Source: an uncultured bacterium
GTDB taxonomy: Bacteria > Chloroflexota > Dehalococcoidia > Dehalococcoidales > RBG-16-60-22
DNA length: 64,000 bases
Direction of reading: 5' to 3'
NCBI GenBank assembly: GCA_965369965.1
Contig: CBDUSH010000001.1
Coordinates: 20,269 to 84,268 of the forward strand
The notes beneath the pieces were generated by a model. It searched no databases. It worked only from the letters and a program-made list of their open reading frames with translations, and was not told the origin of the DNA. The position numbers and the translations under genes were made by a program. This document shows positions 1-64,000 of this stretch, piece after piece (position 1 is the stretch's first letter; each line of letters opens with the position of its first letter).

Positions 1-840
1 TCCCAGGACCCTGAGGTATTGAAGGCTAAGGTACGTGAGGTAGCCGGCCTGCTTTTTGCCGCCGGTATCGACCCCGAGGAATCGGCGGTCTTTATCCAGT
101 CCCATATCCCCGCTCACTCCGAATTGGCCTGGATCCTGAATTGTTTTACCCCTATGGGCTGGATGCGGCGCATGACTCAGTTCAAGGAGAAATCTGAGCG
201 GCACAAGGAAGAGGTCAGCGTCGGCCTTTTTGACTACCCGGTGCTGATGGCGGCGGATATTCTGCTCTATGCTACCGACGTTGTTCCCGTCGGGGAAGAC
301 CAGAAACAGCACGTCGAGCTGGCGAGAGATATTGCCCAGCGCTTTAACTCCATCTTTGGAGAAACTCTTAAAGTGCCGGCGGTGACCATACCGAAGGTAG
401 GCGCCCGCATTATGGGGCTGGACGACCCGATGCAGAAGATGAGCAAAAGCGAGGCCGGGCCGGGCCGTATCATTTATTTACTGGATTCGCCGGACGATAT
501 CCGTAACAAGATAAAAAGAGCCACTACAGACTCCCTCAAGGAAATCCGCTTTGATGAAAGCCGCCCCGGCATCTACAACCTGCTGGTTATTTATGAACTT
601 TTCACCGGACTTGACCGCGCTGAGATTGAAGCGCGCTGGGAAGGTAAAGGCTACGGCGACTTTAAGCGTGAGCTGGCTGAGGTGGTTGTCGAAGGACTGA
701 ACCCCATACAGTCCCGTTACCGGGAACTGACCGCTGATTTATCCCACATTGATTCGTTACTGGCCGTGGGGACGCGCAGAATCCTGCCCGTTGCCGAAAA
801 AACCCTGGCCGCGGTCAAAGCTAAAATCGGTCTCGGGTAG
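1..840 (+). CDS. trpS: tryptophan--tRNA ligase, C-terminal ~280 aa (5' end lies upstream of the window)
   Basis: The frame is open from base 1. It has the class-I aaRS KMSKS loop (MQKMSKSE) and TrpRS-like blocks DYPVLMAADILLY and VPVGEDQKQHVELARD. Confidence 0.9.
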   Translation, partial: SQDPEVLKAKVREVAGLLFAAGIDPEESAVFIQSHIPAHSELAWILNCFTPMGWMRRMTQFKEKSERHKEEVSVGLFDYPVLMAADILLYATDVVPVGEDQKQHVELARDIAQRFNSIFGETLKVPAVTIPKVGARIMGLDDPMQKMSKSEAGPGRIIYLLDSPDDIRNKIKRATTDSLKEIRFDESRPGIYNLLVIYELFTGLDRAEIEARWEGKGYGDFKRELAEVVVEGLNPIQSRYRELTADLSHIDSLLAVGTRRILPVAEKTLAAVKAKIGLG

Positions 841-989
841 ACTTAAAATTCACCGGGCAGAGGCTGGAACCAGCTGATCCGGCATTTCTTTACTGAAGAA
901 GACGTTTAAGAGGGCGTCAGCCTCTCTAATCAAATAACCCCCTGATTACCCCTGTCAGCAACCCTGTGAAGCTAACTTTACAGTTCATA

Positions 990-2123
990 CTAGATGACGT
1001 TAATGAAGGTTGTCGCCACAAACAGTTCTCTCAGGGTTATCCAGTCCATTATGCGGCACTCCACCGGGAACTGACCGCGCCGGGTCGGCGTCAACAGTAT
1101 TTCCCAGCGCATGGCTGATGTCAGCCGGAAGGGCTGGCCCGCTTCCAGGCTGAAAGGCCTTGAATACGCGGATGGCGGCACTCCCAGGGCGTAGCCATCC
1201 ATGGAAGTCACTTCAACCGGCAGCCCGATACGGTAATCCTGCACCGTATAGCCGGCGTTGAGTATGCGCAGGAGCAAAGTTTGGCCTGCTTTAACGTTGG
1301 CGGCCACCTCGTTGAATGGAGTGGCGTCAGTCTTTTTCCTTAAAAAACCACTGATGGTGAAGACGTCCGGCTGGAAGTCGTGCAGGCTACCATCATCGGT
1401 AAAGTTATCTGGATTTTCCCGGCCGGTGGGGTCATCCGGGTCACACTTTTGCATGAAGGCGTTGTGCGGCAGGTCAATCCAGTTGCTCTGGATTTCGTCC
1501 ACCACCCACAGCGCTTCCACATCATACTTTCTGACATAAGTCGGCGGGTTAAACGCCGAACAGAAGCCTGGCCCGCCGGTGGGGTAGGGCGGGTCGGGGA
1601 TACCGGCCGCCTCCGCCGTGTTCGGTTTCCTGGGGTCAACGATGAACAAGCCGTAGAGGCCGAGTTCAAAATGAAGCGTCGTATTCTTGTGGCAGTGGAA
1701 GAAATAGGTGCCCGGATGATTAGTGGCGAACTGGTAGACGAAGTTTCCGGAAACTTCGAAGGAGTGCTTACCCACCCCGTCATTCACTGGTGACGGCTCA
1801 ATGCCGTGCCAGTGGATGGTGTGGGTATTGGTGCTGTTATGCACTTTCGCGTGAACTATGTCCCCCTCCACCGTCCGGATAAGCCTGGAAGGGAAGGAAT
1901 CTCCCCCGTCCTCGGCCTCTCTGTCCCTGATAGTCCACCGGCGCAGTGTCTGCCCGTCCGGGAATTCTATGTCTACTGTTTCCTTAAGCTGGCGCTCGAT
2001 TCGGCGGGTAGGCTCCACACGGTCTACCGGCCCCCCGTTGAAAGTCGGCGGACAAACATGCTTATGAAACACCGGGAACTGCTCTTCCGGTACGTACGGT
2101 AACTGAATTTTATCTTTAACCAC
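990..2123 (-). CDS. multicopper-oxidase-family protein without signal peptide (partner subunit B)
   Basis: Cupredoxin-type motifs HTIHWHG and FFHCHKNTTLHFELGLYG are present. The GTG start overlaps the upstream TAG stop by 1 nt. No N-terminal signal sequence is visible. Confidence 0.75.
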   Translation of the reverse strand: MVKDKIQLPYVPEEQFPVFHKHVCPPTFNGGPVDRVEPTRRIERQLKETVDIEFPDGQTLRRWTIRDREAEDGGDSFPSRLIRTVEGDIVHAKVHNSTNTHTIHWHGIEPSPVNDGVGKHSFEVSGNFVYQFATNHPGTYFFHCHKNTTLHFELGLYGLFIVDPRKPNTAEAAGIPDPPYPTGGPGFCSAFNPPTYVRKYDVEALWVVDEIQSNWIDLPHNAFMQKCDPDDPTGRENPDNFTDDGSLHDFQPDVFTISGFLRKKTDATPFNEVAANVKAGQTLLLRILNAGYTVQDYRIGLPVEVTSMDGYALGVPPSAYSRPFSLEAGQPFRLTSAMRWEILLTPTRRGQFPVECRIMDWITLRELFVATTFINVI

Positions 2124-3355
2124 TACTTGGCTCCCTGCTGTGCTTCCGGCGGGCCACCAGCCTCCGCCGGATCAGAATTCGGGAAATCTATACCGTCCAC
2201 ATCTCCGGTGCACTCCCAGATAGATACCAAGCCCTGCGGATAGTTCCCGCCGGCGGCTGTCTGAGACATCTCCATGTGGCAGTGCATCGGCCAGGACAGG
2301 GGTGACTGCGGTACTCCGCCCATTGTGATCTGTAATTCGTCCTTAAGCAGTTCCCGCAGTGGTTTTTCAGGGTCGCCGGGGATATCCGGCGGTCTGATGA
2401 AGGGATGCAGCCAGTCCATGCGCTCCAGCGGCTTGACCGTTACGCTGTCAATGAGAACTACATTCTCCTGGACCATCTGGTATTCGTCCCGGTTATCGAC
2501 TCTGGCAAGTACGTAGAAGTGGTTGGCATGAAGGTGAGGCGAATGATGTGCCAGCCCGGCGTTCATGATACGTATGATGTGCGGCTCCCCTATCCTGCCG
2601 CGGGGGACGATGCTGGGGTCGTGGGAGGAATAAGCTCCGGAAAGCCCGTTAATGGTAAAATATTGCGGCAGGAACCTGTTGAAGAACTCCGCAGGGTCCA
2701 GCTTTTCACCGTTCTCAGCTCGTTCATTCATCTTCGGGTCGATCGAGTTGAAAAGCCATATGCGACTGAGCTCTTTACTCCAGGGATGACCGGGAAAACG
2801 TTCGTGGGTGCCCAGGTCATCGAAAAGCTGCCGGACGGCGGGCGTGGGGCGGCTGTAGGGAGTATTCCCCTTCCCGGGAAGAATTATCATCGGACCGTGA
2901 AGTCCCAAAACGCGGTTGACCGGTGCATTCAGGTGGTCGAAATACAGATAGCTGCCGCCTTTCGGCGCCGGAAAGCTAAACTCCCTGGTGTCTCCCGGTG
3001 CTATTTCAATGCCTCTGCCTGCCTCACCCGACACGCCGGGAATACGGAAACCATGCACCTCCGGCAGACTATTTGTTATTGAAAATTCAAGCTCTTCACC
3101 CTCAATGGCGTCAATGAGCGGCCCTGGCATTTGCGGCGTCGGTCTCAGCCGTTCGAGGTCCTCAAACGCCCAGTGATAAACCGGCTTCCGGTCAACCATC
3201 TCCACCAGGGTTTCCGTGATGCCCAGCCGGTACTTCCCTGCCAGTCCAGGCGCCCTTAAGAATGGACCGTAACGGTTTGCCGCCGTCCCGCCGGCAAATG
3301 CCGCCATTCCTACCAGGGCATACCTGATGAATTCGCGGCGGCTTATTTCAGGCAT
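2123..3355 (-). CDS. Tat-exported multicopper-oxidase-family protein (subunit A)
   Basis: It has a twin-arginine leader MPEISRREFIRYALVGMAAFAGG. C-terminal MCO motifs HSPHLHANH (HxxHxH) and WPMHCHMEM (HCH) are present. The N-terminal-domain His motifs are degenerate. Confidence 0.8.
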   Translation of the reverse strand: MPEISRREFIRYALVGMAAFAGGTAANRYGPFLRAPGLAGKYRLGITETLVEMVDRKPVYHWAFEDLERLRPTPQMPGPLIDAIEGEELEFSITNSLPEVHGFRIPGVSGEAGRGIEIAPGDTREFSFPAPKGGSYLYFDHLNAPVNRVLGLHGPMIILPGKGNTPYSRPTPAVRQLFDDLGTHERFPGHPWSKELSRIWLFNSIDPKMNERAENGEKLDPAEFFNRFLPQYFTINGLSGAYSSHDPSIVPRGRIGEPHIIRIMNAGLAHHSPHLHANHFYVLARVDNRDEYQMVQENVVLIDSVTVKPLERMDWLHPFIRPPDIPGDPEKPLRELLKDELQITMGGVPQSPLSWPMHCHMEMSQTAAGGNYPQGLVSIWECTGDVDGIDFPNSDPAEAGGPPEAQQGAK

Positions 3356-3716
3356 ACAGACACCCCCCCCCCATTATCAGGGGACTCTTAACAGAGCCTC
3401 AATCAGCACAAACGCCTGCTGTAATTATGTGTTTTGTACGCCGGATGAACAATACGTGTCCTTACTTAATTCTCTTGTTTTTAAGGGTGCTAATTTCACG
3501 AACAGGTTTCCCGGGGTACCTGCTGCCTGACAGTTTATCTGGGGTCACAAAAGATTGTTTTATCAGCCATGGAAAAACAGTTCCTTGTTAGTAGCGCCAA
3601 CCGGAGACCATCCCGGAATGCGTCATTCCATTCATATATGTTCCAACGCAGAAAGACTTGCCGGTTTAATGAGTAACAGTTATGGTACTGATCTCTCGTA
3701 ACCCAGCATCATTTGT

Positions 3717-3739
3717 GCCTTAATCGCTGACGACGCACA
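3717..3739. repeat. left arm of a 23-nt inverted repeat (partner at 8119-8141)
   Basis: GCCTTAATCGCTGACGACGCACA matches the reverse complement of 8119-8141 at 21/23 positions. Confidence 0.6.
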
Positions 3740-3750
3740 CTACTGGGTGC

Positions 3751-4395
3751 TTATTCGGTGAATCTTTCACCGCCAACGCAATTGTCGATGCCGTAATCTC
3801 TTTTCACCTGGCGGTAAATAGCGATATCGTACTCTGCCGGGTAGCGGAATTTCCGCTCCGCAATCAACACTATTTGCTTGCCCATCTCTCTTGACGCTTG
3901 CACGGCGTGCTTATCTTTACGGACGTCGCCTTTATTACGGGCATAACCGTAGACGAAATCGGTGGAAAGCATGTGGTGTACCGAGAAAAAAGAGCTGAAT
4001 AGTTGCCAGACGGCCAAATGCCCCAAACTGGCGGCGACCGATATTACGCCGCTGACCTTATTCGTCAACCGGTTGCTGTTGGTATAAATGGAATAAGAAC
4101 GGTCGATAAGAATCTTTGCCTGAGCGGTGACGCTCCAGAAATAAACCGGCGTCCCCCAGACGATGCCATCGGCCTCTTCTATTTTGGCGTAGATTTCCGG
4201 GATGTCGTCCTGAAGGTGGCATTTACCGGTCTGCTGGCATGACAGGCACCCGTCGCAGGGTCTGATATCTTTATCCCAGACCGTTACCAGTTCGGTTTCT
4301 GCCCCGCGGTCCCTGGCTCCGGCGAGAGCCTCCTGCACCAGAAATTCGGTGTTCCCTCCTTTTCGAGGGCTGCAGACAATACCTAAAACTTTCAT
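3751..4395 (-). CDS. iron-sulfur flavoprotein / NADPH-dependent FMN reductase family
   Basis: It has a flavodoxin-like N-terminus MKVLGIVCSPRKGGNTEFLV and a compact Cys motif CDGCLSCQQTGKC (CX2CX2CX5C) as in Isf proteins. Confidence 0.75.
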   Translation of the reverse strand: MKVLGIVCSPRKGGNTEFLVQEALAGARDRGAETELVTVWDKDIRPCDGCLSCQQTGKCHLQDDIPEIYAKIEEADGIVWGTPVYFWSVTAQAKILIDRSYSIYTNSNRLTNKVSGVISVAASLGHLAVWQLFSSFFSVHHMLSTDFVYGYARNKGDVRKDKHAVQASREMGKQIVLIAERKFRYPAEYDIAIYRQVKRDYGIDNCVGGERFTE

Positions 4396-4548
4396 CTCAA
4401 GGACTCCTTATATATTTTGCAGTTATATTCTTCCTGAGTAGCGTAAGGCTCTTTCTTTTCCATTTTACAGGCTCTTCCTTTCCTCACCGGCGACGATTTT
4501 GTTTGATGACTGTCCCCGCTATACACACGTCCGGCCTCACTATATCTT

Positions 4549-5034
4549 CTACCCCTGCTCCTCAACCCTGAGTGACATGTGTTTCTCTTTGGCCCAGCCT
4601 CCTTCATAAGGCGACTGATAAAAATGCTCTAATACTACGCTGCTCATCAGCCATTGACCATTTACTTTTTCATACTCATCAATATAGAGACAACTTGACC
4701 AGAATCCCTGGCCGTCACGCCGGATTCCGGTGTTCATTCCGTACCATGTCCCGTGGGCCCGGTTACCTTCTACCGTGATATCAGGTGCCACGATACGGTG
4801 GCAGGAGAATATCATGTGTTTTGATATGTCTGTGAAATACTCTTTAATGGCCGCCTTCCCCCGCATCATCCCCCACACTGCCCCGCCCCATACGGCGTCC
4901 TCGGTAAACAGCTCGCCCAGCTTCTCAATCTGGAAGTTATCGTCCATGTATCGGGCATAGCGCACCTTGAGTTTCTTGATTTCCTCCAGGTCTTCTAAAG
5001 CTTGAATCCTCTTTTCCAAATCTTCTAACGTCAT
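4549..5034 (-). CDS. SnoaL/NTF2-like fold protein
   Basis: 161 aa. The N-terminal pattern EEIKKLKVRYARYMD and the size are typical of SnoaL-like (NTF2 superfamily) proteins. This is a family-level guess only. Confidence 0.55.
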   Translation of the reverse strand: MTLEDLEKRIQALEDLEEIKKLKVRYARYMDDNFQIEKLGELFTEDAVWGGAVWGMMRGKAAIKEYFTDISKHMIFSCHRIVAPDITVEGNRAHGTWYGMNTGIRRDGQGFWSSCLYIDEYEKVNGQWLMSSVVLEHFYQSPYEGGWAKEKHMSLRVEEQG

Positions 5035-5107
5035 TATTTCTCCTTTCCATCCCGGTTGTTAACTTCGGGGTGCTGCCCCGGAATATGAATAATCAGTATT
5101 TTACTCT

Positions 5108-5458
5108 TCACTCAGAACGCCGTGGCACCCAGAGCACCATCCTCGGCTTTTTGGCCATTTCCAGTGAAAGCTCCTCGATTCGCCCATATTTCATACAGGC
5201 AGCCATACAGTGCATGACACAGGCAGGCTTAAGGCCTTTTTTAGTACGGGGGGCGCACAGGATACACAGTTCCGTGGGAAACGGCAGGTAAGTGAGATAC
5301 GCTTTATCCTTCGGCAGCTTCTGGACAACTTCAATTACCTGTATTCCACCCATACCTGCCGGCCATCGGTATTCCTGGGCGCAGGCAACCTGACAGGCAT
5401 AGCAGCCGGTGCAGTATTCATAATCGATCAATAGACCGTATTCACATTTTTCAGGCAC
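5108..5458 (-). CDS. small 4Fe-4S ferredoxin-type subunit of the adjacent molybdopterin oxidoreductase
   Basis: It has CTGCYACQVAC plus a second Cys cluster C..C...........C...C...C. It overlaps the stop of the catalytic subunit by 8 nt. Confidence 0.75.
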   Translation of the reverse strand: MPEKCEYGLLIDYEYCTGCYACQVACAQEYRWPAGMGGIQVIEVVQKLPKDKAYLTYLPFPTELCILCAPRTKKGLKPACVMHCMAACMKYGRIEELSLEMAKKPRMVLWVPRRSE

Positions 5459-7904
5459 TTTCGGTCTCCTCTCTCCCGTTAATTTTGCGGACGCGGCAAA
5501 GCAAATGCTTTATCGGGGCGCCCAGTCCGTCCTTACCCTGGTAACCCATCGGAATAAGTTGATTGATATTCGATTCCCACACTCCGAACAGGGAAGGTTC
5601 CGGTCCCGGTTTTTCCGGAAACCACCAGCCGTGAGGGGCCATCACCATCCAGGTCGGTACCACCAGAGTAACTTTAGCCTTGAGTTTGCACCTGCCGAGC
5701 CAGTTTTCCACCCAGACCCACTCCCCCTCGCCGATACCCAGTGACCGGGCAGTGTCGGGGTGGATTTCAAGTACCGGGTCGGGGTCGATTTCCCGGAGCC
5801 ACGGGATATTCCTGTGCTCGGCATGGAAAAACACCGGGGACCTTCTCCCTGTCGATAGTATCAGAGGGTACTTTTCGTATAGATCCGGCCGGCTGATGGG
5901 AGTAAAGGGCGGCTCTTCATAGTGGGCGATGGGTTCTAAGCCCCACTCTTCGCGCAGGGTTGAATACAACTCAATTTTCCCGGAAGGAGTTTGAAAACCG
6001 GGTTTCCGGTCCGACCGCAACAATCCTTTCTCGAACCGGTGGTACGGGGTGCTGGGGTGACCCTCCGGAGGAAAAGCCCAGCCCTGCTTCTGCAGCTCTT
6101 TAAAAGTCAGTCCGGAAGGCTTGAGGATTTCATCAAAAAGTTCATGAATGTCGTTCCAGTTAAAATCCGGGTCAAACCTCCGGGCAAGCTCGAAGTTGAT
6201 TTCCACGTCAGGCTTGCAGTCACCGACCGACATGACCTTGTTGATGGTCTGAAGAGGAACCCACCAGCTCTTGATGCTGTCTTTTTCCAGGAAACTGGCC
6301 GTGGGCAAGACCACATCCGCCAGTTGGGTGGTGGGATTCATGAAAAGGTCAACGGCAACCACAAAGTCAAGCTTCTTAAGGGCTTCAACCCACTTCTTCG
6401 GGTCAAGCCCCAGGCCAACCACCGGGCTAGCCGCTTGTATCCACATACCTTTGATAGGATAAGGCTCTTCGCTGAATATCTGCTCCAGCACCATGTCCGG
6501 CTGAGCGCGCCAGACAAACTTCTTCAAAGGTCCGTACCGGTCGATGCCAATCCGCTTCTGGTCGGCTTCCTTGGAGGCTAACTTGATAACCCCCTTATTT
6601 CCGGGCAAAGCGTAGGCAACCACGTCGAAGGCAAAACGGGAGATTACGTTCCCGCCAGGCACATCCAGGTTGCCGGTTAAACACCACAGATTGGCAATTG
6701 CCTGGGCGGTGGGCGTGATGGCCGGTGTCATGTCAATAGGCACGCCCCAGTGAATTGCCGCCGGCTTGCTTTCCGCGTAAAAACGGGCCGCTTCCACAAT
6801 ATCTTTCTCAGGTACCCAGGTGATTTCGGACACCTTTTCCACCGGATACTCGTCCACCTGTCGGCAGAAGACAGACCAGACCGTCCAGGCGGATATTTCA
6901 GCTCCACCGGTAAGACGAAGCTTAAATTCTCCTTCTAAAGCCGGTTTAACATTTGGCAACCGGTGGGCCGCCTCTTTGGAATCCCAGACCACCGGCGACT
7001 CGGCCGCCGTGTCCCAGACGACGTAATTATCATTAGCGCCGCCATCAACTAAATCGTCCTCCCGGAGAAGCTTTCCGGTGTCGCTGCGGACCAGGTGAGT
7101 CGCATTTGTCCACTTCTCCACAAATTCTTTATCGTAAAGCCGTTCCCTGATAATCACGTTCAGAAACCCCATCGCCAGCGCCCCATCCGTGCCTGGTCTG
7201 AGTTTGAGCCATTTCTTAGCCCTTGAGGCAAACCACGATAACCGGGGGTCAATAGCGATAATCTCGGTGCCCTTCTTCATAAGGTCGATGAACCAGTGCC
7301 CGAAGATGTTATCCGGGCATGAGGCCGGAATATTGTAGCCCCAGATAATCAGACATTTGGGAACTTTATACCTCGGGTCTTCGTAGCGTTTCGGGAACCA
7401 TTGAGCGGCGTCAGGGACACAGTAATTACCCTGGACGGTATGCAGGGCGGCCATTCGCGGGGTGTAACAGGAAAGCCCGCTCAGGCCGAACATGACATTA
7501 GGGCTGCCGTAGGCATAAGCCAGCATGCATATCCAGGGCCCGATATCCCGTCCGGTACCCATGGTGAAGACGAAGCTCTCCGCCCCGAATTCCTGCCGGA
7601 TATTTTTCATTTTTCTTTCTATCAGGTCGAAGGCGTCGTCCCAGGAAATTTCCTGCCACTTACCCTCCCCGCGCTCACCGACCCTTTTTAGGGGACGGGT
7701 CAGCCGGTCGGGATGGTTCACATATTGGGTCATTGCCAGGCAGCGGGAACAGAGGCGTCCCTGGTTCCAGGGATGTTCCGGGTCGCCCTCAATCTTGACC
7801 AGTTTGCCGTCTTCGATATGTGCCAGCACCCCGCAACCACCGTGGCAACCTGGCCCCGCCGACCAGGTGGTGGTACGTAAAATTTCACGTTTCCCCTGTT
7901 TCAC
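5451..7904 (-). CDS. molybdopterin (DMSO-reductase superfamily) oxidoreductase catalytic subunit, cytoplasmic type
   Basis: 817 aa. The N-terminal FeS motif is GCHGGCGV...GRLCSRC. The size and architecture fit COG0243-type enzymes. There is no twin-arginine leader. Confidence 0.85.
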   Translation of the reverse strand: MKQGKREILRTTTWSAGPGCHGGCGVLAHIEDGKLVKIEGDPEHPWNQGRLCSRCLAMTQYVNHPDRLTRPLKRVGERGEGKWQEISWDDAFDLIERKMKNIRQEFGAESFVFTMGTGRDIGPWICMLAYAYGSPNVMFGLSGLSCYTPRMAALHTVQGNYCVPDAAQWFPKRYEDPRYKVPKCLIIWGYNIPASCPDNIFGHWFIDLMKKGTEIIAIDPRLSWFASRAKKWLKLRPGTDGALAMGFLNVIIRERLYDKEFVEKWTNATHLVRSDTGKLLREDDLVDGGANDNYVVWDTAAESPVVWDSKEAAHRLPNVKPALEGEFKLRLTGGAEISAWTVWSVFCRQVDEYPVEKVSEITWVPEKDIVEAARFYAESKPAAIHWGVPIDMTPAITPTAQAIANLWCLTGNLDVPGGNVISRFAFDVVAYALPGNKGVIKLASKEADQKRIGIDRYGPLKKFVWRAQPDMVLEQIFSEEPYPIKGMWIQAASPVVGLGLDPKKWVEALKKLDFVVAVDLFMNPTTQLADVVLPTASFLEKDSIKSWWVPLQTINKVMSVGDCKPDVEINFELARRFDPDFNWNDIHELFDEILKPSGLTFKELQKQGWAFPPEGHPSTPYHRFEKGLLRSDRKPGFQTPSGKIELYSTLREEWGLEPIAHYEEPPFTPISRPDLYEKYPLILSTGRRSPVFFHAEHRNIPWLREIDPDPVLEIHPDTARSLGIGEGEWVWVENWLGRCKLKAKVTLVVPTWMVMAPHGWWFPEKPGPEPSLFGVWESNINQLIPMGYQGKDGLGAPIKHLLCRVRKINGREETESA

Positions 7905-8118
7905 CGTTTATTCTCCTTTATCCAGTTGTTACCGATATGTTATTTCTCTGTTCGATGGATGTCAATAATCGGGGTGAAAAAGGCAACTTTGTATTTGTAG
8001 GATGAAACTATTATCAAGCGGAAATGGCTTATCAGACGATAAATATTAATCCTCAGGTAAGTAAGGCTTTTGAGAAATAAGTGAATTGCCAAACTTGTCC
8101 ATACCATTCATGGGGGCT

Positions 8119-8141
8119 TGTGCGTCGTCGGTGATTAAGGC
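8119..8141. repeat. right arm of the 23-nt inverted repeat (partner at 3717-3739)
   Basis: TGTGCGTCGTCGGTGATTAAGGC. It is intergenic, between the rtcB stop and the Mo-enzyme promoter region. Confidence 0.6.
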
Positions 8142-8226
8142 GCCCTTGAGTCGCCGCCGCTTTATTCCGCGTCCCTTCCCTTCCTGATTTAAGAAGAGAG
8201 AAGAGTAAAGGAAGTAAGGTCACCAA

Positions 8227-9684
8227 TTACCCCTTGATTACCCCTATCGGCTTTGTCCGGGCGACAATTCTGGAAATACCGGCTCCCTGTGTCACTCCAA
8301 CTACCGCCGAGACGTCCTTATAGGCCTCAGACGCTTCTTCAGCCAGTCCGGCAAGGCTTCCGGCTCGGACGGTTATCCCCCTGGCCTGTAACGATTCTAG
8401 GACGTCTCGCCCACGGAGAAGCCGTTTGGCGGCTGTCCGGCTCATCACCCGTCCGGCGCCGTGGCAGGTAGACCCGAAAGTTTCCTTCATCGCCTGTTCG
8501 GCACCCACCAGCACATAGGATACCCGCCCCATATCTCCCGGGATGAGCACCGGCTGGCCTATGTCGGAGTATTTGGCGGGAACGTCGGGATGCCCCGGCG
8601 GGAAAGCCCGGGTGGCGCCTTTTCGGTGTACGCAGAGCTTCTCTTTTTCCCCGTTCCGTTGATGCTCTTCTATCTTGGCGATGTTGTGTGTCACATCATA
8701 GATAAGCTCCAGGCCGGCGTCCGTTTCGCATTTCCCCAGCGTTCGGCAGAACGCCTCTCTTACCCAGTGTGTGATGCACTGGCGGTTGGCCCAGGCGTAG
8801 TTGGCGGCGCATCTCATCGCGGCCAGGTAAGACTGCCCTTCGGGCGATTTTACCGGGCTGCAGGCCAGCTGCCGGTCGGGCAGTTGTATCTCGTACTTGA
8901 CCATTGATCGCATCATTTCCTTGATGTAGTCATCGGCCACCTGGTGTCCCAACCCCCGTGACCCGCAGTGAATCAGGAGAACGACCTGTCCCGGTTGGTT
9001 TATGCCCATCTTGTCGGCCATCTCAGGCTCGTATATCCGGTCTACCAGTGCCACCTCCAGGAAATGGTTCCCGGAGCCCAGTGTGCCCAGCTGCGGTACC
9101 CCCCGCTCTTTGGCCCGGGCGCTGACCTTGTCCGGGTCGGCGCCGCTCATCTCTCCGTTTTCTTCGGTCGTCTCCAGATCCTCCGGTCGGCCGTATCCCT
9201 GTTCCACCGCCCAGCGCGAGCCCTTCACCAGCACCTCGTTGATTTCTCCGGAGCGCAGCTTTACTCTCCCTTTCGAGCCGACCCCGGAAGGGACGCCGCG
9301 GTAGAGGGCTTCGATGAGTTCCGTTATCCTGGGGCAGACCTCCTCCCCGGTCAGGTTGGTGCGCAGGATGCGCACACCGCAGTTGATGTCGAAACCTACC
9401 CCGCCCGGTGAAACCACGCCGTCGTCCACTCTCATCGCGGCCACCCCTCCGATGGGGAACCCGTAACCCCAGTGAATGTCGGGCATCGCCAGGGAGTAGT
9501 CCACAATACCCGGCAGCATGGCCACATTGGCTACCTGCTCCATTGCCTGCTCCTGGCGGATTTGTTTTATCATCGCTTCGTCGGCATAGATTATCCCCGG
9601 CACCCGCATACCTGCTTTATAGCTTTTAGGTATTCGCCAGTGGTATTCGTCTATCTTTTCCAGCGGTCCGCCCCACGTTCCCAT
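8227..9684 (-). CDS. rtcB: RNA 3'-phosphate/2',3'-cyclic-phosphate ligase RtcB
   Basis: 485 aa with RtcB hallmarks: GFDINCGVR, LGSGNHFLE, HCGSRGLGHQV, STCHGAGR. Confidence 0.95.
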   Translation of the reverse strand: MGTWGGPLEKIDEYHWRIPKSYKAGMRVPGIIYADEAMIKQIRQEQAMEQVANVAMLPGIVDYSLAMPDIHWGYGFPIGGVAAMRVDDGVVSPGGVGFDINCGVRILRTNLTGEEVCPRITELIEALYRGVPSGVGSKGRVKLRSGEINEVLVKGSRWAVEQGYGRPEDLETTEENGEMSGADPDKVSARAKERGVPQLGTLGSGNHFLEVALVDRIYEPEMADKMGINQPGQVVLLIHCGSRGLGHQVADDYIKEMMRSMVKYEIQLPDRQLACSPVKSPEGQSYLAAMRCAANYAWANRQCITHWVREAFCRTLGKCETDAGLELIYDVTHNIAKIEEHQRNGEKEKLCVHRKGATRAFPPGHPDVPAKYSDIGQPVLIPGDMGRVSYVLVGAEQAMKETFGSTCHGAGRVMSRTAAKRLLRGRDVLESLQARGITVRAGSLAGLAEEASEAYKDVSAVVGVTQGAGISRIVARTKPIGVIKG

Positions 9685-9695
9685 ATCCTCACCTC

Positions 9696-10118
9696 CTAGA
9701 TATCAAAGATAACCCGGACCTGATTTTTCTCCGGGTCTACCTTGAGCAAATGAAAAGTAGCCGATTTAACCCCGGTTTTCAGGCGGTGACGGGAAGGGTC
9801 ATACCTTTCCCCGTAACAGGTTGCTTGTAAATTATTGCCGTCCAGCTTGCTCACCTCAAATCTTTTCAGCAGCAGTGTCTCCACGTCGAAAAAATAGAGG
9901 AGACGGTTAAGCCATTCAAAGAGCAGTATCTCCGGGTCAGCCTCACTTATTTCCAGCCGGCGGGTTTCCGTTTCCCGCACCGACCGGAGATCGGCTATTA
10001 TCGAGAACATTCCGCAGGCGGCGTTGGCGTAAGCCACGGCTAAAGACTGCCCGTAAGCGACCAGTCCGATGTCCGCCGTATGCTCTATTATCCGGAACTT
10101 TGCCACTGCCTGCTTCAT
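9696..10118 (-). CDS. archease (RtcB activator family)
   Basis: 140 aa. The archease-type N-terminus is F.IIEHTADIGLVAYG. It lies 11 nt upstream of rtcB on the same strand. Confidence 0.85.
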   Translation of the reverse strand: MKQAVAKFRIIEHTADIGLVAYGQSLAVAYANAACGMFSIIADLRSVRETETRRLEISEADPEILLFEWLNRLLYFFDVETLLLKRFEVSKLDGNNLQATCYGERYDPSRHRLKTGVKSATFHLLKVDPEKNQVRVIFDI

Positions 10119-10202
10119 CCCTTTTTCATTATAGAATCTTTTTCAGGGATTATAAACCGGTTGCCGGCCGGACTCCCGGTTTCAGGCCGGCCCCGGCCAG
10201 CA

Positions 10203-10231
10203 TTGCCAAAAAACGTTCGGGGCGGTATAAT
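10203..10231 (+). promoter_or_regulatory. sigma70-type promoter for ahcY-metK
   Basis: TTGCCA (10203-10208), 17-nt spacer, TATAAT (10226-10231). It lies ~145 nt upstream of the ahcY start. Confidence 0.5.
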
Positions 10232-10298
10232 ATTTTAGTAGATAAAGCTAATTTAGTGACAGTAGTCTTTTATCTGCGAACGAGTAAGGCATGGTTAG

Positions 10299-11645
<1,347 letters not shown>

Positions 11646-11691
11646 TAATTGCACAACCAGCAAGTGCCATTTCAGACGACGGAGGAAAAAA

Positions 11692-12903
11692 ATGACCAAT
11701 AGTTTTGCCAGTTCACCGAATTACATGCTGACCTCGGAATCGGTTACCGAGGGGCACCCGGACAAATTATGCGACCAGATATCGGACGCTATTCTGGACG
11801 CTATTATGAAACAGGACCCCAACGGCCGGGTGGCCTGCGAGACGGCTGCCACCACCGGTATGGTTATCGTTCTCGGTGAAATTACCACCAACTGCTATGT
11901 TGACGTGCCTAAGGTGGTGCGCGGGGTAGTCCGTGATATCGGCTACAATAATCCCCATTACGGTTTTGACTCCGAGTCGTGTGGTGTCATGGTTTCCATC
12001 AACGAGCAATCCAGTGATATTGATATGGGAGTAAGTAAGTCGCAGGAAGCCAAAGAAGGCTCGGCGGAAAGTGACCTGGCTAAGGTTGGCGCCGGAGACC
12101 AGGGCATGATGGTCGGCTTTGCCTGCAGCGAGACACCGGAATTGATGCCCCTGCCCATCTCCCTGTCTCACCGGTTGTGCCGCCGGCTGGCTCAGGTCAG
12201 GAAAGAAGGCGTCTTACCTTATCTTCGCCCCGACGGTAAATCGCAGGTAACCGTTGAGTATGACAAAGGCCGCCCCAAGCGCATTACCGCCTTGGTCATT
12301 GCCGCCCAGCACGACGATGACGTCGACAGCGACCGGATGGAGCGGGATATTATCGAACAGGTTATCAAGCCGGTAGTTCCGGCTGATCTGATAGACAGCG
12401 ATACAAAATACTATGTTAACGCCACCGGACGCTTTGTTATCGGCGGGCCGGTCTCGGATACCGGCTTCACCGGGCGCAAGATCCTGGTGGACACCTACGG
12501 CGGTATCGCCCGGCACGGTGGAGGAGCCTTCTCCGGCAAGGACCCCACCAAGGTCGACCGCTCGGCGGCCTATATGGCCCGCTACATTGCCAAGAACGTG
12601 GTCGCCGCCGGACTTGCCGAGCGCCTGGAGATACAGGTTGCTTACGTTATCGGCGTCTCTCATCCCCTCTCCGTTTCCATCGAGACTTTTGGTACCGCGG
12701 TGGTCGAGAACCAGGTTATCAAGGACCTGATCAGCAAACACTTTGACTTCAGGCCGGGAGCGATTATTCGGAACTTTGACCTCCGCCGCCCGATATACCG
12801 CCAGACAGCAGCCTACGGCCACTTTGGCCGTGACGACCTTGACCTCCCCTGGGAAAAAACGGATAAAGCCGAAATCCTGAAAAAAGAAGGTCTGGGTAAT
12901 TAG
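11692..12903 (+). CDS. metK: S-adenosylmethionine synthase
   Basis: It carries [30 protein letters not shown] and [16 protein letters not shown]. Confidence 0.97.
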
Positions 12904-12914
12904 TCGTTAAGCTT

Positions 12915-12961
12915 GAGAGAGGTGAATCCCCCGGAAGAAACTTCCTTCCCCTCTCTGTTTT
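12915..12961 (+). terminator. candidate intrinsic terminator after metK
   Basis: A nested hairpin (GAGAGAGG...GGAAG-AAA-CTTCC...CCTCTCT) is followed by GTTTT. The U-tract is short. Confidence 0.4.
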
Positions 12962-13003
12962 GAAAAAGATACCCTAAGGGAGTTTAAGAGGGGGTGAGGT
13001 AAA

Positions 13004-14431
13004 ATGGCTAATCCCATCAAGTTCGGTACCGATGGCTGGCGGGCGATTATCGCCGATGACTTCACCTTCGATAATGTCCGTATCTGCGCCCAGGGCGTCG
13101 CCGGCTTCTTGCAGCAGGCAGGATTATCCGGTCGCGGCCTGATTGTCGGCTATGACACCCGCTTCGCCTCCGAGGATTTTGCCGCCGCCGTGGCCGAGGT
13201 GGTGGCCGGTAACGGTATTAAAGTCTACCTCTGCCCCCGCGCCACCCCCACTCCGGTAATCAGCTTCGGCGTCCTCACCGAAAAAGCCGGCGGGGCGGTG
13301 ATCATAACCGCCAGCCACAATTCGGGTATCTGGAACGGTTTCAAGTATAAAGACGAGCACGGCTCCAGCGCCCCGGACGAAGTGACCGCTCAGATAGAAA
13401 AATTCATCGGCCAGGTCCAGGCGGGCGGACAGCTCAAGCGGATGCCGCTGGCAGAGGCTCTGGCACAGGGAATGGTGGAGTACCTGTCGCTGACTCCGGT
13501 CTACCTGAAGCAGATGGACAGCCTTGTTGACCTTTCCGGGCTCAGGGCGGCCGGCTTAAAGATAGTCGTCGACTCCATGTATGGCGCCGGGGCCGGTTAC
13601 CTCAGGACGATACTTGAGGGCGGAACTATCGAGGTTATTGAGATAAACGGTGACCGTAACCCCCTTTTCCCCGGCATCCGGCCCGAGCCTATCGCGGCTA
13701 ACCTGGCCAAACTCTCCGAGGCAGTGAAGCAGCATGGCGGGAACGTCGGTCTGGCTACCGACGGCGACGCCGACCGTATGGGCGTTATCGACGAGAAAGG
13801 TGACTTTGTGACTCAGCTCCAGGTCTTTGCCCTGCTCTCGCTTTACCTGCTGGAAGTGCGCGGCGAGCGCGGCCCGCTGGTGAAGACCATCACCAGCACC
13901 AGCATGCTTGACCGGCTCGGCGAGATATTTGACGTGCCGGTAGTAGAAACTTCGGTCGGCTTCAAATACGTGGCGCCCATTATGCGTGCCGAAAACGCCC
14001 TTATCGGTGGTGAGGAAAGCGGCGGCTATGGTTTTCGCGGCCATGTCGCCGAGCGTGATGGCGTCCTCGCCTGCCTTTATTTCCTGGACCTGATAGCCAG
14101 GACGGGTAAAACCCCTTCGGAGCTTATCGATTATCTTTACGGGAAGGTCGGCCCTCATTATTACCAGCGGGAGGATATCCATTTCCCCGCCGACGAACGC
14201 GCTGTAATCACCGATCGACTTCAGAACAACCGGCAAAAATCGCTGGGCGGAGTCGAAATAGTTAAAATAGAAACGGCGGAGGGTTTTCGTTTTATCCTGG
14301 CTGACGGTACCTGGCTGATGATTCGTTTCTCCGGCACTGAACCGGTGCTGCGTATCTATACGGAAAGCGATTCTCCGGAACGGGCCGGACGGATGCTTGA
14401 ATACGGCAAAGAAATAGCCGGGATTAAGTAG
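13004..14431 (+). CDS. phosphoglucomutase/phosphomannomutase family protein
   Basis: It has the active-site loop TASHNSG, the Mg-binding motif DGDADR and the sugar-binding motif GGEESGG. Confidence 0.85.
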   Translation: MANPIKFGTDGWRAIIADDFTFDNVRICAQGVAGFLQQAGLSGRGLIVGYDTRFASEDFAAAVAEVVAGNGIKVYLCPRATPTPVISFGVLTEKAGGAVIITASHNSGIWNGFKYKDEHGSSAPDEVTAQIEKFIGQVQAGGQLKRMPLAEALAQGMVEYLSLTPVYLKQMDSLVDLSGLRAAGLKIVVDSMYGAGAGYLRTILEGGTIEVIEINGDRNPLFPGIRPEPIAANLAKLSEAVKQHGGNVGLATDGDADRMGVIDEKGDFVTQLQVFALLSLYLLEVRGERGPLVKTITSTSMLDRLGEIFDVPVVETSVGFKYVAPIMRAENALIGGEESGGYGFRGHVAERDGVLACLYFLDLIARTGKTPSELIDYLYGKVGPHYYQREDIHFPADERAVITDRLQNNRQKSLGGVEIVKIETAEGFRFILADGTWLMIRFSGTEPVLRIYTESDSPERAGRMLEYGKEIAGIK

Positions 14432-14681
14432 TTTCCCGTTAAGCACACGCGCCTCACTTTAGAACCACTCCACTTAACAGAAGCGCATATCTTTCAGTAA
14501 AACCTCTTGTTTCCCTCTCCAAAACCTCCCGTTTCTCTTCTCCTTTTTTGGAAGAAAAAAACCCGGGGAAGCCCTAAGAAGCGCCCGCCCCTTATAAAAT
14601 AAAAGTCCCCCGTTTCCTTGTTGAAAGAAGGGCGGATAAGCCATTACAAAAATTCTTGAATCAGGCAAAATACCGTTGGAC

Positions 14682-14712
14682 AAAAAAAGAGAGGGGATTT
14701 TCACCCCTCTCT
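14682..14712 (-). terminator. intrinsic terminator downstream of rpsI
   Basis: On the minus strand, AGAGAGGGG-loop-CCCCTCTCT is followed by T7. It lies ~60 nt after the rpsI stop. Confidence 0.65.
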
Positions 14713-14768
14713 AATTATTCTTCCGTTATCGGGAATCTACCGGCGGTAGACCGGCCTCCCCCCAGACT

Positions 14769-15164
14769 TTACCGCTTGGTATACTGAGGTGCCTTCCGCG
14801 CCCGCTTCAGTCCCGGTTTTTTCCGCTCTTTAACCCGGGAGTCACGGGTCAGCAGGCCGTTCTGTCGCAGCACCGGCTTCAGGCTCTCGTTTGACCTGAC
14901 TAGTGCCCGGGCTATCCCATGGCAGATGGCGCCGCTCTGTCCTGACACCCCGCCCCCGTTCACCTTGATAACGACGTTGAATTTCCCCAGGCTCTCGCTC
15001 ACCATCAACGGTTGCACTATCGTCCGCTGGTGTTCATGGCTGGGAAACCGGTCCTCGTAGGGAACACCGTTGACAATGATGGCGCCGTTACCGGCTGATA
15101 ATTTCACCTGGGCTACCGCGCACTTGCGTCGGCCGGTCCCGTGGTGGTAAGTCTGCTTATCCAA
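14769..15164 (-). CDS. rpsI: 30S ribosomal protein S9
   Basis: 131 aa. It ends ...KAPQYTKR and has the GGG.SGQ block. Confidence 0.95.
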   Translation of the reverse strand: MDKQTYHHGTGRRKCAVAQVKLSAGNGAIIVNGVPYEDRFPSHEHQRTIVQPLMVSESLGKFNVVIKVNGGGVSGQSGAICHGIARALVRSNESLKPVLRQNGLLTRDSRVKERKKPGLKRARKAPQYTKR

Positions 15165-15205
15165 TGAAACCCCCCTTAATTCTTCCCGTGTATCTTTCTT
15201 CCCGG

Positions 15206-15631
15206 CTACGGCTGGGTAATATTCGTCTGGGCAACGTGAGGATGAGTATCGCCGGCGTAGACCTTGAGTTTCTTTCTCATGCTGTTGCCCAGACGGGTGT
15301 GGGGCAACATACCCTTTACCGCGTGCTCAAGCGCCCGCGTCGGGTGGGTCTCCATCAGCTTCTCCAGAGTGACTGTTTTCAGGCCTCCCGGATACCCGGT
15401 GTGCCGGTAATACAGTTTCTGCTTTGCCTTGTTGCCGGTAACGCGCACTTTTTCCGCGTTGATCACCACTACGTAGTCGCCGGTGTCCAGATGAGTACAA
15501 AATATCGGCTTATGCTTCCCCATCAGTAAACCGGCTATCTGGGTGGCCAGCCTGCCCAGGGTCTTCTCCGAGGCATCGATAACGTGCCACTGCCGCTCAA
15601 TATCAGCCGGTTTGGTGCTATAGGTTTTCAA
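15206..15631 (-). CDS. rplM: 50S ribosomal protein L13
   Basis: The N-terminus is [20 protein letters not shown]. It is adjacent to rpsI. Confidence 0.95.
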
Positions 15632-16401
15632 TTGCGTAACTCCTCCCAGGAATGCGGGTAATTCACCCTTATCAAACTCAGCCCGCAGGCCGGAGCCATC
15701 GGCCCCGCCAGTCCGGGTCTCTTTGCTTCTATAATACTATAAAAATCAGCCACTGTCATCTTGCCCCGCCCGACGCTGAGTAATGCCCCTATCGTGTTCC
15801 GTACCTGGTGGGTCAGGAACGAGTTGGCGACGATGCGAAAAACGACCACCTCCCCGTCTCTCTCCACACTGGCCTGGAAAACGCGCCGCACCGTACTCTT
15901 TTCCCGGCTCTCCAGGCGGGGGGCAAAAGAAGCGAAATCATGCCTGCCGACCAGTGCCTGACAGGCTTCATGCATGGCTTCTATATTCAATTCACCTCTC
16001 ACCTGACTGGTAAAACTGCGTCTCATCGGTGAGCGTGTCGGGCAATTCAGGATGTAATAACGGTATTCCCGGCTTATCGCATCCCGTCGGGCATTAAAGT
16101 CCCCCCCGACTTCGAAAGCATCCTTGACGGCGATATCCCGTGGCAGATAGTAGTTTAAACCTTTAACGAATGTCTCCGCCGGTAAAGACGACTCCGTTTT
16201 GACGGTGGCCACCTGTTCTCTGGCGTGGACTCCGGTATCGGTACGGCTCGCCGCCATCACCCGGATTCTCTCTCCGGTAAGCTTACGCAACGCTTTCTCC
16301 ACCTCCCCCTGGATGGTGGGCAGCTTGGCTTGTAACTGGAAGCCGTGGTAGTGCGAGCCGTCGTATTCCATAATCAGCACCATCTTGGTATCCGTTGCCA
16401 A
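15628..16401 (-). CDS. truA: tRNA pseudouridine(38-40) synthase
   Basis: It has the catalytic motif SRTDTGVHA, is 257 aa, and overlaps rplM by 4 nt. Confidence 0.9.
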
Positions 16402-16433
16402 GCTGAATCTTCCTTATCGCCCAACTCCCGGCG

Positions 16434-16787
16434 TTATTCCACCAGGGTCAGCTGTACCATCGGGGCGCCGTCGCCCAGTCGAGGTCCCAGCTTAACCATA
16501 CGTGTATAGCCACCGGGCCGTTCGCCATACCTCTTGGCCAGGTCGGCAAATACTTTTTCGGCCACTGCCTTGTCGGTAACCACCAACAGCGCCCGGCGGA
16601 AAGCGCTCAGACCGCCCTCTTTCCCCAGGGTGATTATCTTCTCGGCCTGGCCGCGTACTTCTTTCGCCTTGGCTTCGGTGGTCACAATTTTCTCATGGTT
16701 CAGCAAGTCGGTTACCTGGTTGCGATAGAGCGCTTTACGGTGGCTCATTGACCTGCCTAATTGTCTGCCGGCTACTTTGTGTCTCAT
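16434..16787 (-). CDS. rplQ: 50S ribosomal protein L17
   Basis: The N-terminus is [20 protein letters not shown]. Confidence 0.95.
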
Positions 16788-16792
16788 ATTAC

Positions 16793-17845
16793 CTACTCTT
16801 CAGATTGACTTTCGCTATCCGCGGTCAACTCTTCTTCTTCAGTGGTTATCTCGGATTCCGGTTCGGCGTCTTCTTCTTCCGAGGTAGCCGCTTCCAGTTC
16901 TGCTTTTAACTCGGCCGACGCCGCCAGGGAAAGACCTATCTCCTGTAGTTTCTCTTCTATCTCATGGAAGGATTTCTGCCCGAAGTTACGCAGCTTGAGT
17001 AGTTCCCTCGGCTTCTTGCTGATTAACTCTCCCACCGTGGCAATGCCGCTGCGCCTCAGACAGTTCATGGTACGCACGGAAAGGTCCAGTTGCTCCACCG
17101 ACAGGTTGTATTTCTCATCCGGAATGGACAGGCGGATAAGCTGTTCCTCGGCTTTCATCTGCGAAATCTTAACGTATTCCAGGAACGGGGTCAGCTGCTC
17201 AATCAGGATTTTGGATCCGATACTGATAGCATCGACCGGTGATATTGTGCCGTCGGTCCATACTTCGAATATCAGCCTCTCCCGGCTTATCTCCCGCCCG
17301 ATGTGCACCGGTTCAACGTCATAGTTAATCTTGCGTATCGGGGTGAAAATAGCGTCCACCGGGATAGTGCCCACCGGCATATTATCGTTTGACTCGGCCT
17401 GCCGGTACCCTTCACCCAGTTCAACGTCGAACTCTACGTAAAGCCTGGCATCCGGAGAATCCAGCTCAACGAGGCTCTGTTCCGGGTTGGTTATCTCAAA
17501 ATCAGCCGACGGCTTGATGTCAGACGCGCAAAACCTCCCCTCTCCTTTTATATCCAGTATCAGTTTACCGGGCTGGTCGGCCAGCGCTTTTATTCTCAGC
17601 GCCTTGACGTTGAGGAGAAACTCCATGACGTCTTCCTTGGCGTGGGGAATTACCGTAAATTCATGCTCGATTCCTTCAATTCTAACCTGAGTTACGGTGG
17701 CTCCTGGAAGATAGCTGAGTAACACCCGTCGCATCGCGTTACCCAGTGTAACCCCAAACCCCTTTTCCAGTGGCTCAACCAGGAATCGCCCGAAGTTACC
17801 CTCGCTCTCTACACAGTCAATTTTAGGGATTACCAGACGAGACAA
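16793..17845 (-). CDS. rpoA: DNA-directed RNA polymerase subunit alpha (with acidic C-terminal tail)
   Basis: The N-terminal domain and the C-terminal-domain HhH ([18 protein letters not shown]) are recognisable. A ~35-aa E/S-rich tail is appended. Confidence 0.95.
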
Positions 17846-17866
17846 TGGAATCCACCTCCTATTTCG

Positions 17867-18496
17867 TTATCGTGAGTAGTACTCAACGATGGTCTTGCCG
17901 TCAAATGTCGCTTCAATATCATCGGGTGTAGGCATGGACAAGAGTTGGCCGACCATGGTTGCCTTATCCAGGCTCAACCAGTCCATAATGGTCTTGGCTT
18001 CGATTGCCTGGGTAAGCACTTTATAGTATTCTAATTTGGCGCTCGCTTGGCGCCAACCGATGGTGTCGCCTTCTTTCACCAGGCAGGAAGGTATATCCGT
18101 CTTGTGTCCGTTGAGCAGGATATGCCCGTGGCGGACTATCTGGCGGGCCTGGGCGCGGGAATCGGCAAATCCCAGACGGAAAACGATATTGTCGAGGCGC
18201 CTCTCCAGCAGAACCAGCAGATTTTCACCGGTGATACCGGCTTGCCTTTCCGCCTCGGCAAAAATCCTCCGGAACTGTCGTTCGAGGATACCGTAACTGT
18301 GGCGTGCTTTCTGTTTTTCCCGGAGCTGCAGGGCGCGGTCGGAAAACTTGGGCCGCCGGCGGCTCAGCTGCTGTCCCGGTGGTTTCGGTCGCTTATCTAC
18401 GCTGCATTTGGGCGTGAAACAACGGTCACCCTTTAAAAAAAGTTTCCCGCCGGCGCGGCGACATAATCGGCAAACTGGTCCTGTATATCTAGCCAT
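17867..18496 (-). CDS. rpsD: 30S ribosomal protein S4
   Basis: The N-terminus is [26 protein letters not shown]. Confidence 0.95.
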
Positions 18497-18508
18497 GTCT
18501 CCTCTCTT

Positions 18509-18901
18509 CTACACTCGTCTCTTTTTCGGTGGCCGGCAGCCATTGTGCGGGATGGGTGTCACATCCCGGATGCCGGTAATATATAGGCCTGAACTCTGTA
18601 AAGAACGGATAGCTGCTTCACGTCCGCTGCCCGGACCCTTGACAAATACCTCAATCTGACGCAGGCCGTGCGCCATCGCCCGGCGGGCGGTATCGCGGGC
18701 CGCCATCTGGGCGGCATACGGTGTCCCCTTGCGCGAGCCCTTAAATCCGGCCGTCCCGGAGCTTCCCCAGGCAATGACATTACCCTGCGGGTCGGTCAAG
18801 GTCACTATGGTATTGTTAAAAGTAGACTGGACGTAGGCCTTCCCGACTGGAATAGACTTACGCTCCCGCCTCCTGACCTTAGTTCGTTTTTTCTGTGCCA
18901 T
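18509..18901 (-). CDS. rpsK: 30S ribosomal protein S11
   Basis: The C-terminus is ...[20 protein letters not shown]. Confidence 0.95.
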
Positions 18902-18918
18902 CCTGTTCTCCTTGCCTC

Positions 18919-19308
18919 TTATTTCTTGGTCATGCCGCGTCGCTGTCCTCTACCGGCCACGGTTCGGCGGGTGCCGCGTCGCGAACGGGCATTGGTTCGT
19001 GTTCGTTGCCCCTTGGAGGGTAGGTTATGGCGATGCCTGATACCCCGGTAGCTCCCGATTTCCACCAGGCGCTTCACGTTTAAGTTGACCTCTCTCCGCA
19101 AGTCCCCCTCAACCCGGTACTGCTTGTCAATGATCTCACGGAGGTGGTTAACCTCCTCTTCGGTCAGCTCGTTCACTTTGGTCTCCGGGCTGATTTCAGC
19201 TCGGGCTAAGATTTGCTGACTCAATACCGGGCCGATCCCGTAAATATACTGAAGTGAGACCCAGACCTGCTTATTTCGGGGTATATCTACACCGGCAATT
19301 CGCGCCAT
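18919..19308 (-). CDS. rpsM: 30S ribosomal protein S13
   Basis: The N-terminus is [15 protein letters not shown]. Confidence 0.95.
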
Positions 19309-19333
19309 CTAATTCCCTCCTTGCTTCATCGAA

Positions 19334-19447
19334 CTAACCCTGCCTCTGCTTGTGTTTGGGATTGGCACAGATGATTCTGACCACACCCTGCCGTTTCACC
19401 ACTTTGCACTTTTCGCATCTGACTTTTACTGAAGCTCTAACTTTCAT
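19334..19447 (-). CDS. rpmJ: 50S ribosomal protein L36 (below the length cutoff of the ORF track)
   Basis: Hand translation of the minus strand gives [37 protein letters not shown]. It sits in the canonical position between infA and rpsM. Confidence 0.9.
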
Positions 19448-19464
19448 TATCTGACATCCTTAAA

Positions 19465-19683
19465 CTATTTGAACCGGTAGGTAATCCGGCCTCGGCTCAG
19501 GTCATAAGGTGAAAGCTCTATCAACACCTTATCGCCGGGCAGGACCCTGATATAATGTTTTCTTATCTTGCCCGAGATGTGAGCCAATACCATATGTTCA
19601 TTCGGCAGCACAACGCGGAACATGGCATTGGGTAGTGCCTCTACTACCGTTCCCTCAACCTCAATGGCTTCTTTCTTAGGCAT
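19465..19683 (-). CDS. infA: translation initiation factor IF-1
   Basis: The sequence [24 protein letters not shown]... is typical IF-1. I prefer the internal Met at 19683 over the ORF-track start at 19716. Confidence 0.9.
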
Positions 19684-20434
19684 AGACCTCTCTAGTAAGT
19701 ACCTCCGGTTCACCATCGGTTATGGCGACGGTGTGTTCAAAATGTGCTGAAAGACTGCCGTCCGCAGTCAATACCGTCCAATTGTCATCGCCGAGGCGGG
19801 TACGCCAGCCGCCCCGGTTCAGCATCGGCTCAATGGCCAGTACCATGCCTTTTTTCAGTACCGGCCCCGAATTGGGCAAGCCAAAATTCGGTATCTGCGG
19901 CTCTTCATGCATATCCCGCCCGATACCGTGTCCGGTATACTCACGCACCACTGAAAAACCTCTTGACTCGGCGAACCGTTGAATCGCCGCCGAGACGTCT
20001 CCCAGCCTGGACCCGGACTGGGCGGCATTAATACCGGCTTCCAGAGCGCCGGAGGTCGTTTTCAAAAGCTCTTTTGCCTCCGGACTCGCCTCACCCACGG
20101 TCACCGTCGTCGCCGCGTCACCCTGGAGACCCTGGAAAATCGCCCCGAAATCCATGGAAATTATATCTCCCTGGCGCAGCACGCGCTTACCCGGAATCCC
20201 GTGTACTATTTCGTCGTTAATTGCCACGCACACAGTAGCCGGAAACCCCTGGTATCCCTTAAAGGAAGACGTGGCGCCGCGTTTTTCCAGTTCCCTCTCG
20301 GCGATTATATCCAACTCCTTGGTGGTCAACCCTGGTTTTATTTGCTCGCTCAATATTTCCAGTATCTCAGCGACAATCCTTCCGGCCTGCCGCATCAATT
20401 TTATCTCCTCGTCAGTCTTGATGATAATGCTCAT
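19676..20434 (-). CDS. map: type I methionine aminopeptidase
   Basis: 252 aa with metal-ligand blocks (DFGA, GHGIG, EPM) and a conserved operon position. Confidence 0.93.
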
Positions 20435-21078
20435 CCGGTGACCAGTCCCTCCTCGTGAAGGGCGGCTTCGATTCTGCCGGTCACTTCGTCCACACTGCCT
20501 TCCCCGTCAACCTCCAGCAGTCTCCCCTTTCGGGTGTAATAATCTATCAGCGGTGCCGTCTGGGCAAAATAGATTTCCAGCCGCTTTTGCACCGTTTCGG
20601 CAGTATCATCGGGGCGCTGGTACAGTTCGCCGTCGCACCGGTCGCATTTACCGTTCTGCCTGGCGTTGTAAACTGCCTGGCAGTGGCGGCATACCCACCG
20701 TTCGCTCAGCCTTCTCTGCAATTCTTTTTCCGGAACCTTGATATATACCACCTTATCTATTCCCTTGTTATTCCCGGCCAGCGCTTTATCCAGTGCCTCG
20801 GCCTGCCCCAGGTTCCGCGGGAACCCGTCCAGGATGACTCCGGTATCACTTTCGGGTGCGGCTATCTTTTCCAGCACCATCCGTGTCGTTATTTCGTCCG
20901 GGACCAGATGTCCCTTTTCCATATAAGCCCTGGCCTGTACCCCCAGGTCTGTCCCTTGCTCCAGTGCCTGTCGGAACAGGTCGCCGGAAGCGACATGGGC
21001 TGAATTCAGCTTCTGGGCCACCACCGCCGCCTGGGTACCCTTCCCCGCCCCGGGGGCTCCCAGAAAGATAATATACAA
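20431..21078 (-). CDS. adk: adenylate kinase (zinc-lid type)
   Basis: It has the P-loop GAPGAGKGTQ and the lid Cys motif CRHC...CDRC. Confidence 0.95.
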   Translation of the reverse strand: MYIIFLGAPGAGKGTQAAVVAQKLNSAHVASGDLFRQALEQGTDLGVQARAYMEKGHLVPDEITTRMVLEKIAAPESDTGVILDGFPRNLGQAEALDKALAGNNKGIDKVVYIKVPEKELQRRLSERWVCRHCQAVYNARQNGKCDRCDGELYQRPDDTAETVQKRLEIYFAQTAPLIDYYTRKGRLLEVDGEGSVDEVTGRIEAALHEEGLVTG

Positions 21079-21146
21079 CTTTTCTGCCTCTTTTAAACCT
21101 ATGTCCTGCCTCGCGGTGGGAATATCGGGTGGTCGAAGTTCGCTTG

Positions 21147-21232
21147 CTCCACCGGATTTGGCTATATTATTTTAAAAAATCCTCGTAGCGTCTCATTCGT
21201 ATTTGGCTATTTTATAAAACCCTCGTAGCGTC
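21147..21232. repeat. diverged tandem duplication (~40-45 bp period) of the secY 3' end and its flank
   Basis: CCTCGTAGCGTCTCATT occurs at 21171-21187 and at 21211-21227. TTTGGCTAT occurs at 21147 and at 21192. The second copy encodes the real SecY C-terminus MRRYEGFIK*. Confidence 0.8.
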
Positions 21233-22478
21233 TCATTACCAATTGCGCCTCAAGCTGTTTCATCGTGTCAAGGACCACGCCCACCATGATAAGCAAGCCC
21301 AGGCTGGAGAGCTGTATCACCTCGATGCCGGTTATCGTCCGCACCACGAAGGGCATGACCGCTATCGAAGCCAGGAAAAGGGCGCCTCCCCAAGTAATCC
21401 GGTTAATTACCCCGTTGAGATAGGTCGCGGTATTCTTACCGGGCCGTATTCCGGGAATAAACCCGCCCTGCCTCTGTAAAGTGTTCGGCAGGTCCTGTTG
21501 CTGGAAGACCACCATGGTGTAGAAAAAGGTAAACCCCATCGCCAGCAAAAAGTAGAGAGCCCAGTAGAACAGACCCAGCGGCAGGGGCGCGTTGGGGTTG
21601 AAAACATCCATTATCGTATTCGCGAAGTTAGGCTGTATCGGGTTGGAGAAATAGCTGGCCACGATACCCGGGAAGATAACCAGTGACATGGCGAAGATAA
21701 GCGGTATCATCCCGGAACTGTTTACCCGCAACGGGATGTGGGTGCTTCCGGACTGCCGGTACATGCGACCCGAACGGAAAACGCTCTTGGCGTACTGCAC
21801 CGGGATACGGCGGTGTGCCTCGGTAAAGACAACGATTACGGCGATAGTCAACACCACCATGAGTATGTAAACTACCAGTCCGCCAAAGTTATCCTTGGCC
21901 AGGAACCCCTGCTGGATCATCGTCGGCAGGCCCGCCACGATACCGCCAAAAATAATTATCGATATACCGTTACCGATGCCGTACTCCGTAATCATCTCCC
22001 CCATCCAGACCAGTAATATGGTGCCGGCCACCATTGACGCCACCATGGCTATCATCGATAAAGCGCCCACGTCGCTGACTACTCCCTCACGTTGCAGGTA
22101 GACCAGCTGTCCGTAACCGCTGATGGCGGCCAGTGGTATCACCAGCCAGTGGGTAATCAGGTTAATCCGGTTCCTGCCTGACTCTCCCTCGCGGGAAAGT
22201 GCTTGCAGACGTGGGATTACCGGTACCAGCAGCATCATAATGATTGAAGCCGTAATATAGGGATAGACCCCCATCGCCGCCACGCTGAGTCGCCGCATCG
22301 CGCCGCCGCTGAAAAGGTCAAGCATCCCCAGTAGTGCGTTACGTTCGAAAAGCGATTCCAGGGCGTTTAAATCCACCCCGGGAAGCGGCACATGGGCGAT
22401 AAACCGGAATATTATCAGAATGCCGGCGGTAATGAGGATTTTTCGCCTCAGGTCCGGCAGGCTGAAGGCATCGAACAT
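21207..22478 (-). CDS. secY: preprotein translocase subunit SecY
   Basis: It is multi-TM with a typical N-terminus MFDAFSLPDLRRKIL. I chose the start at Met-22 of the listed ORF (22478), which leaves a 19-nt gap to rplO. A start at 22541 or 22517 is not excluded. Confidence 0.9.
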   Translation of the reverse strand: MFDAFSLPDLRRKILITAGILIIFRFIAHVPLPGVDLNALESLFERNALLGMLDLFSGGAMRRLSVAAMGVYPYITASIIMMLLVPVIPRLQALSREGESGRNRINLITHWLVIPLAAISGYGQLVYLQREGVVSDVGALSMIAMVASMVAGTILLVWMGEMITEYGIGNGISIIIFGGIVAGLPTMIQQGFLAKDNFGGLVVYILMVVLTIAVIVVFTEAHRRIPVQYAKSVFRSGRMYRQSGSTHIPLRVNSSGMIPLIFAMSLVIFPGIVASYFSNPIQPNFANTIMDVFNPNAPLPLGLFYWALYFLLAMGFTFFYTMVVFQQQDLPNTLQRQGGFIPGIRPGKNTATYLNGVINRITWGGALFLASIAVMPFVVRTITGIEVIQLSSLGLLIMVGVVLDTMKQLEAQLVMRRYEGFIK

Positions 22479-22497
22479 CGCCTGGAGTAATTTAGGC

Positions 22498-22962
22498 CTA
22501 CTTTGCCTTGGCCGCATGGGCCACCTCCTCGACTGTACCACCGGCGGTCTCTATCTTGGCTTTGGCCGCCGCCGAAAATTTGGCTGCCTTTACCGTGAGT
22601 GGCTGGTTCAGGTCACCATGGGCCAGGACCTTCACCGGCTGGCGTGAGGATTTAATCAGGCCGGCGGCCACCATCGCTTCCGGTGTTACCTCGGCCCCGG
22701 ATTCAAACTCATTAAAGTCGCTCACGTTGACCACACTGTACTCTATCCGGAAGATATTGGTGAAACCACGCTTCCGGGGCAGCCGTTTGATTAAAGGCAA
22801 CTGCCCGCCTTCAAATCCAGGACGCATCTTGTAGCCGGCGCGGGATTTTTGTCCTCCTGAACCCCGTCCGGAGTAGGTGCCGTGTCCGCTGCTGTTACCT
22901 CGCCCCACTCGCTTTCGAGCTTTGTGGGCGCCAGGGGCTGGGGAAAGATTGTCCTGCCTCAC
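22498..22962 (-). CDS. rplO: 50S ribosomal protein L15
   Basis: It has a G/R-rich N-terminus ([18 protein letters not shown]) and the expected operon position. Confidence 0.95.
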
Positions 22963-23144
22963 GAGTTTGCCTCCTCCACTTTAACAAGATGTCTTACTTT
23001 ATTAATCATCCCCCGGACTGACATTGAATCATCGTGGACAACACTCTGGTGCAAACGATGAAAACCCAGGGAAATTAAGGTCCTTTTCTGGTCTTCCTTG
23101 TAGCCGATGCCACTCTTTATCAGGGTAACGCGCAGTTTAGCCAC
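22959..23144 (-). CDS. rpmD: 50S ribosomal protein L30
   Basis: 61 aa. The N-terminus is [14 protein letters not shown]. Confidence 0.93.
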
Positions 23145-23664
23145 TGGCTGCCTCCTCCCCCTTCACGTAATCGGTTCCCCGGCGCTCTCTGATGACCTCT
23201 TTCGGGTCCCGGAGCTGGCTCAGGGCGAGTACCGTTGCCTTGGCCACGTTGATATGGTTGGCGCTGCCCAGTGACTTGGTTAAAATATCCTTGATACCGC
23301 AGGCTTCAAGTACGGAGCGGACGCTGCCGCCGGCGATTACGCCGGTGCCCGGAGCCGCCGGTTTCAGCATAACTCTGGCGGCGCCGAAATTGACGGTTAT
23401 CTCGTGAGGAATGGTCGTCCCGGCCATAGGTACCTTGATCAGGTTCTTCTTCGCTTCAACGCCGCCTTTATTAATCGCCGCCGGCACTTCATTGGCTTTA
23501 CCGATACCCAGGCCGACATGCCCGTTACCATCACCGGTGGCCACCAGGGCGCTGAAGCGGAGGCGTTTACCCCCCTTCATCACCTTGGCGACGCGGTTGA
23601 TGTACATCAACTTGTCGTTCAGGGTCAGGTCTGTCGGGTCTATTTTTTTCATCAATCTGTTCAT
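23137..23664 (-). CDS. rpsE: 30S ribosomal protein S5
   Basis: It carries [36 protein letters not shown]. Confidence 0.95.
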
Positions 23665-23680
23665 AATTTGGCTTTCTCTT

Positions 23681-24046
23681 TTAGAATTTTAATCCGCCTT
23701 GCCGGGCGGCTTCCGCCAGCGCTTTCACCCGGCCGTGGTACTTGTAACCACCACGGTCGAAGGCCACCTCTTTTATCCCCAGGCTCAGGGCTCGTTGTGC
23801 AATCGCGGTGCCCACCACTTCGGCTTCGCCCGACTTTACCTTCCCGTTCAGTTTACCCTTTGTTTCCGGGTCGGTTGTCGAAGCTGAAGCCAGGGTGTGG
23901 CCTTGTGTATCGTCGATAACCTGCGCGTAAATATGGTTCGTACTGCGGAAGACACAAAGGCGCGGCCGGCTGGTGGTACCCTTTAGCTTGGCTCTGACCC
24001 GGGCGTGTCTTCGATAACGTGCCAGTCTCGTTTTGTTGCTCTTCAT
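23681..24046 (-). CDS. rplR: 50S ribosomal protein L18
   Basis: It carries [20 protein letters not shown] and ends ..GGLKF. Confidence 0.95.
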
Positions 24047-24048
24047 CG

Positions 24049-24597
24049 TTACTTGCTACCTACCACCTTTCCCGCTTTACCTGGCTTGAGGCGAACTTTC
24101 TCTCCGGTATAGCGGATACCCTTTCCCTTGTAGGCATCGGGTTTCCTGATTCTCCGGATTCTGGCTGCCATCTCGCCAACTACTTCCTTATCGATTCCGG
24201 AAACCTTTATCCGGGCTCCCTCCATCGACAAGGAGATACCCGGCAGGGGGACTACTTCCACCAGGTGTGAGTACCCGATGCGAAGAGTCAGATTGTCACC
24301 GTTTTGTTCCGCCCGGTAACCCACCCCCACTATCTCCAGGTACTTTTCATAACCTTGGCTCACCCCCTGCACCATGTTGGCGACCAGGCTTCTGGTCAGC
24401 CCGTGCATGGAACGGTGATCCTTATTATCACTCGGCCGTGTCACCGTTAAAATATTATCTTGCTGGGTGACGGTTATATCCAGTTTCACCGGACAGCTCA
24501 GTTCACCCTTGGGTCCGGTTACCTTGACTGCGTCCTCGCTGATACTTACCGTCACCCCGTTGGGTACGGTTATCGGCATTCGTCCTATTCTCGACAT
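24049..24597 (-). CDS. rplF: 50S ribosomal protein L6
   Basis: The N-terminus is [17 protein letters not shown]. Confidence 0.95.
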
Positions 24598-24619
24598 AGC
24601 TTATCACTCCAGGTTCGGT

Positions 24620-25018
24620 TTACCATACGTTACACAAAAGTTCCCCGCCGATTCCCATGCGCCAGGCCTGCTGCCCCGTCTTTACCCCTTTCGAGGTAGA
24701 AACAATGGCTATCCCCAGGCCGCCGTACACCCGGGCGATTTCCTTCTGCTGCACGTAGACCCTCAGTCCGGGTTTGCTCATTCGCTCCATCCCGGAAATA
24801 ATCGGTCGGTTATCGTCGGCGTACTTCAGGTATATCTTGATTTCGCGGTGAGGCTTTCCTCGGAGTACCTCATAATCTTTAATAAAACTTTCCTCTTTCA
24901 GGATGCGGGCAATGGCCAGCTTTATCCTGGAGGACGGCACCAGTACGGAATCATGCCTTGCCATGATGGCATTGCGTATTCTGGTCAGCATATCTGCAAT
25001 CGGATCAGTAACTGTCAT
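24620..25018 (-). CDS. rpsH: 30S ribosomal protein S8
   Basis: The N-terminus is [17 protein letters not shown]. Confidence 0.95.
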
Positions 25019-25042
25019 TTCAATTCCTTGGCCCCTTATTTT

Positions 25043-25228
25043 TTACCAGCTGGATTTCCTCACCCCGGGCAGTTGCCCGGCCAGCGCCAGTTTCCGGAAA
25101 CAAATACGGCACAGGCCGAACTTACGCATATAGGCACGCGGTCGACCGCACAGGTGGCAGCGGTTATGTTGCTGTACCCGGTATTTGGTCGGGCGCCCCG
25201 CTTTGACAATCTTTGACGTTTTTGCCAT
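25043..25228 (-). CDS. rpsN: 30S ribosomal protein S14, zinc-binding type Z
   Basis: 61 aa with the Cys motif [20 protein letters not shown]. Confidence 0.95.
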
Positions 25229-25230
25229 GG

Positions 25231-25782
25231 TTACTCCATTTCTTCTTTGACGAAAGGCATCCCCAGCAGCTCCAGCAGGTGTTTGCCTTCCTCATCGGTC
25301 TTGGCCGTAGTGACAATTGATATTTCCAGGCCCCGCACCTTATCCACTTTGTCATAATCTATTTCGGGGAAAAATATTTGCTCTTTCATCCCCAGCGTAT
25401 AGTTACCCCGGCCGTCAAACGCGGTGGCCGGGACTCCCTGGAATTCACGCACCCGGGGCAATACGGCGCTGACCAGCTTGTCCAGAAACTGGTACATGCG
25501 CTCCCCCCGCAGGGTTACCATTATCCCGATGGGCATCCCCGCTCTCAGCCGGAAGGCGGCGATGGATTTCTTGGAACGGGTAATCACCGGGTGTTGTCCG
25601 GTAATCGCCGTCAGATCGCTCTCGGCCGCTTCCAGGGCCTTGGCATTGGCGATTGCCTCCCCCAGGCCGATATTCAGCACCACTTTTTCCAGACGGGGTA
25701 CCTGCATGATATTCTTATATCCGTGACTCTCCATCATGGCGGGGATAGCTTCACTCCGGTATTTTTCTTTCAATCTCAACAT
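25231..25782 (-). CDS. rplE: 50S ribosomal protein L5
   Basis: 183 aa with typical L5 blocks ([16 protein letters not shown]) and the expected operon position. Confidence 0.95.
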
Positions 25783-26094
25783 CTAGTCGATTACCTCATT
25801 GCAGGCGCGGCATACCCTGACCTTCCGGCCGTCATCCAGGAAAGTAGCCCCGATGCGGACCGGGTGGTTGCATTTTTCGCAGAACAGCATCACGTTGGAC
25901 ACCTTAATCGGTGCTTCCAGATCGATAATGCCGGCTTGCCTCGCCTGTCCCTTCGTCCGGGAATGCTTTTTAATAAAATTAATTCCGTCTACCAGTACTT
26001 TCTTATCCTTGGGGTAAGCGAAGCGCACCTTGCCCTTTTTACCTTTATCCTTGCCCGTAATGACCAGTATCGTGTCGTTCTTTCTAATTTTCAC
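25783..26094 (-). CDS. rplX: 50S ribosomal protein L24
   Basis: It has a KOW motif: MKIRKNDTILVITGKDKGKKGKV. Confidence 0.95.
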   Translation of the reverse strand: MKIRKNDTILVITGKDKGKKGKVRFAYPKDKKVLVDGINFIKKHSRTKGQARQAGIIDLEAPIKVSNVMLFCEKCNHPVRIGATFLDDGRKVRVCRACNEVID

Positions 26095-26106
26095 AGTTAG
26101 CTTTCC

Positions 26107-26475
26107 TTATAAAACTTCTGGCGCCAGGGATATAATCTTGGTAAAATCCTTGTCCCTCAGTTCCCTGGCCACCGGCCCGAATATACGGGTGCCTTTCGGA
26201 TTATTCTTTTCGGTCAGAATTACGGCCGCGTTTTCATCAAACCGGATATAAGAGCCGTCGGGGCGCCGGTAGGGGTGGCTGGTGCGGACGATAACCGCCC
26301 GGACCACTTCTCCCTTTTTGGTGGTAGACCCGGGGATGGCTCGCTTCACTGAGGCCACGATAATATCGCCCACGCGGGCGTATTTTTTCCCGGTGCCTCC
26401 CGGTACGTTGATGCACATAATTATCCGGGCTCCGGTATTATCAGCCGCTTTAAGTCTGGAATACGTTTGAATCAT
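26107..26475 (-). CDS. rplN: 50S ribosomal protein L14
   Basis: The N-terminus is [17 protein letters not shown]. Confidence 0.96.
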
Positions 26476-26600
26476 GCTTTTTCATCCTGTACCTTAAGTT
26501 ATTTCAGCGGGCTTAATCTCCACCGCTCCAAGCCTGGAATACGCTTGAATCAGGCTCCTTCATCCTGTGCCTTAAGTTATTTCAGCCGGTTTAACCTCAG
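26445..26600. repeat. two-copy tandem duplication (78-bp period, ~83% identity) of the rpsQ-rplN gene junction
   Basis: Hand alignment of 26445-26522 against 26523-26600 gives 65/78 identities with no gaps. Copy A holds the real rplN start. Copy B holds the real rpsQ stop. Confidence 0.85.
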
Positions 26601-26853
26601 CCACTTCGCCTTTGGTAATAATCTCGGCCACCCGCCACCGCTTGTGTCGGGAGAGCGGGCGTGTTTCCGTTATTTTAACCACGTCACCCGTTCGGCACTG
26701 GTTATTCTCGTCATGGGCTTTGTAATTGACGTCCCGGTTAATCGTCTTCTTGTAGAGTGTATAGCGCCTGGGGGTCTCTACCGCCACCACCACCGTCTTA
26801 TCCATCCGAGTATTAACGACGCGGCCGACTCTGCTCTTTCGCTTTTCTTTCAT
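26572..26853 (-). CDS. rpsQ: 30S ribosomal protein S17
   Basis: It carries GRVVNTRMDKTVVVAVE...YKAHDENN. Confidence 0.95.
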   Translation of the reverse strand: MKEKRKSRVGRVVNTRMDKTVVVAVETPRRYTLYKKTINRDVNYKAHDENNQCRTGDVVKITETRPLSRHKRWRVAEIITKGEVAEVKPAEIT

Positions 26854-26857
26854 ACTT

Positions 26858-27055
26858 CTACCTTATCCCCAGCTCTTTCTCCCTGATTATGGTCATCAGC
26901 CGGGCGATCTTCTTCTTTACCATCGGGTACTCCCGGTGGTTTACCAGTTGTTTGGTGCTCAGGCGGAAGCGCAGGTTGAGCAGCTCCTGCTGTGCCTCAT
27001 CCAGTTGCTTCGCCAGATCCTCCGGTTTTAATGCTCGAAACTCGTCGACCTTCAA
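26858..27055 (-). CDS. rpmC: 50S ribosomal protein L29
   Basis: 65 aa with [14 protein letters not shown]. Confidence 0.93.
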
Positions 27056-27056
27056 T

Positions 27057-27509
27057 TCAAGCCAGCTCCTTTTTCATTGCTTCAGCGCCGGCAAATATGC
27101 CGGTTTCCCTGATTACGAACTTGGTTGGAATGGGCAGTTTGTGGGCGGCCAGGCGTAGCGCCTCTTTGGCTACTTCTTCCTTCACCCCCGCCATTTCAAA
27201 CATGATCCGGCCCGGTCTAACCACGGCCACCCAGTGGTCCGGGGCGCCTTTGCCGCTGCCCATGCGGGTCTCCGCCGGTTTTTTGGTCACCGGTTTATCC
27301 GGGAAAATGCGTATCCAGACCTTGCCACCGCGCCGGATATGGCGGGTGATGGCGCGTCGCGCGGATTCAATCTGCTCACCCGTAATCCAGGCCGACTGCA
27401 ATGCCTGCAGACCAAAGTCGCCGAACGTCGTGGTGTTACCCGACTGGGCGCTGCCCCGGCGGTGTCCCTTATGCGATTTACGGAATTTTACCCGTTTCGG
27501 TTGCAGCAT
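27057..27509 (-). CDS. rplP: 50S ribosomal protein L16
   Basis: The N-terminus is [15 protein letters not shown]. Confidence 0.96.
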
Positions 27510-27511
27510 AG

Positions 27512-28726
27512 TTATGCCTCTTTCTCGGTTGCCTCGGCGGCGGATTCATCCGAAGCCGCCTTTGCCTTGCTCCTGGTACTCGTTTTAGCCGGTTTCTCTT
27601 CTGCCTTAGCCTCTTCCGGTTTCGCGCTGGCGGCTGTCTTAACCCTCTTTTTAGCCGCCGGCTTGGCCGGTTTATCTTCTTCTTTTACTTCCGCGGCTGC
27701 TTCGGTTACCGGCTCTTCTGTCTTAGCCTCTTCCGGTTTCGTGCCGGCGGTCGCCTTGACTCTCTTTTTAGCCGCCGGCTTGGCCGGTTTATCTGCTTCT
27801 TTTACTTCTGCGGCTGCTTCGGTTACCGGCTCTTCTGTCTTAGCCTCTTCCGGTTCCGCGCTGGCGGTCGCCTTAACTCTCTTTTTAGCCGCCGGTTTGG
27901 CCGGTTCTTCCTCTTTTACTTCCGCCACCGGTGCCGCCGGTTCTTCCTCTTTTACTTCCACCACCGGTGCCACCGCCGCTTCGGTGGGTGGCTCCTCGGT
28001 CTTGGCGATCACCCTGACCTCTGCCGGGGCTCCGGCTTCGGTGGCTGCCGTACTGGCGGCCGGTTCTATCTCCGCTTCCTCCACTTCCACTGCCTTTGGT
28101 TCGGGAAGTATTTCACCCTTATATATCCATACCTTCACCCCGATACGCCCCAGCGTCGTCTTGGCTTCGGTAACCCCGTAATCAATATCCGCCCTCAAAG
28201 TGTGCAGTGGTACCTGTCCCTGATGCATAGTCTGACGGCGGGCTATTTCCGCGTCACCCAGCCTTCCGGAACAGCTGACTCTAATCCCTTTGGCGCCGGC
28301 CTGGAGGCTGCGGAAAATCGCCTGTTTGATTGCCCGGCGGTAGGCGATGCGCCGCTGTATCTGTTCGGCGATGGTTTTAGCCACCAGGGTGGCATCAAGC
28401 TCCGGTTGCCTTATCTCCCGGATGTTTAATCGGACTCTCTTCCCGATAAGTTTTTCCAGATATCGGCTCAGTTCATCCACTCTCTGTCCGCCCCGCCCGA
28501 TGACGATACCCGGTCGGGCGGTATGAATGGTCACCGACACCTCTTTTGCCTGGCGCTCAATTTCCACCAGGGAGATGGCGGCGTCGGAATATTTCGTCTG
28601 AATCGCATTACGGAGTTTCAGGTCTTCTTTCAGAAACTCGGCATAATGTGAATCGGCGTACCACCTCGCCTGCCAGTCTTGGATAACACCAAGTCTAAAC
28701 CCTATCGGATGAACCTTACGTCCCAA
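27512..28726 (-). CDS. rpsC: 30S ribosomal protein S3 with a ~190-aa repetitive A/E/K/P-rich C-terminal extension
   Basis: The N-terminal ~215 aa is canonical S3 ([26 protein letters not shown] domain). The ORF then continues in frame to 404 aa. Confidence 0.93.
27586..27972. repeat. in-frame tandem repeats inside the rpsC 3' extension (117-bp unit x ~2.7, then 36-bp unit x 2)
   Basis: CTTAGCCTCTTCCGG recurs at 27605, 27722 and 27839 (period 117). CCGGTTCTTCCTCTTTTACTTCC recurs at 27901 and 27937 (period 36). Confidence 0.9.
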
Positions 28727-29065
28727 TTAACCCTCCTGCTCGGCGACGATGACCGTAATATGGCTGGACTGCTTTTTGATCGGGCTGACACGCCCCCTGG
28801 AGCGAGGCCGGAACCTCTTTAGCGTCGGAGCTTCATCGGCAAAAATAGTGACAATCTTGAGATCAGAAGGCGTCATCTGATAGTTATTCTCCGCGTTTGA
28901 CGCCGCTGACTTTACCAGCTTGGCAATGACTTTAGCTTTGGGCGTCGGGGTAAACCTGAGTAAGGCTAACGCCTCATCAACCATTTTCCCCCGTACCATA
29001 TTCACCAGCGGCCGCACCTTGCTGGCCGATAGTCCGGTATCTTTGGCAACTGCTTTTACGTCCAT
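28727..29065 (-). CDS. rplV: 50S ribosomal protein L22
   Basis: 112 aa with KVRPLVNMVRGK and the expected operon position. Confidence 0.95.
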   Translation of the reverse strand: MDVKAVAKDTGLSASKVRPLVNMVRGKMVDEALALLRFTPTPKAKVIAKLVKSAASNAENNYQMTPSDLKIVTIFADEAPTLKRFRPRSRGRVSPIKKQSSHITVIVAEQEG

Positions 29066-29089
29066 CTGTCTTCCTGTCTCAGTAATCTC

Positions 29090-29377
29090 TTATCTTCTTG
29101 ACTGGCTTGATCTCTCCGATTTTGAAACGTGTCCTCGGAAAGTTCTTGTTGGGGCAAACTCGCCTAACTTATGCCCCACCATGTTTTCGGTTACAAAAAT
29201 AGGTAAATGTCTCCGGCCGTCATGCACGCCAATGGTCAACCCTATCATCTGGGGTAGAATGGTGGAAGAACGTGACCACGTTTTAATAACCGCTTTCTGA
29301 CCGGAGCGAATAACCGCATCCACCTTTTTCAGTAACTTGGCTTCGATAAATGGCCCCTTTTTAATTGACCTTGACAT
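29090..29377 (-). CDS. rpsS: 30S ribosomal protein S19
   Basis: It carries [11 protein letters not shown] and [23 protein letters not shown]. Confidence 0.96.
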
Positions 29378-29386
29378 ATTACCCCT

Positions 29387-30217
29387 TTACTTGCTCTTTC
29401 TGCGCCTGACAATCATTTTATCGGATGCTTTTGGCTTGCGTGTCCGGTAACCCAGTGCTGGTTTACCCCACGGTGTTTTCGGCCCGGGCATTCCTATCGG
29501 ACTCCTGCCTTCGCCGCCGCCGTGCGGGTGATCGCGCGGTGACATTGCCGAACCGCGTACCGTAGGCCGCCAGCCCATCAGGCGCTTGCGGCCCGCTTTA
29601 CCCAGCTTAATGTTCTGGTGGTCAACGTTCCCCACCTGCCCGATGGTAGCCATGCACTCGGCACGAATCCGTCGCATCTCGCCGGAATCCAGCCTCACCA
29701 GAACGTAGTCACCTTCTTTTACCATCAGTTGTGCGGCGGCTCCGGCGCTTCTGGCCAGCTTGCCGCCACCTCCCCGGCTAAGCTCGATATTATGTATCTG
29801 GGTGCCGCCCGGGATTAGCTTCAATGGCAGGGCATTACCCGTTTTCGGTTCTGCCTCGGGGCCTGATTTTATGGTATCATCCACGTTCAGCCCCACCGGT
29901 GCCAGGATATACCGCTTTTCTCCGTCGGCATAAAAGATGAGGGCGATGCGGGCGGAACGGTTGGGGTCATACTCAATGCTCGCTACCCGTCCCGGGACGC
30001 CCAGCTTATCCCGCTTGAAATCAATCAGGCGCAGCATGCGCTTGGCGCCGCCGCCGCGGTGGCGGACGGTAATCCTCCCCTGGTTGTTGCGCCCACCCCG
30101 TTTCTTCAGCGGAGAAATCAGCGATTTTTCCGGCTTGCTCTTGGTTATTTCCTCAAAAGAGTAGCCGCTCATCCACCGTCGGCCGGCAGAAGTCGGACGA
30201 TATGTCTTTAAAGCCAC
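29387..30217 (-). CDS. rplB: 50S ribosomal protein L2
   Basis: 276 aa with RHRGGG and [13 protein letters not shown]. Confidence 0.96.
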
Positions 30218-30239
30218 TCAGTTTCCCCCTTCATCGGTT

Positions 30240-30524
30240 TTAAACACCTTCAAAAATCTCTATCTTATCCCCCGCCTTGAGGGTAACGATCGCCTTTTTC
30301 CAGGAACGGGTCTGCACCATCCGCCGGCCCACTCTTTTCGTCTTGCCGGGCACCGTGCTTACGTTAACCGTGATCACTTTCACCTTAAACGTTTTCTCCA
30401 CCGCCTGTTTCACCTGAGGCTTGTTGGCCTCCTTGGCAATCTCAAAAGCGTATTTATTCAGCGCCTGCAGGAAGGTATTTTTCTCGGTTATCAGCGGGCG
30501 GACCAGTACGTTATACAGCTGCAT
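30240..30524 (-). CDS. rplW: 50S ribosomal protein L23
   Basis: 94 aa with VLVRPLITEK and the expected operon position. Confidence 0.93.
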   Translation of the reverse strand: MQLYNVLVRPLITEKNTFLQALNKYAFEIAKEANKPQVKQAVEKTFKVKVITVNVSTVPGKTKRVGRRMVQTRSWKKAIVTLKAGDKIEIFEGV

Positions 30525-31167
30525 TATTCACCTCTTCCTTTTTTTCCTCCCCCCAGAGTTGCTCAGCTGTCCGTACCGCATCCACCGTCATTAACAGTAT
30601 CCGGTGGGAAAGCAGGTCCACCACATTCAATATATTTGCCGGCAGCGTCTTTATCTTTTGCAGGTTACGTGCCGATTTGATAACGTTTTCTTCCGGCTTG
30701 GCGGTCACAATCAGGGCCGAGGATTTTACCCCGAGAGCGCCCAGGATTTCCGCCATCTGCTTTGTCTTTGGCGCCTCCAGCGCCAGGTTTTCCAGGATAA
30801 TCAGTTCCTTTTCCTCCGCCTTGGCGGAAAGGACACACCTCAGGGCCAGCCGGCGCATCTTTTTCGGCATCGCCTGCGTGTAGCTCCTTGGGTGAGGACC
30901 GAAGGTAATACCGCCTCCCCGCCGCAGCGGTGAGCGCCGGCTTCCCGCCCGGGCATTGCCGGTTCCCTTCTGGCGGAACAGCTTGGCGCCGCTGGCGTTG
31001 ACCTGTCCTCTGGTCTTGGTGGCGTGTGTTCCCTGTCGGGCGTTGGCCTGTTGCCGTACCATTGCCTGGTGTACCACCGTCTTGTTAGGAGGCTCTCCGA
31101 ACAAGCGGTCGCTTATTTCGATGTGTCCGGTTACTTCTCCGGTCAGGTTATGGACTGGAATCTGCAC
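30511..31167 (-). CDS. rplD: 50S ribosomal protein L4
   Basis: 218 aa with KLFRQKGTGNARAGSRRSPLRRGGG. Confidence 0.95.
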   Translation of the reverse strand: MQIPVHNLTGEVTGHIEISDRLFGEPPNKTVVHQAMVRQQANARQGTHATKTRGQVNASGAKLFRQKGTGNARAGSRRSPLRRGGGITFGPHPRSYTQAMPKKMRRLALRCVLSAKAEEKELIILENLALEAPKTKQMAEILGALGVKSSALIVTAKPEENVIKSARNLQKIKTLPANILNVVDLLSHRILLMTVDAVRTAEQLWGEEKKEEVNNAAV

Positions 31168-31171
31168 TTCC

Positions 31172-31795
31172 TTAATTCCCCTTCCCAGACTTCTTTATCA
31201 GTACCAGACCGTTAACACCGCCCGGCACCGCTCCCTTGACCAGCAGCAGGTTGCGGTCGGGGTCTGCCCGGTAAACTTCCAGCTTACGTACGGTGACCTG
31301 TTTATTGCCCATGTGTCCCGCCATACGCGTCCCTTTGAAAACTCTGCCCGGGGATGTGCCGGCGCCTATGGAGCCGGCGGCACGGTGGCGGTCGGACTGG
31401 CCGTGTGTTTTCGGCCCACCCGCAAAATGGTGGCGTTTAACCACGCCGGCAAAGCCCTTACCCTTGGATATGCCGGTCACGTCCACCAGGTCGCCGGTTT
31501 TAAACAGGCTCACGTCAATTGTCTGCCCGATTTCAACCGTCTCCCCGTCGCTCACTCCGGACTCTCTAAGGTACTTGTATTTGCCCTTGGCGGTCAGATG
31601 TCCCCGCTTGGCTGTCTTGGCGCCTTTAGCTTCGCCAAAGCCAAGCTGAACGGCGTTATAGCCGTCTGTTTCGGTGTTTTTCACCTGGGTTATCGTGCAC
31701 GGCCCGGTCTCAATAGCGGTAATCGCCGCTATCTTCCCGTCATCCGCGTAGACTTGGGTCATGCCCAGTTTTATGCCTAAAATCTTTTTCGTCAT
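31172..31795 (-). CDS. rplC: 50S ribosomal protein L3
   Basis: It carries ILGIKLGMTQV and KGKGFAGVVKRHHF. Confidence 0.95.
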   Translation of the reverse strand: MTKKILGIKLGMTQVYADDGKIAAITAIETGPCTITQVKNTETDGYNAVQLGFGEAKGAKTAKRGHLTAKGKYKYLRESGVSDGETVEIGQTIDVSLFKTGDLVDVTGISKGKGFAGVVKRHHFAGGPKTHGQSDRHRAAGSIGAGTSPGRVFKGTRMAGHMGNKQVTVRKLEVYRADPDRNLLLVKGAVPGGVNGLVLIKKSGKGN

Positions 31796-31821
31796 CTCTC
31801 TGGCTCTTCTTATTTTAATCT

Positions 31822-32130
31822 TTACAGCTTGATATCTATTTCCACCCCGGCGGGTAAATTGAGCTTGGTTAATGAGTCTATCGTCTTGGAAGTAGTTTCC
31901 ACGATGTCGATAATACGCTTGTGGGTTCGAATCTCGAACTGCTCCTGCGAGTCCTTGTCAATAAACGGGGAGCGGATGACACTGAACTTCTGGATGTGGG
32001 TCGGCAGCGGCACCGGGCCGACCACAATCGCCCCCGTGCGCTCCACGGCTTCGACGATTTGTCCCGCGGACTGGTCAACCACCTTGTGGTCAAAACCCTT
32101 TAACTTGATGCGTATCTTCTGTTTAGCCAT
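31822..32130 (-). CDS. rpsJ: 30S ribosomal protein S10
   Basis: The N-terminus is [22 protein letters not shown]. Confidence 0.96.
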
Positions 32131-32135
32131 ATTTA

Positions 32136-34250
32136 TTAACCTACCACTTTTTCACTAATCTTGGCGGCCAGTTCCCCCGGCAGTTCCTGGTAGCGGGCAA
32201 ACTCCATGGAATGGGTGGCTCTGCCCTGGGTCAGTGACCTGAGCCGGGTGGCGTAACCGAACGTCTCTGACAGAGGTATATAGCAGTGAACGATGAATGT
32301 ATCGCCCTGCGTGTCAATCGTTTCGATGTGACCTCTCTTGGCGTTGAGGTCACCGATGATATCACCCAGGAATTGCTCCGGGGTGACTACTTCCAGTTTC
32401 ATAATCGGCTCCAGGAGGACCGGACGGGCTTTGTTCATACCCTTTTTCAGCGCCATGGAGCCGGCCATTTTGAAAGCCAGCTCTGAAGAATCGACGTCAT
32501 GGTAGCTGCCGTCATAAAGAGTGACCTTGATATCTACCACCGGATAGCCGGCCAGGATGCCGGTTTCCATGGCCTCTTTGACACCGGCCTGTACCGCGGG
32601 GATAAACTGCTTCGGTATCGTCGCTCCCTTAATCGAATCGACAAACTGAAAACCGCTGCCCCGCTCCACGGGCTCAAGCGCAAGCAGAACATGGCCGAAC
32701 TGGCCGTGTCCGCCCGTCTGCCGGGCGAATTTCGCTTCCGTTTTTACCGCCGTTTGGATAGTTTCCTTGTAGGCCACCTGCGGGTTACCCACGTTAGCTC
32801 TCACCCCGAACTCGCTGATGAGTCGGCTGGTGATAACTTCCAGGTGAAGTTCGCCCATACCGGAGATAACGGTTTGTCCCGTCTCCCGGTTGTAGGCCAC
32901 CTTGAAAGTAGGGTCCTCTTCGGTCAGCTTCTGCAGGGCGATGCCCATTTTATCCTGGTCGCCTCTCGTCTTTGGTTCGATGGCGACCGAAATAACCGGT
33001 TCCGGGAAACGGATTGATTCCAGCAGCACCGGTTGTGAAACGTCGCATAAAGTATCGCCGGTAAAAGTATTCTTCAACCCCAGTGTAGCCACGATACTGC
33101 CCGTGTCCGCTTCCTGCACTTCTTCCCGCCGATTGGCGTGCATCAGGAGCAACCGGCCGATACGTTCCTTTTTGTTCTGGACGGTGTTAAAAACCTGATC
33201 TCCCACCGTTACTTTACCGGAATAAACCCGGAAATAGACCAGCCGCCCCACGAAAGGATCGGAAACTACCTTGAATGAAAGTGCGGCAAAGGGAGCCTCG
33301 TCACTCGCCGGACGGGTTACGTCTGCCCCGTGGCGCGCGTCCGTAGCGTGTATCGGCGGCTTATCCAGCGGGGAAGGCAAGTAGCTGATAACTGCGTCCA
33401 GCAGTATCTGGACACCTTTATTTCTCAATGCGCTGCCGCAGAGGATGGGTACGCCTTTATTGGCTAAAGTGGCTCGTCTCAGGGCTTGTTTCATCTGTGA
33501 GGCGGAAACACTGGCTCCTTCGATGTAGGCTTCCATCATATCATCATCAACTTCAGCTAGCTTCTCAATCAGCAACTGGCGAAATTCGGCAAAGTTTGCT
33601 TGCTCTGACTCCGGTATCGCTATCTTTTCCGGTTCCGAGTCGGGGTCTCCGCTGAGGTACCACGCCTGGCTATCCACGAGGTCGATAACCCCCCGGAAAG
33701 TCTCTTCGCTGCCCAGCGGTATCTGCACCGGCAGGTACCGGGCGCCCAGCCGCTGTCCAATCATCTCCAGGGTACGCCTGAAATTGGCGCCCACCCGGTC
33801 CATTTTATTGATAAAACAAATTCTGGGTACGTGGTATCGGTCGGCCTGGCGCCATACCGTCTCTGATTGCGCTTCCACTCCGGCCACGCCGTCAAAGACG
33901 ACCACCCCGCCGTCCAGGACCCTCAGGCTGCGTTCCACCTCGGCGGTGAAGTCAACGTGTCCCGGCGTATCGATAATGTTAATGCGGTGGTCATCCCAGT
34001 CGCAGGTGGTTGCCGCTGACGTAATGGTGATGCCGCGTTCCTTCTCCTGCTCCATCCAGTCCATCACCGCGGTGCCGTCGTGTACCTCACCTATCTTGTA
34101 GGTGCGGCCGGTATAATAGAGTATCCGCTCGGTGACGGTGGTCTTACCGGCGTCAATGTGAGCAATGATACCTATATTTCTGATTTTCTCTAAGGGAAAA
34201 TTTCTAGGCACCGTTCTGGCCTCAACTAGTACTTGGTTTTTTGTCATCAT
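32136..34250 (-). CDS. fusA: translation elongation factor G
   Basis: It has the G1 motif [17 protein letters not shown] and NKMD. I prefer the start at the MM pair (34250/34247). The ATG at 34280 overlaps the rpsG stop (ATGGTGA) and is also possible. Confidence 0.93.
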
Positions 34251-34273
34251 ATTGAAATTAATCCAGCACCCTC

Positions 34274-34744
34274 TCACCATCGGTAGTGGGCAAAGGCACG
34301 GTTGGCCTCCGCCATTCGGTGGGTGTCCTCACGTCTCTTGATAGTGGTTCCTTCTCCGCGCCAGGCATCGGTAAACTCGGCGGCCAGCCTGACGGTCATT
34401 GACTTGCCCTTCCGGTCCCTGGCCGATTTAAGCAGCCAGCGTATCGCCAGGAAAAGGCCGCGCTCCGGCTGGACCTCCACCGGTACCTGATAGGTGGCGC
34501 CCCCGACGCGCCGCGGTTTGACCTCCAGCAGGGGAGTGGCGTTTTTAATCGCCTGTTCTAAAGCTGTCACCGCGTCTTTGGATACCTGCTGTTCCAGTTG
34601 TTGCAGGGCTTCGTAAACAATTCTTTCCGCCGTCCGCTTCTTGCCTTGTTTCATTACTTTGTTCACAATTTTGGCAACGATGACGCTCTGGTATCTGGCG
34701 TCAGGGACGGTTTCTTTTTTTGGTGCTCGGGCTCTTCTTGGCAT
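34274..34744 (-). CDS. rpsG: 30S ribosomal protein S7
   Basis: It begins [18 protein letters not shown] and ends ...AFAHYRW. Confidence 0.96.
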
Positions 34745-34767
34745 TCTGGACTCCTGTTACTACGCGA

Positions 34768-35190
34768 TTATCGTTTTTCCTTGGGCATCTTGCTTCCGTA
34801 CTTGCTGCGGCCCTGTCTGCGGTTGGCCACCCCGCTGGTGTCCAGGGTTCCCCGGACGATGTGGTAACGCACACCGGGCAGATCCTTCACCTTTCCGCCG
34901 CGAATCAGCACCACCGAATGCTCCTGCAGTTCGTGCCCTTCGCCGGGAATGTAGGCGGTTACTTCCATCATATTGGTCAGCCTCACCCGGGCGATTTTCC
35001 GCAGTGCCGAGTTAGGCTTTTTGGGGGTGGTCGTCCTGACCTGTGTGCATACCCCTCGCTTTTGCGGTGAGCCTTTGCCCTCGACCATCCGGTTCTTCAG
35101 CGCGTTGAAAGTAAATCGCAGCGCCGGAGATTTGGTCTTCTTGATGACCTTTTTCCGCCCTTTTCTGATGAGCTGGTTAATAGTCGGCAA
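34768..35190 (-). CDS. rpsL: 30S ribosomal protein S12
   Basis: It carries [14 protein letters not shown] chose the TTG start at 35190, preceded by GGAGGAG 4 nt upstream. The longer listed ORF (to 35247) adds a non-S12 leader. Confidence 0.93.
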
Positions 35191-35313
35191 TTGTCTCCTC
35201 CTGCCCCACAATTTAATGGATGAGCCTCGGCTCATCCAACAAAACATTAGCCTTAGATGCTTGCTGTTTCTTCAGTCTATCGGCTAATTTTGAGTACTGG
35301 ACACTAAGAATCA

Positions 35314-35343
35314 AGTATACTATAGTCACAGTTGGAATGTCAA
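35314..35343 (-). promoter_or_regulatory. sigma70-type promoter of the str/ribosomal operon
   Basis: On the minus strand: TTGACA (35343-35338), 18-nt spacer, TATACT (35319-35314). It lies ~120 nt upstream of the rpsL start. Confidence 0.5.
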
Positions 35344-35421
35344 CACTTTATACTCACCGCTAATCACTAGGGTGTTAACAGCGCCCGGCTACCGGGGCGA
35401 TACCGGTTTTAACGCATCAGA

Positions 35422-36216
35422 CTATGACCCGGCGAGTATTTCCCGCAGCCCTTTCCCTTGCAGCTGACTCCACTGGTAGAGGACGGCCAGGTCAAAACCG
35501 ATGCAGAAATGACTGACTCCCATATCGACGAATTCTTTGGCGCCTTCGAAGCTGTTCAGTTCCACCCGGGGGTGGACTCCCTTTTTCAGCGCCTTCTCTA
35601 TCATGTCCCGCTCCACCCGCATGATTTCGGGGCTTCTCATTCCGCCCGCCTTGCTGACGCTCAGGGAGTAATCGCAGGGGCCGAACTGGAGCATGTCCAC
35701 ACCCTCGACCTCCATTATCTCGTCAAGCTGCTCCATGGCGGAGGCTTTTTCTATCAGTATCGTAATCACGGTTTCCCGCTGGGCTTCGACCCATGCCTGG
35801 CTGCCCACATCCACGAAATAGCCGGCGCTGCGCCTCACCGCGCAGCCGTGGCTGCCGCCGTCCTCCGGCGTCGCCGGTCGTACCGCCCGGATGCATTCCC
35901 TGACCTCATCCGCGGAATAGCAGTCGCTGAATATCAGGTTCTGTATGCCGGCGCCCAGTGACCGGGAAGTGATGAATATCCTCGGTTCCTGCTCTACCTT
36001 CATCATCGACGACATTTGCGGAAAAAGCTCCACCGCCCGGGCGAAGTTTTCCAGGTCACTCAATCCCCAGGCGGCGTATTCCCCGCTCAGTTCGATATAG
36101 TCGAAAGCGCCGGAAAGGCCGATCACTTCCACTATCTGCGGCGAAACGGACACCATGCGGGTGCCCAGAGTCGGCTTGCCGGCGTTGAGCATCTCTCTTA
36201 ATACGTTCTTTTTCAT
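35422..36216 (-). CDS. HpcH/HpaI-family (class II, pyruvate-forming) aldolase
   Basis: 264 aa. The N-terminal pattern L.EML.AGKPTLGT....SPQIVEVIGLSGFDYI is typical of 2-keto-3-deoxy/4-hydroxy-2-oxoacid aldolases. Confidence 0.7.
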   Translation of the reverse strand: MKKNVLREMLNAGKPTLGTRMVSVSPQIVEVIGLSGAFDYIELSGEYAAWGLSDLENFARAVELFPQMSSMMKVEQEPRIFITSRSLGAGIQNLIFSDCYSADEVRECIRAVRPATPEDGGSHGCAVRRSAGYFVDVGSQAWVEAQRETVITILIEKASAMEQLDEIMEVEGVDMLQFGPCDYSLSVSKAGGMRSPEIMRVERDMIEKALKKGVHPRVELNSFEGAKEFVDMGVSHFCIGFDLAVLYQWSQLQGKGLREILAGS

Positions 36217-36230
36217 TCGGTTGCCTCCTT

Positions 36231-37130
36231 TTACCCGGTATTTACGGGTGCTGTCTTTATTTGATATTTTTGGCCTCTCGCCTGGGCGTAGATTTCGGTC
36301 GCTCGAAACGAGCTTCTGACCAGCGGCGCCGAGGTGACGCCTTTAAACCCCATGTTTTTCCCCGCTTCCCGGTATTCGGCGAACTCCTCCGGGGGAATGA
36401 ACTTTACTACCGGGTGGTGCTTTGCCGAGGGCTGCAGGTACTGTCCGATAGTCAGCAGGTCGCACCCGGCGGCCCGCAGGTCGCGCATCACCGCCCGCAC
36501 CTCCTCCCCGCTTTCCCCCAGCCCCAGCATCAGGCCGGATTTGGTCACGATTTCCGGGTCGAACCCCTTCACTCTTGACAGCAGTTCCAGGGAACGCCGG
36601 TAATCCGCCTCCGGCCTTACCTCCGGGTAGAGGCGGGGCACCGTTTCAATATTATGGTTGATGACTTCGGGACGGGCTTTTGCCACTGTCTCCAGCGCTT
36701 CCGCCGAGCCGAGGAAGTCCGGTATGAGCACCTCGACGATGACCCCCGGGCGGTGGTCGTGCAATAGCCGGATTATGCGGGCGAAATGTCCGGCGCCGCC
36801 GTCGGGCAGGTCATCCCGGGTCACCGAAGTGATGACCACGTAGCTTAGTCCCAGTCTTTCGACTGCTTCCAGCAGGCGTTGCGGTTCCTCCCCGTCCGGC
36901 AGGTCGGGGCATCCCTTGGGCACCGCGCAGAACGTGCAGTGCCGGCTGCACACCTCGCCCAGGATGAGGAAGGTGGCCGTGCCCGCCGTGAAACACCCGC
37001 CGATGTTCGGGCAGTGGGCGCTCTCGCAGATGGTGCCCAGCTTTAATCCGCCGAGCAGGTGTTCCATGTCGGACATAACCTGCGGGTCGGCCGGGCGTTG
37101 CTTAAACCATGGCGGCAGTCTTCCGCTCAT
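36231..37130 (-). CDS. lipA: lipoyl synthase
   Basis: It has the auxiliary-cluster motif CESAHCPNIGGC and the radical-SAM motif CSRHCTFC. Confidence 0.93.
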   Translation of the reverse strand: MSGRLPPWFKQRPADPQVMSDMEHLLGGLKLGTICESAHCPNIGGCFTAGTATFLILGEVCSRHCTFCAVPKGCPDLPDGEEPQRLLEAVERLGLSYVVITSVTRDDLPDGGAGHFARIIRLLHDHRPGVIVEVLIPDFLGSAEALETVAKARPEVINHNIETVPRLYPEVRPEADYRRSLELLSRVKGFDPEIVTKSGLMLGLGESGEEVRAVMRDLRAAGCDLLTIGQYLQPSAKHHPVVKFIPPEEFAEYREAGKNMGFKGVTSAPLVRSSFRATEIYAQARGQKYQIKTAPVNTG

Positions 37131-37977
37131 CGCCTTCCTTTAACGGTATAGGTGTTTTCGTCGCTATCTCAATTCGAAATATTTCGGCAAAATGGGAGAG
37201 CAGTCTTTCGGTCACCGTTGTCATGTCTGTTTCCCGTCCCAGCTTTCGGGAGATAGAGGTTGCCGTCCGGTCGGTAAAGCCGCAGGGATAAATCAGCGAA
37301 AAATGCTCCAGATTTGTGTTTACGTTCAAGGCAAAGCCGTGCATCGTTATCCACTTCTTCAGCCGGAGTCCGATAGCGGCGATTTCCTGATTATCCACCC
37401 AGACACCGGGGTGGTTTTTATCCCTGCCCGACTCTATGGAAAAGTCTTTCAGGGTTCTGATGATGGCTTCTTCCAGGTTGCGGATATAACGGTGGATGTC
37501 TTTTCCCCACCCCCGCAGGTCGAATATAGGGTAGCCCACCAGTTGCCCCGGGCCGTGATAGGTCACATCCCCGCCCCGGTCGATAAAGACCAGCGAGACC
37601 CCTTTTCGGGCCAACTCTTCCGGTGAAGCCAGGATATTTTCCAGTTTACCGGACTTGCCCACCGTTATCGTCGGCGGGTGTTCCAGCAGCAGCAGCGTAT
37701 CCGGTATCCGTCCTTCCGCCCTCTCTTCGAGCAACTGCCTCTGTAGACGGTAGGCGTCCCGGTAACTGATTTGACCCGCCCGGTAGACGGCGCACCGCCG
37801 CCGAACCTCTTCGCTTGCCTGACTCAAAGGTTTTATATTCACATCCCCTTCGCTTGGCCGACTCAAAACCCCTTCACTTGCCTGACTCAAAGGTTTTGTA
37901 TGCACATCCCCTTCACTTGCCTGACTCAAAGGTTTTGTATGCACATCCCCTTCACTTGCCTGACTCAAAGGTTTCAT
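37102..37977 (-). CDS. lipB: octanoyltransferase LipB with a repetitive ~60-aa N-terminal extension
   Basis: It has the core motif RGGDVTYHGPGQLVGYPI. The ATG overlaps the lpdA stop (ATGA). Confidence 0.88.
   Translation of the reverse strand: MKPLSQASEGDVHTKPLSQASEGDVHTKPLSQASEGVLSRPSEGDVNIKPLSQASEEVRRRCAVYRAGQISYRDAYRLQRQLLEERAEGRIPDTLLLLEHPPTITVGKSGKLENILASPEELARKGVSLVFIDRGGDVTYHGPGQLVGYPIFDLRGWGKDIHRYIRNLEEAIIRTLKDFSIESGRDKNHPGVWVDNQEIAAIGLRLKKWITMHGFALNVNTNLEHFSLIYPCGFTDRTATSISRKLGRETDMTTVTERLLSHFAEIFRIEIATKTPIPLKEGDERKTAAMV
37809..37977. repeat. 39-bp in-frame tandem repeat (~4.3 copies) at the 5' end of lipB
   Basis: Units start at 37809, 37848 (shortened), 37872, 37911 and 37950. 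Units 37872-37910 and 37911-37949 are identical. The encoded repeat is KPLSQASEGDVHT. Confidence 0.9.
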
Positions 37978-39380
37978 TTCTTTGACGGCGGGAAATGTAT
38001 CGTTTCGCCAGTCACGTCCAGCGCCGCCTCCCGGAATGCCTCGGAAAGGCTGGGGTGGGAGTGTATCGTGGCGATGATTTCCTGCGGCGTCACGTCCAGT
38101 TTCATCGCCAGGGCGGCTTCGGCGATTAGTTCGGTGGCTTGCGGCCCGACGATGTGCACGCCCAGTATCTGGCCGTATTTCTGGTCGGTGACTATCTTTA
38201 CCAGTCCCCGCCGCTCCCCTTTGATGATGGCCATACCGTTGGCGGCAAAGGGAAATTTCCCGGTCTGCACCTGGTATTCCCGGGCTCTGGCGTCCGCCTC
38301 GGTAAGCCCCACGCCGGCCAGTTCCGGCAGGGTGAAAACGCAGCGCGGCACTGCCTGGTAATCGATTGCGGTATCTTTGCCCAGGGCGTTCTCTGCGGCC
38401 ACGACACCTTCTTCCATGGCGACGTAGGCCAGCATCATACCGCCCACGGCGTCACCGGCGGCGTAGATATTGGGTACACTGGTCGCCATGCTGTCGTTCA
38501 CCTTGATGGCGCCTTTCTCCACGGCTACTCCGGCTTCTTCCAGCCCCAGACCGTCCAGGTTGGGACGGTAACCCACCCCGATGGCGACCACCTCTGCCAC
38601 CAGTTTCTTCTCCCCCTCTCCGGTAACCACGGTGACCGCTTTGCCCCCCGCCGTGTCCTCGATGGCGCTCACTTTGGCGCCCTCGTATATTTCCACTCCG
38701 TCCTCTTTCAGGGCTTTACTCACCACTGCGGTCAATTCCACGTCTTCCAGGGGCAGGATATGGGGCAGCATTTCCACGATAGTCACCTTGCTGCCCAGCT
38801 TGGCCAGGATAGTGGCCATCTCCACGCCGATAACCCCGCCCCCTATCATCAGCAGGCTCTCCGGGACCCGTTCCAGGTCGAGCACGCTCTCGGCGCCGAT
38901 TACGCCGCGGGGACTGTCCGCCCCCGGAATCGGCAGTGTTATCGGCCGGGCGCCGGTGGCGATGATTATCTTCTGCGCCGTGAGAACCTGTTTCTGCCCC
39001 TGCCCGTCGGTTATCTCCACCTGCATTGACGCCAGCAGCCGGGCGCGTCCGTTGATAACTTCAACCCCGTTTACCTTCAGCAGGCCCTGGACGCCGGAAA
39101 CCAGCGTCGAAATAACGGTGCTCTTGCGCGCCATCATTTTAGCCAGGTCGATACTGACACCGGTAGTGGTTATGCCGTATTCCCCGGCGTTCTTGATTGA
39201 CTCGTAAAGTTCCACACTGTGCAGTAGCGTCTTCGAAGGGATGCACCCGTGATTCAGACAGGTCCCTCCAAGTTTGTCCTCTTCGATGAGGGTAACCTTG
39301 CCGCCCAGTTGGGCGGCCCTTATCGCGGCGACGTATCCCGCCGGACCGCCGCCGATGATGATCAGTTCTCGTGCCTCCAC
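37974..39380 (-). CDS. lpdA: dihydrolipoyl dehydrogenase (E3)
   Basis: It has the FAD motif GGGPAGY, the redox disulfide GGTCLNHGCIPSK and the C-terminal HSHPSLSE. Confidence 0.95.
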   Translation of the reverse strand: MEARELIIIGGGPAGYVAAIRAAQLGGKVTLIEEDKLGGTCLNHGCIPSKTLLHSVELYESIKNAGEYGITTTGVSIDLAKMMARKSTVISTLVSGVQGLLKVNGVEVINGRARLLASMQVEITDGQGQKQVLTAQKIIIATGARPITLPIPGADSPRGVIGAESVLDLERVPESLLMIGGGVIGVEMATILAKLGSKVTIVEMLPHILPLEDVELTAVVSKALKEDGVEIYEGAKVSAIEDTAGGKAVTVVTGEGEKKLVAEVVAIGVGYRPNLDGLGLEEAGVAVEKGAIKVNDSMATSVPNIYAAGDAVGGMMLAYVAMEEGVVAAENALGKDTAIDYQAVPRCVFTLPELAGVGLTEADARAREYQVQTGKFPFAANGMAIIKGERRGLVKIVTDQKYGQILGVHIVGPQATELIAEAALAMKLDVTPQEIIATIHSHPSLSEAFREAALDVTGETIHFPPSKK

Positions 39381-39394
39381 GGTGTACCTCCCTG

Positions 39395-40630
39395 TTATGC
39401 GCTGATTAGCAGCCGGTATGGGTTTTCCAGCAGCTTGATGACGCCGGCCATGAACCCGGCGGCCACCGCTCCGTCGATTACTCTGTGGTCATAGGTAAAA
39501 TAGTAGGTCATTATCGGCCGGATGACGATTTGCCCGTCCCTGACCACCGCCCGGTCGGTGATGGCGCCGGTGCCCAGGATGGCCGACTCCGGCTGGTTGA
39601 TGATTACCGTCTCGAAGCGGTATCCGGCGCCGACGGCGCCTAGGTTGCTCAGGGTGAAGGTGCCGCCGCCGATATCGCCCGGCTGCAGTTTACCCTCTCT
39701 CGCTTTGGAAGCCAGCGCCTTTACTGTCTGGCTGATTTCTTTCAGTGATTTCCGGTCGGCGGCGGAGACCACCGGGACAATCAGCCCCTCATCCAGGGCG
39801 ACGGCCACGCCGATATTGATGTCTTCCCAGATTTTAACTTCATTATCTATCAGGCTGGAATTGATCGCCGGGTGTTCTTTGAGCGCCCGGGCGACGGCTA
39901 TCACCAGTAAATCGGTGTAGGTAACGCGGGTGCCGAGGGTGCTTTCCTGCTCCACCAGGTCCTGGCGCATCCTGACCAGCTGGGTCATGTCTATCTCACC
40001 CATGGCGGTGAGCTGGGCGGAGGTTGCCAGGCTGCGCTGCATGTGCTCGGCGATGGCCCCGCGCATCCCCCTGAGGGGTACGGTGCTCTTGACTCTTTTC
40101 TCGCCGGGGGCGCCTGCCGGGGCGGCCGTCACCTTGGGTCCTCCTGCTTTACCGGCAATCGCTTTTTCAATGTCTTCCCGGGTAATTCTGCCTCCGGGCC
40201 CGGTGCCGGTTACCTGCGTCACGTCGATGACGTGCTCCTCGGCCATCTTCCGGGCGACCGGTGATATTTTGACTCTCTCCCCTTTTTCGCCTGCGCTCAC
40301 CGGTGGAGCGGCGGCTGCCTGGGGTGCGGCGGCGGCCTCGGCGGCGGTCGGTGCCGGTTCCGGTTGGGCGGTTTGCAGGGCGGCCAGTTCGTCTTGAGAT
40401 TCGGCGATGATGCCTACCGCCGAGCCAACCGCGGCCGTATCGTCGGCATTTTTGATGATGTGGACAAGGCCGGCAGCCGGTGACTCCACGTCATACCTCA
40501 GCTTTTCCGTTTCAATCACCACCACCACCTGCTTTTCCGCCACCTGTTCCCCTTCCTGAACCTTCCACTCGATAATGGTAGCGTCGGCTACCGCCATGCC
40601 TAAACGTGGTACTATAATATCTGTTGCCAT
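39395..40630 (-). CDS. dihydrolipoamide acyltransferase (E2)
   Basis: It has an N-terminal lipoyl domain (VVIETEKLRYDVESP), an Ala/Pro linker, a peripheral-subunit-binding domain and the catalytic motif YDHRVIDGA. Confidence 0.92.
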   Translation of the reverse strand: MATDIIVPRLGMAVADATIIEWKVQEGEQVAEKQVVVVIETEKLRYDVESPAAGLVHIIKNADDTAAVGSAVGIIAESQDELAALQTAQPEPAPTAAEAAAAPQAAAAPPVSAGEKGERVKISPVARKMAEEHVIDVTQVTGTGPGGRITREDIEKAIAGKAGGPKVTAAPAGAPGEKRVKSTVPLRGMRGAIAEHMQRSLATSAQLTAMGEIDMTQLVRMRQDLVEQESTLGTRVTYTDLLVIAVARALKEHPAINSSLIDNEVKIWEDINIGVAVALDEGLIVPVVSAADRKSLKEISQTVKALASKAREGKLQPGDIGGGTFTLSNLGAVGAGYRFETVIINQPESAILGTGAITDRAVVRDGQIVIRPIMTYYFTYDHRVIDGAVAAGFMAGVIKLLENPYRLLISA

Positions 40631-40645
40631 CTTTTCCTCCTGAGG

Positions 40646-41635
40646 CTAGTTTCTAAAAAAACCCTGGCTCACGGCCGCCCGTATCGTCCCTTCGATGTCG
40701 ACCACGCGGGGGCCGTCTGCTTGCAGTCTTATCTCCACCCGGTCGGTGGCGGCTACCGTAATCTCTCTCTCTCCGTCCAGCGCGATTACCGACGGCTTGC
40801 AGAGTACCGTAACCTCTTCTCCCGGTTCTAAAATCTTCATTTCGGCCACCTCCACCTCGGCCACCAGTCCCGGCAGTACGGCTGCCTTTACTTTTATATC
40901 GCCGCTTCCCAGCCGGAGGTACATACCCTGCCGGTCGCCGGGTGCCACCGGGTGCAGGTTGCCCCCGATGCAGGTCATCCCGATGTTATTCGGCTCGGCC
41001 CGGGTGCAGACGATCTGCCTGACCTCGGCCAGCTTCCAGATTGCCCGTGAACCGGTGAAAAGCTGGTCTAGAACGACGACATCGACCAGTGCCATGTCGA
41101 TTTCAGCACCGTTCTTGATGACCACCAGTCTTTTATGAATACTTATTGTCTCTTGTCCGTTCAGGAATTTTTGGGCGATGATCCCGGCGGCGATTCCCGC
41201 CGAGGTGGATTCGGTCATCACCGGGAAAACGTTGTTGGTGCCGGTGGATATCGGCACCAGAGGTACGTCCTGCTTTCCCTTGGCCACGTCCCGGTTGGTG
41301 CCGTCTCCGCCCAGGGTGACGATGCAGCCCGCCCCCAGCTCGCCCATCATCTCGGCCGCCTTGAGGCTGTCTTTAGACGTGTAGTCCATAACCATGTCCA
41401 GTACGGAGATTTTCGCCCGGACATTCTCGGTCAGCATCCCGTCCAGGGCTCTCTGTCCGAGGCTGTAATAGTCCGGCATGATAAGTATCTCGTCGACGCC
41501 GGTGGAATCGATACCGGTGATTATCCTTCTCATCAGGTTGGTTTTTTCGGTATTATCGGTCACGCTGGCATAAGCTACCAGCCGCCGGATGTCTTTTCCG
41601 GAGGCGGGATTGGCGATAATGCCCACTATGCTCAC
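40646..41635 (-). CDS. ATP-NAD kinase/diacylglycerol-kinase-fold protein, AcoX-like
   Basis: It has the GGDGT motif (VTLGGDGTNRD) and is 329 aa. Its position inside an aco-type E1/E2 cluster parallels acoX of Cupriavidus necator acoXABC. Confidence 0.65.
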   Translation of the reverse strand: MSIVGIIANPASGKDIRRLVAYASVTDNTEKTNLMRRIITGIDSTGVDEILIMPDYYSLGQRALDGMLTENVRAKISVLDMVMDYTSKDSLKAAEMMGELGAGCIVTLGGDGTNRDVAKGKQDVPLVPISTGTNNVFPVMTESTSAGIAAGIIAQKFLNGQETISIHKRLVVIKNGAEIDMALVDVVVLDQLFTGSRAIWKLAEVRQIVCTRAEPNNIGMTCIGGNLHPVAPGDRQGMYLRLGSGDIKVKAAVLPGLVAEVEVAEMKILEPGEEVTVLCKPSVIALDGEREITVAATDRVEIRLQADGPRVVDIEGTIRAAVSQGFFRN

Positions 41636-42622
41636 TTAATCAGCCCTGTCTAACTCGGCGCGGTTAACGCAATTGGGCATCGGCTCGCCTTTCAGACCGG
41701 CAATCAGGTTCTCTGCTCCCAGTACGCTCATGTCGGTTCCTGTCTGCCAGGTTCGCGCCCCGATGTGTGGAGTAATTATCAGGTTGTCCAGGGAGAACAG
41801 CGGATCATCCTTCGAAATAGGCTCTTCTCTGGTGACGTCTATCGCCGCGCCCCGTATCCGTTTATTTTTCAAGGCTTCGTACAGCGCGTCCTGGTCCACC
41901 ACTTTCCCCCGTGAGGTGTTGACCAGCACTGCCGTTGGTTTCATGCAGGCCAGTTCCCTGGCGCCGATGAGGTGCTGCGTGTCGCTTTTCATCGGCACGT
42001 TGATGCTAACAAAGTCGCACCGGCCGAGCAGGGTTGGTATGTCCCCGACGTATTCTGCGCCCAGTTCTTCCTCGTCCTCTCTCCGGTTCCGGTTGTAGTA
42101 AAGTACCTTCATATCGAAACCGCGGGCACGTCTGGCCACGGCAGCGCCGATGCGCCCCATGCCGATAATGCCCAGCGTCTTGTGGTGGACGTCGAGGCCG
42201 GTCAGCGCCATCGGGCCCCACATTTTCCATTCCCCCCGCGCCGTCAGGTCGACCATTTCCACTATCCTCCGGGCGAAGGCGAGCATGATTGTAAAAGCCA
42301 GGTCGGCGGTGCTTTCGGTGACCGCCCCCGGGGTATTACTGACCTTGATGCCCCGTTTGGTCGCCGCCTTGGTGTCGATGTTGTCGTAGCCCACGCTCAC
42401 GTTGGCGATCACCTTCAGCTTCGGGGCGGCGTCCATCACCTCACCGTCTATCGTATCGTCGCCCCAGAGCAGCAACCCGTCCGCGTCGGCCAGGTGGCGG
42501 ATAAGCTCTTCACGGGGGATGGTATCCTCCTCCGGCCACACTTCATAATCAGCGTATCGGCCGATGATGTCGAGCGCCTCTTGCGCCATCGTTCTGGTGA
42601 TGTATACTTTTGGTTTCGGCAT
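41636..42622 (-). CDS. D-isomer-specific 2-hydroxyacid dehydrogenase (glyoxylate/hydroxypyruvate reductase-like)
   Basis: It has the NAD-binding motif GIIGMGRIGAAVARRA and catalytic R/E/H blocks (NTSRG, TPHIG). Confidence 0.88.
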   Translation of the reverse strand: MPKPKVYITRTMAQEALDIIGRYADYEVWPEEDTIPREELIRHLADADGLLLWGDDTIDGEVMDAAPKLKVIANVSVGYDNIDTKAATKRGIKVSNTPGAVTESTADLAFTIMLAFARRIVEMVDLTARGEWKMWGPMALTGLDVHHKTLGIIGMGRIGAAVARRARGFDMKVLYYNRNRREDEEELGAEYVGDIPTLLGRCDFVSINVPMKSDTQHLIGARELACMKPTAVLVNTSRGKVVDQDALYEALKNKRIRGAAIDVTREEPISKDDPLFSLDNLIITPHIGARTWQTGTDMSVLGAENLIAGLKGEPMPNCVNRAELDRAD

Positions 42623-42667
42623 TTGATATCTCCGGTAATCAGTCTCTTTATGAAATGTCGTCTCCGG

Positions 42668-43237
42668 CTACCGGCCGGCAAAATAAACGTTTTTCCCCGA
42701 TACCGACAGCGGGATGCCGATTGCCAGGTCGGCGTCCATCAGTTTCATCCGGCGGGCAGCGGCGCCTATCGAGTACATCATGCGGTTGTCCACGTTAAAG
42801 TCACTGGCCGTCTTCACCGCCGAAGCCAGGGCGATGCCCAGATCCATCGACTGGAAATGGCACATCGGGCCGCTGGCGTCACCGCCGTCTATCTTTTTCG
42901 CTTTCAGTATTGCCTGGCAGTTATGGCCGCAGGCGCCGCAGTCGAGAGGTATCTCCGCCTTTTTAGGCTCGCCGGTAACGCCGATAATCAGCACTGCCGC
43001 TGACTGCCGGACGTCGTCGGCGTTCCTCTTAAAAAAGGCCAGCCTCTCCGGGTCGTCCTCATATCTTTTTTCCATGGCCCGGGCCAGCGCTTCCAGTTCG
43101 TCGGCGCCGTGTAAAATAAGCGTCTTTGTCGAATCCAGCCCCCTCGTTTTGGGGGAGGTGCGGCTGCTCACCGCCATCAACCGGGCGGCATCCAGTATCC
43201 CTTCTCTTTCCGCCTCATCCGAGCTTATTCGTGCCAT
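42668..43237 (-). CDS. ferredoxin-like-domain protein (resembles COG4739/DUF2148 family)
   Basis: 189 aa with the Cys cluster CGACGHNC plus a distal Cys. The family assignment is from memory of the DUF2148 pattern and is not verified. Confidence 0.4.
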   Translation of the reverse strand: MARISSDEAEREGILDAARLMAVSSRTSPKTRGLDSTKTLILHGADELEALARAMEKRYEDDPERLAFFKRNADDVRQSAAVLIIGVTGEPKKAEIPLDCGACGHNCQAILKAKKIDGGDASGPMCHFQSMDLGIALASAVKTASDFNVDNRMMYSIGAAARRMKLMDADLAIGIPLSVSGKNVYFAGR

Positions 43238-43291
43238 GAATCGTCTCCTCCCTGCGGTTGAACTGCCTTTCTGTGTCGATATCCGGCAGCT

Positions 43292-44272
43292 CTAGCCGCT
43301 TATCGCGTCTATCGCCGCGATAAGCTGGTTTTCGTCGGGCATCCAGAAATCCTCCAGGACTACACCGTAGGGGACCGGGGTATCGGGCGCGTTGACCCTC
43401 TTTATCGGCGCGTCCAGGTAGTCGAAGGCCTCATCGGCGCAAATGGCGGCCACATGCCCGGCGAAGCTCCCCGTCACGTGTTCCTCGGTGAAGAGTATCA
43501 GCCGGCCGGTCTTTTTGACCGAATCCAGGACTGTCTGCTTGTCAAAGGGCACTATCGTCCGCGGGTCGATCACTTCCAGGCTGATACCGCGTTCCTGCTG
43601 CATTTTCTCGGCCACGTTCAGCGCCTTGCTTACCATGTAGGCGGTCGCCACCACGGTGATATCGGTGCCTTCCCGCTTGATTTCAGCCACCCCGAAAGGT
43701 ATCGTGTAATCCTCGTCCGGCACCATGCCTTTCGGGCTGGTCCACATCAGCATCTTGTGCTCGAAAAACATCACCGGGTTATCGTCCCGGATGGCCGTTT
43801 TCAGCAGACCCTTGGCATCGCAGGGATTTGAAGGCAGTACGATTTTCAGCCCCGGCATGCACATCATCATCCCCTCCAGGCTCTGGGAATGCTGGGCGGC
43901 TGTCCGCCGGCCGGCCCCGCTGAGAGCCGTCATCACCAGGGGCACCGAAATCTTGCCCCCGAACATGTAGCGCATTTTGGTCATCCCGTTCATTATCTCG
44001 TCCCAGGCCACTCCCAGGAAGTCACAGAACCTCATCTGCGGGATGGGTCTCATCCCGGTTATTGCCGAACCGATAGCGGCCCCCAGGATGGCTGCTTCGG
44101 AGAGTGGTGTGTCCCGTACCCGGCCCGGGTACTTCTCGTACAAACCCCCGATTTCGCCCATCAGGCCGCCCATTTTGCCCACATCCTCTCCCAGGATGTA
44201 CACCCTCTCGTCCCGCTCCATTTCCTCGGCCATCGCCTCGCCGACTGCTTGGCGAAAGTTTATCTCTCTCAT
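43292..44272 (-). CDS. 2-oxoacid/acetoin dehydrogenase E1 component beta subunit
   Basis: 326 aa with a transketolase-like pyrimidine-binding domain (ILGEDVG..GG....T.GL...PGRVRDTPLSEAA). Confidence 0.92.
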   Translation of the reverse strand: MREINFRQAVGEAMAEEMERDERVYILGEDVGKMGGLMGEIGGLYEKYPGRVRDTPLSEAAILGAAIGSAITGMRPIPQMRFCDFLGVAWDEIMNGMTKMRYMFGGKISVPLVMTALSGAGRRTAAQHSQSLEGMMMCMPGLKIVLPSNPCDAKGLLKTAIRDDNPVMFFEHKMLMWTSPKGMVPDEDYTIPFGVAEIKREGTDITVVATAYMVSKALNVAEKMQQERGISLEVIDPRTIVPFDKQTVLDSVKKTGRLILFTEEHVTGSFAGHVAAICADEAFDYLDAPIKRVNAPDTPVPYGVVLEDFWMPDENQLIAAIDAISG

Positions 44273-44281
44273 TTTCCCCTC

Positions 44282-45241
44282 CTAGGCATATACGTTGTCC
44301 AGCGTTTCTTCCGGGTTCGGGAAAGGACTCTCCAGGGCGAACTTCACCGCTTCGTCCATTTCCGCCAGCGCCGCCTCGTCAATATCTTTGGCCTGCCCTT
44401 CGGTCAGCACCTTCATTTCCAGGAGTTTTTCCTGGAAGAGCTTTATCGGGTCCCGTTTCAGCCAGGCGTCAATTTCCTCCTGGGGCCGGTAAGTCCCGGA
44501 ATCTCCTTCGAAGTGACCGTGGTAGCGGTAGGTTTTAGCCTCGATCAAAGTCGGTCCCCCGCCGCTCTTGGCTCTGGCCACCGCCTCTCCCATCACCTCG
44601 TGTACCGCCATCACGTCCTGTCCGTCCACCACCACCCCGGGAATCCCGTAGCCCACCGCCCGGTCGGCAATGTCGTGTATTGCCAGGGAACAGGTCGTCG
44701 GCACCGATACCGCCCAAAGGTTATTTTCACAGACGAAAATTACCGGCAGGCACCAGACCGCCGCCAGGTTGATGCCTTCGTGGAATCTCCCGATGTTGGA
44801 GGCGCCGTCGCCGAAGAAGACGACGGTTATCTGGTCGGTGCCTCTCATTACCGCGGAAAGACCGGCTCCGGTGGCCACCGGTATTCCTGACCCCACGATA
44901 CCCGCCGCCCCCAGCATGCCGATGTCCAGGTCGGCGATGTGCATCGAGCCGCCCTTGCCCAGGCAGTAGCCGGTTTTTTTAGCGAAAAGCTCCGCCATTG
45001 CCCTCTTCGGATCACCGCCCTTGGCAAGCAGGTGCCCGTGTCCGCGGTGGTTACTGACAATGTAGTCCTCCGTCCTCAGGTGCGCCAGCGCTCCGGAGGC
45101 AATCGCCTCCTCCCCGATGTAGAGGTGGACGCTGCCGGGGATGTTTCCCGCCTTGAATTCGGTGGAAACTCTTTCTTCGAAACGGCGGATACGGACCATG
45201 GTGCGGAACATGCTGATTAACTTCTCTTTTTCTATTGCCAT
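44282..45241 (-). CDS. thiamine-diphosphate-dependent E1 component alpha subunit, AcoA-like
   Basis: It has the ThDP motif GDGASNIG...ENNLWA, plus HRGHGH and GKGGSMHIAD, which are typical of acetoin-dehydrogenase-type E1 alpha. Confidence 0.9.
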   Translation of the reverse strand: MAIEKEKLISMFRTMVRIRRFEERVSTEFKAGNIPGSVHLYIGEEAIASGALAHLRTEDYIVSNHRGHGHLLAKGGDPKRAMAELFAKKTGYCLGKGGSMHIADLDIGMLGAAGIVGSGIPVATGAGLSAVMRGTDQITVVFFGDGASNIGRFHEGINLAAVWCLPVIFVCENNLWAVSVPTTCSLAIHDIADRAVGYGIPGVVVDGQDVMAVHEVMGEAVARAKSGGGPTLIEAKTYRYHGHFEGDSGTYRPQEEIDAWLKRDPIKLFQEKLLEMKVLTEGQAKDIDEAALAEMDEAVKFALESPFPNPEETLDNVYA

Positions 45242-45324
45242 TCTGTTTTCCTCTCCCGTCCTGGTAATATTGCTCCGGGTGCCGCGGAGGGCGGCAGCTG
45301 TTCTGGTATGCCTCCGCCGGCCTT

Positions 45325-45747
45325 CTAGACTGATCTTTTCGCCAGGTCTTCAAGCATGATATCAGCGGCTTCTATGGCCGACATGCCATCCTTAATCCCC
45401 AGTTTTTTCGCCAGCTCATTGATTGCGGATACTTTGCCCTGCTCGTAGGTGCTGGTGCCGTTGCCGATTTTGGCCGACATGGAGGACACGGCCACCGCCG
45501 GGATATCCCACTTGTCCAACCCCTTCATTCCGGCGATTCCGGCATCGTTCTTGCCGATACCGGCGTCATTGCTGACCATCCCTTTTATCTTCAGGTTAGC
45601 CATGTACTCGCAGGCGTTGACACCACCGTGCGAACCGGTGATGATGATATCCATATTGTTGTCCTGTTTAACTTCGGAACTGGTATCCATGACTACGATT
45701 CGGGCTTTTCCCATTTCCTTGACGACTTTTCGTTTGTCTTCCGGCAT
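45325..45747 (-). CDS. conserved hypothetical protein, paralog 2 (GSHGG / NDAG motif family, unrecognised)
   Basis: 140 aa. A gap-free hand alignment gives ~50% identity to the upstream ORF. I recognise no family. Confidence 0.7.
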   Translation of the reverse strand: MPEDKRKVVKEMGKARIVVMDTSSEVKQDNNMDIIITGSHGGVNACEYMANLKIKGMVSNDAGIGKNDAGIAGMKGLDKWDIPAVAVSSMSAKIGNGTSTYEQGKVSAINELAKKLGIKDGMSAIEAADIMLEDLAKRSV

Positions 45748-45791
45748 CTGCTTGTCACCTCTTTCTTAAATCCAGGCCGTTGTTATTTTAC

Positions 45792-46199
45792 TCAACCGTT
45801 CTCAAACATCCGGTCGGCGGCATCCCTGGCGGGTATCCCTTCCTTGATGCCCAGTTTCCGGGCCGCCTCGTTGGCTGCTGAAATTACACCACTGTAATAG
45901 GTGTCCACCCCGACGCCGATTTCAGCCGACATGCTGGATACCGCCGCCGCCGGGATACCCTGTTCGTCCATCAGTTTCAGGGCGGCGATTCCGGCGTCCT
46001 CAAGTCCCCCGCCGGCGTCATTGCCGATCATTCCCTTTACCCCGGATTCAATCATCATCTCTCCCACGTTGATGCCGCAGTGGGAACCGTCCACCATCAC
46101 GTCACCCCGGTTCTCTTCGGTCAGTGACGTCGCCGAATCGGCAATCACTATCCGGGATTTTTCTGATGCTCTCACTATTTTGTGTATCTCGTGAATCAA
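45792..46199 (-). CDS. conserved hypothetical protein, paralog 1 (GSHCG / NDAG motif family, unrecognised)
   Basis: 135 aa. The TTG start is preceded by a GGGGGGA Shine-Dalgarno-like run. It is the first gene of the operon. Confidence 0.7.
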   Translation of the reverse strand: MIHEIHKIVRASEKSRIVIADSATSLTEENRGDVMVDGSHCGINVGEMMIESGVKGMIGNDAGGGLEDAGIAALKLMDEQGIPAAAVSSMSAEIGVGVDTYYSGVISAANEAARKLGIKEGIPARDAADRMFENG

Positions 46200-46238
46200 G
46201 GTTGTCCCCCCTTTCAGATAATTATTTAAGGCACCTTT

Positions 46239-46270
46239 ATTATACTACTTTATTGGTGTGACCGGTTCAA
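46239..46270 (-). promoter_or_regulatory. possible promoter of the dehydrogenase operon
   Basis: On the minus strand: TATAAT (46244-46239) with TTGAAC (46270-46265) 20 nt upstream. The spacer is longer than optimal. The -35-like hexamer lies inside repeat copy 1. Confidence 0.3.
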
Positions 46271-46400
46271 AACTTTAGAATCCGGCTATCCCCGCCCGGT
46301 GACCGGCTCAAAACTTTGGAATCAGGCTATCCCCGCCCGGTGACCGGTTCAAAACTTTGGAATCAGGCCATCCCCGCCCCGTGTCCGGCTTAAAAGTAAG
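46258..46400. repeat. 41-bp tandem direct repeat, 3 full copies plus a degenerate fourth
   Basis: Copies lie at 46258-46298, 46299-46339 and 46340-46380, differing by 2-4 nt from one another. A partial copy starts at 46381. Each copy contains the dyad TTCAAAACTTTGGAA. Confidence 0.9.
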
Positions 46401-46499
46401 GAAAGTGAACCCCGGATTTTAACCGTAATGTTCACTTCCTTCCTTTATATATTGTACAGCCTCGGAAAACCTGGTGCCGTTTAATACCGGCCGGTCGGT

Positions 46500-46532
46500 A
46501 AAAAGAGTTGCCGCTTGCCGGCAACTCTTTTT
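46500..46532. terminator. bidirectional intrinsic terminator (serves the phosphotriesterase-homolog gene on the minus strand)
   Basis: AAAAA-GAGTTGCCG-CTTGC-CGGCAACTC-TTTTT: a 9-bp GC-rich stem flanked by A5 and T5. Confidence 0.7.
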
Positions 46533-46644
46533 CTCCCAAATATCCCTGCGCATACTACCCTGCGCCCGACCATTTTGTCAAGAATTTCCACCCGTAATCC
46601 GGGCGAACTCCGGGACTGGCCGCTCCCCGGAAAATATTGAAATA

Positions 46645-47715
46645 TCAGATGAAGCAGAGCATTCTTTTCGGGTTCTCCACGGTAATGGCATTCACCTGCT
46701 CCCCGGTGATACCGGCGTTAACCAGCATCGGCATAACGTACCGGGAAATATGGTCGTAGCCCACGCCGCCGTAGCGGGCACGCTGGTACTTATGGCAGAC
46801 GTCATGGGAGATGAGAATCTGGTTCAGGTACCCCTCCCCGATCAGCGCCCGGATTTCTTCCGCCCGCCCGCTGTCGCTGGGGATGCTGATGAATGAATTT
46901 TTATACAGGTTCACCGGCGCCGGTCCGGGCCAGCCGAAGCAGTCGTATTCGAGATAGCAGCCGGCTTTAGCCACCCGGCAGCGTACGTCGTGGTCGCGTA
47001 CCCGGATGTCGATGTGGCTGATGACGGTGCGGCTCAGGTCGGCGTCGGCGTCGCTCAGAATCTCCAGTATTTCCAGTACCGCTTCGTTATTCTGGCGTCC
47101 CGGGTGGATGTTTAATGATGCTCCGGTAATCCGTTGCGCCCGGGCGGCGGCCCGCATTGCCTTTTTTTCATTAGCCGCCAGCGGCCAGGAACAGCCTATC
47201 TCGCCGATGATTCCCGCCCGTATCCCGCTTTCCCCGACGCCGGTATTGACGTCGCGCACGATTTCTTCAGTTATTGCCTCTTCTGACCTGGCGGTCATGT
47301 CCGCCGGGTGTGACGTGGCCAGGTAATGTCCTGACCCCATGATAATGTTCAGCCCGGTGGCCTTGGAGACGCGCACCAGCGCTTCCGGGCTGCGCTGGAT
47401 ACCGATGTTGGTAACGTCGACGATTGTCCCCCCGCCGGCTTCTTTGAAATGCGTCGCTTCGCCGATAGCTTCCGCCTCGTCCATCAGGTCCATGTTGTCC
47501 ACGTTCTGGGAACGGTGGTAGCTCAGCCAGTGCAGCAGTTCCAGATTGACCGGCTGGTGCGCTTTCACCCGGTCGTCTTCGTCCTCCGGCTCGTTGAAAT
47601 TGGCCGTGACGTGTTCCATGATGAGGTGCTCGTGGGGTAGTGTAACCCCCAGTTCTTTGCCCTCGATCGGCCCCAGTACCGTCATTGCTTTTCCGGCGAA
47701 TTTTGAAACAGACAT
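46645..47715 (-). CDS. phosphotriesterase-homology protein (amidohydrolase superfamily, PTE/Php family)
   Basis: It has the N-terminal metal motif GVTLPHEHL, is 356 aa, and has the TIM-barrel hydrolase His/Asp pattern (HPG..., SHD). Confidence 0.8.
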   Translation of the reverse strand: MSVSKFAGKAMTVLGPIEGKELGVTLPHEHLIMEHVTANFNEPEDEDDRVKAHQPVNLELLHWLSYHRSQNVDNMDLMDEAEAIGEATHFKEAGGGTIVDVTNIGIQRSPEALVRVSKATGLNIIMGSGHYLATSHPADMTARSEEAITEEIVRDVNTGVGESGIRAGIIGEIGCSWPLAANEKKAMRAAARAQRITGASLNIHPGRQNNEAVLEILEILSDADADLSRTVISHIDIRVRDHDVRCRVAKAGCYLEYDCFGWPGPAPVNLYKNSFISIPSDSGRAEEIRALIGEGYLNQILISHDVCHKYQRARYGGVGYDHISRYVMPMLVNAGITGEQVNAITVENPKRMLCFI

Positions 47716-47848
47716 ATTTTGCTCTCCTTGTTCGATGAATTATTAAATCAGGTATCTTATAGCTGCCCCTTCTTTTCCGGCGAATTATTGACGCCGGCGT
47801 CTTTGGCTTCCCTTTCTTTTTTTTAGATACCGTCCGGCGGTAACTTGA

Positions 47849-48886
47849 TTATTCGTCCCAGTCGTTCAGCGCCGTAATCGCCTCGCGGAGGACTTCGACG
47901 GATTGTTCGGCGGTATTGACGTCCAGTATTTCGTACGGCGAATGGCTGTACCTTCTCGCCATCAGCAGGTAAATGGAATCCATTTCCGGGTTTATCTCGT
48001 AGGCCATGTGAACATCGTTAAAAGTACCCGTGGCGGCGCAGACGCCGAAAGGTATACCCAGTTTTTTGGCCGCCCCGCCGAGCAGCTTTTGCAGCCGCGG
48101 GCTGGCGAAATTCACCGACGCCGGGTAGAGCACCCCGCCCCCCGGCTGGGTGAAAGACAGCCGTATCACGCCCAGCCCCTCCCGCAGCGGGAAGGCTTTT
48201 TTCGCGTCCGGTACGGCATCCTCGGCAAAACCCGTGTCCGTGGCGATAACCCAGTCCGGCCGCAGCTTCCTCAGGACGTGCCTCATGCCGTAACTGCCTA
48301 TCTCCTCCTGTACCGTGCCGATGAAATAGACGTCGTGACGCGGTTTTTCAGGCATCCGCCGTGCCAGCTCCACCAGGACACTGCAGCCCGCCCGGTCGTC
48401 GATTGACGGACTGGCCAGCAGGCTTTTGTCATCGTCCAGCCACTGCGGCGGCGTGGCGAAGACTATCGGGTCGCCCGGAGAAACGTATTTTTGCCGTCCC
48501 CCGACGTCAATCCACAGCGGCTTATCGCTGCCCGACTCAAAATGGGCGCTCGTCGAGCAGACCACTCCGGGGACGTCCCTCTCTTCGCTCAGGATGAGCA
48601 CCGGGATGCCGGGCAGGGTGCGGAAGTCAATCCAGCCCAGCTTATCAAACCAGACAAACTCGTCTACTTTCAGCACGGCCATAGTGACCTGGTCCATGTG
48701 GGCGGCTATCGCCAGGGAACGCTTTCCCTCCGTCCCTTTCTTCCGGGCAATCAGGTTACCCATCTTGTCGATGTGTATTTCGTCGACGTGCTCTTCCAGT
48801 AATTCCTTCAGCCGGTTGGCGACGCGGCTTTCATGTCCGGTAGGGCCCGGTATCTGGACCAGTTCGTAAAGTAAATCACCAATCAT
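47849..48886 (-). CDS. M42-family aminopeptidase / endoglucanase-like (FrvX/CelM family)
   Basis: It carries LLYELVQIPGPTGHESRV...DKMGNLIA...AHMDQV. I chose the internal ATG at 48886 because AAGGAG lies 6 nt upstream. Confidence 0.8.
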   Translation of the reverse strand: MIGDLLYELVQIPGPTGHESRVANRLKELLEEHVDEIHIDKMGNLIARKKGTEGKRSLAIAAHMDQVTMAVLKVDEFVWFDKLGWIDFRTLPGIPVLILSEERDVPGVVCSTSAHFESGSDKPLWIDVGGRQKYVSPGDPIVFATPPQWLDDDKSLLASPSIDDRAGCSVLVELARRMPEKPRHDVYFIGTVQEEIGSYGMRHVLRKLRPDWVIATDTGFAEDAVPDAKKAFPLREGLGVIRLSFTQPGGGVLYPASVNFASPRLQKLLGGAAKKLGIPFGVCAATGTFNDVHMAYEINPEMDSIYLLMARRYSHSPYEILDVNTAEQSVEVLREAITALNDWDE

Positions 48887-49078
48887 GGCTGACTCCTTCG
48901 TCGGTTTTTCCCTGGGGCAGGCGGGATTCGGCAGGCTCCGTTTCGGGGTCGACCGCCGGTGAATGATAATTGCCCGTTTAGCCAGCAATCATAGCACTGA
49001 CCCTCGGTCGCGTCAAGCTGTTCGGCCACCCGTCCGGAGTTCAATACCCGGCCGGTTATGCGCTACACTTGGAGCAAC

Positions 49079-49124
49079 ACCGGCGTAGCTCAGTGGTAGA
49101 GCCGCCGTTTTGTGAACCGCAGGC
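49079..49124 (+). pseudogene. tRNA-Thr(UGU)-like 5' fragment (acceptor 5' strand through anticodon arm only)
   Basis: It aligns to 49994-50039 of the intact tRNA-Thr, with 20 identical nt across the D-arm. It has no T-arm or 3' acceptor strand, and its anticodon stem has a mismatch. Confidence 0.7.
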
Positions 49125-49264
49125 TACGTTCAATGGCAGACGGGAAAGCGTTGAGATGGTACAACGCCATACTAGGTCAGTCACGTTTCAGGATAGTTTG
49201 AAGTTCTATAAGGGCGTATTAAGTTAGTGAAGTTTATAACGGTTATCAGCCGTTGTCAGCTATA

Positions 49265-49633
49265 CTAATTGTCCTTGAATCGCTCCTTTAGTATCTCCTG
49301 AATCTTCTCATCTACTGTTTCTGCTTCTTTAACTACCCGACTCATCTCATGCTTCAGTTTTCGGAATTCTTCAATGTAGTAACTACTGTATAGTTGTCTT
49401 CCTTTCCTCCAACCCATGAGCCAAGCTATCAACAACCCAAAAATGGCAATTGGTGCCACAATCGTCGTGCTAGCCCCTCCAAATAGAAGGAAAACGACGA
49501 GGATTAGTACGGCAAACAGCGCTACGGCAACATCTAGGTCCCACCTTCCTGAGTTTGCTCTATCCCTTGCCGTCTGGGAAGCTATACGTTCCATTTCAGT
49601 TATAGCTTGTTTTTCTGCTTCTGATTCACTCAT
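49265..49633 (-). CDS. hypothetical small membrane protein (two predicted TM helices) in a low-GC islet
   Basis: 122 aa with two hydrophobic stretches (VAVALFAVLILVVFLLFGG and IVAPIAIFGLLIAWLMGW). I recognise no family. Confidence 0.5.
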   Translation of the reverse strand: MSESEAEKQAITEMERIASQTARDRANSGRWDLDVAVALFAVLILVVFLLFGGASTTIVAPIAIFGLLIAWLMGWRKGRQLYSSYYIEEFRKLKHEMSRVVKEAETVDEKIQEILKERFKDN

Positions 49634-49993
49634 AGTAACTTCCTAAAACAATACCTCAATTATCGTATCCTAACACTACTTCACATTTCGGGAGATTGTC
49701 AATACTAAAGAACAAACACTTTCACCAAGTCTAATTCCAGGTTCGCATTAGCTACAAAGGATAAATCCCTCACGACCGGACACAGACACGCCGGAATCTC
49801 GCTACAGGGCTTCCCGCAAGGCTAAGAACGGGTGTATAAGACGTTACGGGCATATCTGAAATAGTTGGTAGATATGAAGGAATGTCACCGGGGAAGTGTC
49901 TTCTCATAGATTTGACCTATATCCAGCAAAATGTTAAGCAAAACACTGGCAATCGTGGACTTTCAAGGCAAGATGGACTAAAATCAATACAAC

Positions 49994-50068
49994 GCCAGCG
50001 TAGCTCAGTGGTAGAGCAGCGGTTTCGTAAACCGCAGGCCAAGAGTTCGACCCTCTTCGCTGGCTCCA
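49994..50068 (+). tRNA. tRNA-Thr (anticodon CGU), CCA encoded
   Basis: It folds by hand into a cloverleaf: acceptor GCCAGCG/CGCTGGC, D-arm GCTC/GAGC, anticodon arm GCGGT-TTCGTAA-ACCGC, T-arm AAGAG-TTCGACC-CTCTT, discriminator T, then CCA. Confidence 0.93.
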
Positions 50069-50085
50069 TTTTTTTGGAGTAGGCC

Positions 50086-50913
50086 ATGGCCGGGTTATTT
50101 TTCGGGACGGCGGGCATACCCCGCAGCACCCGTCCTGAATCTACCGTCTCCGGTATCGAACGTATCGTTGAGCTTGGGCTCGACTGCATGGAGATAGAGT
50201 TTGTCCGGGGAGTGCGGATGGGGGAAGACAGTGCCCGGCGGGTAGCTGAGACGGCTGACCGGCTCGGCGTCAGGCTCTCGGCGCACGCTCCTTACTTTAT
50301 CAACCTTAATTCCCATGAACCGGAAAAAATCACTGCCAGCCAGGAAAGAATTCTGCAAACGGCCCGTATCGCCCACCTCTGCCACGCTCACTCTGTCGTT
50401 TTCCACGCCGCTTTTTACTTGGGTGACCCGCCGGAAAAAGTCTATCGGACCACCCGTAATTATCTCGCCGAAATAATGAACCGGCTGAAGCGGGTAAACA
50501 ATCCCATCCTGGTCAGGCCGGAGGTCACCGGTAAACCCACCCAGTTCGGCGATATTGAAGAGGTGCTCGGCCTCAGCGCCGAACTGGAAAGAGTCGCTCC
50601 CTGCATCGATTTTTCGCACTGGCATGCCCGTACCGGCCTCTTCAATACCTACCCGGAATTCAAATCTGTCCTGCTCCGTATCGAAGAACGGCTCGGCCGC
50701 GAGGCGCTGGAGAATATACACATCCATGTCGCCGGCATCCACTACGGTAAAAAGGGAGAATTGAGGCACCTTAACTTTGCCGATTCAGATTTCAACTACC
50801 GTGATTTCCTCCGCGCCCTGAAGGATACCGGTGCCGGCGGTACGGTTATTTGTGAAAGCCCCAATCTGGAAGAAGACGCCCTGCTCCTGCAGGCGGCGTA
50901 CCGCAGCCTCTAG
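50086..50913 (+). CDS. xylose-isomerase-like TIM-barrel protein / AP endonuclease family 2 (endonuclease IV-related)
   Basis: 275 aa with the pattern G.ERIVELGLDCMEIEF...LSAHAPYFINL...HSVVFH, typical of the Nfo/AP-endonuclease-2 fold. Confidence 0.65.
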   Translation: MAGLFFGTAGIPRSTRPESTVSGIERIVELGLDCMEIEFVRGVRMGEDSARRVAETADRLGVRLSAHAPYFINLNSHEPEKITASQERILQTARIAHLCHAHSVVFHAAFYLGDPPEKVYRTTRNYLAEIMNRLKRVNNPILVRPEVTGKPTQFGDIEEVLGLSAELERVAPCIDFSHWHARTGLFNTYPEFKSVLLRIEERLGREALENIHIHVAGIHYGKKGELRHLNFADSDFNYRDFLRALKDTGAGGTVICESPNLEEDALLLQAAYRSL

Positions 50914-51414
50914 ATACGGATTTGCCCGTTCCCGGCATTCCGGAGGACGCTCCTCCGGTAACGGGGTCATCGTGCCGCCATTTCAGCCAAAACGCCGGTA
51001 ATCACATCCCAGTATCGGCGGTGTTTTTTCCACCTTCAACGGGCCAGTATATGCCAGAAAAAGCGCCCTGCAGGGCAGAAAAGTTACCCTTAACCGCCAA
51101 GAAACCGTATCAGCCAACATGCCGAATAAACCGTTCGCCCATCAGGAAGTTTGACAGGTTCTCCCATTTTTTGCTATATTAGCACGAAGGATTTTCACAT
51201 TAGAGCGCTTCCGTTAGGCGCGGTTTGACGCTCAAAATTGATGAAAAGGGAGTTGGAATAGCATAGAATAGGCAACTAACGGACAGAGAAATTTCCTTAA
51301 CTTGCTTCTGCCAAATTAGCCGTCGTATTCCATCGCTAGAATCACTCTAAACTTTCCCCACTGATTTTACCGATTATCGGATTATTGCTGCGTTTATTGA
51401 CCGGGAGGATAAAA

Positions 51415-52632
51415 TTGTCTGAAAACGGAAGTAAAATATGGTGCCGGAACCTGTGGAAGGTATTTGGTCCTCATCCTGATGCAATTATCGATTCGGCCAG
51501 TGCCGGTTCCACCAAAGAGCAAATACTGGAAGAGACCGGGCATGTCATCGCCGTCAAAGACGTTTCCTTTGAAGTAAAAGAAAACGAGATATTCGTTGTC
51601 ATGGGCCTTTCCGGCAGCGGTAAATCAACCCTTATCCGCTGTATAAACCGGCTCATTGAGCCTACCAGAGGCGCCGTGTGTATTGAGGGTGATGATATCG
51701 CCCAGATGGATGACGCCGACCTGAGGTATCTTCGCCGCCATAAATTGAGCATGGTGTTTCAGAACTTCGGCCTGCTGCCTCACCGCACGGTGCTGGATAA
51801 CGTTGCCTTCGGCCTGGAAGTCAGGGGAGAAGGCCGGAAGGAAAGGCACGAGAAAGCCCTGCAGACACTGGAACAGGTGGGGCTGAAAGGGTGGGAGAAA
51901 AACCATATCCATGAACTTAGCGGCGGTATGCAGCAGCGTGTCGGACTGGCCCGGGCGCTGGCTTCGGGAGCTGAGACGCTCCTCATGGACGAGGCTTTCA
52001 GTGCCCTCGACCCACTGATTCGCCGCCAGATGCAGGATGAGTTCTTGAATCTGCACACCACGGTGAAGCGGACGGTGATTTTTATCACTCACGACCTCGC
52101 TGAAGCACTGAAGCTTGGCGATCGCATTGCCATTATGCGGGACGGTGAAATCGTCCAGATCGGCAGCCCTGAAGAAATTGTTACCAGACCGGCCGATGAC
52201 TACGTCAGCGAATTTGTCCGGGATGTCCCTATGGGGAAAGTACTCTCCGCGCAGACTATTATGGAGCAGCCTTCCACGGTGATTCAAAGCGACCAGAGTA
52301 TTGAGGACGCCATTGAAGCCATGAGGCTGAAAGAAGGCGATTGGACTTTCATTATTGATGCTACCGGGAGGGTTAAAGGCACCCTGACACTGGAAGATGC
52401 CCGCGTCGCTGCGGGTAAGGGGCTGTCCAGTGCGGGAGAGGCCGCCCGGTCGGAGTTTGCCAGCACCGCGCCGGATGTCACCCTTGAACAGTGCCTCAGT
52501 CTGGTAACGGGAGAGAGTAATATCCCGGTGGCGGTCGTGGATGATGAACGCCGCCTGCTCGGGATCATCACCCGGCCGGCCCTCTTTGAAGCTATCCAAA
52601 CGGACAGCACCAGTAATGACAAACAGAACTGA
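51415..52632 (+). CDS. proV: glycine betaine/proline ABC transporter ATP-binding protein with C-terminal CBS pair
   Basis: It has Walker A GLSGSGKST, the signature LSGGMQQRVGLARAL and Walker B LLMDEAFSALD. I prefer the TTG start at 51415 with GGGAGGA 5 nt upstream. The listed start at 51385 is possible. Confidence 0.9.
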   Translation: MSENGSKIWCRNLWKVFGPHPDAIIDSASAGSTKEQILEETGHVIAVKDVSFEVKENEIFVVMGLSGSGKSTLIRCINRLIEPTRGAVCIEGDDIAQMDDADLRYLRRHKLSMVFQNFGLLPHRTVLDNVAFGLEVRGEGRKERHEKALQTLEQVGLKGWEKNHIHELSGGMQQRVGLARALASGAETLLMDEAFSALDPLIRRQMQDEFLNLHTTVKRTVIFITHDLAEALKLGDRIAIMRDGEIVQIGSPEEIVTRPADDYVSEFVRDVPMGKVLSAQTIMEQPSTVIQSDQSIEDAIEAMRLKEGDWTFIIDATGRVKGTLTLEDARVAAGKGLSSAGEAARSEFASTAPDVTLEQCLSLVTGESNIPVAVVDDERRLLGIITRPALFEAIQTDSTSNDKQN

Positions 52633-52676
52633 CCGGTCGGGCGTTTCAGAATTACCCCTTAGAAAGGTGAAAGAAT

Positions 52677-53546
52677 ATGTTTGAGTTTCCGGAAGCCCTG
52701 GTTATCGGTAGAAGTATATCAAAATGGATTGACCAGATGGTGGACTGGGTGGTCGTTAACTGGGATCCCTTTTTCTCGGCAATTAACATCGGGGTGCTGC
52801 GCATCCTGGTTCCCTTTCAGGAATTTTTGCAGTGGCTTCCCTGGTGGTTTGTTATCATTATGGTCGGTATCCTCGCCTGGCGCATGGTAAGTATGAAATT
52901 CGGCATTGTCGCTGCCGGCTTACTGCTCGTGACGGCTTTCCTGGGGCTGCTTGACCTGGCCATGATTACCCTGGCCATCGTTTTAACGGCGGCTCTGCTC
53001 TGCGTGGTCATCGGCCTGCCGGTGGGCATCGCCGCCGCCAAGAATAACCGCTTTGACAGTATTATGCGGCCGATACTGGACAGTATGCAGACCATGCCCA
53101 GCTTTGTTTACCTTATCCCGGCGCTGATGCTCTTCGGACTGGGCAAGACACCGGCCGTCATGGCAACCATGATTTACGCCCTCCCTCCCATTATCCGCCT
53201 CACCAACCTGGGTATCAGGCAGGTGGACCCTTCGGTGGTTGAAGCCGGGCGGGCTTCCGGTACCACTTCCTGGCAGTTGCTCAGTAAAATCCAGATACCT
53301 CTGGCCCTGCCTACCATTCTGGCCGGCTTGAACCAGACCATCATGATGGCGCTGGCCATGGTGGTTATCGCTTCCATGATTGGCGCCAGAGGCCTGGGTA
53401 TCGAGGTGCTTAACGGCATCGCCCGGCTGGAAGTGGGCCGGGGATTCCTCGGCGGTATCAGTATCGTCTTCCTGGCCGTCATTCTAGACCGTATCAGCCA
53501 GGGATTTGCTTCCCGTAAATCGCAAACCCGTTCCATTTCCGGATAA
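52677..53546 (+). CDS. proW: glycine betaine/proline ABC transporter permease
   Basis: It is multi-TM with an EAA-type loop (VEAGRASGTTSWQLLSKIQIPLALP). Confidence 0.9.
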   Translation: MFEFPEALVIGRSISKWIDQMVDWVVVNWDPFFSAINIGVLRILVPFQEFLQWLPWWFVIIMVGILAWRMVSMKFGIVAAGLLLVTAFLGLLDLAMITLAIVLTAALLCVVIGLPVGIAAAKNNRFDSIMRPILDSMQTMPSFVYLIPALMLFGLGKTPAVMATMIYALPPIIRLTNLGIRQVDPSVVEAGRASGTTSWQLLSKIQIPLALPTILAGLNQTIMMALAMVVIASMIGARGLGIEVLNGIARLEVGRGFLGGISIVFLAVILDRISQGFASRKSQTRSISG

Positions 53547-53687
53547 TTAATTTAGCTTCTTTTACAGAACGAAAATTTGAGAGGAGGTGAACCGGACACA
53601 AAAAATAGATTTGTCATGTGAGTTATATTACGGCCTGAACAAGGTCTAATCAGGATATAAATATATAATTTAGGAGGTAACCTATTC

Positions 53688-54860
53688 ATGAACGGAAAGC
53701 GTCATAAGACGCACAGACTGATATCAATCACCATGTTATTGCTGGTGGCGGCATTGGCGCTGGGAAGTGTTCTGGCCGGCTGTGCGGAACCTACCCCGGC
53801 TCCAGCGCCCGCTCCCGCACCAGCGCCCGCCCCTGCCCCGGCTCCGGTTCCGGCTCCCGCCCCCGCTCCGGCGCCCGCGCCCGCTCCGGCACCGGCTCCC
53901 GCTCCCGCCCCGGAAGAGCCTGAAGAAAAGCCTACCATCAAATTTGCCGATACCCAGTTTGAATCCCTCTGGATTAACAACGCCATCGCCAAATTTGTCA
54001 TCGAGGAAGGCTACGGCTACCCGGTGGAGACCATCGAGATGACCACCCCCATCTTCCAGGTAACCCTCGCCAAGGGTGAAATCCACGTGATGATGGAGTT
54101 ATGGTCGCAAAACCTTCTCGACTGGTATAACGAGGAAACCGCCGCCGGGAACATTGAGGACCTGGGTATGACCTATGAAGGCGGTCCCCAGTTCTTCATT
54201 ATTCCCCAGTGGATGCACGAGGAATACGGTATCAACACTATCTTCGACATGAAAGACCACTGGGAGCTCTTCCAAGACCCGGAAGACCCGGATAAGGGCG
54301 CGTTCATCAACTGCGTCATCGGCTGGCAGTGCGCCGAAATCAACGAAGTGAAGCTGGAAGCGTACGGCCTGACCGAATACTACAACATCATCTCGCCGGG
54401 CAGCTCCGGAGCCCTGGACGCCGGTCTGTCCGGTCCGCAGAAGAAGGGCAAACCCGTATTCGGCTATCACTGGTCGCCCACCGCCATCATGGGGGCCTAT
54501 GACTGGTACATCCTGGAAGAGCCGGAATATGACGCCGCCATCTGGGATGAAATCACCGCTGCCCGTGAGGACAAGAGCCTCAGGCCCCTCTCTGAAGCTA
54601 CCGCCTACGAGACAATACCCACCAACAAGGGCATCCACCCCAGCCTCCGTGAGATTGCCCCGGACGTCGTCGCCATGCTCGAGAAAATGAACGTCAGCGT
54701 GCAGCCCATCAACGTCACCGCTGCTTGGGCTTCGGAAACCGATGTTCAGGACTGGGAGTTGGCCGCCATCTACTACCTGGAGAACTACGAAGATCTCTGG
54801 TCCACCTGGGTCACTGACGAGGCCTACGCCGGGATAAAAGACGCCTTGGCGGCACAATAG
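53688..54860 (+). CDS. proX: glycine betaine ABC transporter substrate-binding lipoprotein with a long (Pro-Ala)n tether
   Basis: It has a signal peptide with the lipobox LAGC, then ~40 aa of PA repeats, then a ProX-type binding domain. It is the third gene of the proVWX cluster. Confidence 0.85.
   Translation: MNGKRHKTHRLISITMLLLVAALALGSVLAGCAEPTPAPAPAPAPAPAPAPAPVPAPAPAPAPAPAPAPAPAPAPEEPEEKPTIKFADTQFESLWINNAIAKFVIEEGYGYPVETIEMTTPIFQVTLAKGEIHVMMELWSQNLLDWYNEETAAGNIEDLGMTYEGGPQFFIIPQWMHEEYGINTIFDMKDHWELFQDPEDPDKGAFINCVIGWQCAEINEVKLEAYGLTEYYNIISPGSSGALDAGLSGPQKKGKPVFGYHWSPTAIMGAYDWYILEEPEYDAAIWDEITAAREDKSLRPLSEATAYETIPTNKGIHPSLREIAPDVVAMLEKMNVSVQPINVTAAWASETDVQDWELAAIYYLENYEDLWSTWVTDEAYAGIKDALAAQ
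53794..53914. repeat. hexanucleotide (GCNCCN) low-complexity repeat encoding (AP)n
   Basis: The encoded sequence is PAPAPAPAPAPAPAPAPVPAPAPAPAPAPAPAPAPAPAP. Confidence 0.9.
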
Positions 54861-54873
54861 TTTCGTGATGTTC

Positions 54874-54912
54874 GGCGCCTCCGGATTTTATCCGGGGGCG
54901 CCGGCGCTTTTT
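54874..54912 (+). terminator. intrinsic terminator after proX
   Basis: A 12-bp stem GGCGCCTCCGGA / TCCGGGGGCGCC (one G-U pair) has a TTTTA loop. A T5 run follows 5 nt downstream. Confidence 0.65.
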
Positions 54913-54947
54913 CGCCATTTCACGCCTCGCAGACACTAATCTTCTTG

Positions 54948-55008
54948 TTCAATCCAAAACTTTCGGGTCGGCAAAACCTTTTCTTTCTCAATCCAAAACT
55001 TTCAGGTC
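54948..55008. repeat. two direct copies (39-bp period) of (T/C)TCAATCCAAAACTTTC(G/A)GGTC upstream of ftsH
   Basis: Copies lie at 54948-54969 and 54987-55008 and match at 20/22 positions. Confidence 0.8.
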
Positions 55009-55125
55009 TGTAAAATGTAAAACCCTCTCTCCGGGTATCCTGCGCCGGGCCGCCTCGTTTTCCTATTGGTAATGTTTCTGTTATACTTAATGGAGTAGTT
55101 GATAACCGTTATTTTGAGGTGAAAC

Positions 55126-57060
55126 GTGAAACCGAGTTGGGGACGTAACAGTTTAATATATATCGCCATTCTGCTGGCGGCGGTGGCTCTCTTCTCTTAT
55201 CTGCTGCCTTCGGCCGAGAAGCCGGAAGAAGTACCCTTGAGTAAAGTCATCGCCATGTCGCAGAGCAACGAAATTGCCCGCATCGAGATTGAAGAGGCGC
55301 AGCTTCTGGTGACCACCATTGGCGGCACCGAACTGATAACCTTCAAGGAAAGCAACTCCAGTATCTACGAGATCGAAGGGCTGGACCTCGATGGAATAGT
55401 AGTTGACATAAAAGGCTCAACAGGTATCAACTGGGGCGGGTTGCTGCTGAATTTCCTGCCCCTGATAATATTTGGCGGTCTCCTGTTTTTCCTCTTCCGC
55501 CAGGCGCGCGGCGCCAACAGCCAGGCGATGAGCTTTGGCCGCAGTCGGGCGCGGTTATTCCCGGCCAACCGCACCACGGTTACCTTTGATGACGTGGCCG
55601 GGGTAGAAGAAGCCAAGGAAGACCTTCGTGAAGTGGTCGAATTTCTGAAAGCGCGGGAGAAATTCGAGCGCCTGGGGGCGCGTATTCCCAGGGGCGTCCT
55701 GCTCATCGGCCCTCCCGGCACGGGAAAGACCCTGATGGCGAGAGCCATCGCCGGCGAAGCTGATGTACCCTTCTTTTCCATCAGCGGCAGTGAATTCGTG
55801 GAGATGTTTGTCGGCGTCGGCGCTGCCCGGGTGCGTGACCTGTTTGACCAGGCCAAGCGAAACGCGCCCTGCATTATCTTTATTGACGAAATTGACGCCG
55901 TCGGGCGCCACCGCGGCTCTGGTCTCGGCGGCAGCCATGATGAGCGCGAACAGACGCTCAATCAGATTCTGGTGGAAATGGACGGCTTTGAGACCGGCAC
56001 CAGCGTCATTGTCCTTGCCGCCACCAACCGGCCTGACATCCTTGACCCCGCCCTGCTCCGCCCCGGACGTTTTGACCGCCGGGTGATTATGGACAAACCT
56101 GATATCACCGGTCGACTGGCCATCCTCAAGGTCCATGCCAGTGGTAAGCCCCTCGAAAAGAAGGCCGACCTGGCAGTCCTGGCCAAAAGCACCATCGGCT
56201 TCAGCGGCGCTGATCTGGCCAACCTGATCAACGAGGCGGCTATCATGGCTGCCCGGCGCGGTAAAAAAGCCATCGGCCTGAAAGAATTTGAGGAATCCGT
56301 GGACCGCGTCATTGCCGGCCCGGAAAGAAAGAGCCGCCGCATAAACCCCCAGGAAAAGGAAATAACCGCCTATCATGAGGCCGGACACGCCCTGGTGGCG
56401 CGGATACTGCCTAACGCTGACCCGGTGCACAAGGTTTCCATCGTGGCGCGCGGTATGTCTCTCGGTCACACCCGCCAGCTGCCCACCGAAGACCGCTATC
56501 TCATGACCCGGGCTCAGTTCAAGGATACGCTGGCCACCCTTCTCGGCGGCCAGACGGCTGAGGAACTGACCTTTAACGAGATTACCACCGGGGCGCAGAA
56601 CGATATTGAACAGGCCACCAAGCTGGCCCGGGCGATGGTCACCACCTTCGGCATGAGTGAAAAACTGGGCCCACGCACCTTCGGGCACCGCGAAGAGATG
56701 ATCTTCCTGGGGCGTGAAATCTCCGAACAGAGGGACTACAGCGATAAAATTGCCGAACAGATAGACGACGAAGTTTTTCGTATCATCCACGAAGCGCATC
56801 AGGTGGCGCGGCAAGTGCTGACTGAAAACAAGGCAAAACTGGTCCTCATGGCGGAAACCCTCATTACCCGGGAAACGCTGGAAGCTAAAGACATGGACGA
56901 CATCTTCGGTGATAAACCGCCGCGGCCCGCCCGGAAAAAGAAACTGGCCACAACCACTCCGGCGCCCATTGAGCCGGCGGCGGAAACCGAAAAGGAAGTC
57001 AAACCCGGCAAAACCACCGCCGTGCCCCGCCTTGTCCCCAAACAGACCCCGGCTGACTAG
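55126..57060 (+). CDS. ftsH: ATP-dependent zinc metalloprotease FtsH
   Basis: It has an N-terminal TM, Walker A GPPGTGKT, the SRH region and the zinc motif HEAGHAL. The GTG start follows GAGGTG. Confidence 0.96.
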
Positions 57061-57072
57061 CCGCTCGCCGGG

Positions 57073-58062
57073 CTATTTGTCCCGGGTAATAATGAAATCG
57101 GCGAGCGTTTCCATCACCGGACGGCTGCTGCTCTCCGGCAGTTGACTCAGGATTTGCCGTGCTTTGTGGCAGTAGCCGGAAGCGATTTTGTAGCATTCGT
57201 CGGTGATTGACGAGTTACACACCATGTCTATCGCCCGGGCGATGTTTTGCTCCCGGTCGATGTTATGAAACACTTTCGTTATCGGGTTGTCCTGGGGATA
57301 GTGCTCCGCGAGCAGCATGGCGGGCAAGGTCAGTGTTCCCTGTGCCAGGTCGGAGCCAACCGGCTTCCCCAGCGCCTGCTCGGTACTGATAAAATCAAGA
57401 ATATCATCCACCACCTGGAAAGCGATGCCCAGGTTATAACCGTACTCTTTCAGCAGGCAGACGGACGCCTCCGGGGCTTTGCTCAGGATAGCTCCTGATT
57501 CCGTCGATAAAGAAAACAGGGAAGCGGTCTTGCCGGAGATTCGCTGGAAGTAGTCTTCCTGGGTCTGGTCCGCCTTGAACGCCCCCAGCAGCTGGTTGAT
57601 TTCTCCGCTGGAGATGGTAGCCAGCGTCTGCGAGAAAAGCTTGGTTACCCGCGGGCTTTGCGTATCGGACACCGCCTCGCCGGCCTTGGCAAACAGGTAG
57701 TCCCCCAGCAGGATGGCGGTCTCCCCGCCCCATATCTTGTAAATGGTGGCTTTACCACGCCGCACGTCCGACTTGTCAATAGCGTCATCGTGCACCAGTG
57801 TCGCCGTATGCATGAGTTCGACGGCAGTCGCCATCGCCAGCAGGTATTCCAGGTTGTAATTGTAAAACTTACCGGCCAGTAACGTCAGCGCCGGGCGGAT
57901 TCCCTTGCCGGTGCTCTTGACCACGTAACCCAGTTGCTCGGAAAGCCAGTCAAAGTCAACCCGGGTAATCGCGTTCAGATTATCCTTTACTTTGCCCAGG
58001 TCGTCCTGGATAAAGCTGAATATCTCACCGAGCTCAAGCGCTCTCTTTTCTTTATGGTCCAT
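57073..58062 (-). CDS. polyprenyl diphosphate synthase (long-chain trans-IPPS, e.g. hepta/octaprenyl)
   Basis: It has the first Asp-rich motif LVHDDAIDKSDVRRG and the second motif VVDDILD. I prefer the start at Met-16 (58062). 58107 is possible. Confidence 0.85.
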   Translation of the reverse strand: MDHKEKRALELGEIFSFIQDDLGKVKDNLNAITRVDFDWLSEQLGYVVKSTGKGIRPALTLLAGKFYNYNLEYLLAMATAVELMHTATLVHDDAIDKSDVRRGKATIYKIWGGETAILLGDYLFAKAGEAVSDTQSPRVTKLFSQTLATISSGEINQLLGAFKADQTQEDYFQRISGKTASLFSLSTESGAILSKAPEASVCLLKEYGYNLGIAFQVVDDILDFISTEQALGKPVGSDLAQGTLTLPAMLLAEHYPQDNPITKVFHNIDREQNIARAIDMVCNSSITDECYKIASGYCHKARQILSQLPESSSRPVMETLADFIITRDK

Positions 58063-59731
58063 AATCTTTCCCCAGCCGTTTTGTTTCCTCTTCCACCAGG
58101 CTGTCATCCAGTTTGAAAAATAGCGGCTGGGGTTCCGGCAGCTTTTGCCCCGGCGGCGGCGGCGGCGCCTGCCAGCCCTGGTCTGCCACCTTACCCTCGA
58201 AGCCGAGCAGTTCGTGCAGCTTCTGCGAGCTGAAAGGCAGGAAGGGGTAAAGCATTGTTTTCAGATGGCAGATTATTTCCAGGCAGACGTAGAGCGATTT
58301 CGCCGCGTCGTCGCGGTTTTCCTTGATCGCTTTCCACGGCGCCTTGTCGTCGAGGTAACGGTTGGCCCGGTGGGCCAGTCCCATCGCTTCGGTGATTGCC
58401 TGCTTGAAATGGCAGCCGTAGAGAAGCTCGTCCACCTTCTTCATCGTCTCCGCGGCCGCTTTCACCAGCGCTTTGTCCTGGCCGTCGTACTCGCCAACCG
58501 CCGGAACGGCGCCGTCGTAATTACGGTAGGTAAAGGTGAGAACGCGGTGCACCAGGTTGCCATAGGTCGCCACCAGCTCGTCGTTATTTCGTCGGACAAA
58601 CTCACGCCAGGAAAAATCGGTGTCCCCCATTTCGGGCATGTTTATCGAGAGCAGGTAGCGCAACGGGTCGGGTTCATATCTCTCCAGGTAATCCGGCAGC
58701 CAGACCGCCCAGTTGTTACTCGTGGAAAGCTTCCTGCCTTCGATGGTCAGGAACTCGTTGGCCGGCACGTCGTAAGGCAGGTTCAGGTCATGGCCGTAGC
58801 CCAGCAGTATCGCCGGCCAGATGAGGGTATGAAAGGGGATATTGTCCTTGCCGATGAAATAATAGCTCTTCACCTTGCTGTCCTGCCAGAAATCACGCCA
58901 TTTCTCCGGATTCCCGCTGGACTTGGCCCACTCCACAGCCGCTGAAAAATAGCCGATAACCGCCTCGAACCAGACATAGATCCGCTTATCGGCGTAACCC
59001 TCTATCGGTATCTCTACCCCCCATTTGAGGTCGCGCGTTATCGCCCTGTCCTTGAGACCGTCCTCAAGGTAGCGGGTGGAAAAATTGAGCACGTTCGGTC
59101 GCCAGTGCTTCTGTTTTTTAACCCAGTCCATGAGCTGGTCGTTGAAGGCGGACAGCTTCAAAAAGAAATGCTCCGAATCCTTGAAGACGGGCGTGGTACC
59201 GCACAGGCGGCAACGCGGATTAACCAGTTCCACCGGGTTCAACGGCTTGCCGCAGGATTCACACTGGTCGCCGCGCGCCCCGGGCGCGGCGCAGAACGGG
59301 CAATCCCCGCCGATATACCGGTCGGGCAGGAAACGCTGGCACTGCGGACAGTACGGCTGCGAAACGGTATGCCGGTAGATAAAGCCTTTCTCCAGCAGGG
59401 TGAGAAAGATGTCCTGGGTCACCTCGGCATGGTTGGCGGTGCCGGTGGTGGTGAACAGGTCATAGGAAATCCCCAGCTTCTGCCAGGACTCCAGGAATTG
59501 CCGGTGGTACCGGTCGGCTATTTCGGCGGGCTTTTTACCTTCCTGCTCCGCCTTGATGGTGATCGGTGTGCCATGCTGGTCTGAACCGGACACCATCAGG
59601 ACCTCGTTCCCCTTGCTGCGGTGATAACGGGCGAAAATATCCGGCGGCAGGTAAGCGCCGGCGATTTGCCCCAGGTGGAGCGGTCCGTTGGCATAAGGCC
59701 AAGCGGTGCAGATAAATATTCTCTCGCTCAT
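58052..59731 (-). CDS. metG: methionine--tRNA ligase
   Basis: It has a HIGH-type motif (PYANGPLHLGQ), the KMSKS variant KLSTS and zinc knuckles CPQC/CPFC and CESC/CRLC. Confidence 0.94.
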   Translation of the reverse strand: MSERIFICTAWPYANGPLHLGQIAGAYLPPDIFARYHRSKGNEVLMVSGSDQHGTPITIKAEQEGKKPAEIADRYHRQFLESWQKLGISYDLFTTTGTANHAEVTQDIFLTLLEKGFIYRHTVSQPYCPQCQRFLPDRYIGGDCPFCAAPGARGDQCESCGKPLNPVELVNPRCRLCGTTPVFKDSEHFFLKLSAFNDQLMDWVKKQKHWRPNVLNFSTRYLEDGLKDRAITRDLKWGVEIPIEGYADKRIYVWFEAVIGYFSAAVEWAKSSGNPEKWRDFWQDSKVKSYYFIGKDNIPFHTLIWPAILLGYGHDLNLPYDVPANEFLTIEGRKLSTSNNWAVWLPDYLERYEPDPLRYLLSINMPEMGDTDFSWREFVRRNNDELVATYGNLVHRVLTFTYRNYDGAVPAVGEYDGQDKALVKAAAETMKKVDELLYGCHFKQAITEAMGLAHRANRYLDDKAPWKAIKENRDDAAKSLYVCLEIICHLKTMLYPFLPFSSQKLHELLGFEGKVADQGWQAPPPPPGQKLPEPQPLFFKLDDSLVEEETKRLGKDYGP

Positions 59732-59761
59732 CAGACTCCCTTACTGCATCGAAATAGTGCC

Positions 59762-59980
59762 TTACTCCTTGAAGAAAGTCAGCACCGTCTCCCCTTTTTC
59801 CTGTTTGTAGTGCGCGTAATCCTTTTGCAGGCAGCACTCTACGCAATAGTGCCTTGCCTCCCCTTCGTCATCCTCGACGCCGTCTTTTTCTTCTATAGTC
59901 AGGTAGCGGCCGGGATACGGTATGATACGCTGGCACTCGTCACACTTGATATCTCCCATTGATATTGCTCCACGACGCAT
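59762..59980 (-). CDS. small zinc-ribbon protein (hypothetical)
   Basis: 72 aa with CDEC...CVEC. It abuts the rsmI stop directly. I recognise no family. Confidence 0.45.
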   Translation of the reverse strand: MRRGAISMGDIKCDECQRIIPYPGRYLTIEEKDGVEDDEGEARHYCVECCLQKDYAHYKQEKGETVLTFFKE

Positions 59981-60847
59981 TTATTCCCTCCTCTCCAGGC
60001 TGTGACATGAATTCTTATTTATCTCCCAGACCCGGCCCAGCTTCAACCAGGTACGGTACAGTTCTTTTCGCGGCAGGCCGGTCTCACCGGCGATGAGGGC
60101 AATCGCCTCTTTGGCGGTGGCTCCGGACAGGTACTGGCAATGCAGCTGCTCTTCAATCTCGGCGGTCATCGGCGGCTGTTTGGGCGTTCGCTTGCCTTCG
60201 ATAACCAGGGTAAACTCCCCGCGGGGCGTCCGGAAATGCTGGCTCGCCTGGCTGACCGTTCCCCGGTAGACCTCTTCGTACCGCTTGGTAAGCTCCCGGC
60301 AGACCGCAATCCGCCGGTCTCCCAGCACCAGCTTGATATCCTCCAGCGCCGCCCGCAGCCGGTGCGGTGTTTCCAGGACGACGATGCTGCCCGGTTCGCC
60401 GGCAGCCGATTCCAGTAAACGCTTTCTGGCGGTGGTCTTGTGGGGCAGGAAACCGAGGTAGCTAAACCTGTCCGTGGGTAATCCGGAAACCACCAGTGCC
60501 GTAATCACCGCGGAAGGCCCCGGTATAGGCACCACCCTTATTTCCCGCTCGGCGGCGGCGGTAACCAGTTCGTAGCCCGGGTCGGACAGTCCGGGCATCC
60601 CGGCCTCGGATACCAGGGCAACGTCTTCCTGCTTCAGGCGCTCCAGGATATATTCCAGCTTGCTCCGCTGGCTGTGCTCGTAGTAGCTCGTCATCGGCGT
60701 CTTGATGTTATAACGGGCCAGCAACCGGCTTGTCTTGCGCGTGTCTTCGGCGGCAATGAGGCTCACTTCGCCCAGGACGCGGATGGCGCGCAGAGAAATA
60801 TCCTCCAGGTTGCCAATCGGGGTGGCTACAATGTACAGAACCGACAT
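59981..60847 (-). CDS. rsmI: 16S rRNA (cytidine1402-2'-O)-methyltransferase
   Basis: It has the tetrapyrrole-methylase-fold N-terminus LYIVATPIGNLEDISLRAIRVL, plus AEDTR and GMPGLSDPG. Confidence 0.9.
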   Translation of the reverse strand: MSVLYIVATPIGNLEDISLRAIRVLGEVSLIAAEDTRKTSRLLARYNIKTPMTSYYEHSQRSKLEYILERLKQEDVALVSEAGMPGLSDPGYELVTAAAEREIRVVPIPGPSAVITALVVSGLPTDRFSYLGFLPHKTTARKRLLESAAGEPGSIVVLETPHRLRAALEDIKLVLGDRRIAVCRELTKRYEEVYRGTVSQASQHFRTPRGEFTLVIEGKRTPKQPPMTAEIEEQLHCQYLSGATAKEAIALIAGETGLPRKELYRTWLKLGRVWEINKNSCHSLERRE

Positions 60848-61049
60848 TATCCAATATTTTCCTTATCCGTAAACTATTATAACCCAAATTACGTTCAACT
60901 GTCCATTCCGGCGGCTTTTCATAACATTTTTCCTGCCCGGTATTACCGTTTTTGACTTGCCCGGGCAGCCCGTCGCGCCACCCGTCTCGATGCCTTGACT
61001 TAGCCCCCGGATTTTGGTATATTTCTTAGTTAATAGACAGGAAGGTAAA

Positions 61050-62195
61050 ATGACGAAACCTGAGTTTAAGCAGTTGCGGCGCGCCTATGGGTTTGATGAG
61101 GTGGCTATCGTACCCGGAGAGGTCACCATCAACCCCGAACAAACCGATATCGACCTGACGATAGCTGATTTTGTTTTCCCGATTCCCATTATCGCCTCGG
61201 CGATGGACGCCGTCACCGACGTTAATTTCGCCATTACCCTGAGTCATGCCGGCGGATTGGCGGTTCTCCATCTTGAGGGCGTCCAGGCGCGGTATGCTGA
61301 TCCTGAAGAGGTACTGGCAGAAATTATCCAGACGCCCCAGGCGGAAGTAACCGCCCTGCTGCAGAAGATTTATTCTCAGCCGATTCAGGAAAATCTTATC
61401 GCGGAACGGATACAGAACATAAAGAAAGCCGGGGCGGTTTGCGCCGTCTCGATAACTCCGGCCAATACCAAGAACTTTTCTTCCCTCATTGTTGAAGCCG
61501 GCGCCGATATGCTCTTCGTCCAGTCCACGGTGACCACCGCGCGGCACGTCTCAAAAAGCTACAAAGGGCTGGTTTTTTCCGAACTCTGCCATTCCCTGCC
61601 GATACCGGTGGTCGTCGGGAACTGTGTCAGCTACAATGCCTGCCTCGAATTGATGAGGACGGGGGTTGCCGGCATTTTGGTAGGCGTTGGTCCCGGGGCG
61701 GCCTGCACCACCCGGGCGGTACTTGGCCTGGGTGTTCCCCAGGTAACGGCCACTATTGATTGTGCCGCGGCCAGAGACCGGTACCATCGTGAGTCGGGAC
61801 GCTACGTGCCCATCATCACTGACGGTGGTTTCCGCAAAGGCGGCGACCTCTGTAAAGCCCTGGTCGCCGGCGCCGACGCCGTCATGCTGGGCTCCATTTT
61901 CGCTCAGGCGAATGAAGCCCCCGGCAAGGGCTACCACTGGGGAATGGCCAATCCTCACCCGGCATTGCCGAGAGGCACCCGGATAAAAGTCGGCGTTACC
62001 GGTACGCTGGAGCAGATACTGTTCGGGCCGGCTTCGGTCACCGATGGCAGCCAGAATCTGGTCGGGGCTATCCGCACCGCCATGGGCGTCTGCGGCGCCG
62101 CCACCATCTCGGAAATGCACGACGTGGAAATGATAATCGCCCCGGCGATTATTACCGAAGGCAAGTCCTGGCAGATGTCCCAGTCCGGCCGCTGA
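61050..62195 (+). CDS. IMP dehydrogenase/GMP reductase family protein lacking the CBS subdomain (GuaB3-like)
   Basis: It is a TIM-barrel IMPDH-family protein (AYGFDEVAIVPG, IIASAMDAV, GVGPGAACTTR). I chose the ATG at 61050, preceded by GGAAGG. Confidence 0.75.
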   Translation: MTKPEFKQLRRAYGFDEVAIVPGEVTINPEQTDIDLTIADFVFPIPIIASAMDAVTDVNFAITLSHAGGLAVLHLEGVQARYADPEEVLAEIIQTPQAEVTALLQKIYSQPIQENLIAERIQNIKKAGAVCAVSITPANTKNFSSLIVEAGADMLFVQSTVTTARHVSKSYKGLVFSELCHSLPIPVVVGNCVSYNACLELMRTGVAGILVGVGPGAACTTRAVLGLGVPQVTATIDCAAARDRYHRESGRYVPIITDGGFRKGGDLCKALVAGADAVMLGSIFAQANEAPGKGYHWGMANPHPALPRGTRIKVGVTGTLEQILFGPASVTDGSQNLVGAIRTAMGVCGAATISEMHDVEMIIAPAIITEGKSWQMSQSGR

Positions 62196-62208
62196 CCGGA
62201 CGCTGAAA

Positions 62209-62982
62209 CTATTCCTCTTCTTCTATCTCTTCTTCTTCTTCGATTTCGCCGCTCGTCTCGGCGCGCAACCGGGGAAGCAGTGCCCCCATCTCCCCCCGCT
62301 GCCGGGATGGGAAATCCGTCCGGTCGATTATTCCCCGTAGTTCTTTTATCCTCCCCGTCGCTACCACGCCGGCTATACCCGCTTTCCAGAGGGCCTGAAA
62401 ATCGCCGGTGCCTGCCTCCGGGGTGATCGGTACCAGCAGCGGTTTTCTCAACAGTTCGGCAAGACGCGCATACCGCATCAGGTGGCGCCAGGTGAGCGCG
62501 GGTCCGGTTCCATCTTCGTCGGTGGCCAGCACCGCGTCCACCGGCAGCTCGTTGATGGCTCTCACCATGCCCTCGCTCAGGGAAGATTCCACTTCCAGTA
62601 TCCGCCCGGTGCCCTCTGTCTCGGGAACGTCAAGTGCCGCGTCGGACAGGAAAACGACGAAGTCGGCGCTTCCCTTCAATCCCTTCTTAACGTTTTCCCC
62701 GGGGCTGCCTTCCGGGCGCCATCCCCAGGGCATATCGCCAATCGCTTCGGCCACCGTTTTCAGGGTACCGGCGTCGGCCTTGGGCAGGTTTATCAGCAAC
62801 CCGTCGGCGCCGTCTATCTCTTCGGCCAGTTGGCGGGGATTAACCATCTCGCTGACGCGGGCGAGCAGACATATTTTCGGTTTCGTGACCGCTTTCGGCG
62901 TCACCTGGAACCCCAGAGACCGGGACGTCCCTTTCGTTGTCTGGTTCAGCCGGTCAATCAGCTTGCTCATGCCACTCTCCAT
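62209..62982 (-). CDS. hypothetical protein with a poly-Glu C-terminus
   Basis: 257 aa, ending ...GEIEEEEEIEEEE. I recognise no family. Confidence 0.5.
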   Translation of the reverse strand: MESGMSKLIDRLNQTTKGTSRSLGFQVTPKAVTKPKICLLARVSEMVNPRQLAEEIDGADGLLINLPKADAGTLKTVAEAIGDMPWGWRPEGSPGENVKKGLKGSADFVVFLSDAALDVPETEGTGRILEVESSLSEGMVRAINELPVDAVLATDEDGTGPALTWRHLMRYARLAELLRKPLLVPITPEAGTGDFQALWKAGIAGVVATGRIKELRGIIDRTDFPSRQRGEMGALLPRLRAETSGEIEEEEEIEEEE

Positions 62983-63111
62983 ATTATCCGGGATATCATT
63001 CTACGGCCGGTCAACGCCGTCAGTCCAGTATAGCACAAGGGCGGAACCGGCGCCGGTTAAGGCCGTCCGTACTGTTTTTAAAAATTCAAAATATGCAAAA
63101 AATTCTGCAAG

Positions 63112-63140
63112 TTGCTCGTTTTCGCGGAAACTGCTATAAT
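63112..63140 (+). promoter_or_regulatory. sigma70-type promoter placed for a leaderless or near-leaderless crp/fnr transcript
   Basis: TTGCTC (63112-63117), 17-nt spacer, TATAAT (63135-63140). The ATG at 63150 lies only 9 nt past the -10 element. Confidence 0.45.
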
Positions 63141-63149
63141 CCTCTGCAA

Positions 63150-63821
63150 ATGGCAATCCGCGAAGAACTTATAAAATCAAACGCCTACTTTTCCCACATC
63201 CACCCGGACGAACTTACCTCCGTTCAGAGGTTTGTTTTCGAAAAGACGGTGGAAAAGGGAGGCATTATCCTTTTTGAAGGCGAACCCGCCGAAGTTCTCT
63301 ACTTTGTCATTTCCGGGGTAGTTAAAATATTCAAGACCTCGACTGACGGTAAAGAGCAGATTCTTCAGCTCATTCGCCCCGGCGAGTCTTTCAATGACGT
63401 TCCCGTTTTTAACGGCGATGCCAATCTGGCCACCGCCGAAGCGATGGGACCGGTGGTCCTCTATGGAATTAAAAAGAGTGATCTCGCCATTGTCCTTAAA
63501 GACTGCCCACAGGTGTCTCTGAATATTCTCCGGGTACTTTCGGAAAAGATGACCCGTCTGGTGATGCTTGTTGAAGATTTGTCCTTCCGTCACGTTACCG
63601 GTCGGGTGGCCCGGATACTCCTGGAATACACCGGAGAAGGCAGCGCCCAGCGCCCCCGCCTCACCCAGCAGGAGATGGCCGCCATGGCCGGCACTGTCCG
63701 GGAAGTGATTGGCCGAGCCCTCAAATCCCTGGAAAAAGACGGATTGGTCAGAATCGAACGCCACCGCGTCGTAATTACGGACAAGCAGTCACTGCAGGAA
63801 ATGGCCGGACTGGCCGTGTGA
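63150..63821 (+). CDS. Crp/Fnr-family transcriptional regulator
   Basis: It has a cNMP-binding-like beta-roll (GGIILFEGEPAEVLYFVISGVVKIFK) and a C-terminal HTH (QQEMAAMAGTVREVIGRALKSLEKDGLV). The listed ORF start at 62937 overlaps the neighbouring gene and is unlikely. Confidence 0.88.
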   Translation: MAIREELIKSNAYFSHIHPDELTSVQRFVFEKTVEKGGIILFEGEPAEVLYFVISGVVKIFKTSTDGKEQILQLIRPGESFNDVPVFNGDANLATAEAMGPVVLYGIKKSDLAIVLKDCPQVSLNILRVLSEKMTRLVMLVEDLSFRHVTGRVARILLEYTGEGSAQRPRLTQQEMAAMAGTVREVIGRALKSLEKDGLVRIERHRVVITDKQSLQEMAGLAV

Positions 63822-63859
63822 GATAAAAGTCACAGACAAACGAAAGGGATAATTTTACT

Positions 63860-64000
63860 ATGTCAACGGATGGAGACGGGGTAGTTATGTTAGAAATGCC
63901 GGAAATCGACCCGGAAAAATGCGACGGGTGTGGTTTGTGCGTTGATGTCTGTGGTTGTCACGCGGTGGTAATGGTCGGCAACCGGGCAACGATAATCGAG
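63860..64000 (+). CDS. 4Fe-4S ferredoxin-domain protein, N-terminal fragment (runs off the window)
   Basis: Hand translation gives MSTDGDGVVMLEMPEIDPEKCDGCGLCVDVCGCHAVVMVGNRATIIE, which contains the motif CxxCxxCxxxC. Confidence 0.6.
   Translation, partial: MSTDGDGVVMLEMPEIDPEKCDGCGLCVDVCGCHAVVMVGNRATIIE

Follow-up and report, generated by a model that had tools for sequence, protein, structure and literature searches.

Gene organization of the locus

The window analysed here, a 64,000-nucleotide stretch from an uncultured Dehalococcoidales bacterium, carries a chromosomal operon of 12 co-directional ORFs on the minus strand (35422-46199; Table 1), noticed first in a preliminary description of the sequence. 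All 12 ORFs were recovered, the maximum gap of 83 nt was right on recomputation, the family calls were upheld by Pfam and NCBIfam assignment, and the HRGHGH, GSMHIAD and GGDGT motifs are present. Along the operon, 5′ to 3′, the intergenic distances are 44, 83, 9, 54, 45, 0, 15 and 14 nt; then E3 and LipB overlap by 4 nt, LipB and LipA by 29 nt, and a gap of 14 nt precedes the last gene. This spacing suggests that the genes are co-transcribed.

Table 1. Genes and sequence features of the operon and its boundaries
Feature	Position	Strand	Basis or remark
Hairpin followed by T-run	46500..46530	-	stem 46525-46510 and sequence reading
Tandem array, 41 nt x 3.4 copies	46258..46395		just upstream of operon promoter region
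Perfect TATAAT -10 hexamer	46239..46244	-	39 nt upstream of TTG start; direct sequence reading
DUF1805-like paralog A, 135 aa, TTG start	45792..46199	-	lineage-variable accessory gene
DUF1805-like paralog B, 140 aa	45325..45747	-	AlphaFold2 model, pLDDT 91
E1 alpha, AcoA-type thiamine-diphosphate subunit	44282..45241	-	Pfam/NCBIfam, identities, tree, motifs
E1 beta	43292..44272	-	Pfam/NCBIfam
DUF2148 protein	42668..43237	-	conserved core member; nitroreductase-like fold model
D-2-hydroxyacid dehydrogenase, glyoxylate/hydroxypyruvate reductase-like	41636..42622	-	lineage-variable insertion
AcoX homologue, NAD-kinase/DAG-kinase fold, GGDGT motif	40646..41635	-	conserved core member
E2 dihydrolipoamide acyltransferase	39395..40630	-	lipoyl, E3-binding and classical catalytic domain, DHRVIDG
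E3 dihydrolipoyl dehydrogenase	37974..39380	-	TIGR01350: 552 bits, cut-off 409
LipB octanoyltransferase	37102..37977	-	Pfam/NCBIfam
LipA lipoyl synthase	36231..37130	-	TIGR00510: 355 bits, cut-off 310
Divergent HpcH/HpaI-family protein	35422..36216	-	lineage-variable terminal gene
Promoter-like site TTGACA-18-TATACT of rpsL-rpsG-fusA operon	35314..35343	-	near-consensus; cluster 3′ boundary

The terminator and the repeat array that had been placed upstream were both located. The PTE-family gene upstream ends in the terminator-like hairpin, which sets the 5′ limit of the operon; the array, absent at two relatives (L032 and L034), is specific to the strain lineage of this bacterium; it gave no match in an Rfam search, and its RNA fold is not stable (z = +1.8). 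The TATAAT hexamer, with a GGGGGG ribosome-binding site downstream of it and before the TTG start, is the likely operon promoter; a -35-like TTGAAC lies at a non-canonical spacing of 20 nt, and a consensus promoter scan did not give this hexamer among its sites. At the other end, the rpsL promoter was found as described. The neighbourhood beside ribosomal operons is a housekeeping one, which would also suit a role in central metabolism.

Conservation among relatives

The gene order recurs in independent assemblies (L001, L002, L030, L032, L034, L035, L039) at protein identities of 64-99%, so that the operon structure is not a matter of chance. Relatives share an eight-gene core, namely E1 alpha, E1 beta, DUF2148, AcoX, E2, E3, LipB and LipA, which is syntenic at 64-95% identity (L013/L014, L030/L031, L032, L034, L035, L039) and keeps a fixed position across lineages, with the PTE-family gene on one side and the rpsL (str) operon on the other. 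This core is vertically inherited. A marine relative (71-77% identity) has neither the 2-hydroxyacid dehydrogenase nor the HpcH gene, and another lineage has the DUF1805-like pair and the HpcH gene while the dehydrogenase is missing; the latter is also absent at L013, L030 and L035. The pair, the dehydrogenase and the HpcH-like gene are lineage-variable catabolic add-ons and not constitutive parts of the complex. The comparison of neighbourhoods across genomes, which had been proposed as a check, thus shows a conserved eight-gene core with variable additions in place of the unitary twelve-gene module of the preliminary description.

Type of the E1 component

Identities of E1 alpha reach 47-52% to its counterparts from bona fide aco operons of Paracoccus, Paraburkholderia, Acinetobacter and Enterococcus, i.e., operons that carry acoX, 2,3-butanediol dehydrogenase, acetoin reductase or a sigma-54 AcoR-type regulator, as against 38.6% to the housekeeping PdhA of Paracoccus, 29% to Gram-positive PdhA and 28% to BkdA. 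The NJ tree places the Dehalococcoidia clade (100% bootstrap) outside pyruvate dehydrogenase (PDH) and, with few reference sequences and a bootstrap of only 68%, as sister to the Aco clade. The window protein matches 20 of the 30 Aco-diagnostic positions and has PDH states at three, and it shares THRGHGH, GSMHIAD and GHFEGD only with bona fide AcoA among the references. By its sequence, E1 alpha is AcoA-type and not a housekeeping PDH subunit. Identities, tree and motifs thus agree with the earlier proposal of an aco-type complex rather than PDH or BKD, including the phylogenetic placement by which it was to be checked.

One may ask whether the complex could nevertheless function as a housekeeping pyruvate (or other 2-oxoacid) dehydrogenase, with LipB and LipA as the only lipoylation genes of the cell beside their main client, and with the HpcH-like protein and the 2-hydroxyacid dehydrogenase supplying 2-oxoacids, pyruvate included. 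The core-genome position fixed between the PTE gene and the str operon, the housekeeping surroundings and the lack of an aco regulator and of butanediol dehydrogenase are compatible with it; the closest solved structures for E1 alpha are PDH E1 alpha chains (human PDHA1, 203 bits), and pyruvate is a product of canonical HpcH-family aldolases. E1 alpha scores 357 bits with the PDH equivalog model PDH_E1_alph_y (TIGR03182), yet this is under the cut-off of 394, and E1 beta reaches 319 bits where its NCBIfam model requires 321. The higher identity to AcoA than to true PdhA, the active-site-proximal motifs that are unlike those of all PDH-like references, the conserved AcoX gene within the operon and the fact that the two supposed suppliers are not conserved operon parts all speak against such a function, which we regard as unlikely.

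Lipoylation genes and conserved accessory factors

LipB and LipA both exceed curated NCBIfam cut-offs, in line with the claim that the complex has its own lipoylation genes. The first ~55 codons of LipB consist of a 39-nt tandem repeat (37804-37974) of variable copy number, so that the gene may actually begin at a more downstream codon.

The GGDGT protein, previously called AcoX-like, is homologous to AcoX over its entire length: it aligns with annotated "acetoin catabolism protein X" sequences at 34-38% identity (E = 1e-43 to 1e-51), and the reference genes adjoin acoA. The structure model of DUF2148 has a nitroreductase fold with invariant Cys100/103/107/126, a site presumed to bind [4Fe-4S]. 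AcoX and DUF2148 appear to be conserved accessory factors of the complex, and DUF2148 could act as a small redox partner, e.g., as electron donor for the radical-SAM LipA or as acceptor for E1.

Comparison with known gene clusters

Gene clusters of this kind are already known; the one in the window has a few additional genes, which vary between relatives. In Pelobacter (Syntrophotalea) carbinolicus the aco cluster comprises acoX, acoA, acoB, acoC, acoS (lipoate synthase), acoL, Pcar_0348 and lipB (PMC3543383, citing Oppermann and Steinbuchel, 1994), as had been correctly stated for the lipoate-synthase-like gene; the same source describes acoX as a typical member of such clusters with a function that is unknown. 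This anaerobe thus has the same eight functions as the window core in one co-directional cluster, with an E2 annotated as dihydrolipoamide acetyltransferase. Pcar_0348 is a ferredoxin/nitroreductase-domain protein (PMC3543383), likened to the window DUF2148 by description and fold (nitroreductase, four cysteines); the preliminary statement that the ferredoxin-like protein occurs in no described complex of this type is therefore inaccurate at the gene-cluster level. Gene order differs between the two clusters. Thiamine-biosynthesis genes, the budX butanediol dehydrogenase, AcoR and acyl-CoA enzymes are found only in Pelobacter carbinolicus, whereas the DUF1805-like pair, the glyoxylate-reductase-like dehydrogenase and the divergent HpcH-like gene are found only in the window.

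The proteobacterial acoXABC type (Cupriavidus necator / Pseudomonas putida), examined in plasmids of Paracoccus denitrificans and Paraburkholderia phenoliruptrix, has AcoX followed by E1 alpha and E1 beta. Its E1 alpha is 49-50% identical to that of the window, with the same three motifs, and its AcoX 35-36% over full length. However, these operons lack E3, LipA and LipB, are under sigma-54/AcoR regulation with butanediol dehydrogenase adjacent, and encode an AcoC that is an "acetoin dehydrogenase" type E2; the window E2 has the classical 2-oxoacid_dh catalytic domain and matches the model of the former type (NF011457) in the lipoyl domain only (residues 2-164). The last gene of the Paraburkholderia operon belongs to the lipoate-protein ligase family. 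The Acinetobacter cluster (lipA - E1 alpha - E1 beta - E2 - E3 - acetoin reductase - butanediol dehydrogenase) resembles the window in its own lipoyl synthase (50% to the window LipA), classical E2, E3 and E1 alpha (47%), but has dedicated diol dehydrogenases and lacks AcoX, LipB, DUF2148 and the pair. The PDH complex with heterotetrameric E1 (alpha-proteobacterial/mitochondrial, TIGR03182) shares E1ab-E2-E3 architecture and chemistry with the window, but its E1 alpha motifs are YRDHGH, GSMHMF and GHSMSD, and its operons lack AcoX.

Lineage-variable genes

The two proteins that had been called unknown paralogs prove to be genuine paralogs (49% identity, E = 2e-42) and probably form a heterodimer. 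They remain undescribed in such complexes, as had been stated, but their DUF1805-like family is widespread, usually as one fused two-domain protein: it neighbours IorAB-type enzymes in Bacteroidales, E1ab-E2 in a crenarchaeote, Dak1/Dak2 with an IlvD-type dehydratase in Actinobacteria and TRAP transporters in Bacillus. The HpcH-like protein retains the metal ligands but has Ser/Cys, Tyr and Lys in place of the catalytic aldolase residues Asp, His and Arg; its close homologues (64-70% identity) lie in unrelated contexts, with TRAP transporters or a nitroreductase. For both reasons the suggestion that an aldolase feeds the complex is weak.

It is rather doubtful that the pair, the 2-hydroxyacid dehydrogenase and the HpcH-like gene are chance neighbours, functionally unlinked to the complex. 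These genes do come and go among close relatives, and the contexts of the HpcH-like homologues and of the pair family elsewhere point in the same direction; however, the spacing of 0-83 nt in common orientation suggests co-transcription, the dehydrogenase gene is inserted midway along the core and abuts acoX directly (0 nt), and the linkage of the pair to E1ab occurs in two Dehalococcoidia arrangements as well as with E1ab-E2 in the crenarchaeote.

Proposed function

We consider that the operon encodes an Aco-type lipoamide multienzyme complex plus its lipoylation machinery, with a probability of about 0.62. The substrate, as was stated before, is not deducible from the sequence; the likeliest would be acetoin or a close analogue, a 2-oxoacid being less likely. 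In such a scheme E1 alpha/beta with thiamine diphosphate would attack a short alpha-hydroxyketone at its carbonyl, free an aldehyde (or CO2) and reductively acylate the E2 lipoyl arm; E2 would pass the acyl group to CoA, and E3 would reoxidise dihydrolipoamide with NAD+. LipB would move octanoyl from ACP onto the lipoyl domain of E2, where LipA would insert the two sulfur atoms. The operon has no butanediol/acetoin dehydrogenase, aldehyde dehydrogenase or AcoR/sigma-54 regulator, which counts against this reading.

Could E1ab instead cleave a TRAP-imported derivative of a polyol or sugar acid, either a larger hydroxyketone or a ketose-type molecule, with the pair as a dedicated E1 subunit or helper? 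The E1 alpha/beta orthologues of a sister lineage (variant D; 78-81% identity) occur with a TRAP transporter, a Zn-ADH, SDRs and a split transketolase, with neither E2 nor E3 nearby, and given this company the substrate there is possibly a different hydroxyketone. At least nine other Dehalococcoidia assemblies hold the pair and orthologous E1ab (78-81% identity) in such a locus (TRAP DctPQM - pair - threonine/inosose-dehydrogenase-like Zn-ADH - 2-3 SDRs - E1ab - split transketolase - HIBADH-like), with an HpaI-type aldolase of canonical form and a 2-hydroxyacid dehydrogenase beside it, the pair adjoins E1ab in every sufficiently long Dehalococcoidia contig, and Firmicute relatives of E1 alpha are found in sorbitol-PTS or sugar-regulator contexts. 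Nevertheless, the sugar-linked Firmicute E1 alpha lacks GHFEGD, present in the window and in bona fide AcoA, and Zn-ADH and SDR are also found in canonical butanediol/acetoin clusters. Moreover, only a decayed remnant of 73 aa is left of the pair in a marine relative that retains the whole core, so the pair is dispensable for the complex. We hold this substrate to be quite improbable for the window complex, next to acetoin or a close analogue.

Organization of the operon and its surroundings

Twelve consecutive minus-strand genes were recovered by ORF listing and translation, and their number, spacing, families and flanks all agree with the preliminary description. The intervals between them are, in order, gaps of 44, 83, 9, 54, 45, 0, 15 and 14 nt, overlaps of 4 and 29 nt and a last gap of 14 nt. 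Gene families were assigned with Pfam and NCBIfam, with scores compared to the curated cut-offs. The operon is headed by two small adjacent DUF1805-like paralogs (the pair), followed by E1 alpha (PF00676), E1 beta, a DUF2148 protein, a D-2-hydroxyacid dehydrogenase, a GGDGT protein with an NAD-kinase N-terminal domain, E2 (Biotin_lipoyl, E3_binding and 2-oxoacid_dh domains), E3 (TIGR01350, 552 bits, above the cut-off of 409), LipB, LipA and a terminal HpcH-like protein. The proposal that the complex has its own lipoylation genes is borne out, as both LipB (TIGR00214, 174.6 bits against 83.55) and LipA (TIGR00510, 355.4 bits against 310.25) exceed the equivalog cut-offs. The chemistry of E1, E2, E3, LipB and LipA is established for these families. 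Identical or near-identical proteins are present on contigs of Dehalococcoidales MAGs.

On its upstream side the operon is preceded by the hairpin terminator of a PTE-family gene, a tandem array and a perfect TATAAT box; downstream are rpsL, rpsG and fusA (the str operon), preceded by a near-consensus promoter. No riboswitch or structured leader (e.g., TPP) was matched by Rfam at E ≤ 1 upstream of or within the operon. The remaining part of the window is occupied by housekeeping genes, i.e., the S10-spc-alpha ribosomal operons, SecY, RpoA, MetRS, FtsH, SAM synthetase, AdoHcy hydrolase and RtcB, and by a glycine-betaine ABC transporter. At its left end there are two adjacent multicopper-oxidase-like ORFs, an FMN reductase, a SnoaL-like protein and an 817-aa molybdopterin oxidoreductase.

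Coordinates of the features discussed in the text
Feature	Source	Position
Twelve-gene operon, minus strand	Window	35422-46199
First gene of the pair	Window	45792-46199
Second gene of the pair	Window	45325-45747
41-nt tandem array (3.4 copies)	Window	46258-46395
39-nt in-frame tandem repeat, E3/lipB junction	Window	37804-37974
Left-end gene group	Window	990-7904
Ribosomal protein S3 gene	Window	27512-28726
OpuAC-type substrate-binding protein gene	Window	53688-54860
GC-rich short-period repeat (6/18/24 nt)	Window	53794-53913
73-aa ORF between PTE gene and E1 alpha	L013, marine Dehalococcoidales relative	2024-2245
Variant D locus	L007, Dehalococcoidia	about 3,700-19,300
Fused DUF1805-like protein with IorAB-like genes	L072, Bacteroidales	6352-9669
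Fused DUF1805-like protein with IorAB-like genes	L090, Bacteroidales	7015-10381
Fused DUF1805-like protein with IorAB-like genes	L096, Bacteroidales	6888-10381
DUF1805-like/PCC fusion and E1 alpha - E1 beta - E2	L051, Crenarchaeota archaeon SCGC AAA471-B05	6876-10849
HpcH-like homologue in another context	L114, another Chloroflexota MAG	10001-11467
Fused E1 alpha/beta cluster	L023, Leisingera plasmid	3247-8384
E1 cluster with lipoate-protein ligase	L024, Desulfotalea plasmid	4169-10498
Sugar-linked E1a-E1b-E2-E3 operon	L020, Priestia plasmid	4321-11749
Sugar-linked E1a-E1b-E2-E3 operon	L025, C. difficile plasmid	5010-10930

Affiliation of the E1 component

The E1 alpha subunit scores below both PDH equivalogs, reaching 357.3 bits on TIGR03182 (cut-off 393.85) and 258.6 bits on TIGR03181 (cut-off 411.35). 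In tblastn against annotated plasmids it is 47-52% identical to E1 alpha encoded in recognisable aco operons (with acoX, butanediol dehydrogenase or AcoR), 38-41% to genes annotated pdhA (39% to the PdhA reference), about 29-30% to Gram-positive pdhA and about 27-28% to bkd genes. The Aco reference loci inspected were those of Paracoccus denitrificans (acoX-E1a-E1b-AcoC with 2,3-butanediol dehydrogenase and a sigma-54 regulator), Paraburkholderia (acoX-E1a-E1b-AcoC with lipoate ligase), Acinetobacter (lipA-E1a-E1b-E2-E3 with acetoin reductase and butanediol dehydrogenase) and Enterococcus (a sigma-54 regulator with E3-E1a-E1b-E2); they were compared with the housekeeping PDH of Paracoccus, which bears a lipoyl domain on E1 beta, Enterococcus pdhA and one bkd operon. 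A bootstrapped neighbour-joining tree places the window E1 alpha within a Dehalococcoidia clade (100% support), which has the Aco clade as its sister (68% bootstrap) and is separate from the PDH-like group. Of 30 diagnostic positions, at which all four Aco references agree on a state that no PDH-like reference has, it carries the Aco state at 20 and a PDH state at 3, and the motifs THRGHGH, GSMHIAD and GHFEGD are common to it and bona fide AcoA only. By sequence, E1 alpha belongs to the AcoA group and not with PdhA or BkdA. The search of solved structures returned no AcoA on which substrate contacts could be modelled.

Over its full length, the GGDGT protein can be aligned to proteins annotated "acetoin catabolism protein X" beside acoA (97-100% coverage, 34-38% identity, E down to 1e-51), so the likeness to AcoX noticed earlier is upheld, and the gene is kept in the operon of relatives. 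The complex may nevertheless serve as a housekeeping PDH. Neither butanediol or acetoin dehydrogenase genes nor a sigma-54 AcoR-type regulator are present in the operon or the 64-kb window, and such linkage is typical of acetoin dehydrogenase systems and not strictly defining. Against that role, the identities, tree, motifs and cut-offs, together with the AcoX alignment, set E1 apart from housekeeping PDH, so that its designation as Aco-type is retained.

The pointers to the substrate of the Aco-type complex are two, the Aco sequence signature and the presence of AcoX; from these we infer acetoin or a close acyloin. Acetoin would be cleaved by E1-E2-E3 to acetaldehyde and acetyl-CoA. A literature search on Dehalococcoidia and acetoin found no more than a passing mention. 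The prediction gives uncultured marine and subsurface Dehalococcoidales, whose carbon metabolism has mostly been deduced from genomes, a concrete and testable path to acetyl-CoA that starts from small hydroxyketones or diols.

Some further plasmid loci were met in this comparison. The unusual Leisingera and Desulfotalea clusters contain, in this order, acetate-CoA ligase, E1 alpha/beta (fused in Leisingera), E2 and acyl carrier protein, with an additional lipoate-protein ligase in Desulfotalea and E3 absent from both; their E1 alpha is annotated pdhA, yet forms a separate clade. The E1a-E1b-E2-E3 operons of the Priestia and C. difficile plasmids are related to the Aco clade and linked to glucitol/sorbitol PTS or sugar-binding regulators. 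Their E1 alpha has THRGH and, where GHFEGD would stand, GHSKSD; this points to a distinct subgroup associated with sugars.

Conserved core and variable genes

Within Dehalococcoidia the homologue neighbourhoods fall into four arrangements. In the marine variant A (71-77% identity) the order is PTE, a 73-aa DUF1805-like ORF, E1 alpha, E1 beta, DUF2148, AcoX, E2, E3, LipB, LipA and rpsL; in L013 this ORF matches the C-terminal part of DUF1805 and seems to be what decay has left of the pair. Variant B consists of an M42 peptidase, PTE, the pair, the same eight genes from E1 alpha to LipA (the core) and the HpcH-like gene, without the 2-hydroxyacid dehydrogenase, which in variant C (the window and the related loci L001/L002, L032, L034 and L039) is added between DUF2148 and AcoX. 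Variant D was found in at least nine assemblies (L004, L007, L010, L033, L036, L038, L041, L043 and L047) and contains a DctPQM TRAP transporter, the pair, a Zn-ADH, two to three SDRs, E1 alpha and E1 beta that are 78-81% identical to those of the window, a split transketolase, a HIBADH-like protein, a PCC-domain protein, a canonical HpaI-type aldolase and a 2-hydroxyacid dehydrogenase. E2, E3 and lip genes are absent over 10 kb around these loci. From the four arrangements it follows that the eight genes of the core are the conserved unit, with a fixed position beside the str operon. The pair travels with E1 alpha and beta, not with E2 and E3, and the 2-hydroxyacid dehydrogenase and HpcH-like genes are late insertions.

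In variant D the orthologous E1 genes are flanked by the Zn-ADH, which scores below the threonine-dehydrogenase cut-off in NCBIfam, and by SDRs that are generic there. This arrangement hints at a different hydroxyketone, which may be the substrate instead; the Aco signature and AcoX still point to acetoin or a close acyloin.

The best-supported interpretation is that the operon encodes a lipoamide complex of the Aco type and the lipoylation genes dedicated to it, passed on vertically in this Dehalococcoidales lineage and decorated with variable catabolic genes. The earlier view of a self-contained catabolic module is supported in part, for the complex, its lipoylation genes and the synteny of the core; the accessory genes, i.e., the pair, the 2-hydroxyacid dehydrogenase and the HpcH-like gene, vary between lineages and are not fixed parts of it.

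A close parallel exists in Pelobacter carbinolicus, in which the aco genes sit in a 28-gene cluster and acoS (lipoate synthase) with lipB constitute the only lipoate route of the cell (PMC3543383). The published gene content gives all eight core functions a counterpart in the aco cluster of another anaerobe. It includes an Fe-S/nitroreductase-type protein, Pcar_0348 (PMC3543383), a candidate counterpart of DUF2148 by its type; the statement that the ferredoxin-like protein is part of no described complex of this type is thus inaccurate as far as gene clusters are concerned. The machinery itself is standard and current knowledge is not overturned. What is gained is a definition of the conserved core genes, and the observation that in two phyla of anaerobes aco genes are accompanied by both AcoX and a protein of the Fe-S/nitroreductase fold. 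This recurrence sharpens an old question: what is the function of AcoX and its companions? The recurrent, unexplained accessory proteins are the most interesting aspect of the operon.

Accessory proteins

As late as 2022 AcoX was described as having no known function (PMC10107126), and its search against solved structures returned noise only. The DUF2148 protein (PF09918, 101.9 bits against a gathering threshold of 25) had no match in a sequence search of solved structures, and a literature search on the family returned nothing on function. Its AlphaFold2 model (pLDDT 89) is structurally closest to FMN-dependent nitroreductases (Foldseek E = 5e-5, TM about 0.57). Four cysteines, C100, C103, C107 and C126, are invariant across 53 homologues and are consistent with an Fe-S site; we suggest that the protein could be a redox partner. 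All homologues with at least 66% identity come from Dehalococcoidia, and the two contexts examined at 71-100% lie in the operon; at 59% or less the contexts are unrelated, so it is for the Dehalococcoidales clade alone that a link to the complex is demonstrated.

The two proteins of the pair are 49% identical to each other and score 20.5 and 20.7 bits on DUF1805 (PF08827, YunC-like), below the Pfam threshold of 29.5. Scores of 30-31 bits are obtained for fused relatives, and a precomputed PF08827 match exists for many relatives. The AlphaFold2 model of the second paralog is confident (pLDDT 91), and neither sequence nor model search found a match among solved structures; the literature search on DUF1805 gave incidental mentions only, with nothing on function. 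When 1.84 billion representative proteins were searched by profile, 1,272 relatives were retrieved (about 1,270 clusters at 50% identity). Most of the best-scoring ones are about 270-290 aa long and match the profile twice, so the usual form is a single fused two-domain protein, which argues for the window paralogs acting as a heterodimer.

In a genome scan, tandem pairs accompany E1 alpha and beta in Dehalococcoidia. In 35-38 Bacteroidales loci a fused protein of about 280 aa directly follows IorA-like (POR_N, TPP_enzyme_C, Fer4) and IorB-like (POR) genes, which makes the family a neighbour of a second type of thiamine-dependent oxidoreductase. The crenarchaeal gene fuses a DUF1805-like domain to a PCC (PF03479) domain and lies beside an E1 alpha - E1 beta - E2 operon in divergent orientation; the variant D loci contain a PCC protein that stands alone. 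Fused forms also occur beside TRAP transporters in a Bacillus species, and in Actinobacteria tandem pairs are found with Dak1/Dak2, an IlvD/Edd dehydratase and SDRs. That thiamine-dependent oxidoreductases are neighbours time and again is suggestive, although the association is not exclusive. On the basis of adjacency in three unrelated lineages (the AcoAB-type E1 of Dehalococcoidia, the crenarchaeal E1-E2 and the IorAB-type enzyme of Bacteroidales), we advance as a speculation with low odds that DUF1805-like two-domain proteins, split or fused, are a hitherto unrecognised accessory factor of ThDP-dependent 2-oxoacid/acyloin oxidoreductases and, with DUF2148, could mark an anaerobe-specific form of the acetoin-type complex. 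If so, such a complex might have an extra redox or cofactor-handling step. At the least, a small widespread family is flagged as a repeated neighbour of these enzymes.

The HpcH-like protein has the Pfam HpcH/HpaI domain (43.8 bits, cut-off 25) and falls far below all NCBIfam equivalogs (78 vs 369 bits). Aligned to E. coli HpaI, it has Asp42, His45 and Arg70 replaced by Ser/Cys, Tyr and Lys, and keeps the metal ligands E156 and D182; judged by its catalytic residues, it appears to fall outside the HpcH/HpaI class II pyruvate aldolases. The canonical paralogue in variant D relatives retains DTEH and VRVP. Homologues at 64-70% identity occur in unrelated contexts as well, one of them in a MAG that carries a variant D locus. 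In L114, a homologue of 64% identity adjoins a PF00881 nitroreductase and a DUF1786 protein. The 2-hydroxyacid dehydrogenase has both Pfam domains with strong scores and 375 bits on the glyoxylate-reductase model NF009714 (cut-off 455), and its best solved relatives are archaeal glyoxylate reductases (about 300 bits). The variant D HpcH and 2-hydroxyacid dehydrogenase genes were considered as orthologues of the window genes and rejected, being only 26-38% identical with different active-site motifs.

Repeats in the operon and the window

The 41-nt array lies just upstream of the TATAAT box, folds no better than shuffled sequence and is without an Rfam match; a role as a conserved operator was rejected, since the repeats are absent in the relatives L032 and L034. 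The array has a TTTGAGYC core in common with the 39-nt repeat (seven pattern matches in the window against 0.14 expected). The latter, with a 13-aa unit (KPLSQASEGDVHT), supplies the initial ~55 codons of the LipB ORF; translation of LipB may in fact begin only after this repeat. The window has one extra perfect copy relative to the near-identical contigs L001 and L002, and the repeat is wholly absent from L032 and L034, hence it is variable at the strain level.

Repeats were also seen in two other genes. In the ribosomal protein S3 gene, 117-nt repeats (2.8 copies) build up a C-terminal extension that is about 190 aa long and has a high content of Ala, Glu, Lys and Pro, and the GC-rich repeat near the 5' end of the OpuAC-type gene probably encodes a Pro/Ala/Gly-rich linker.
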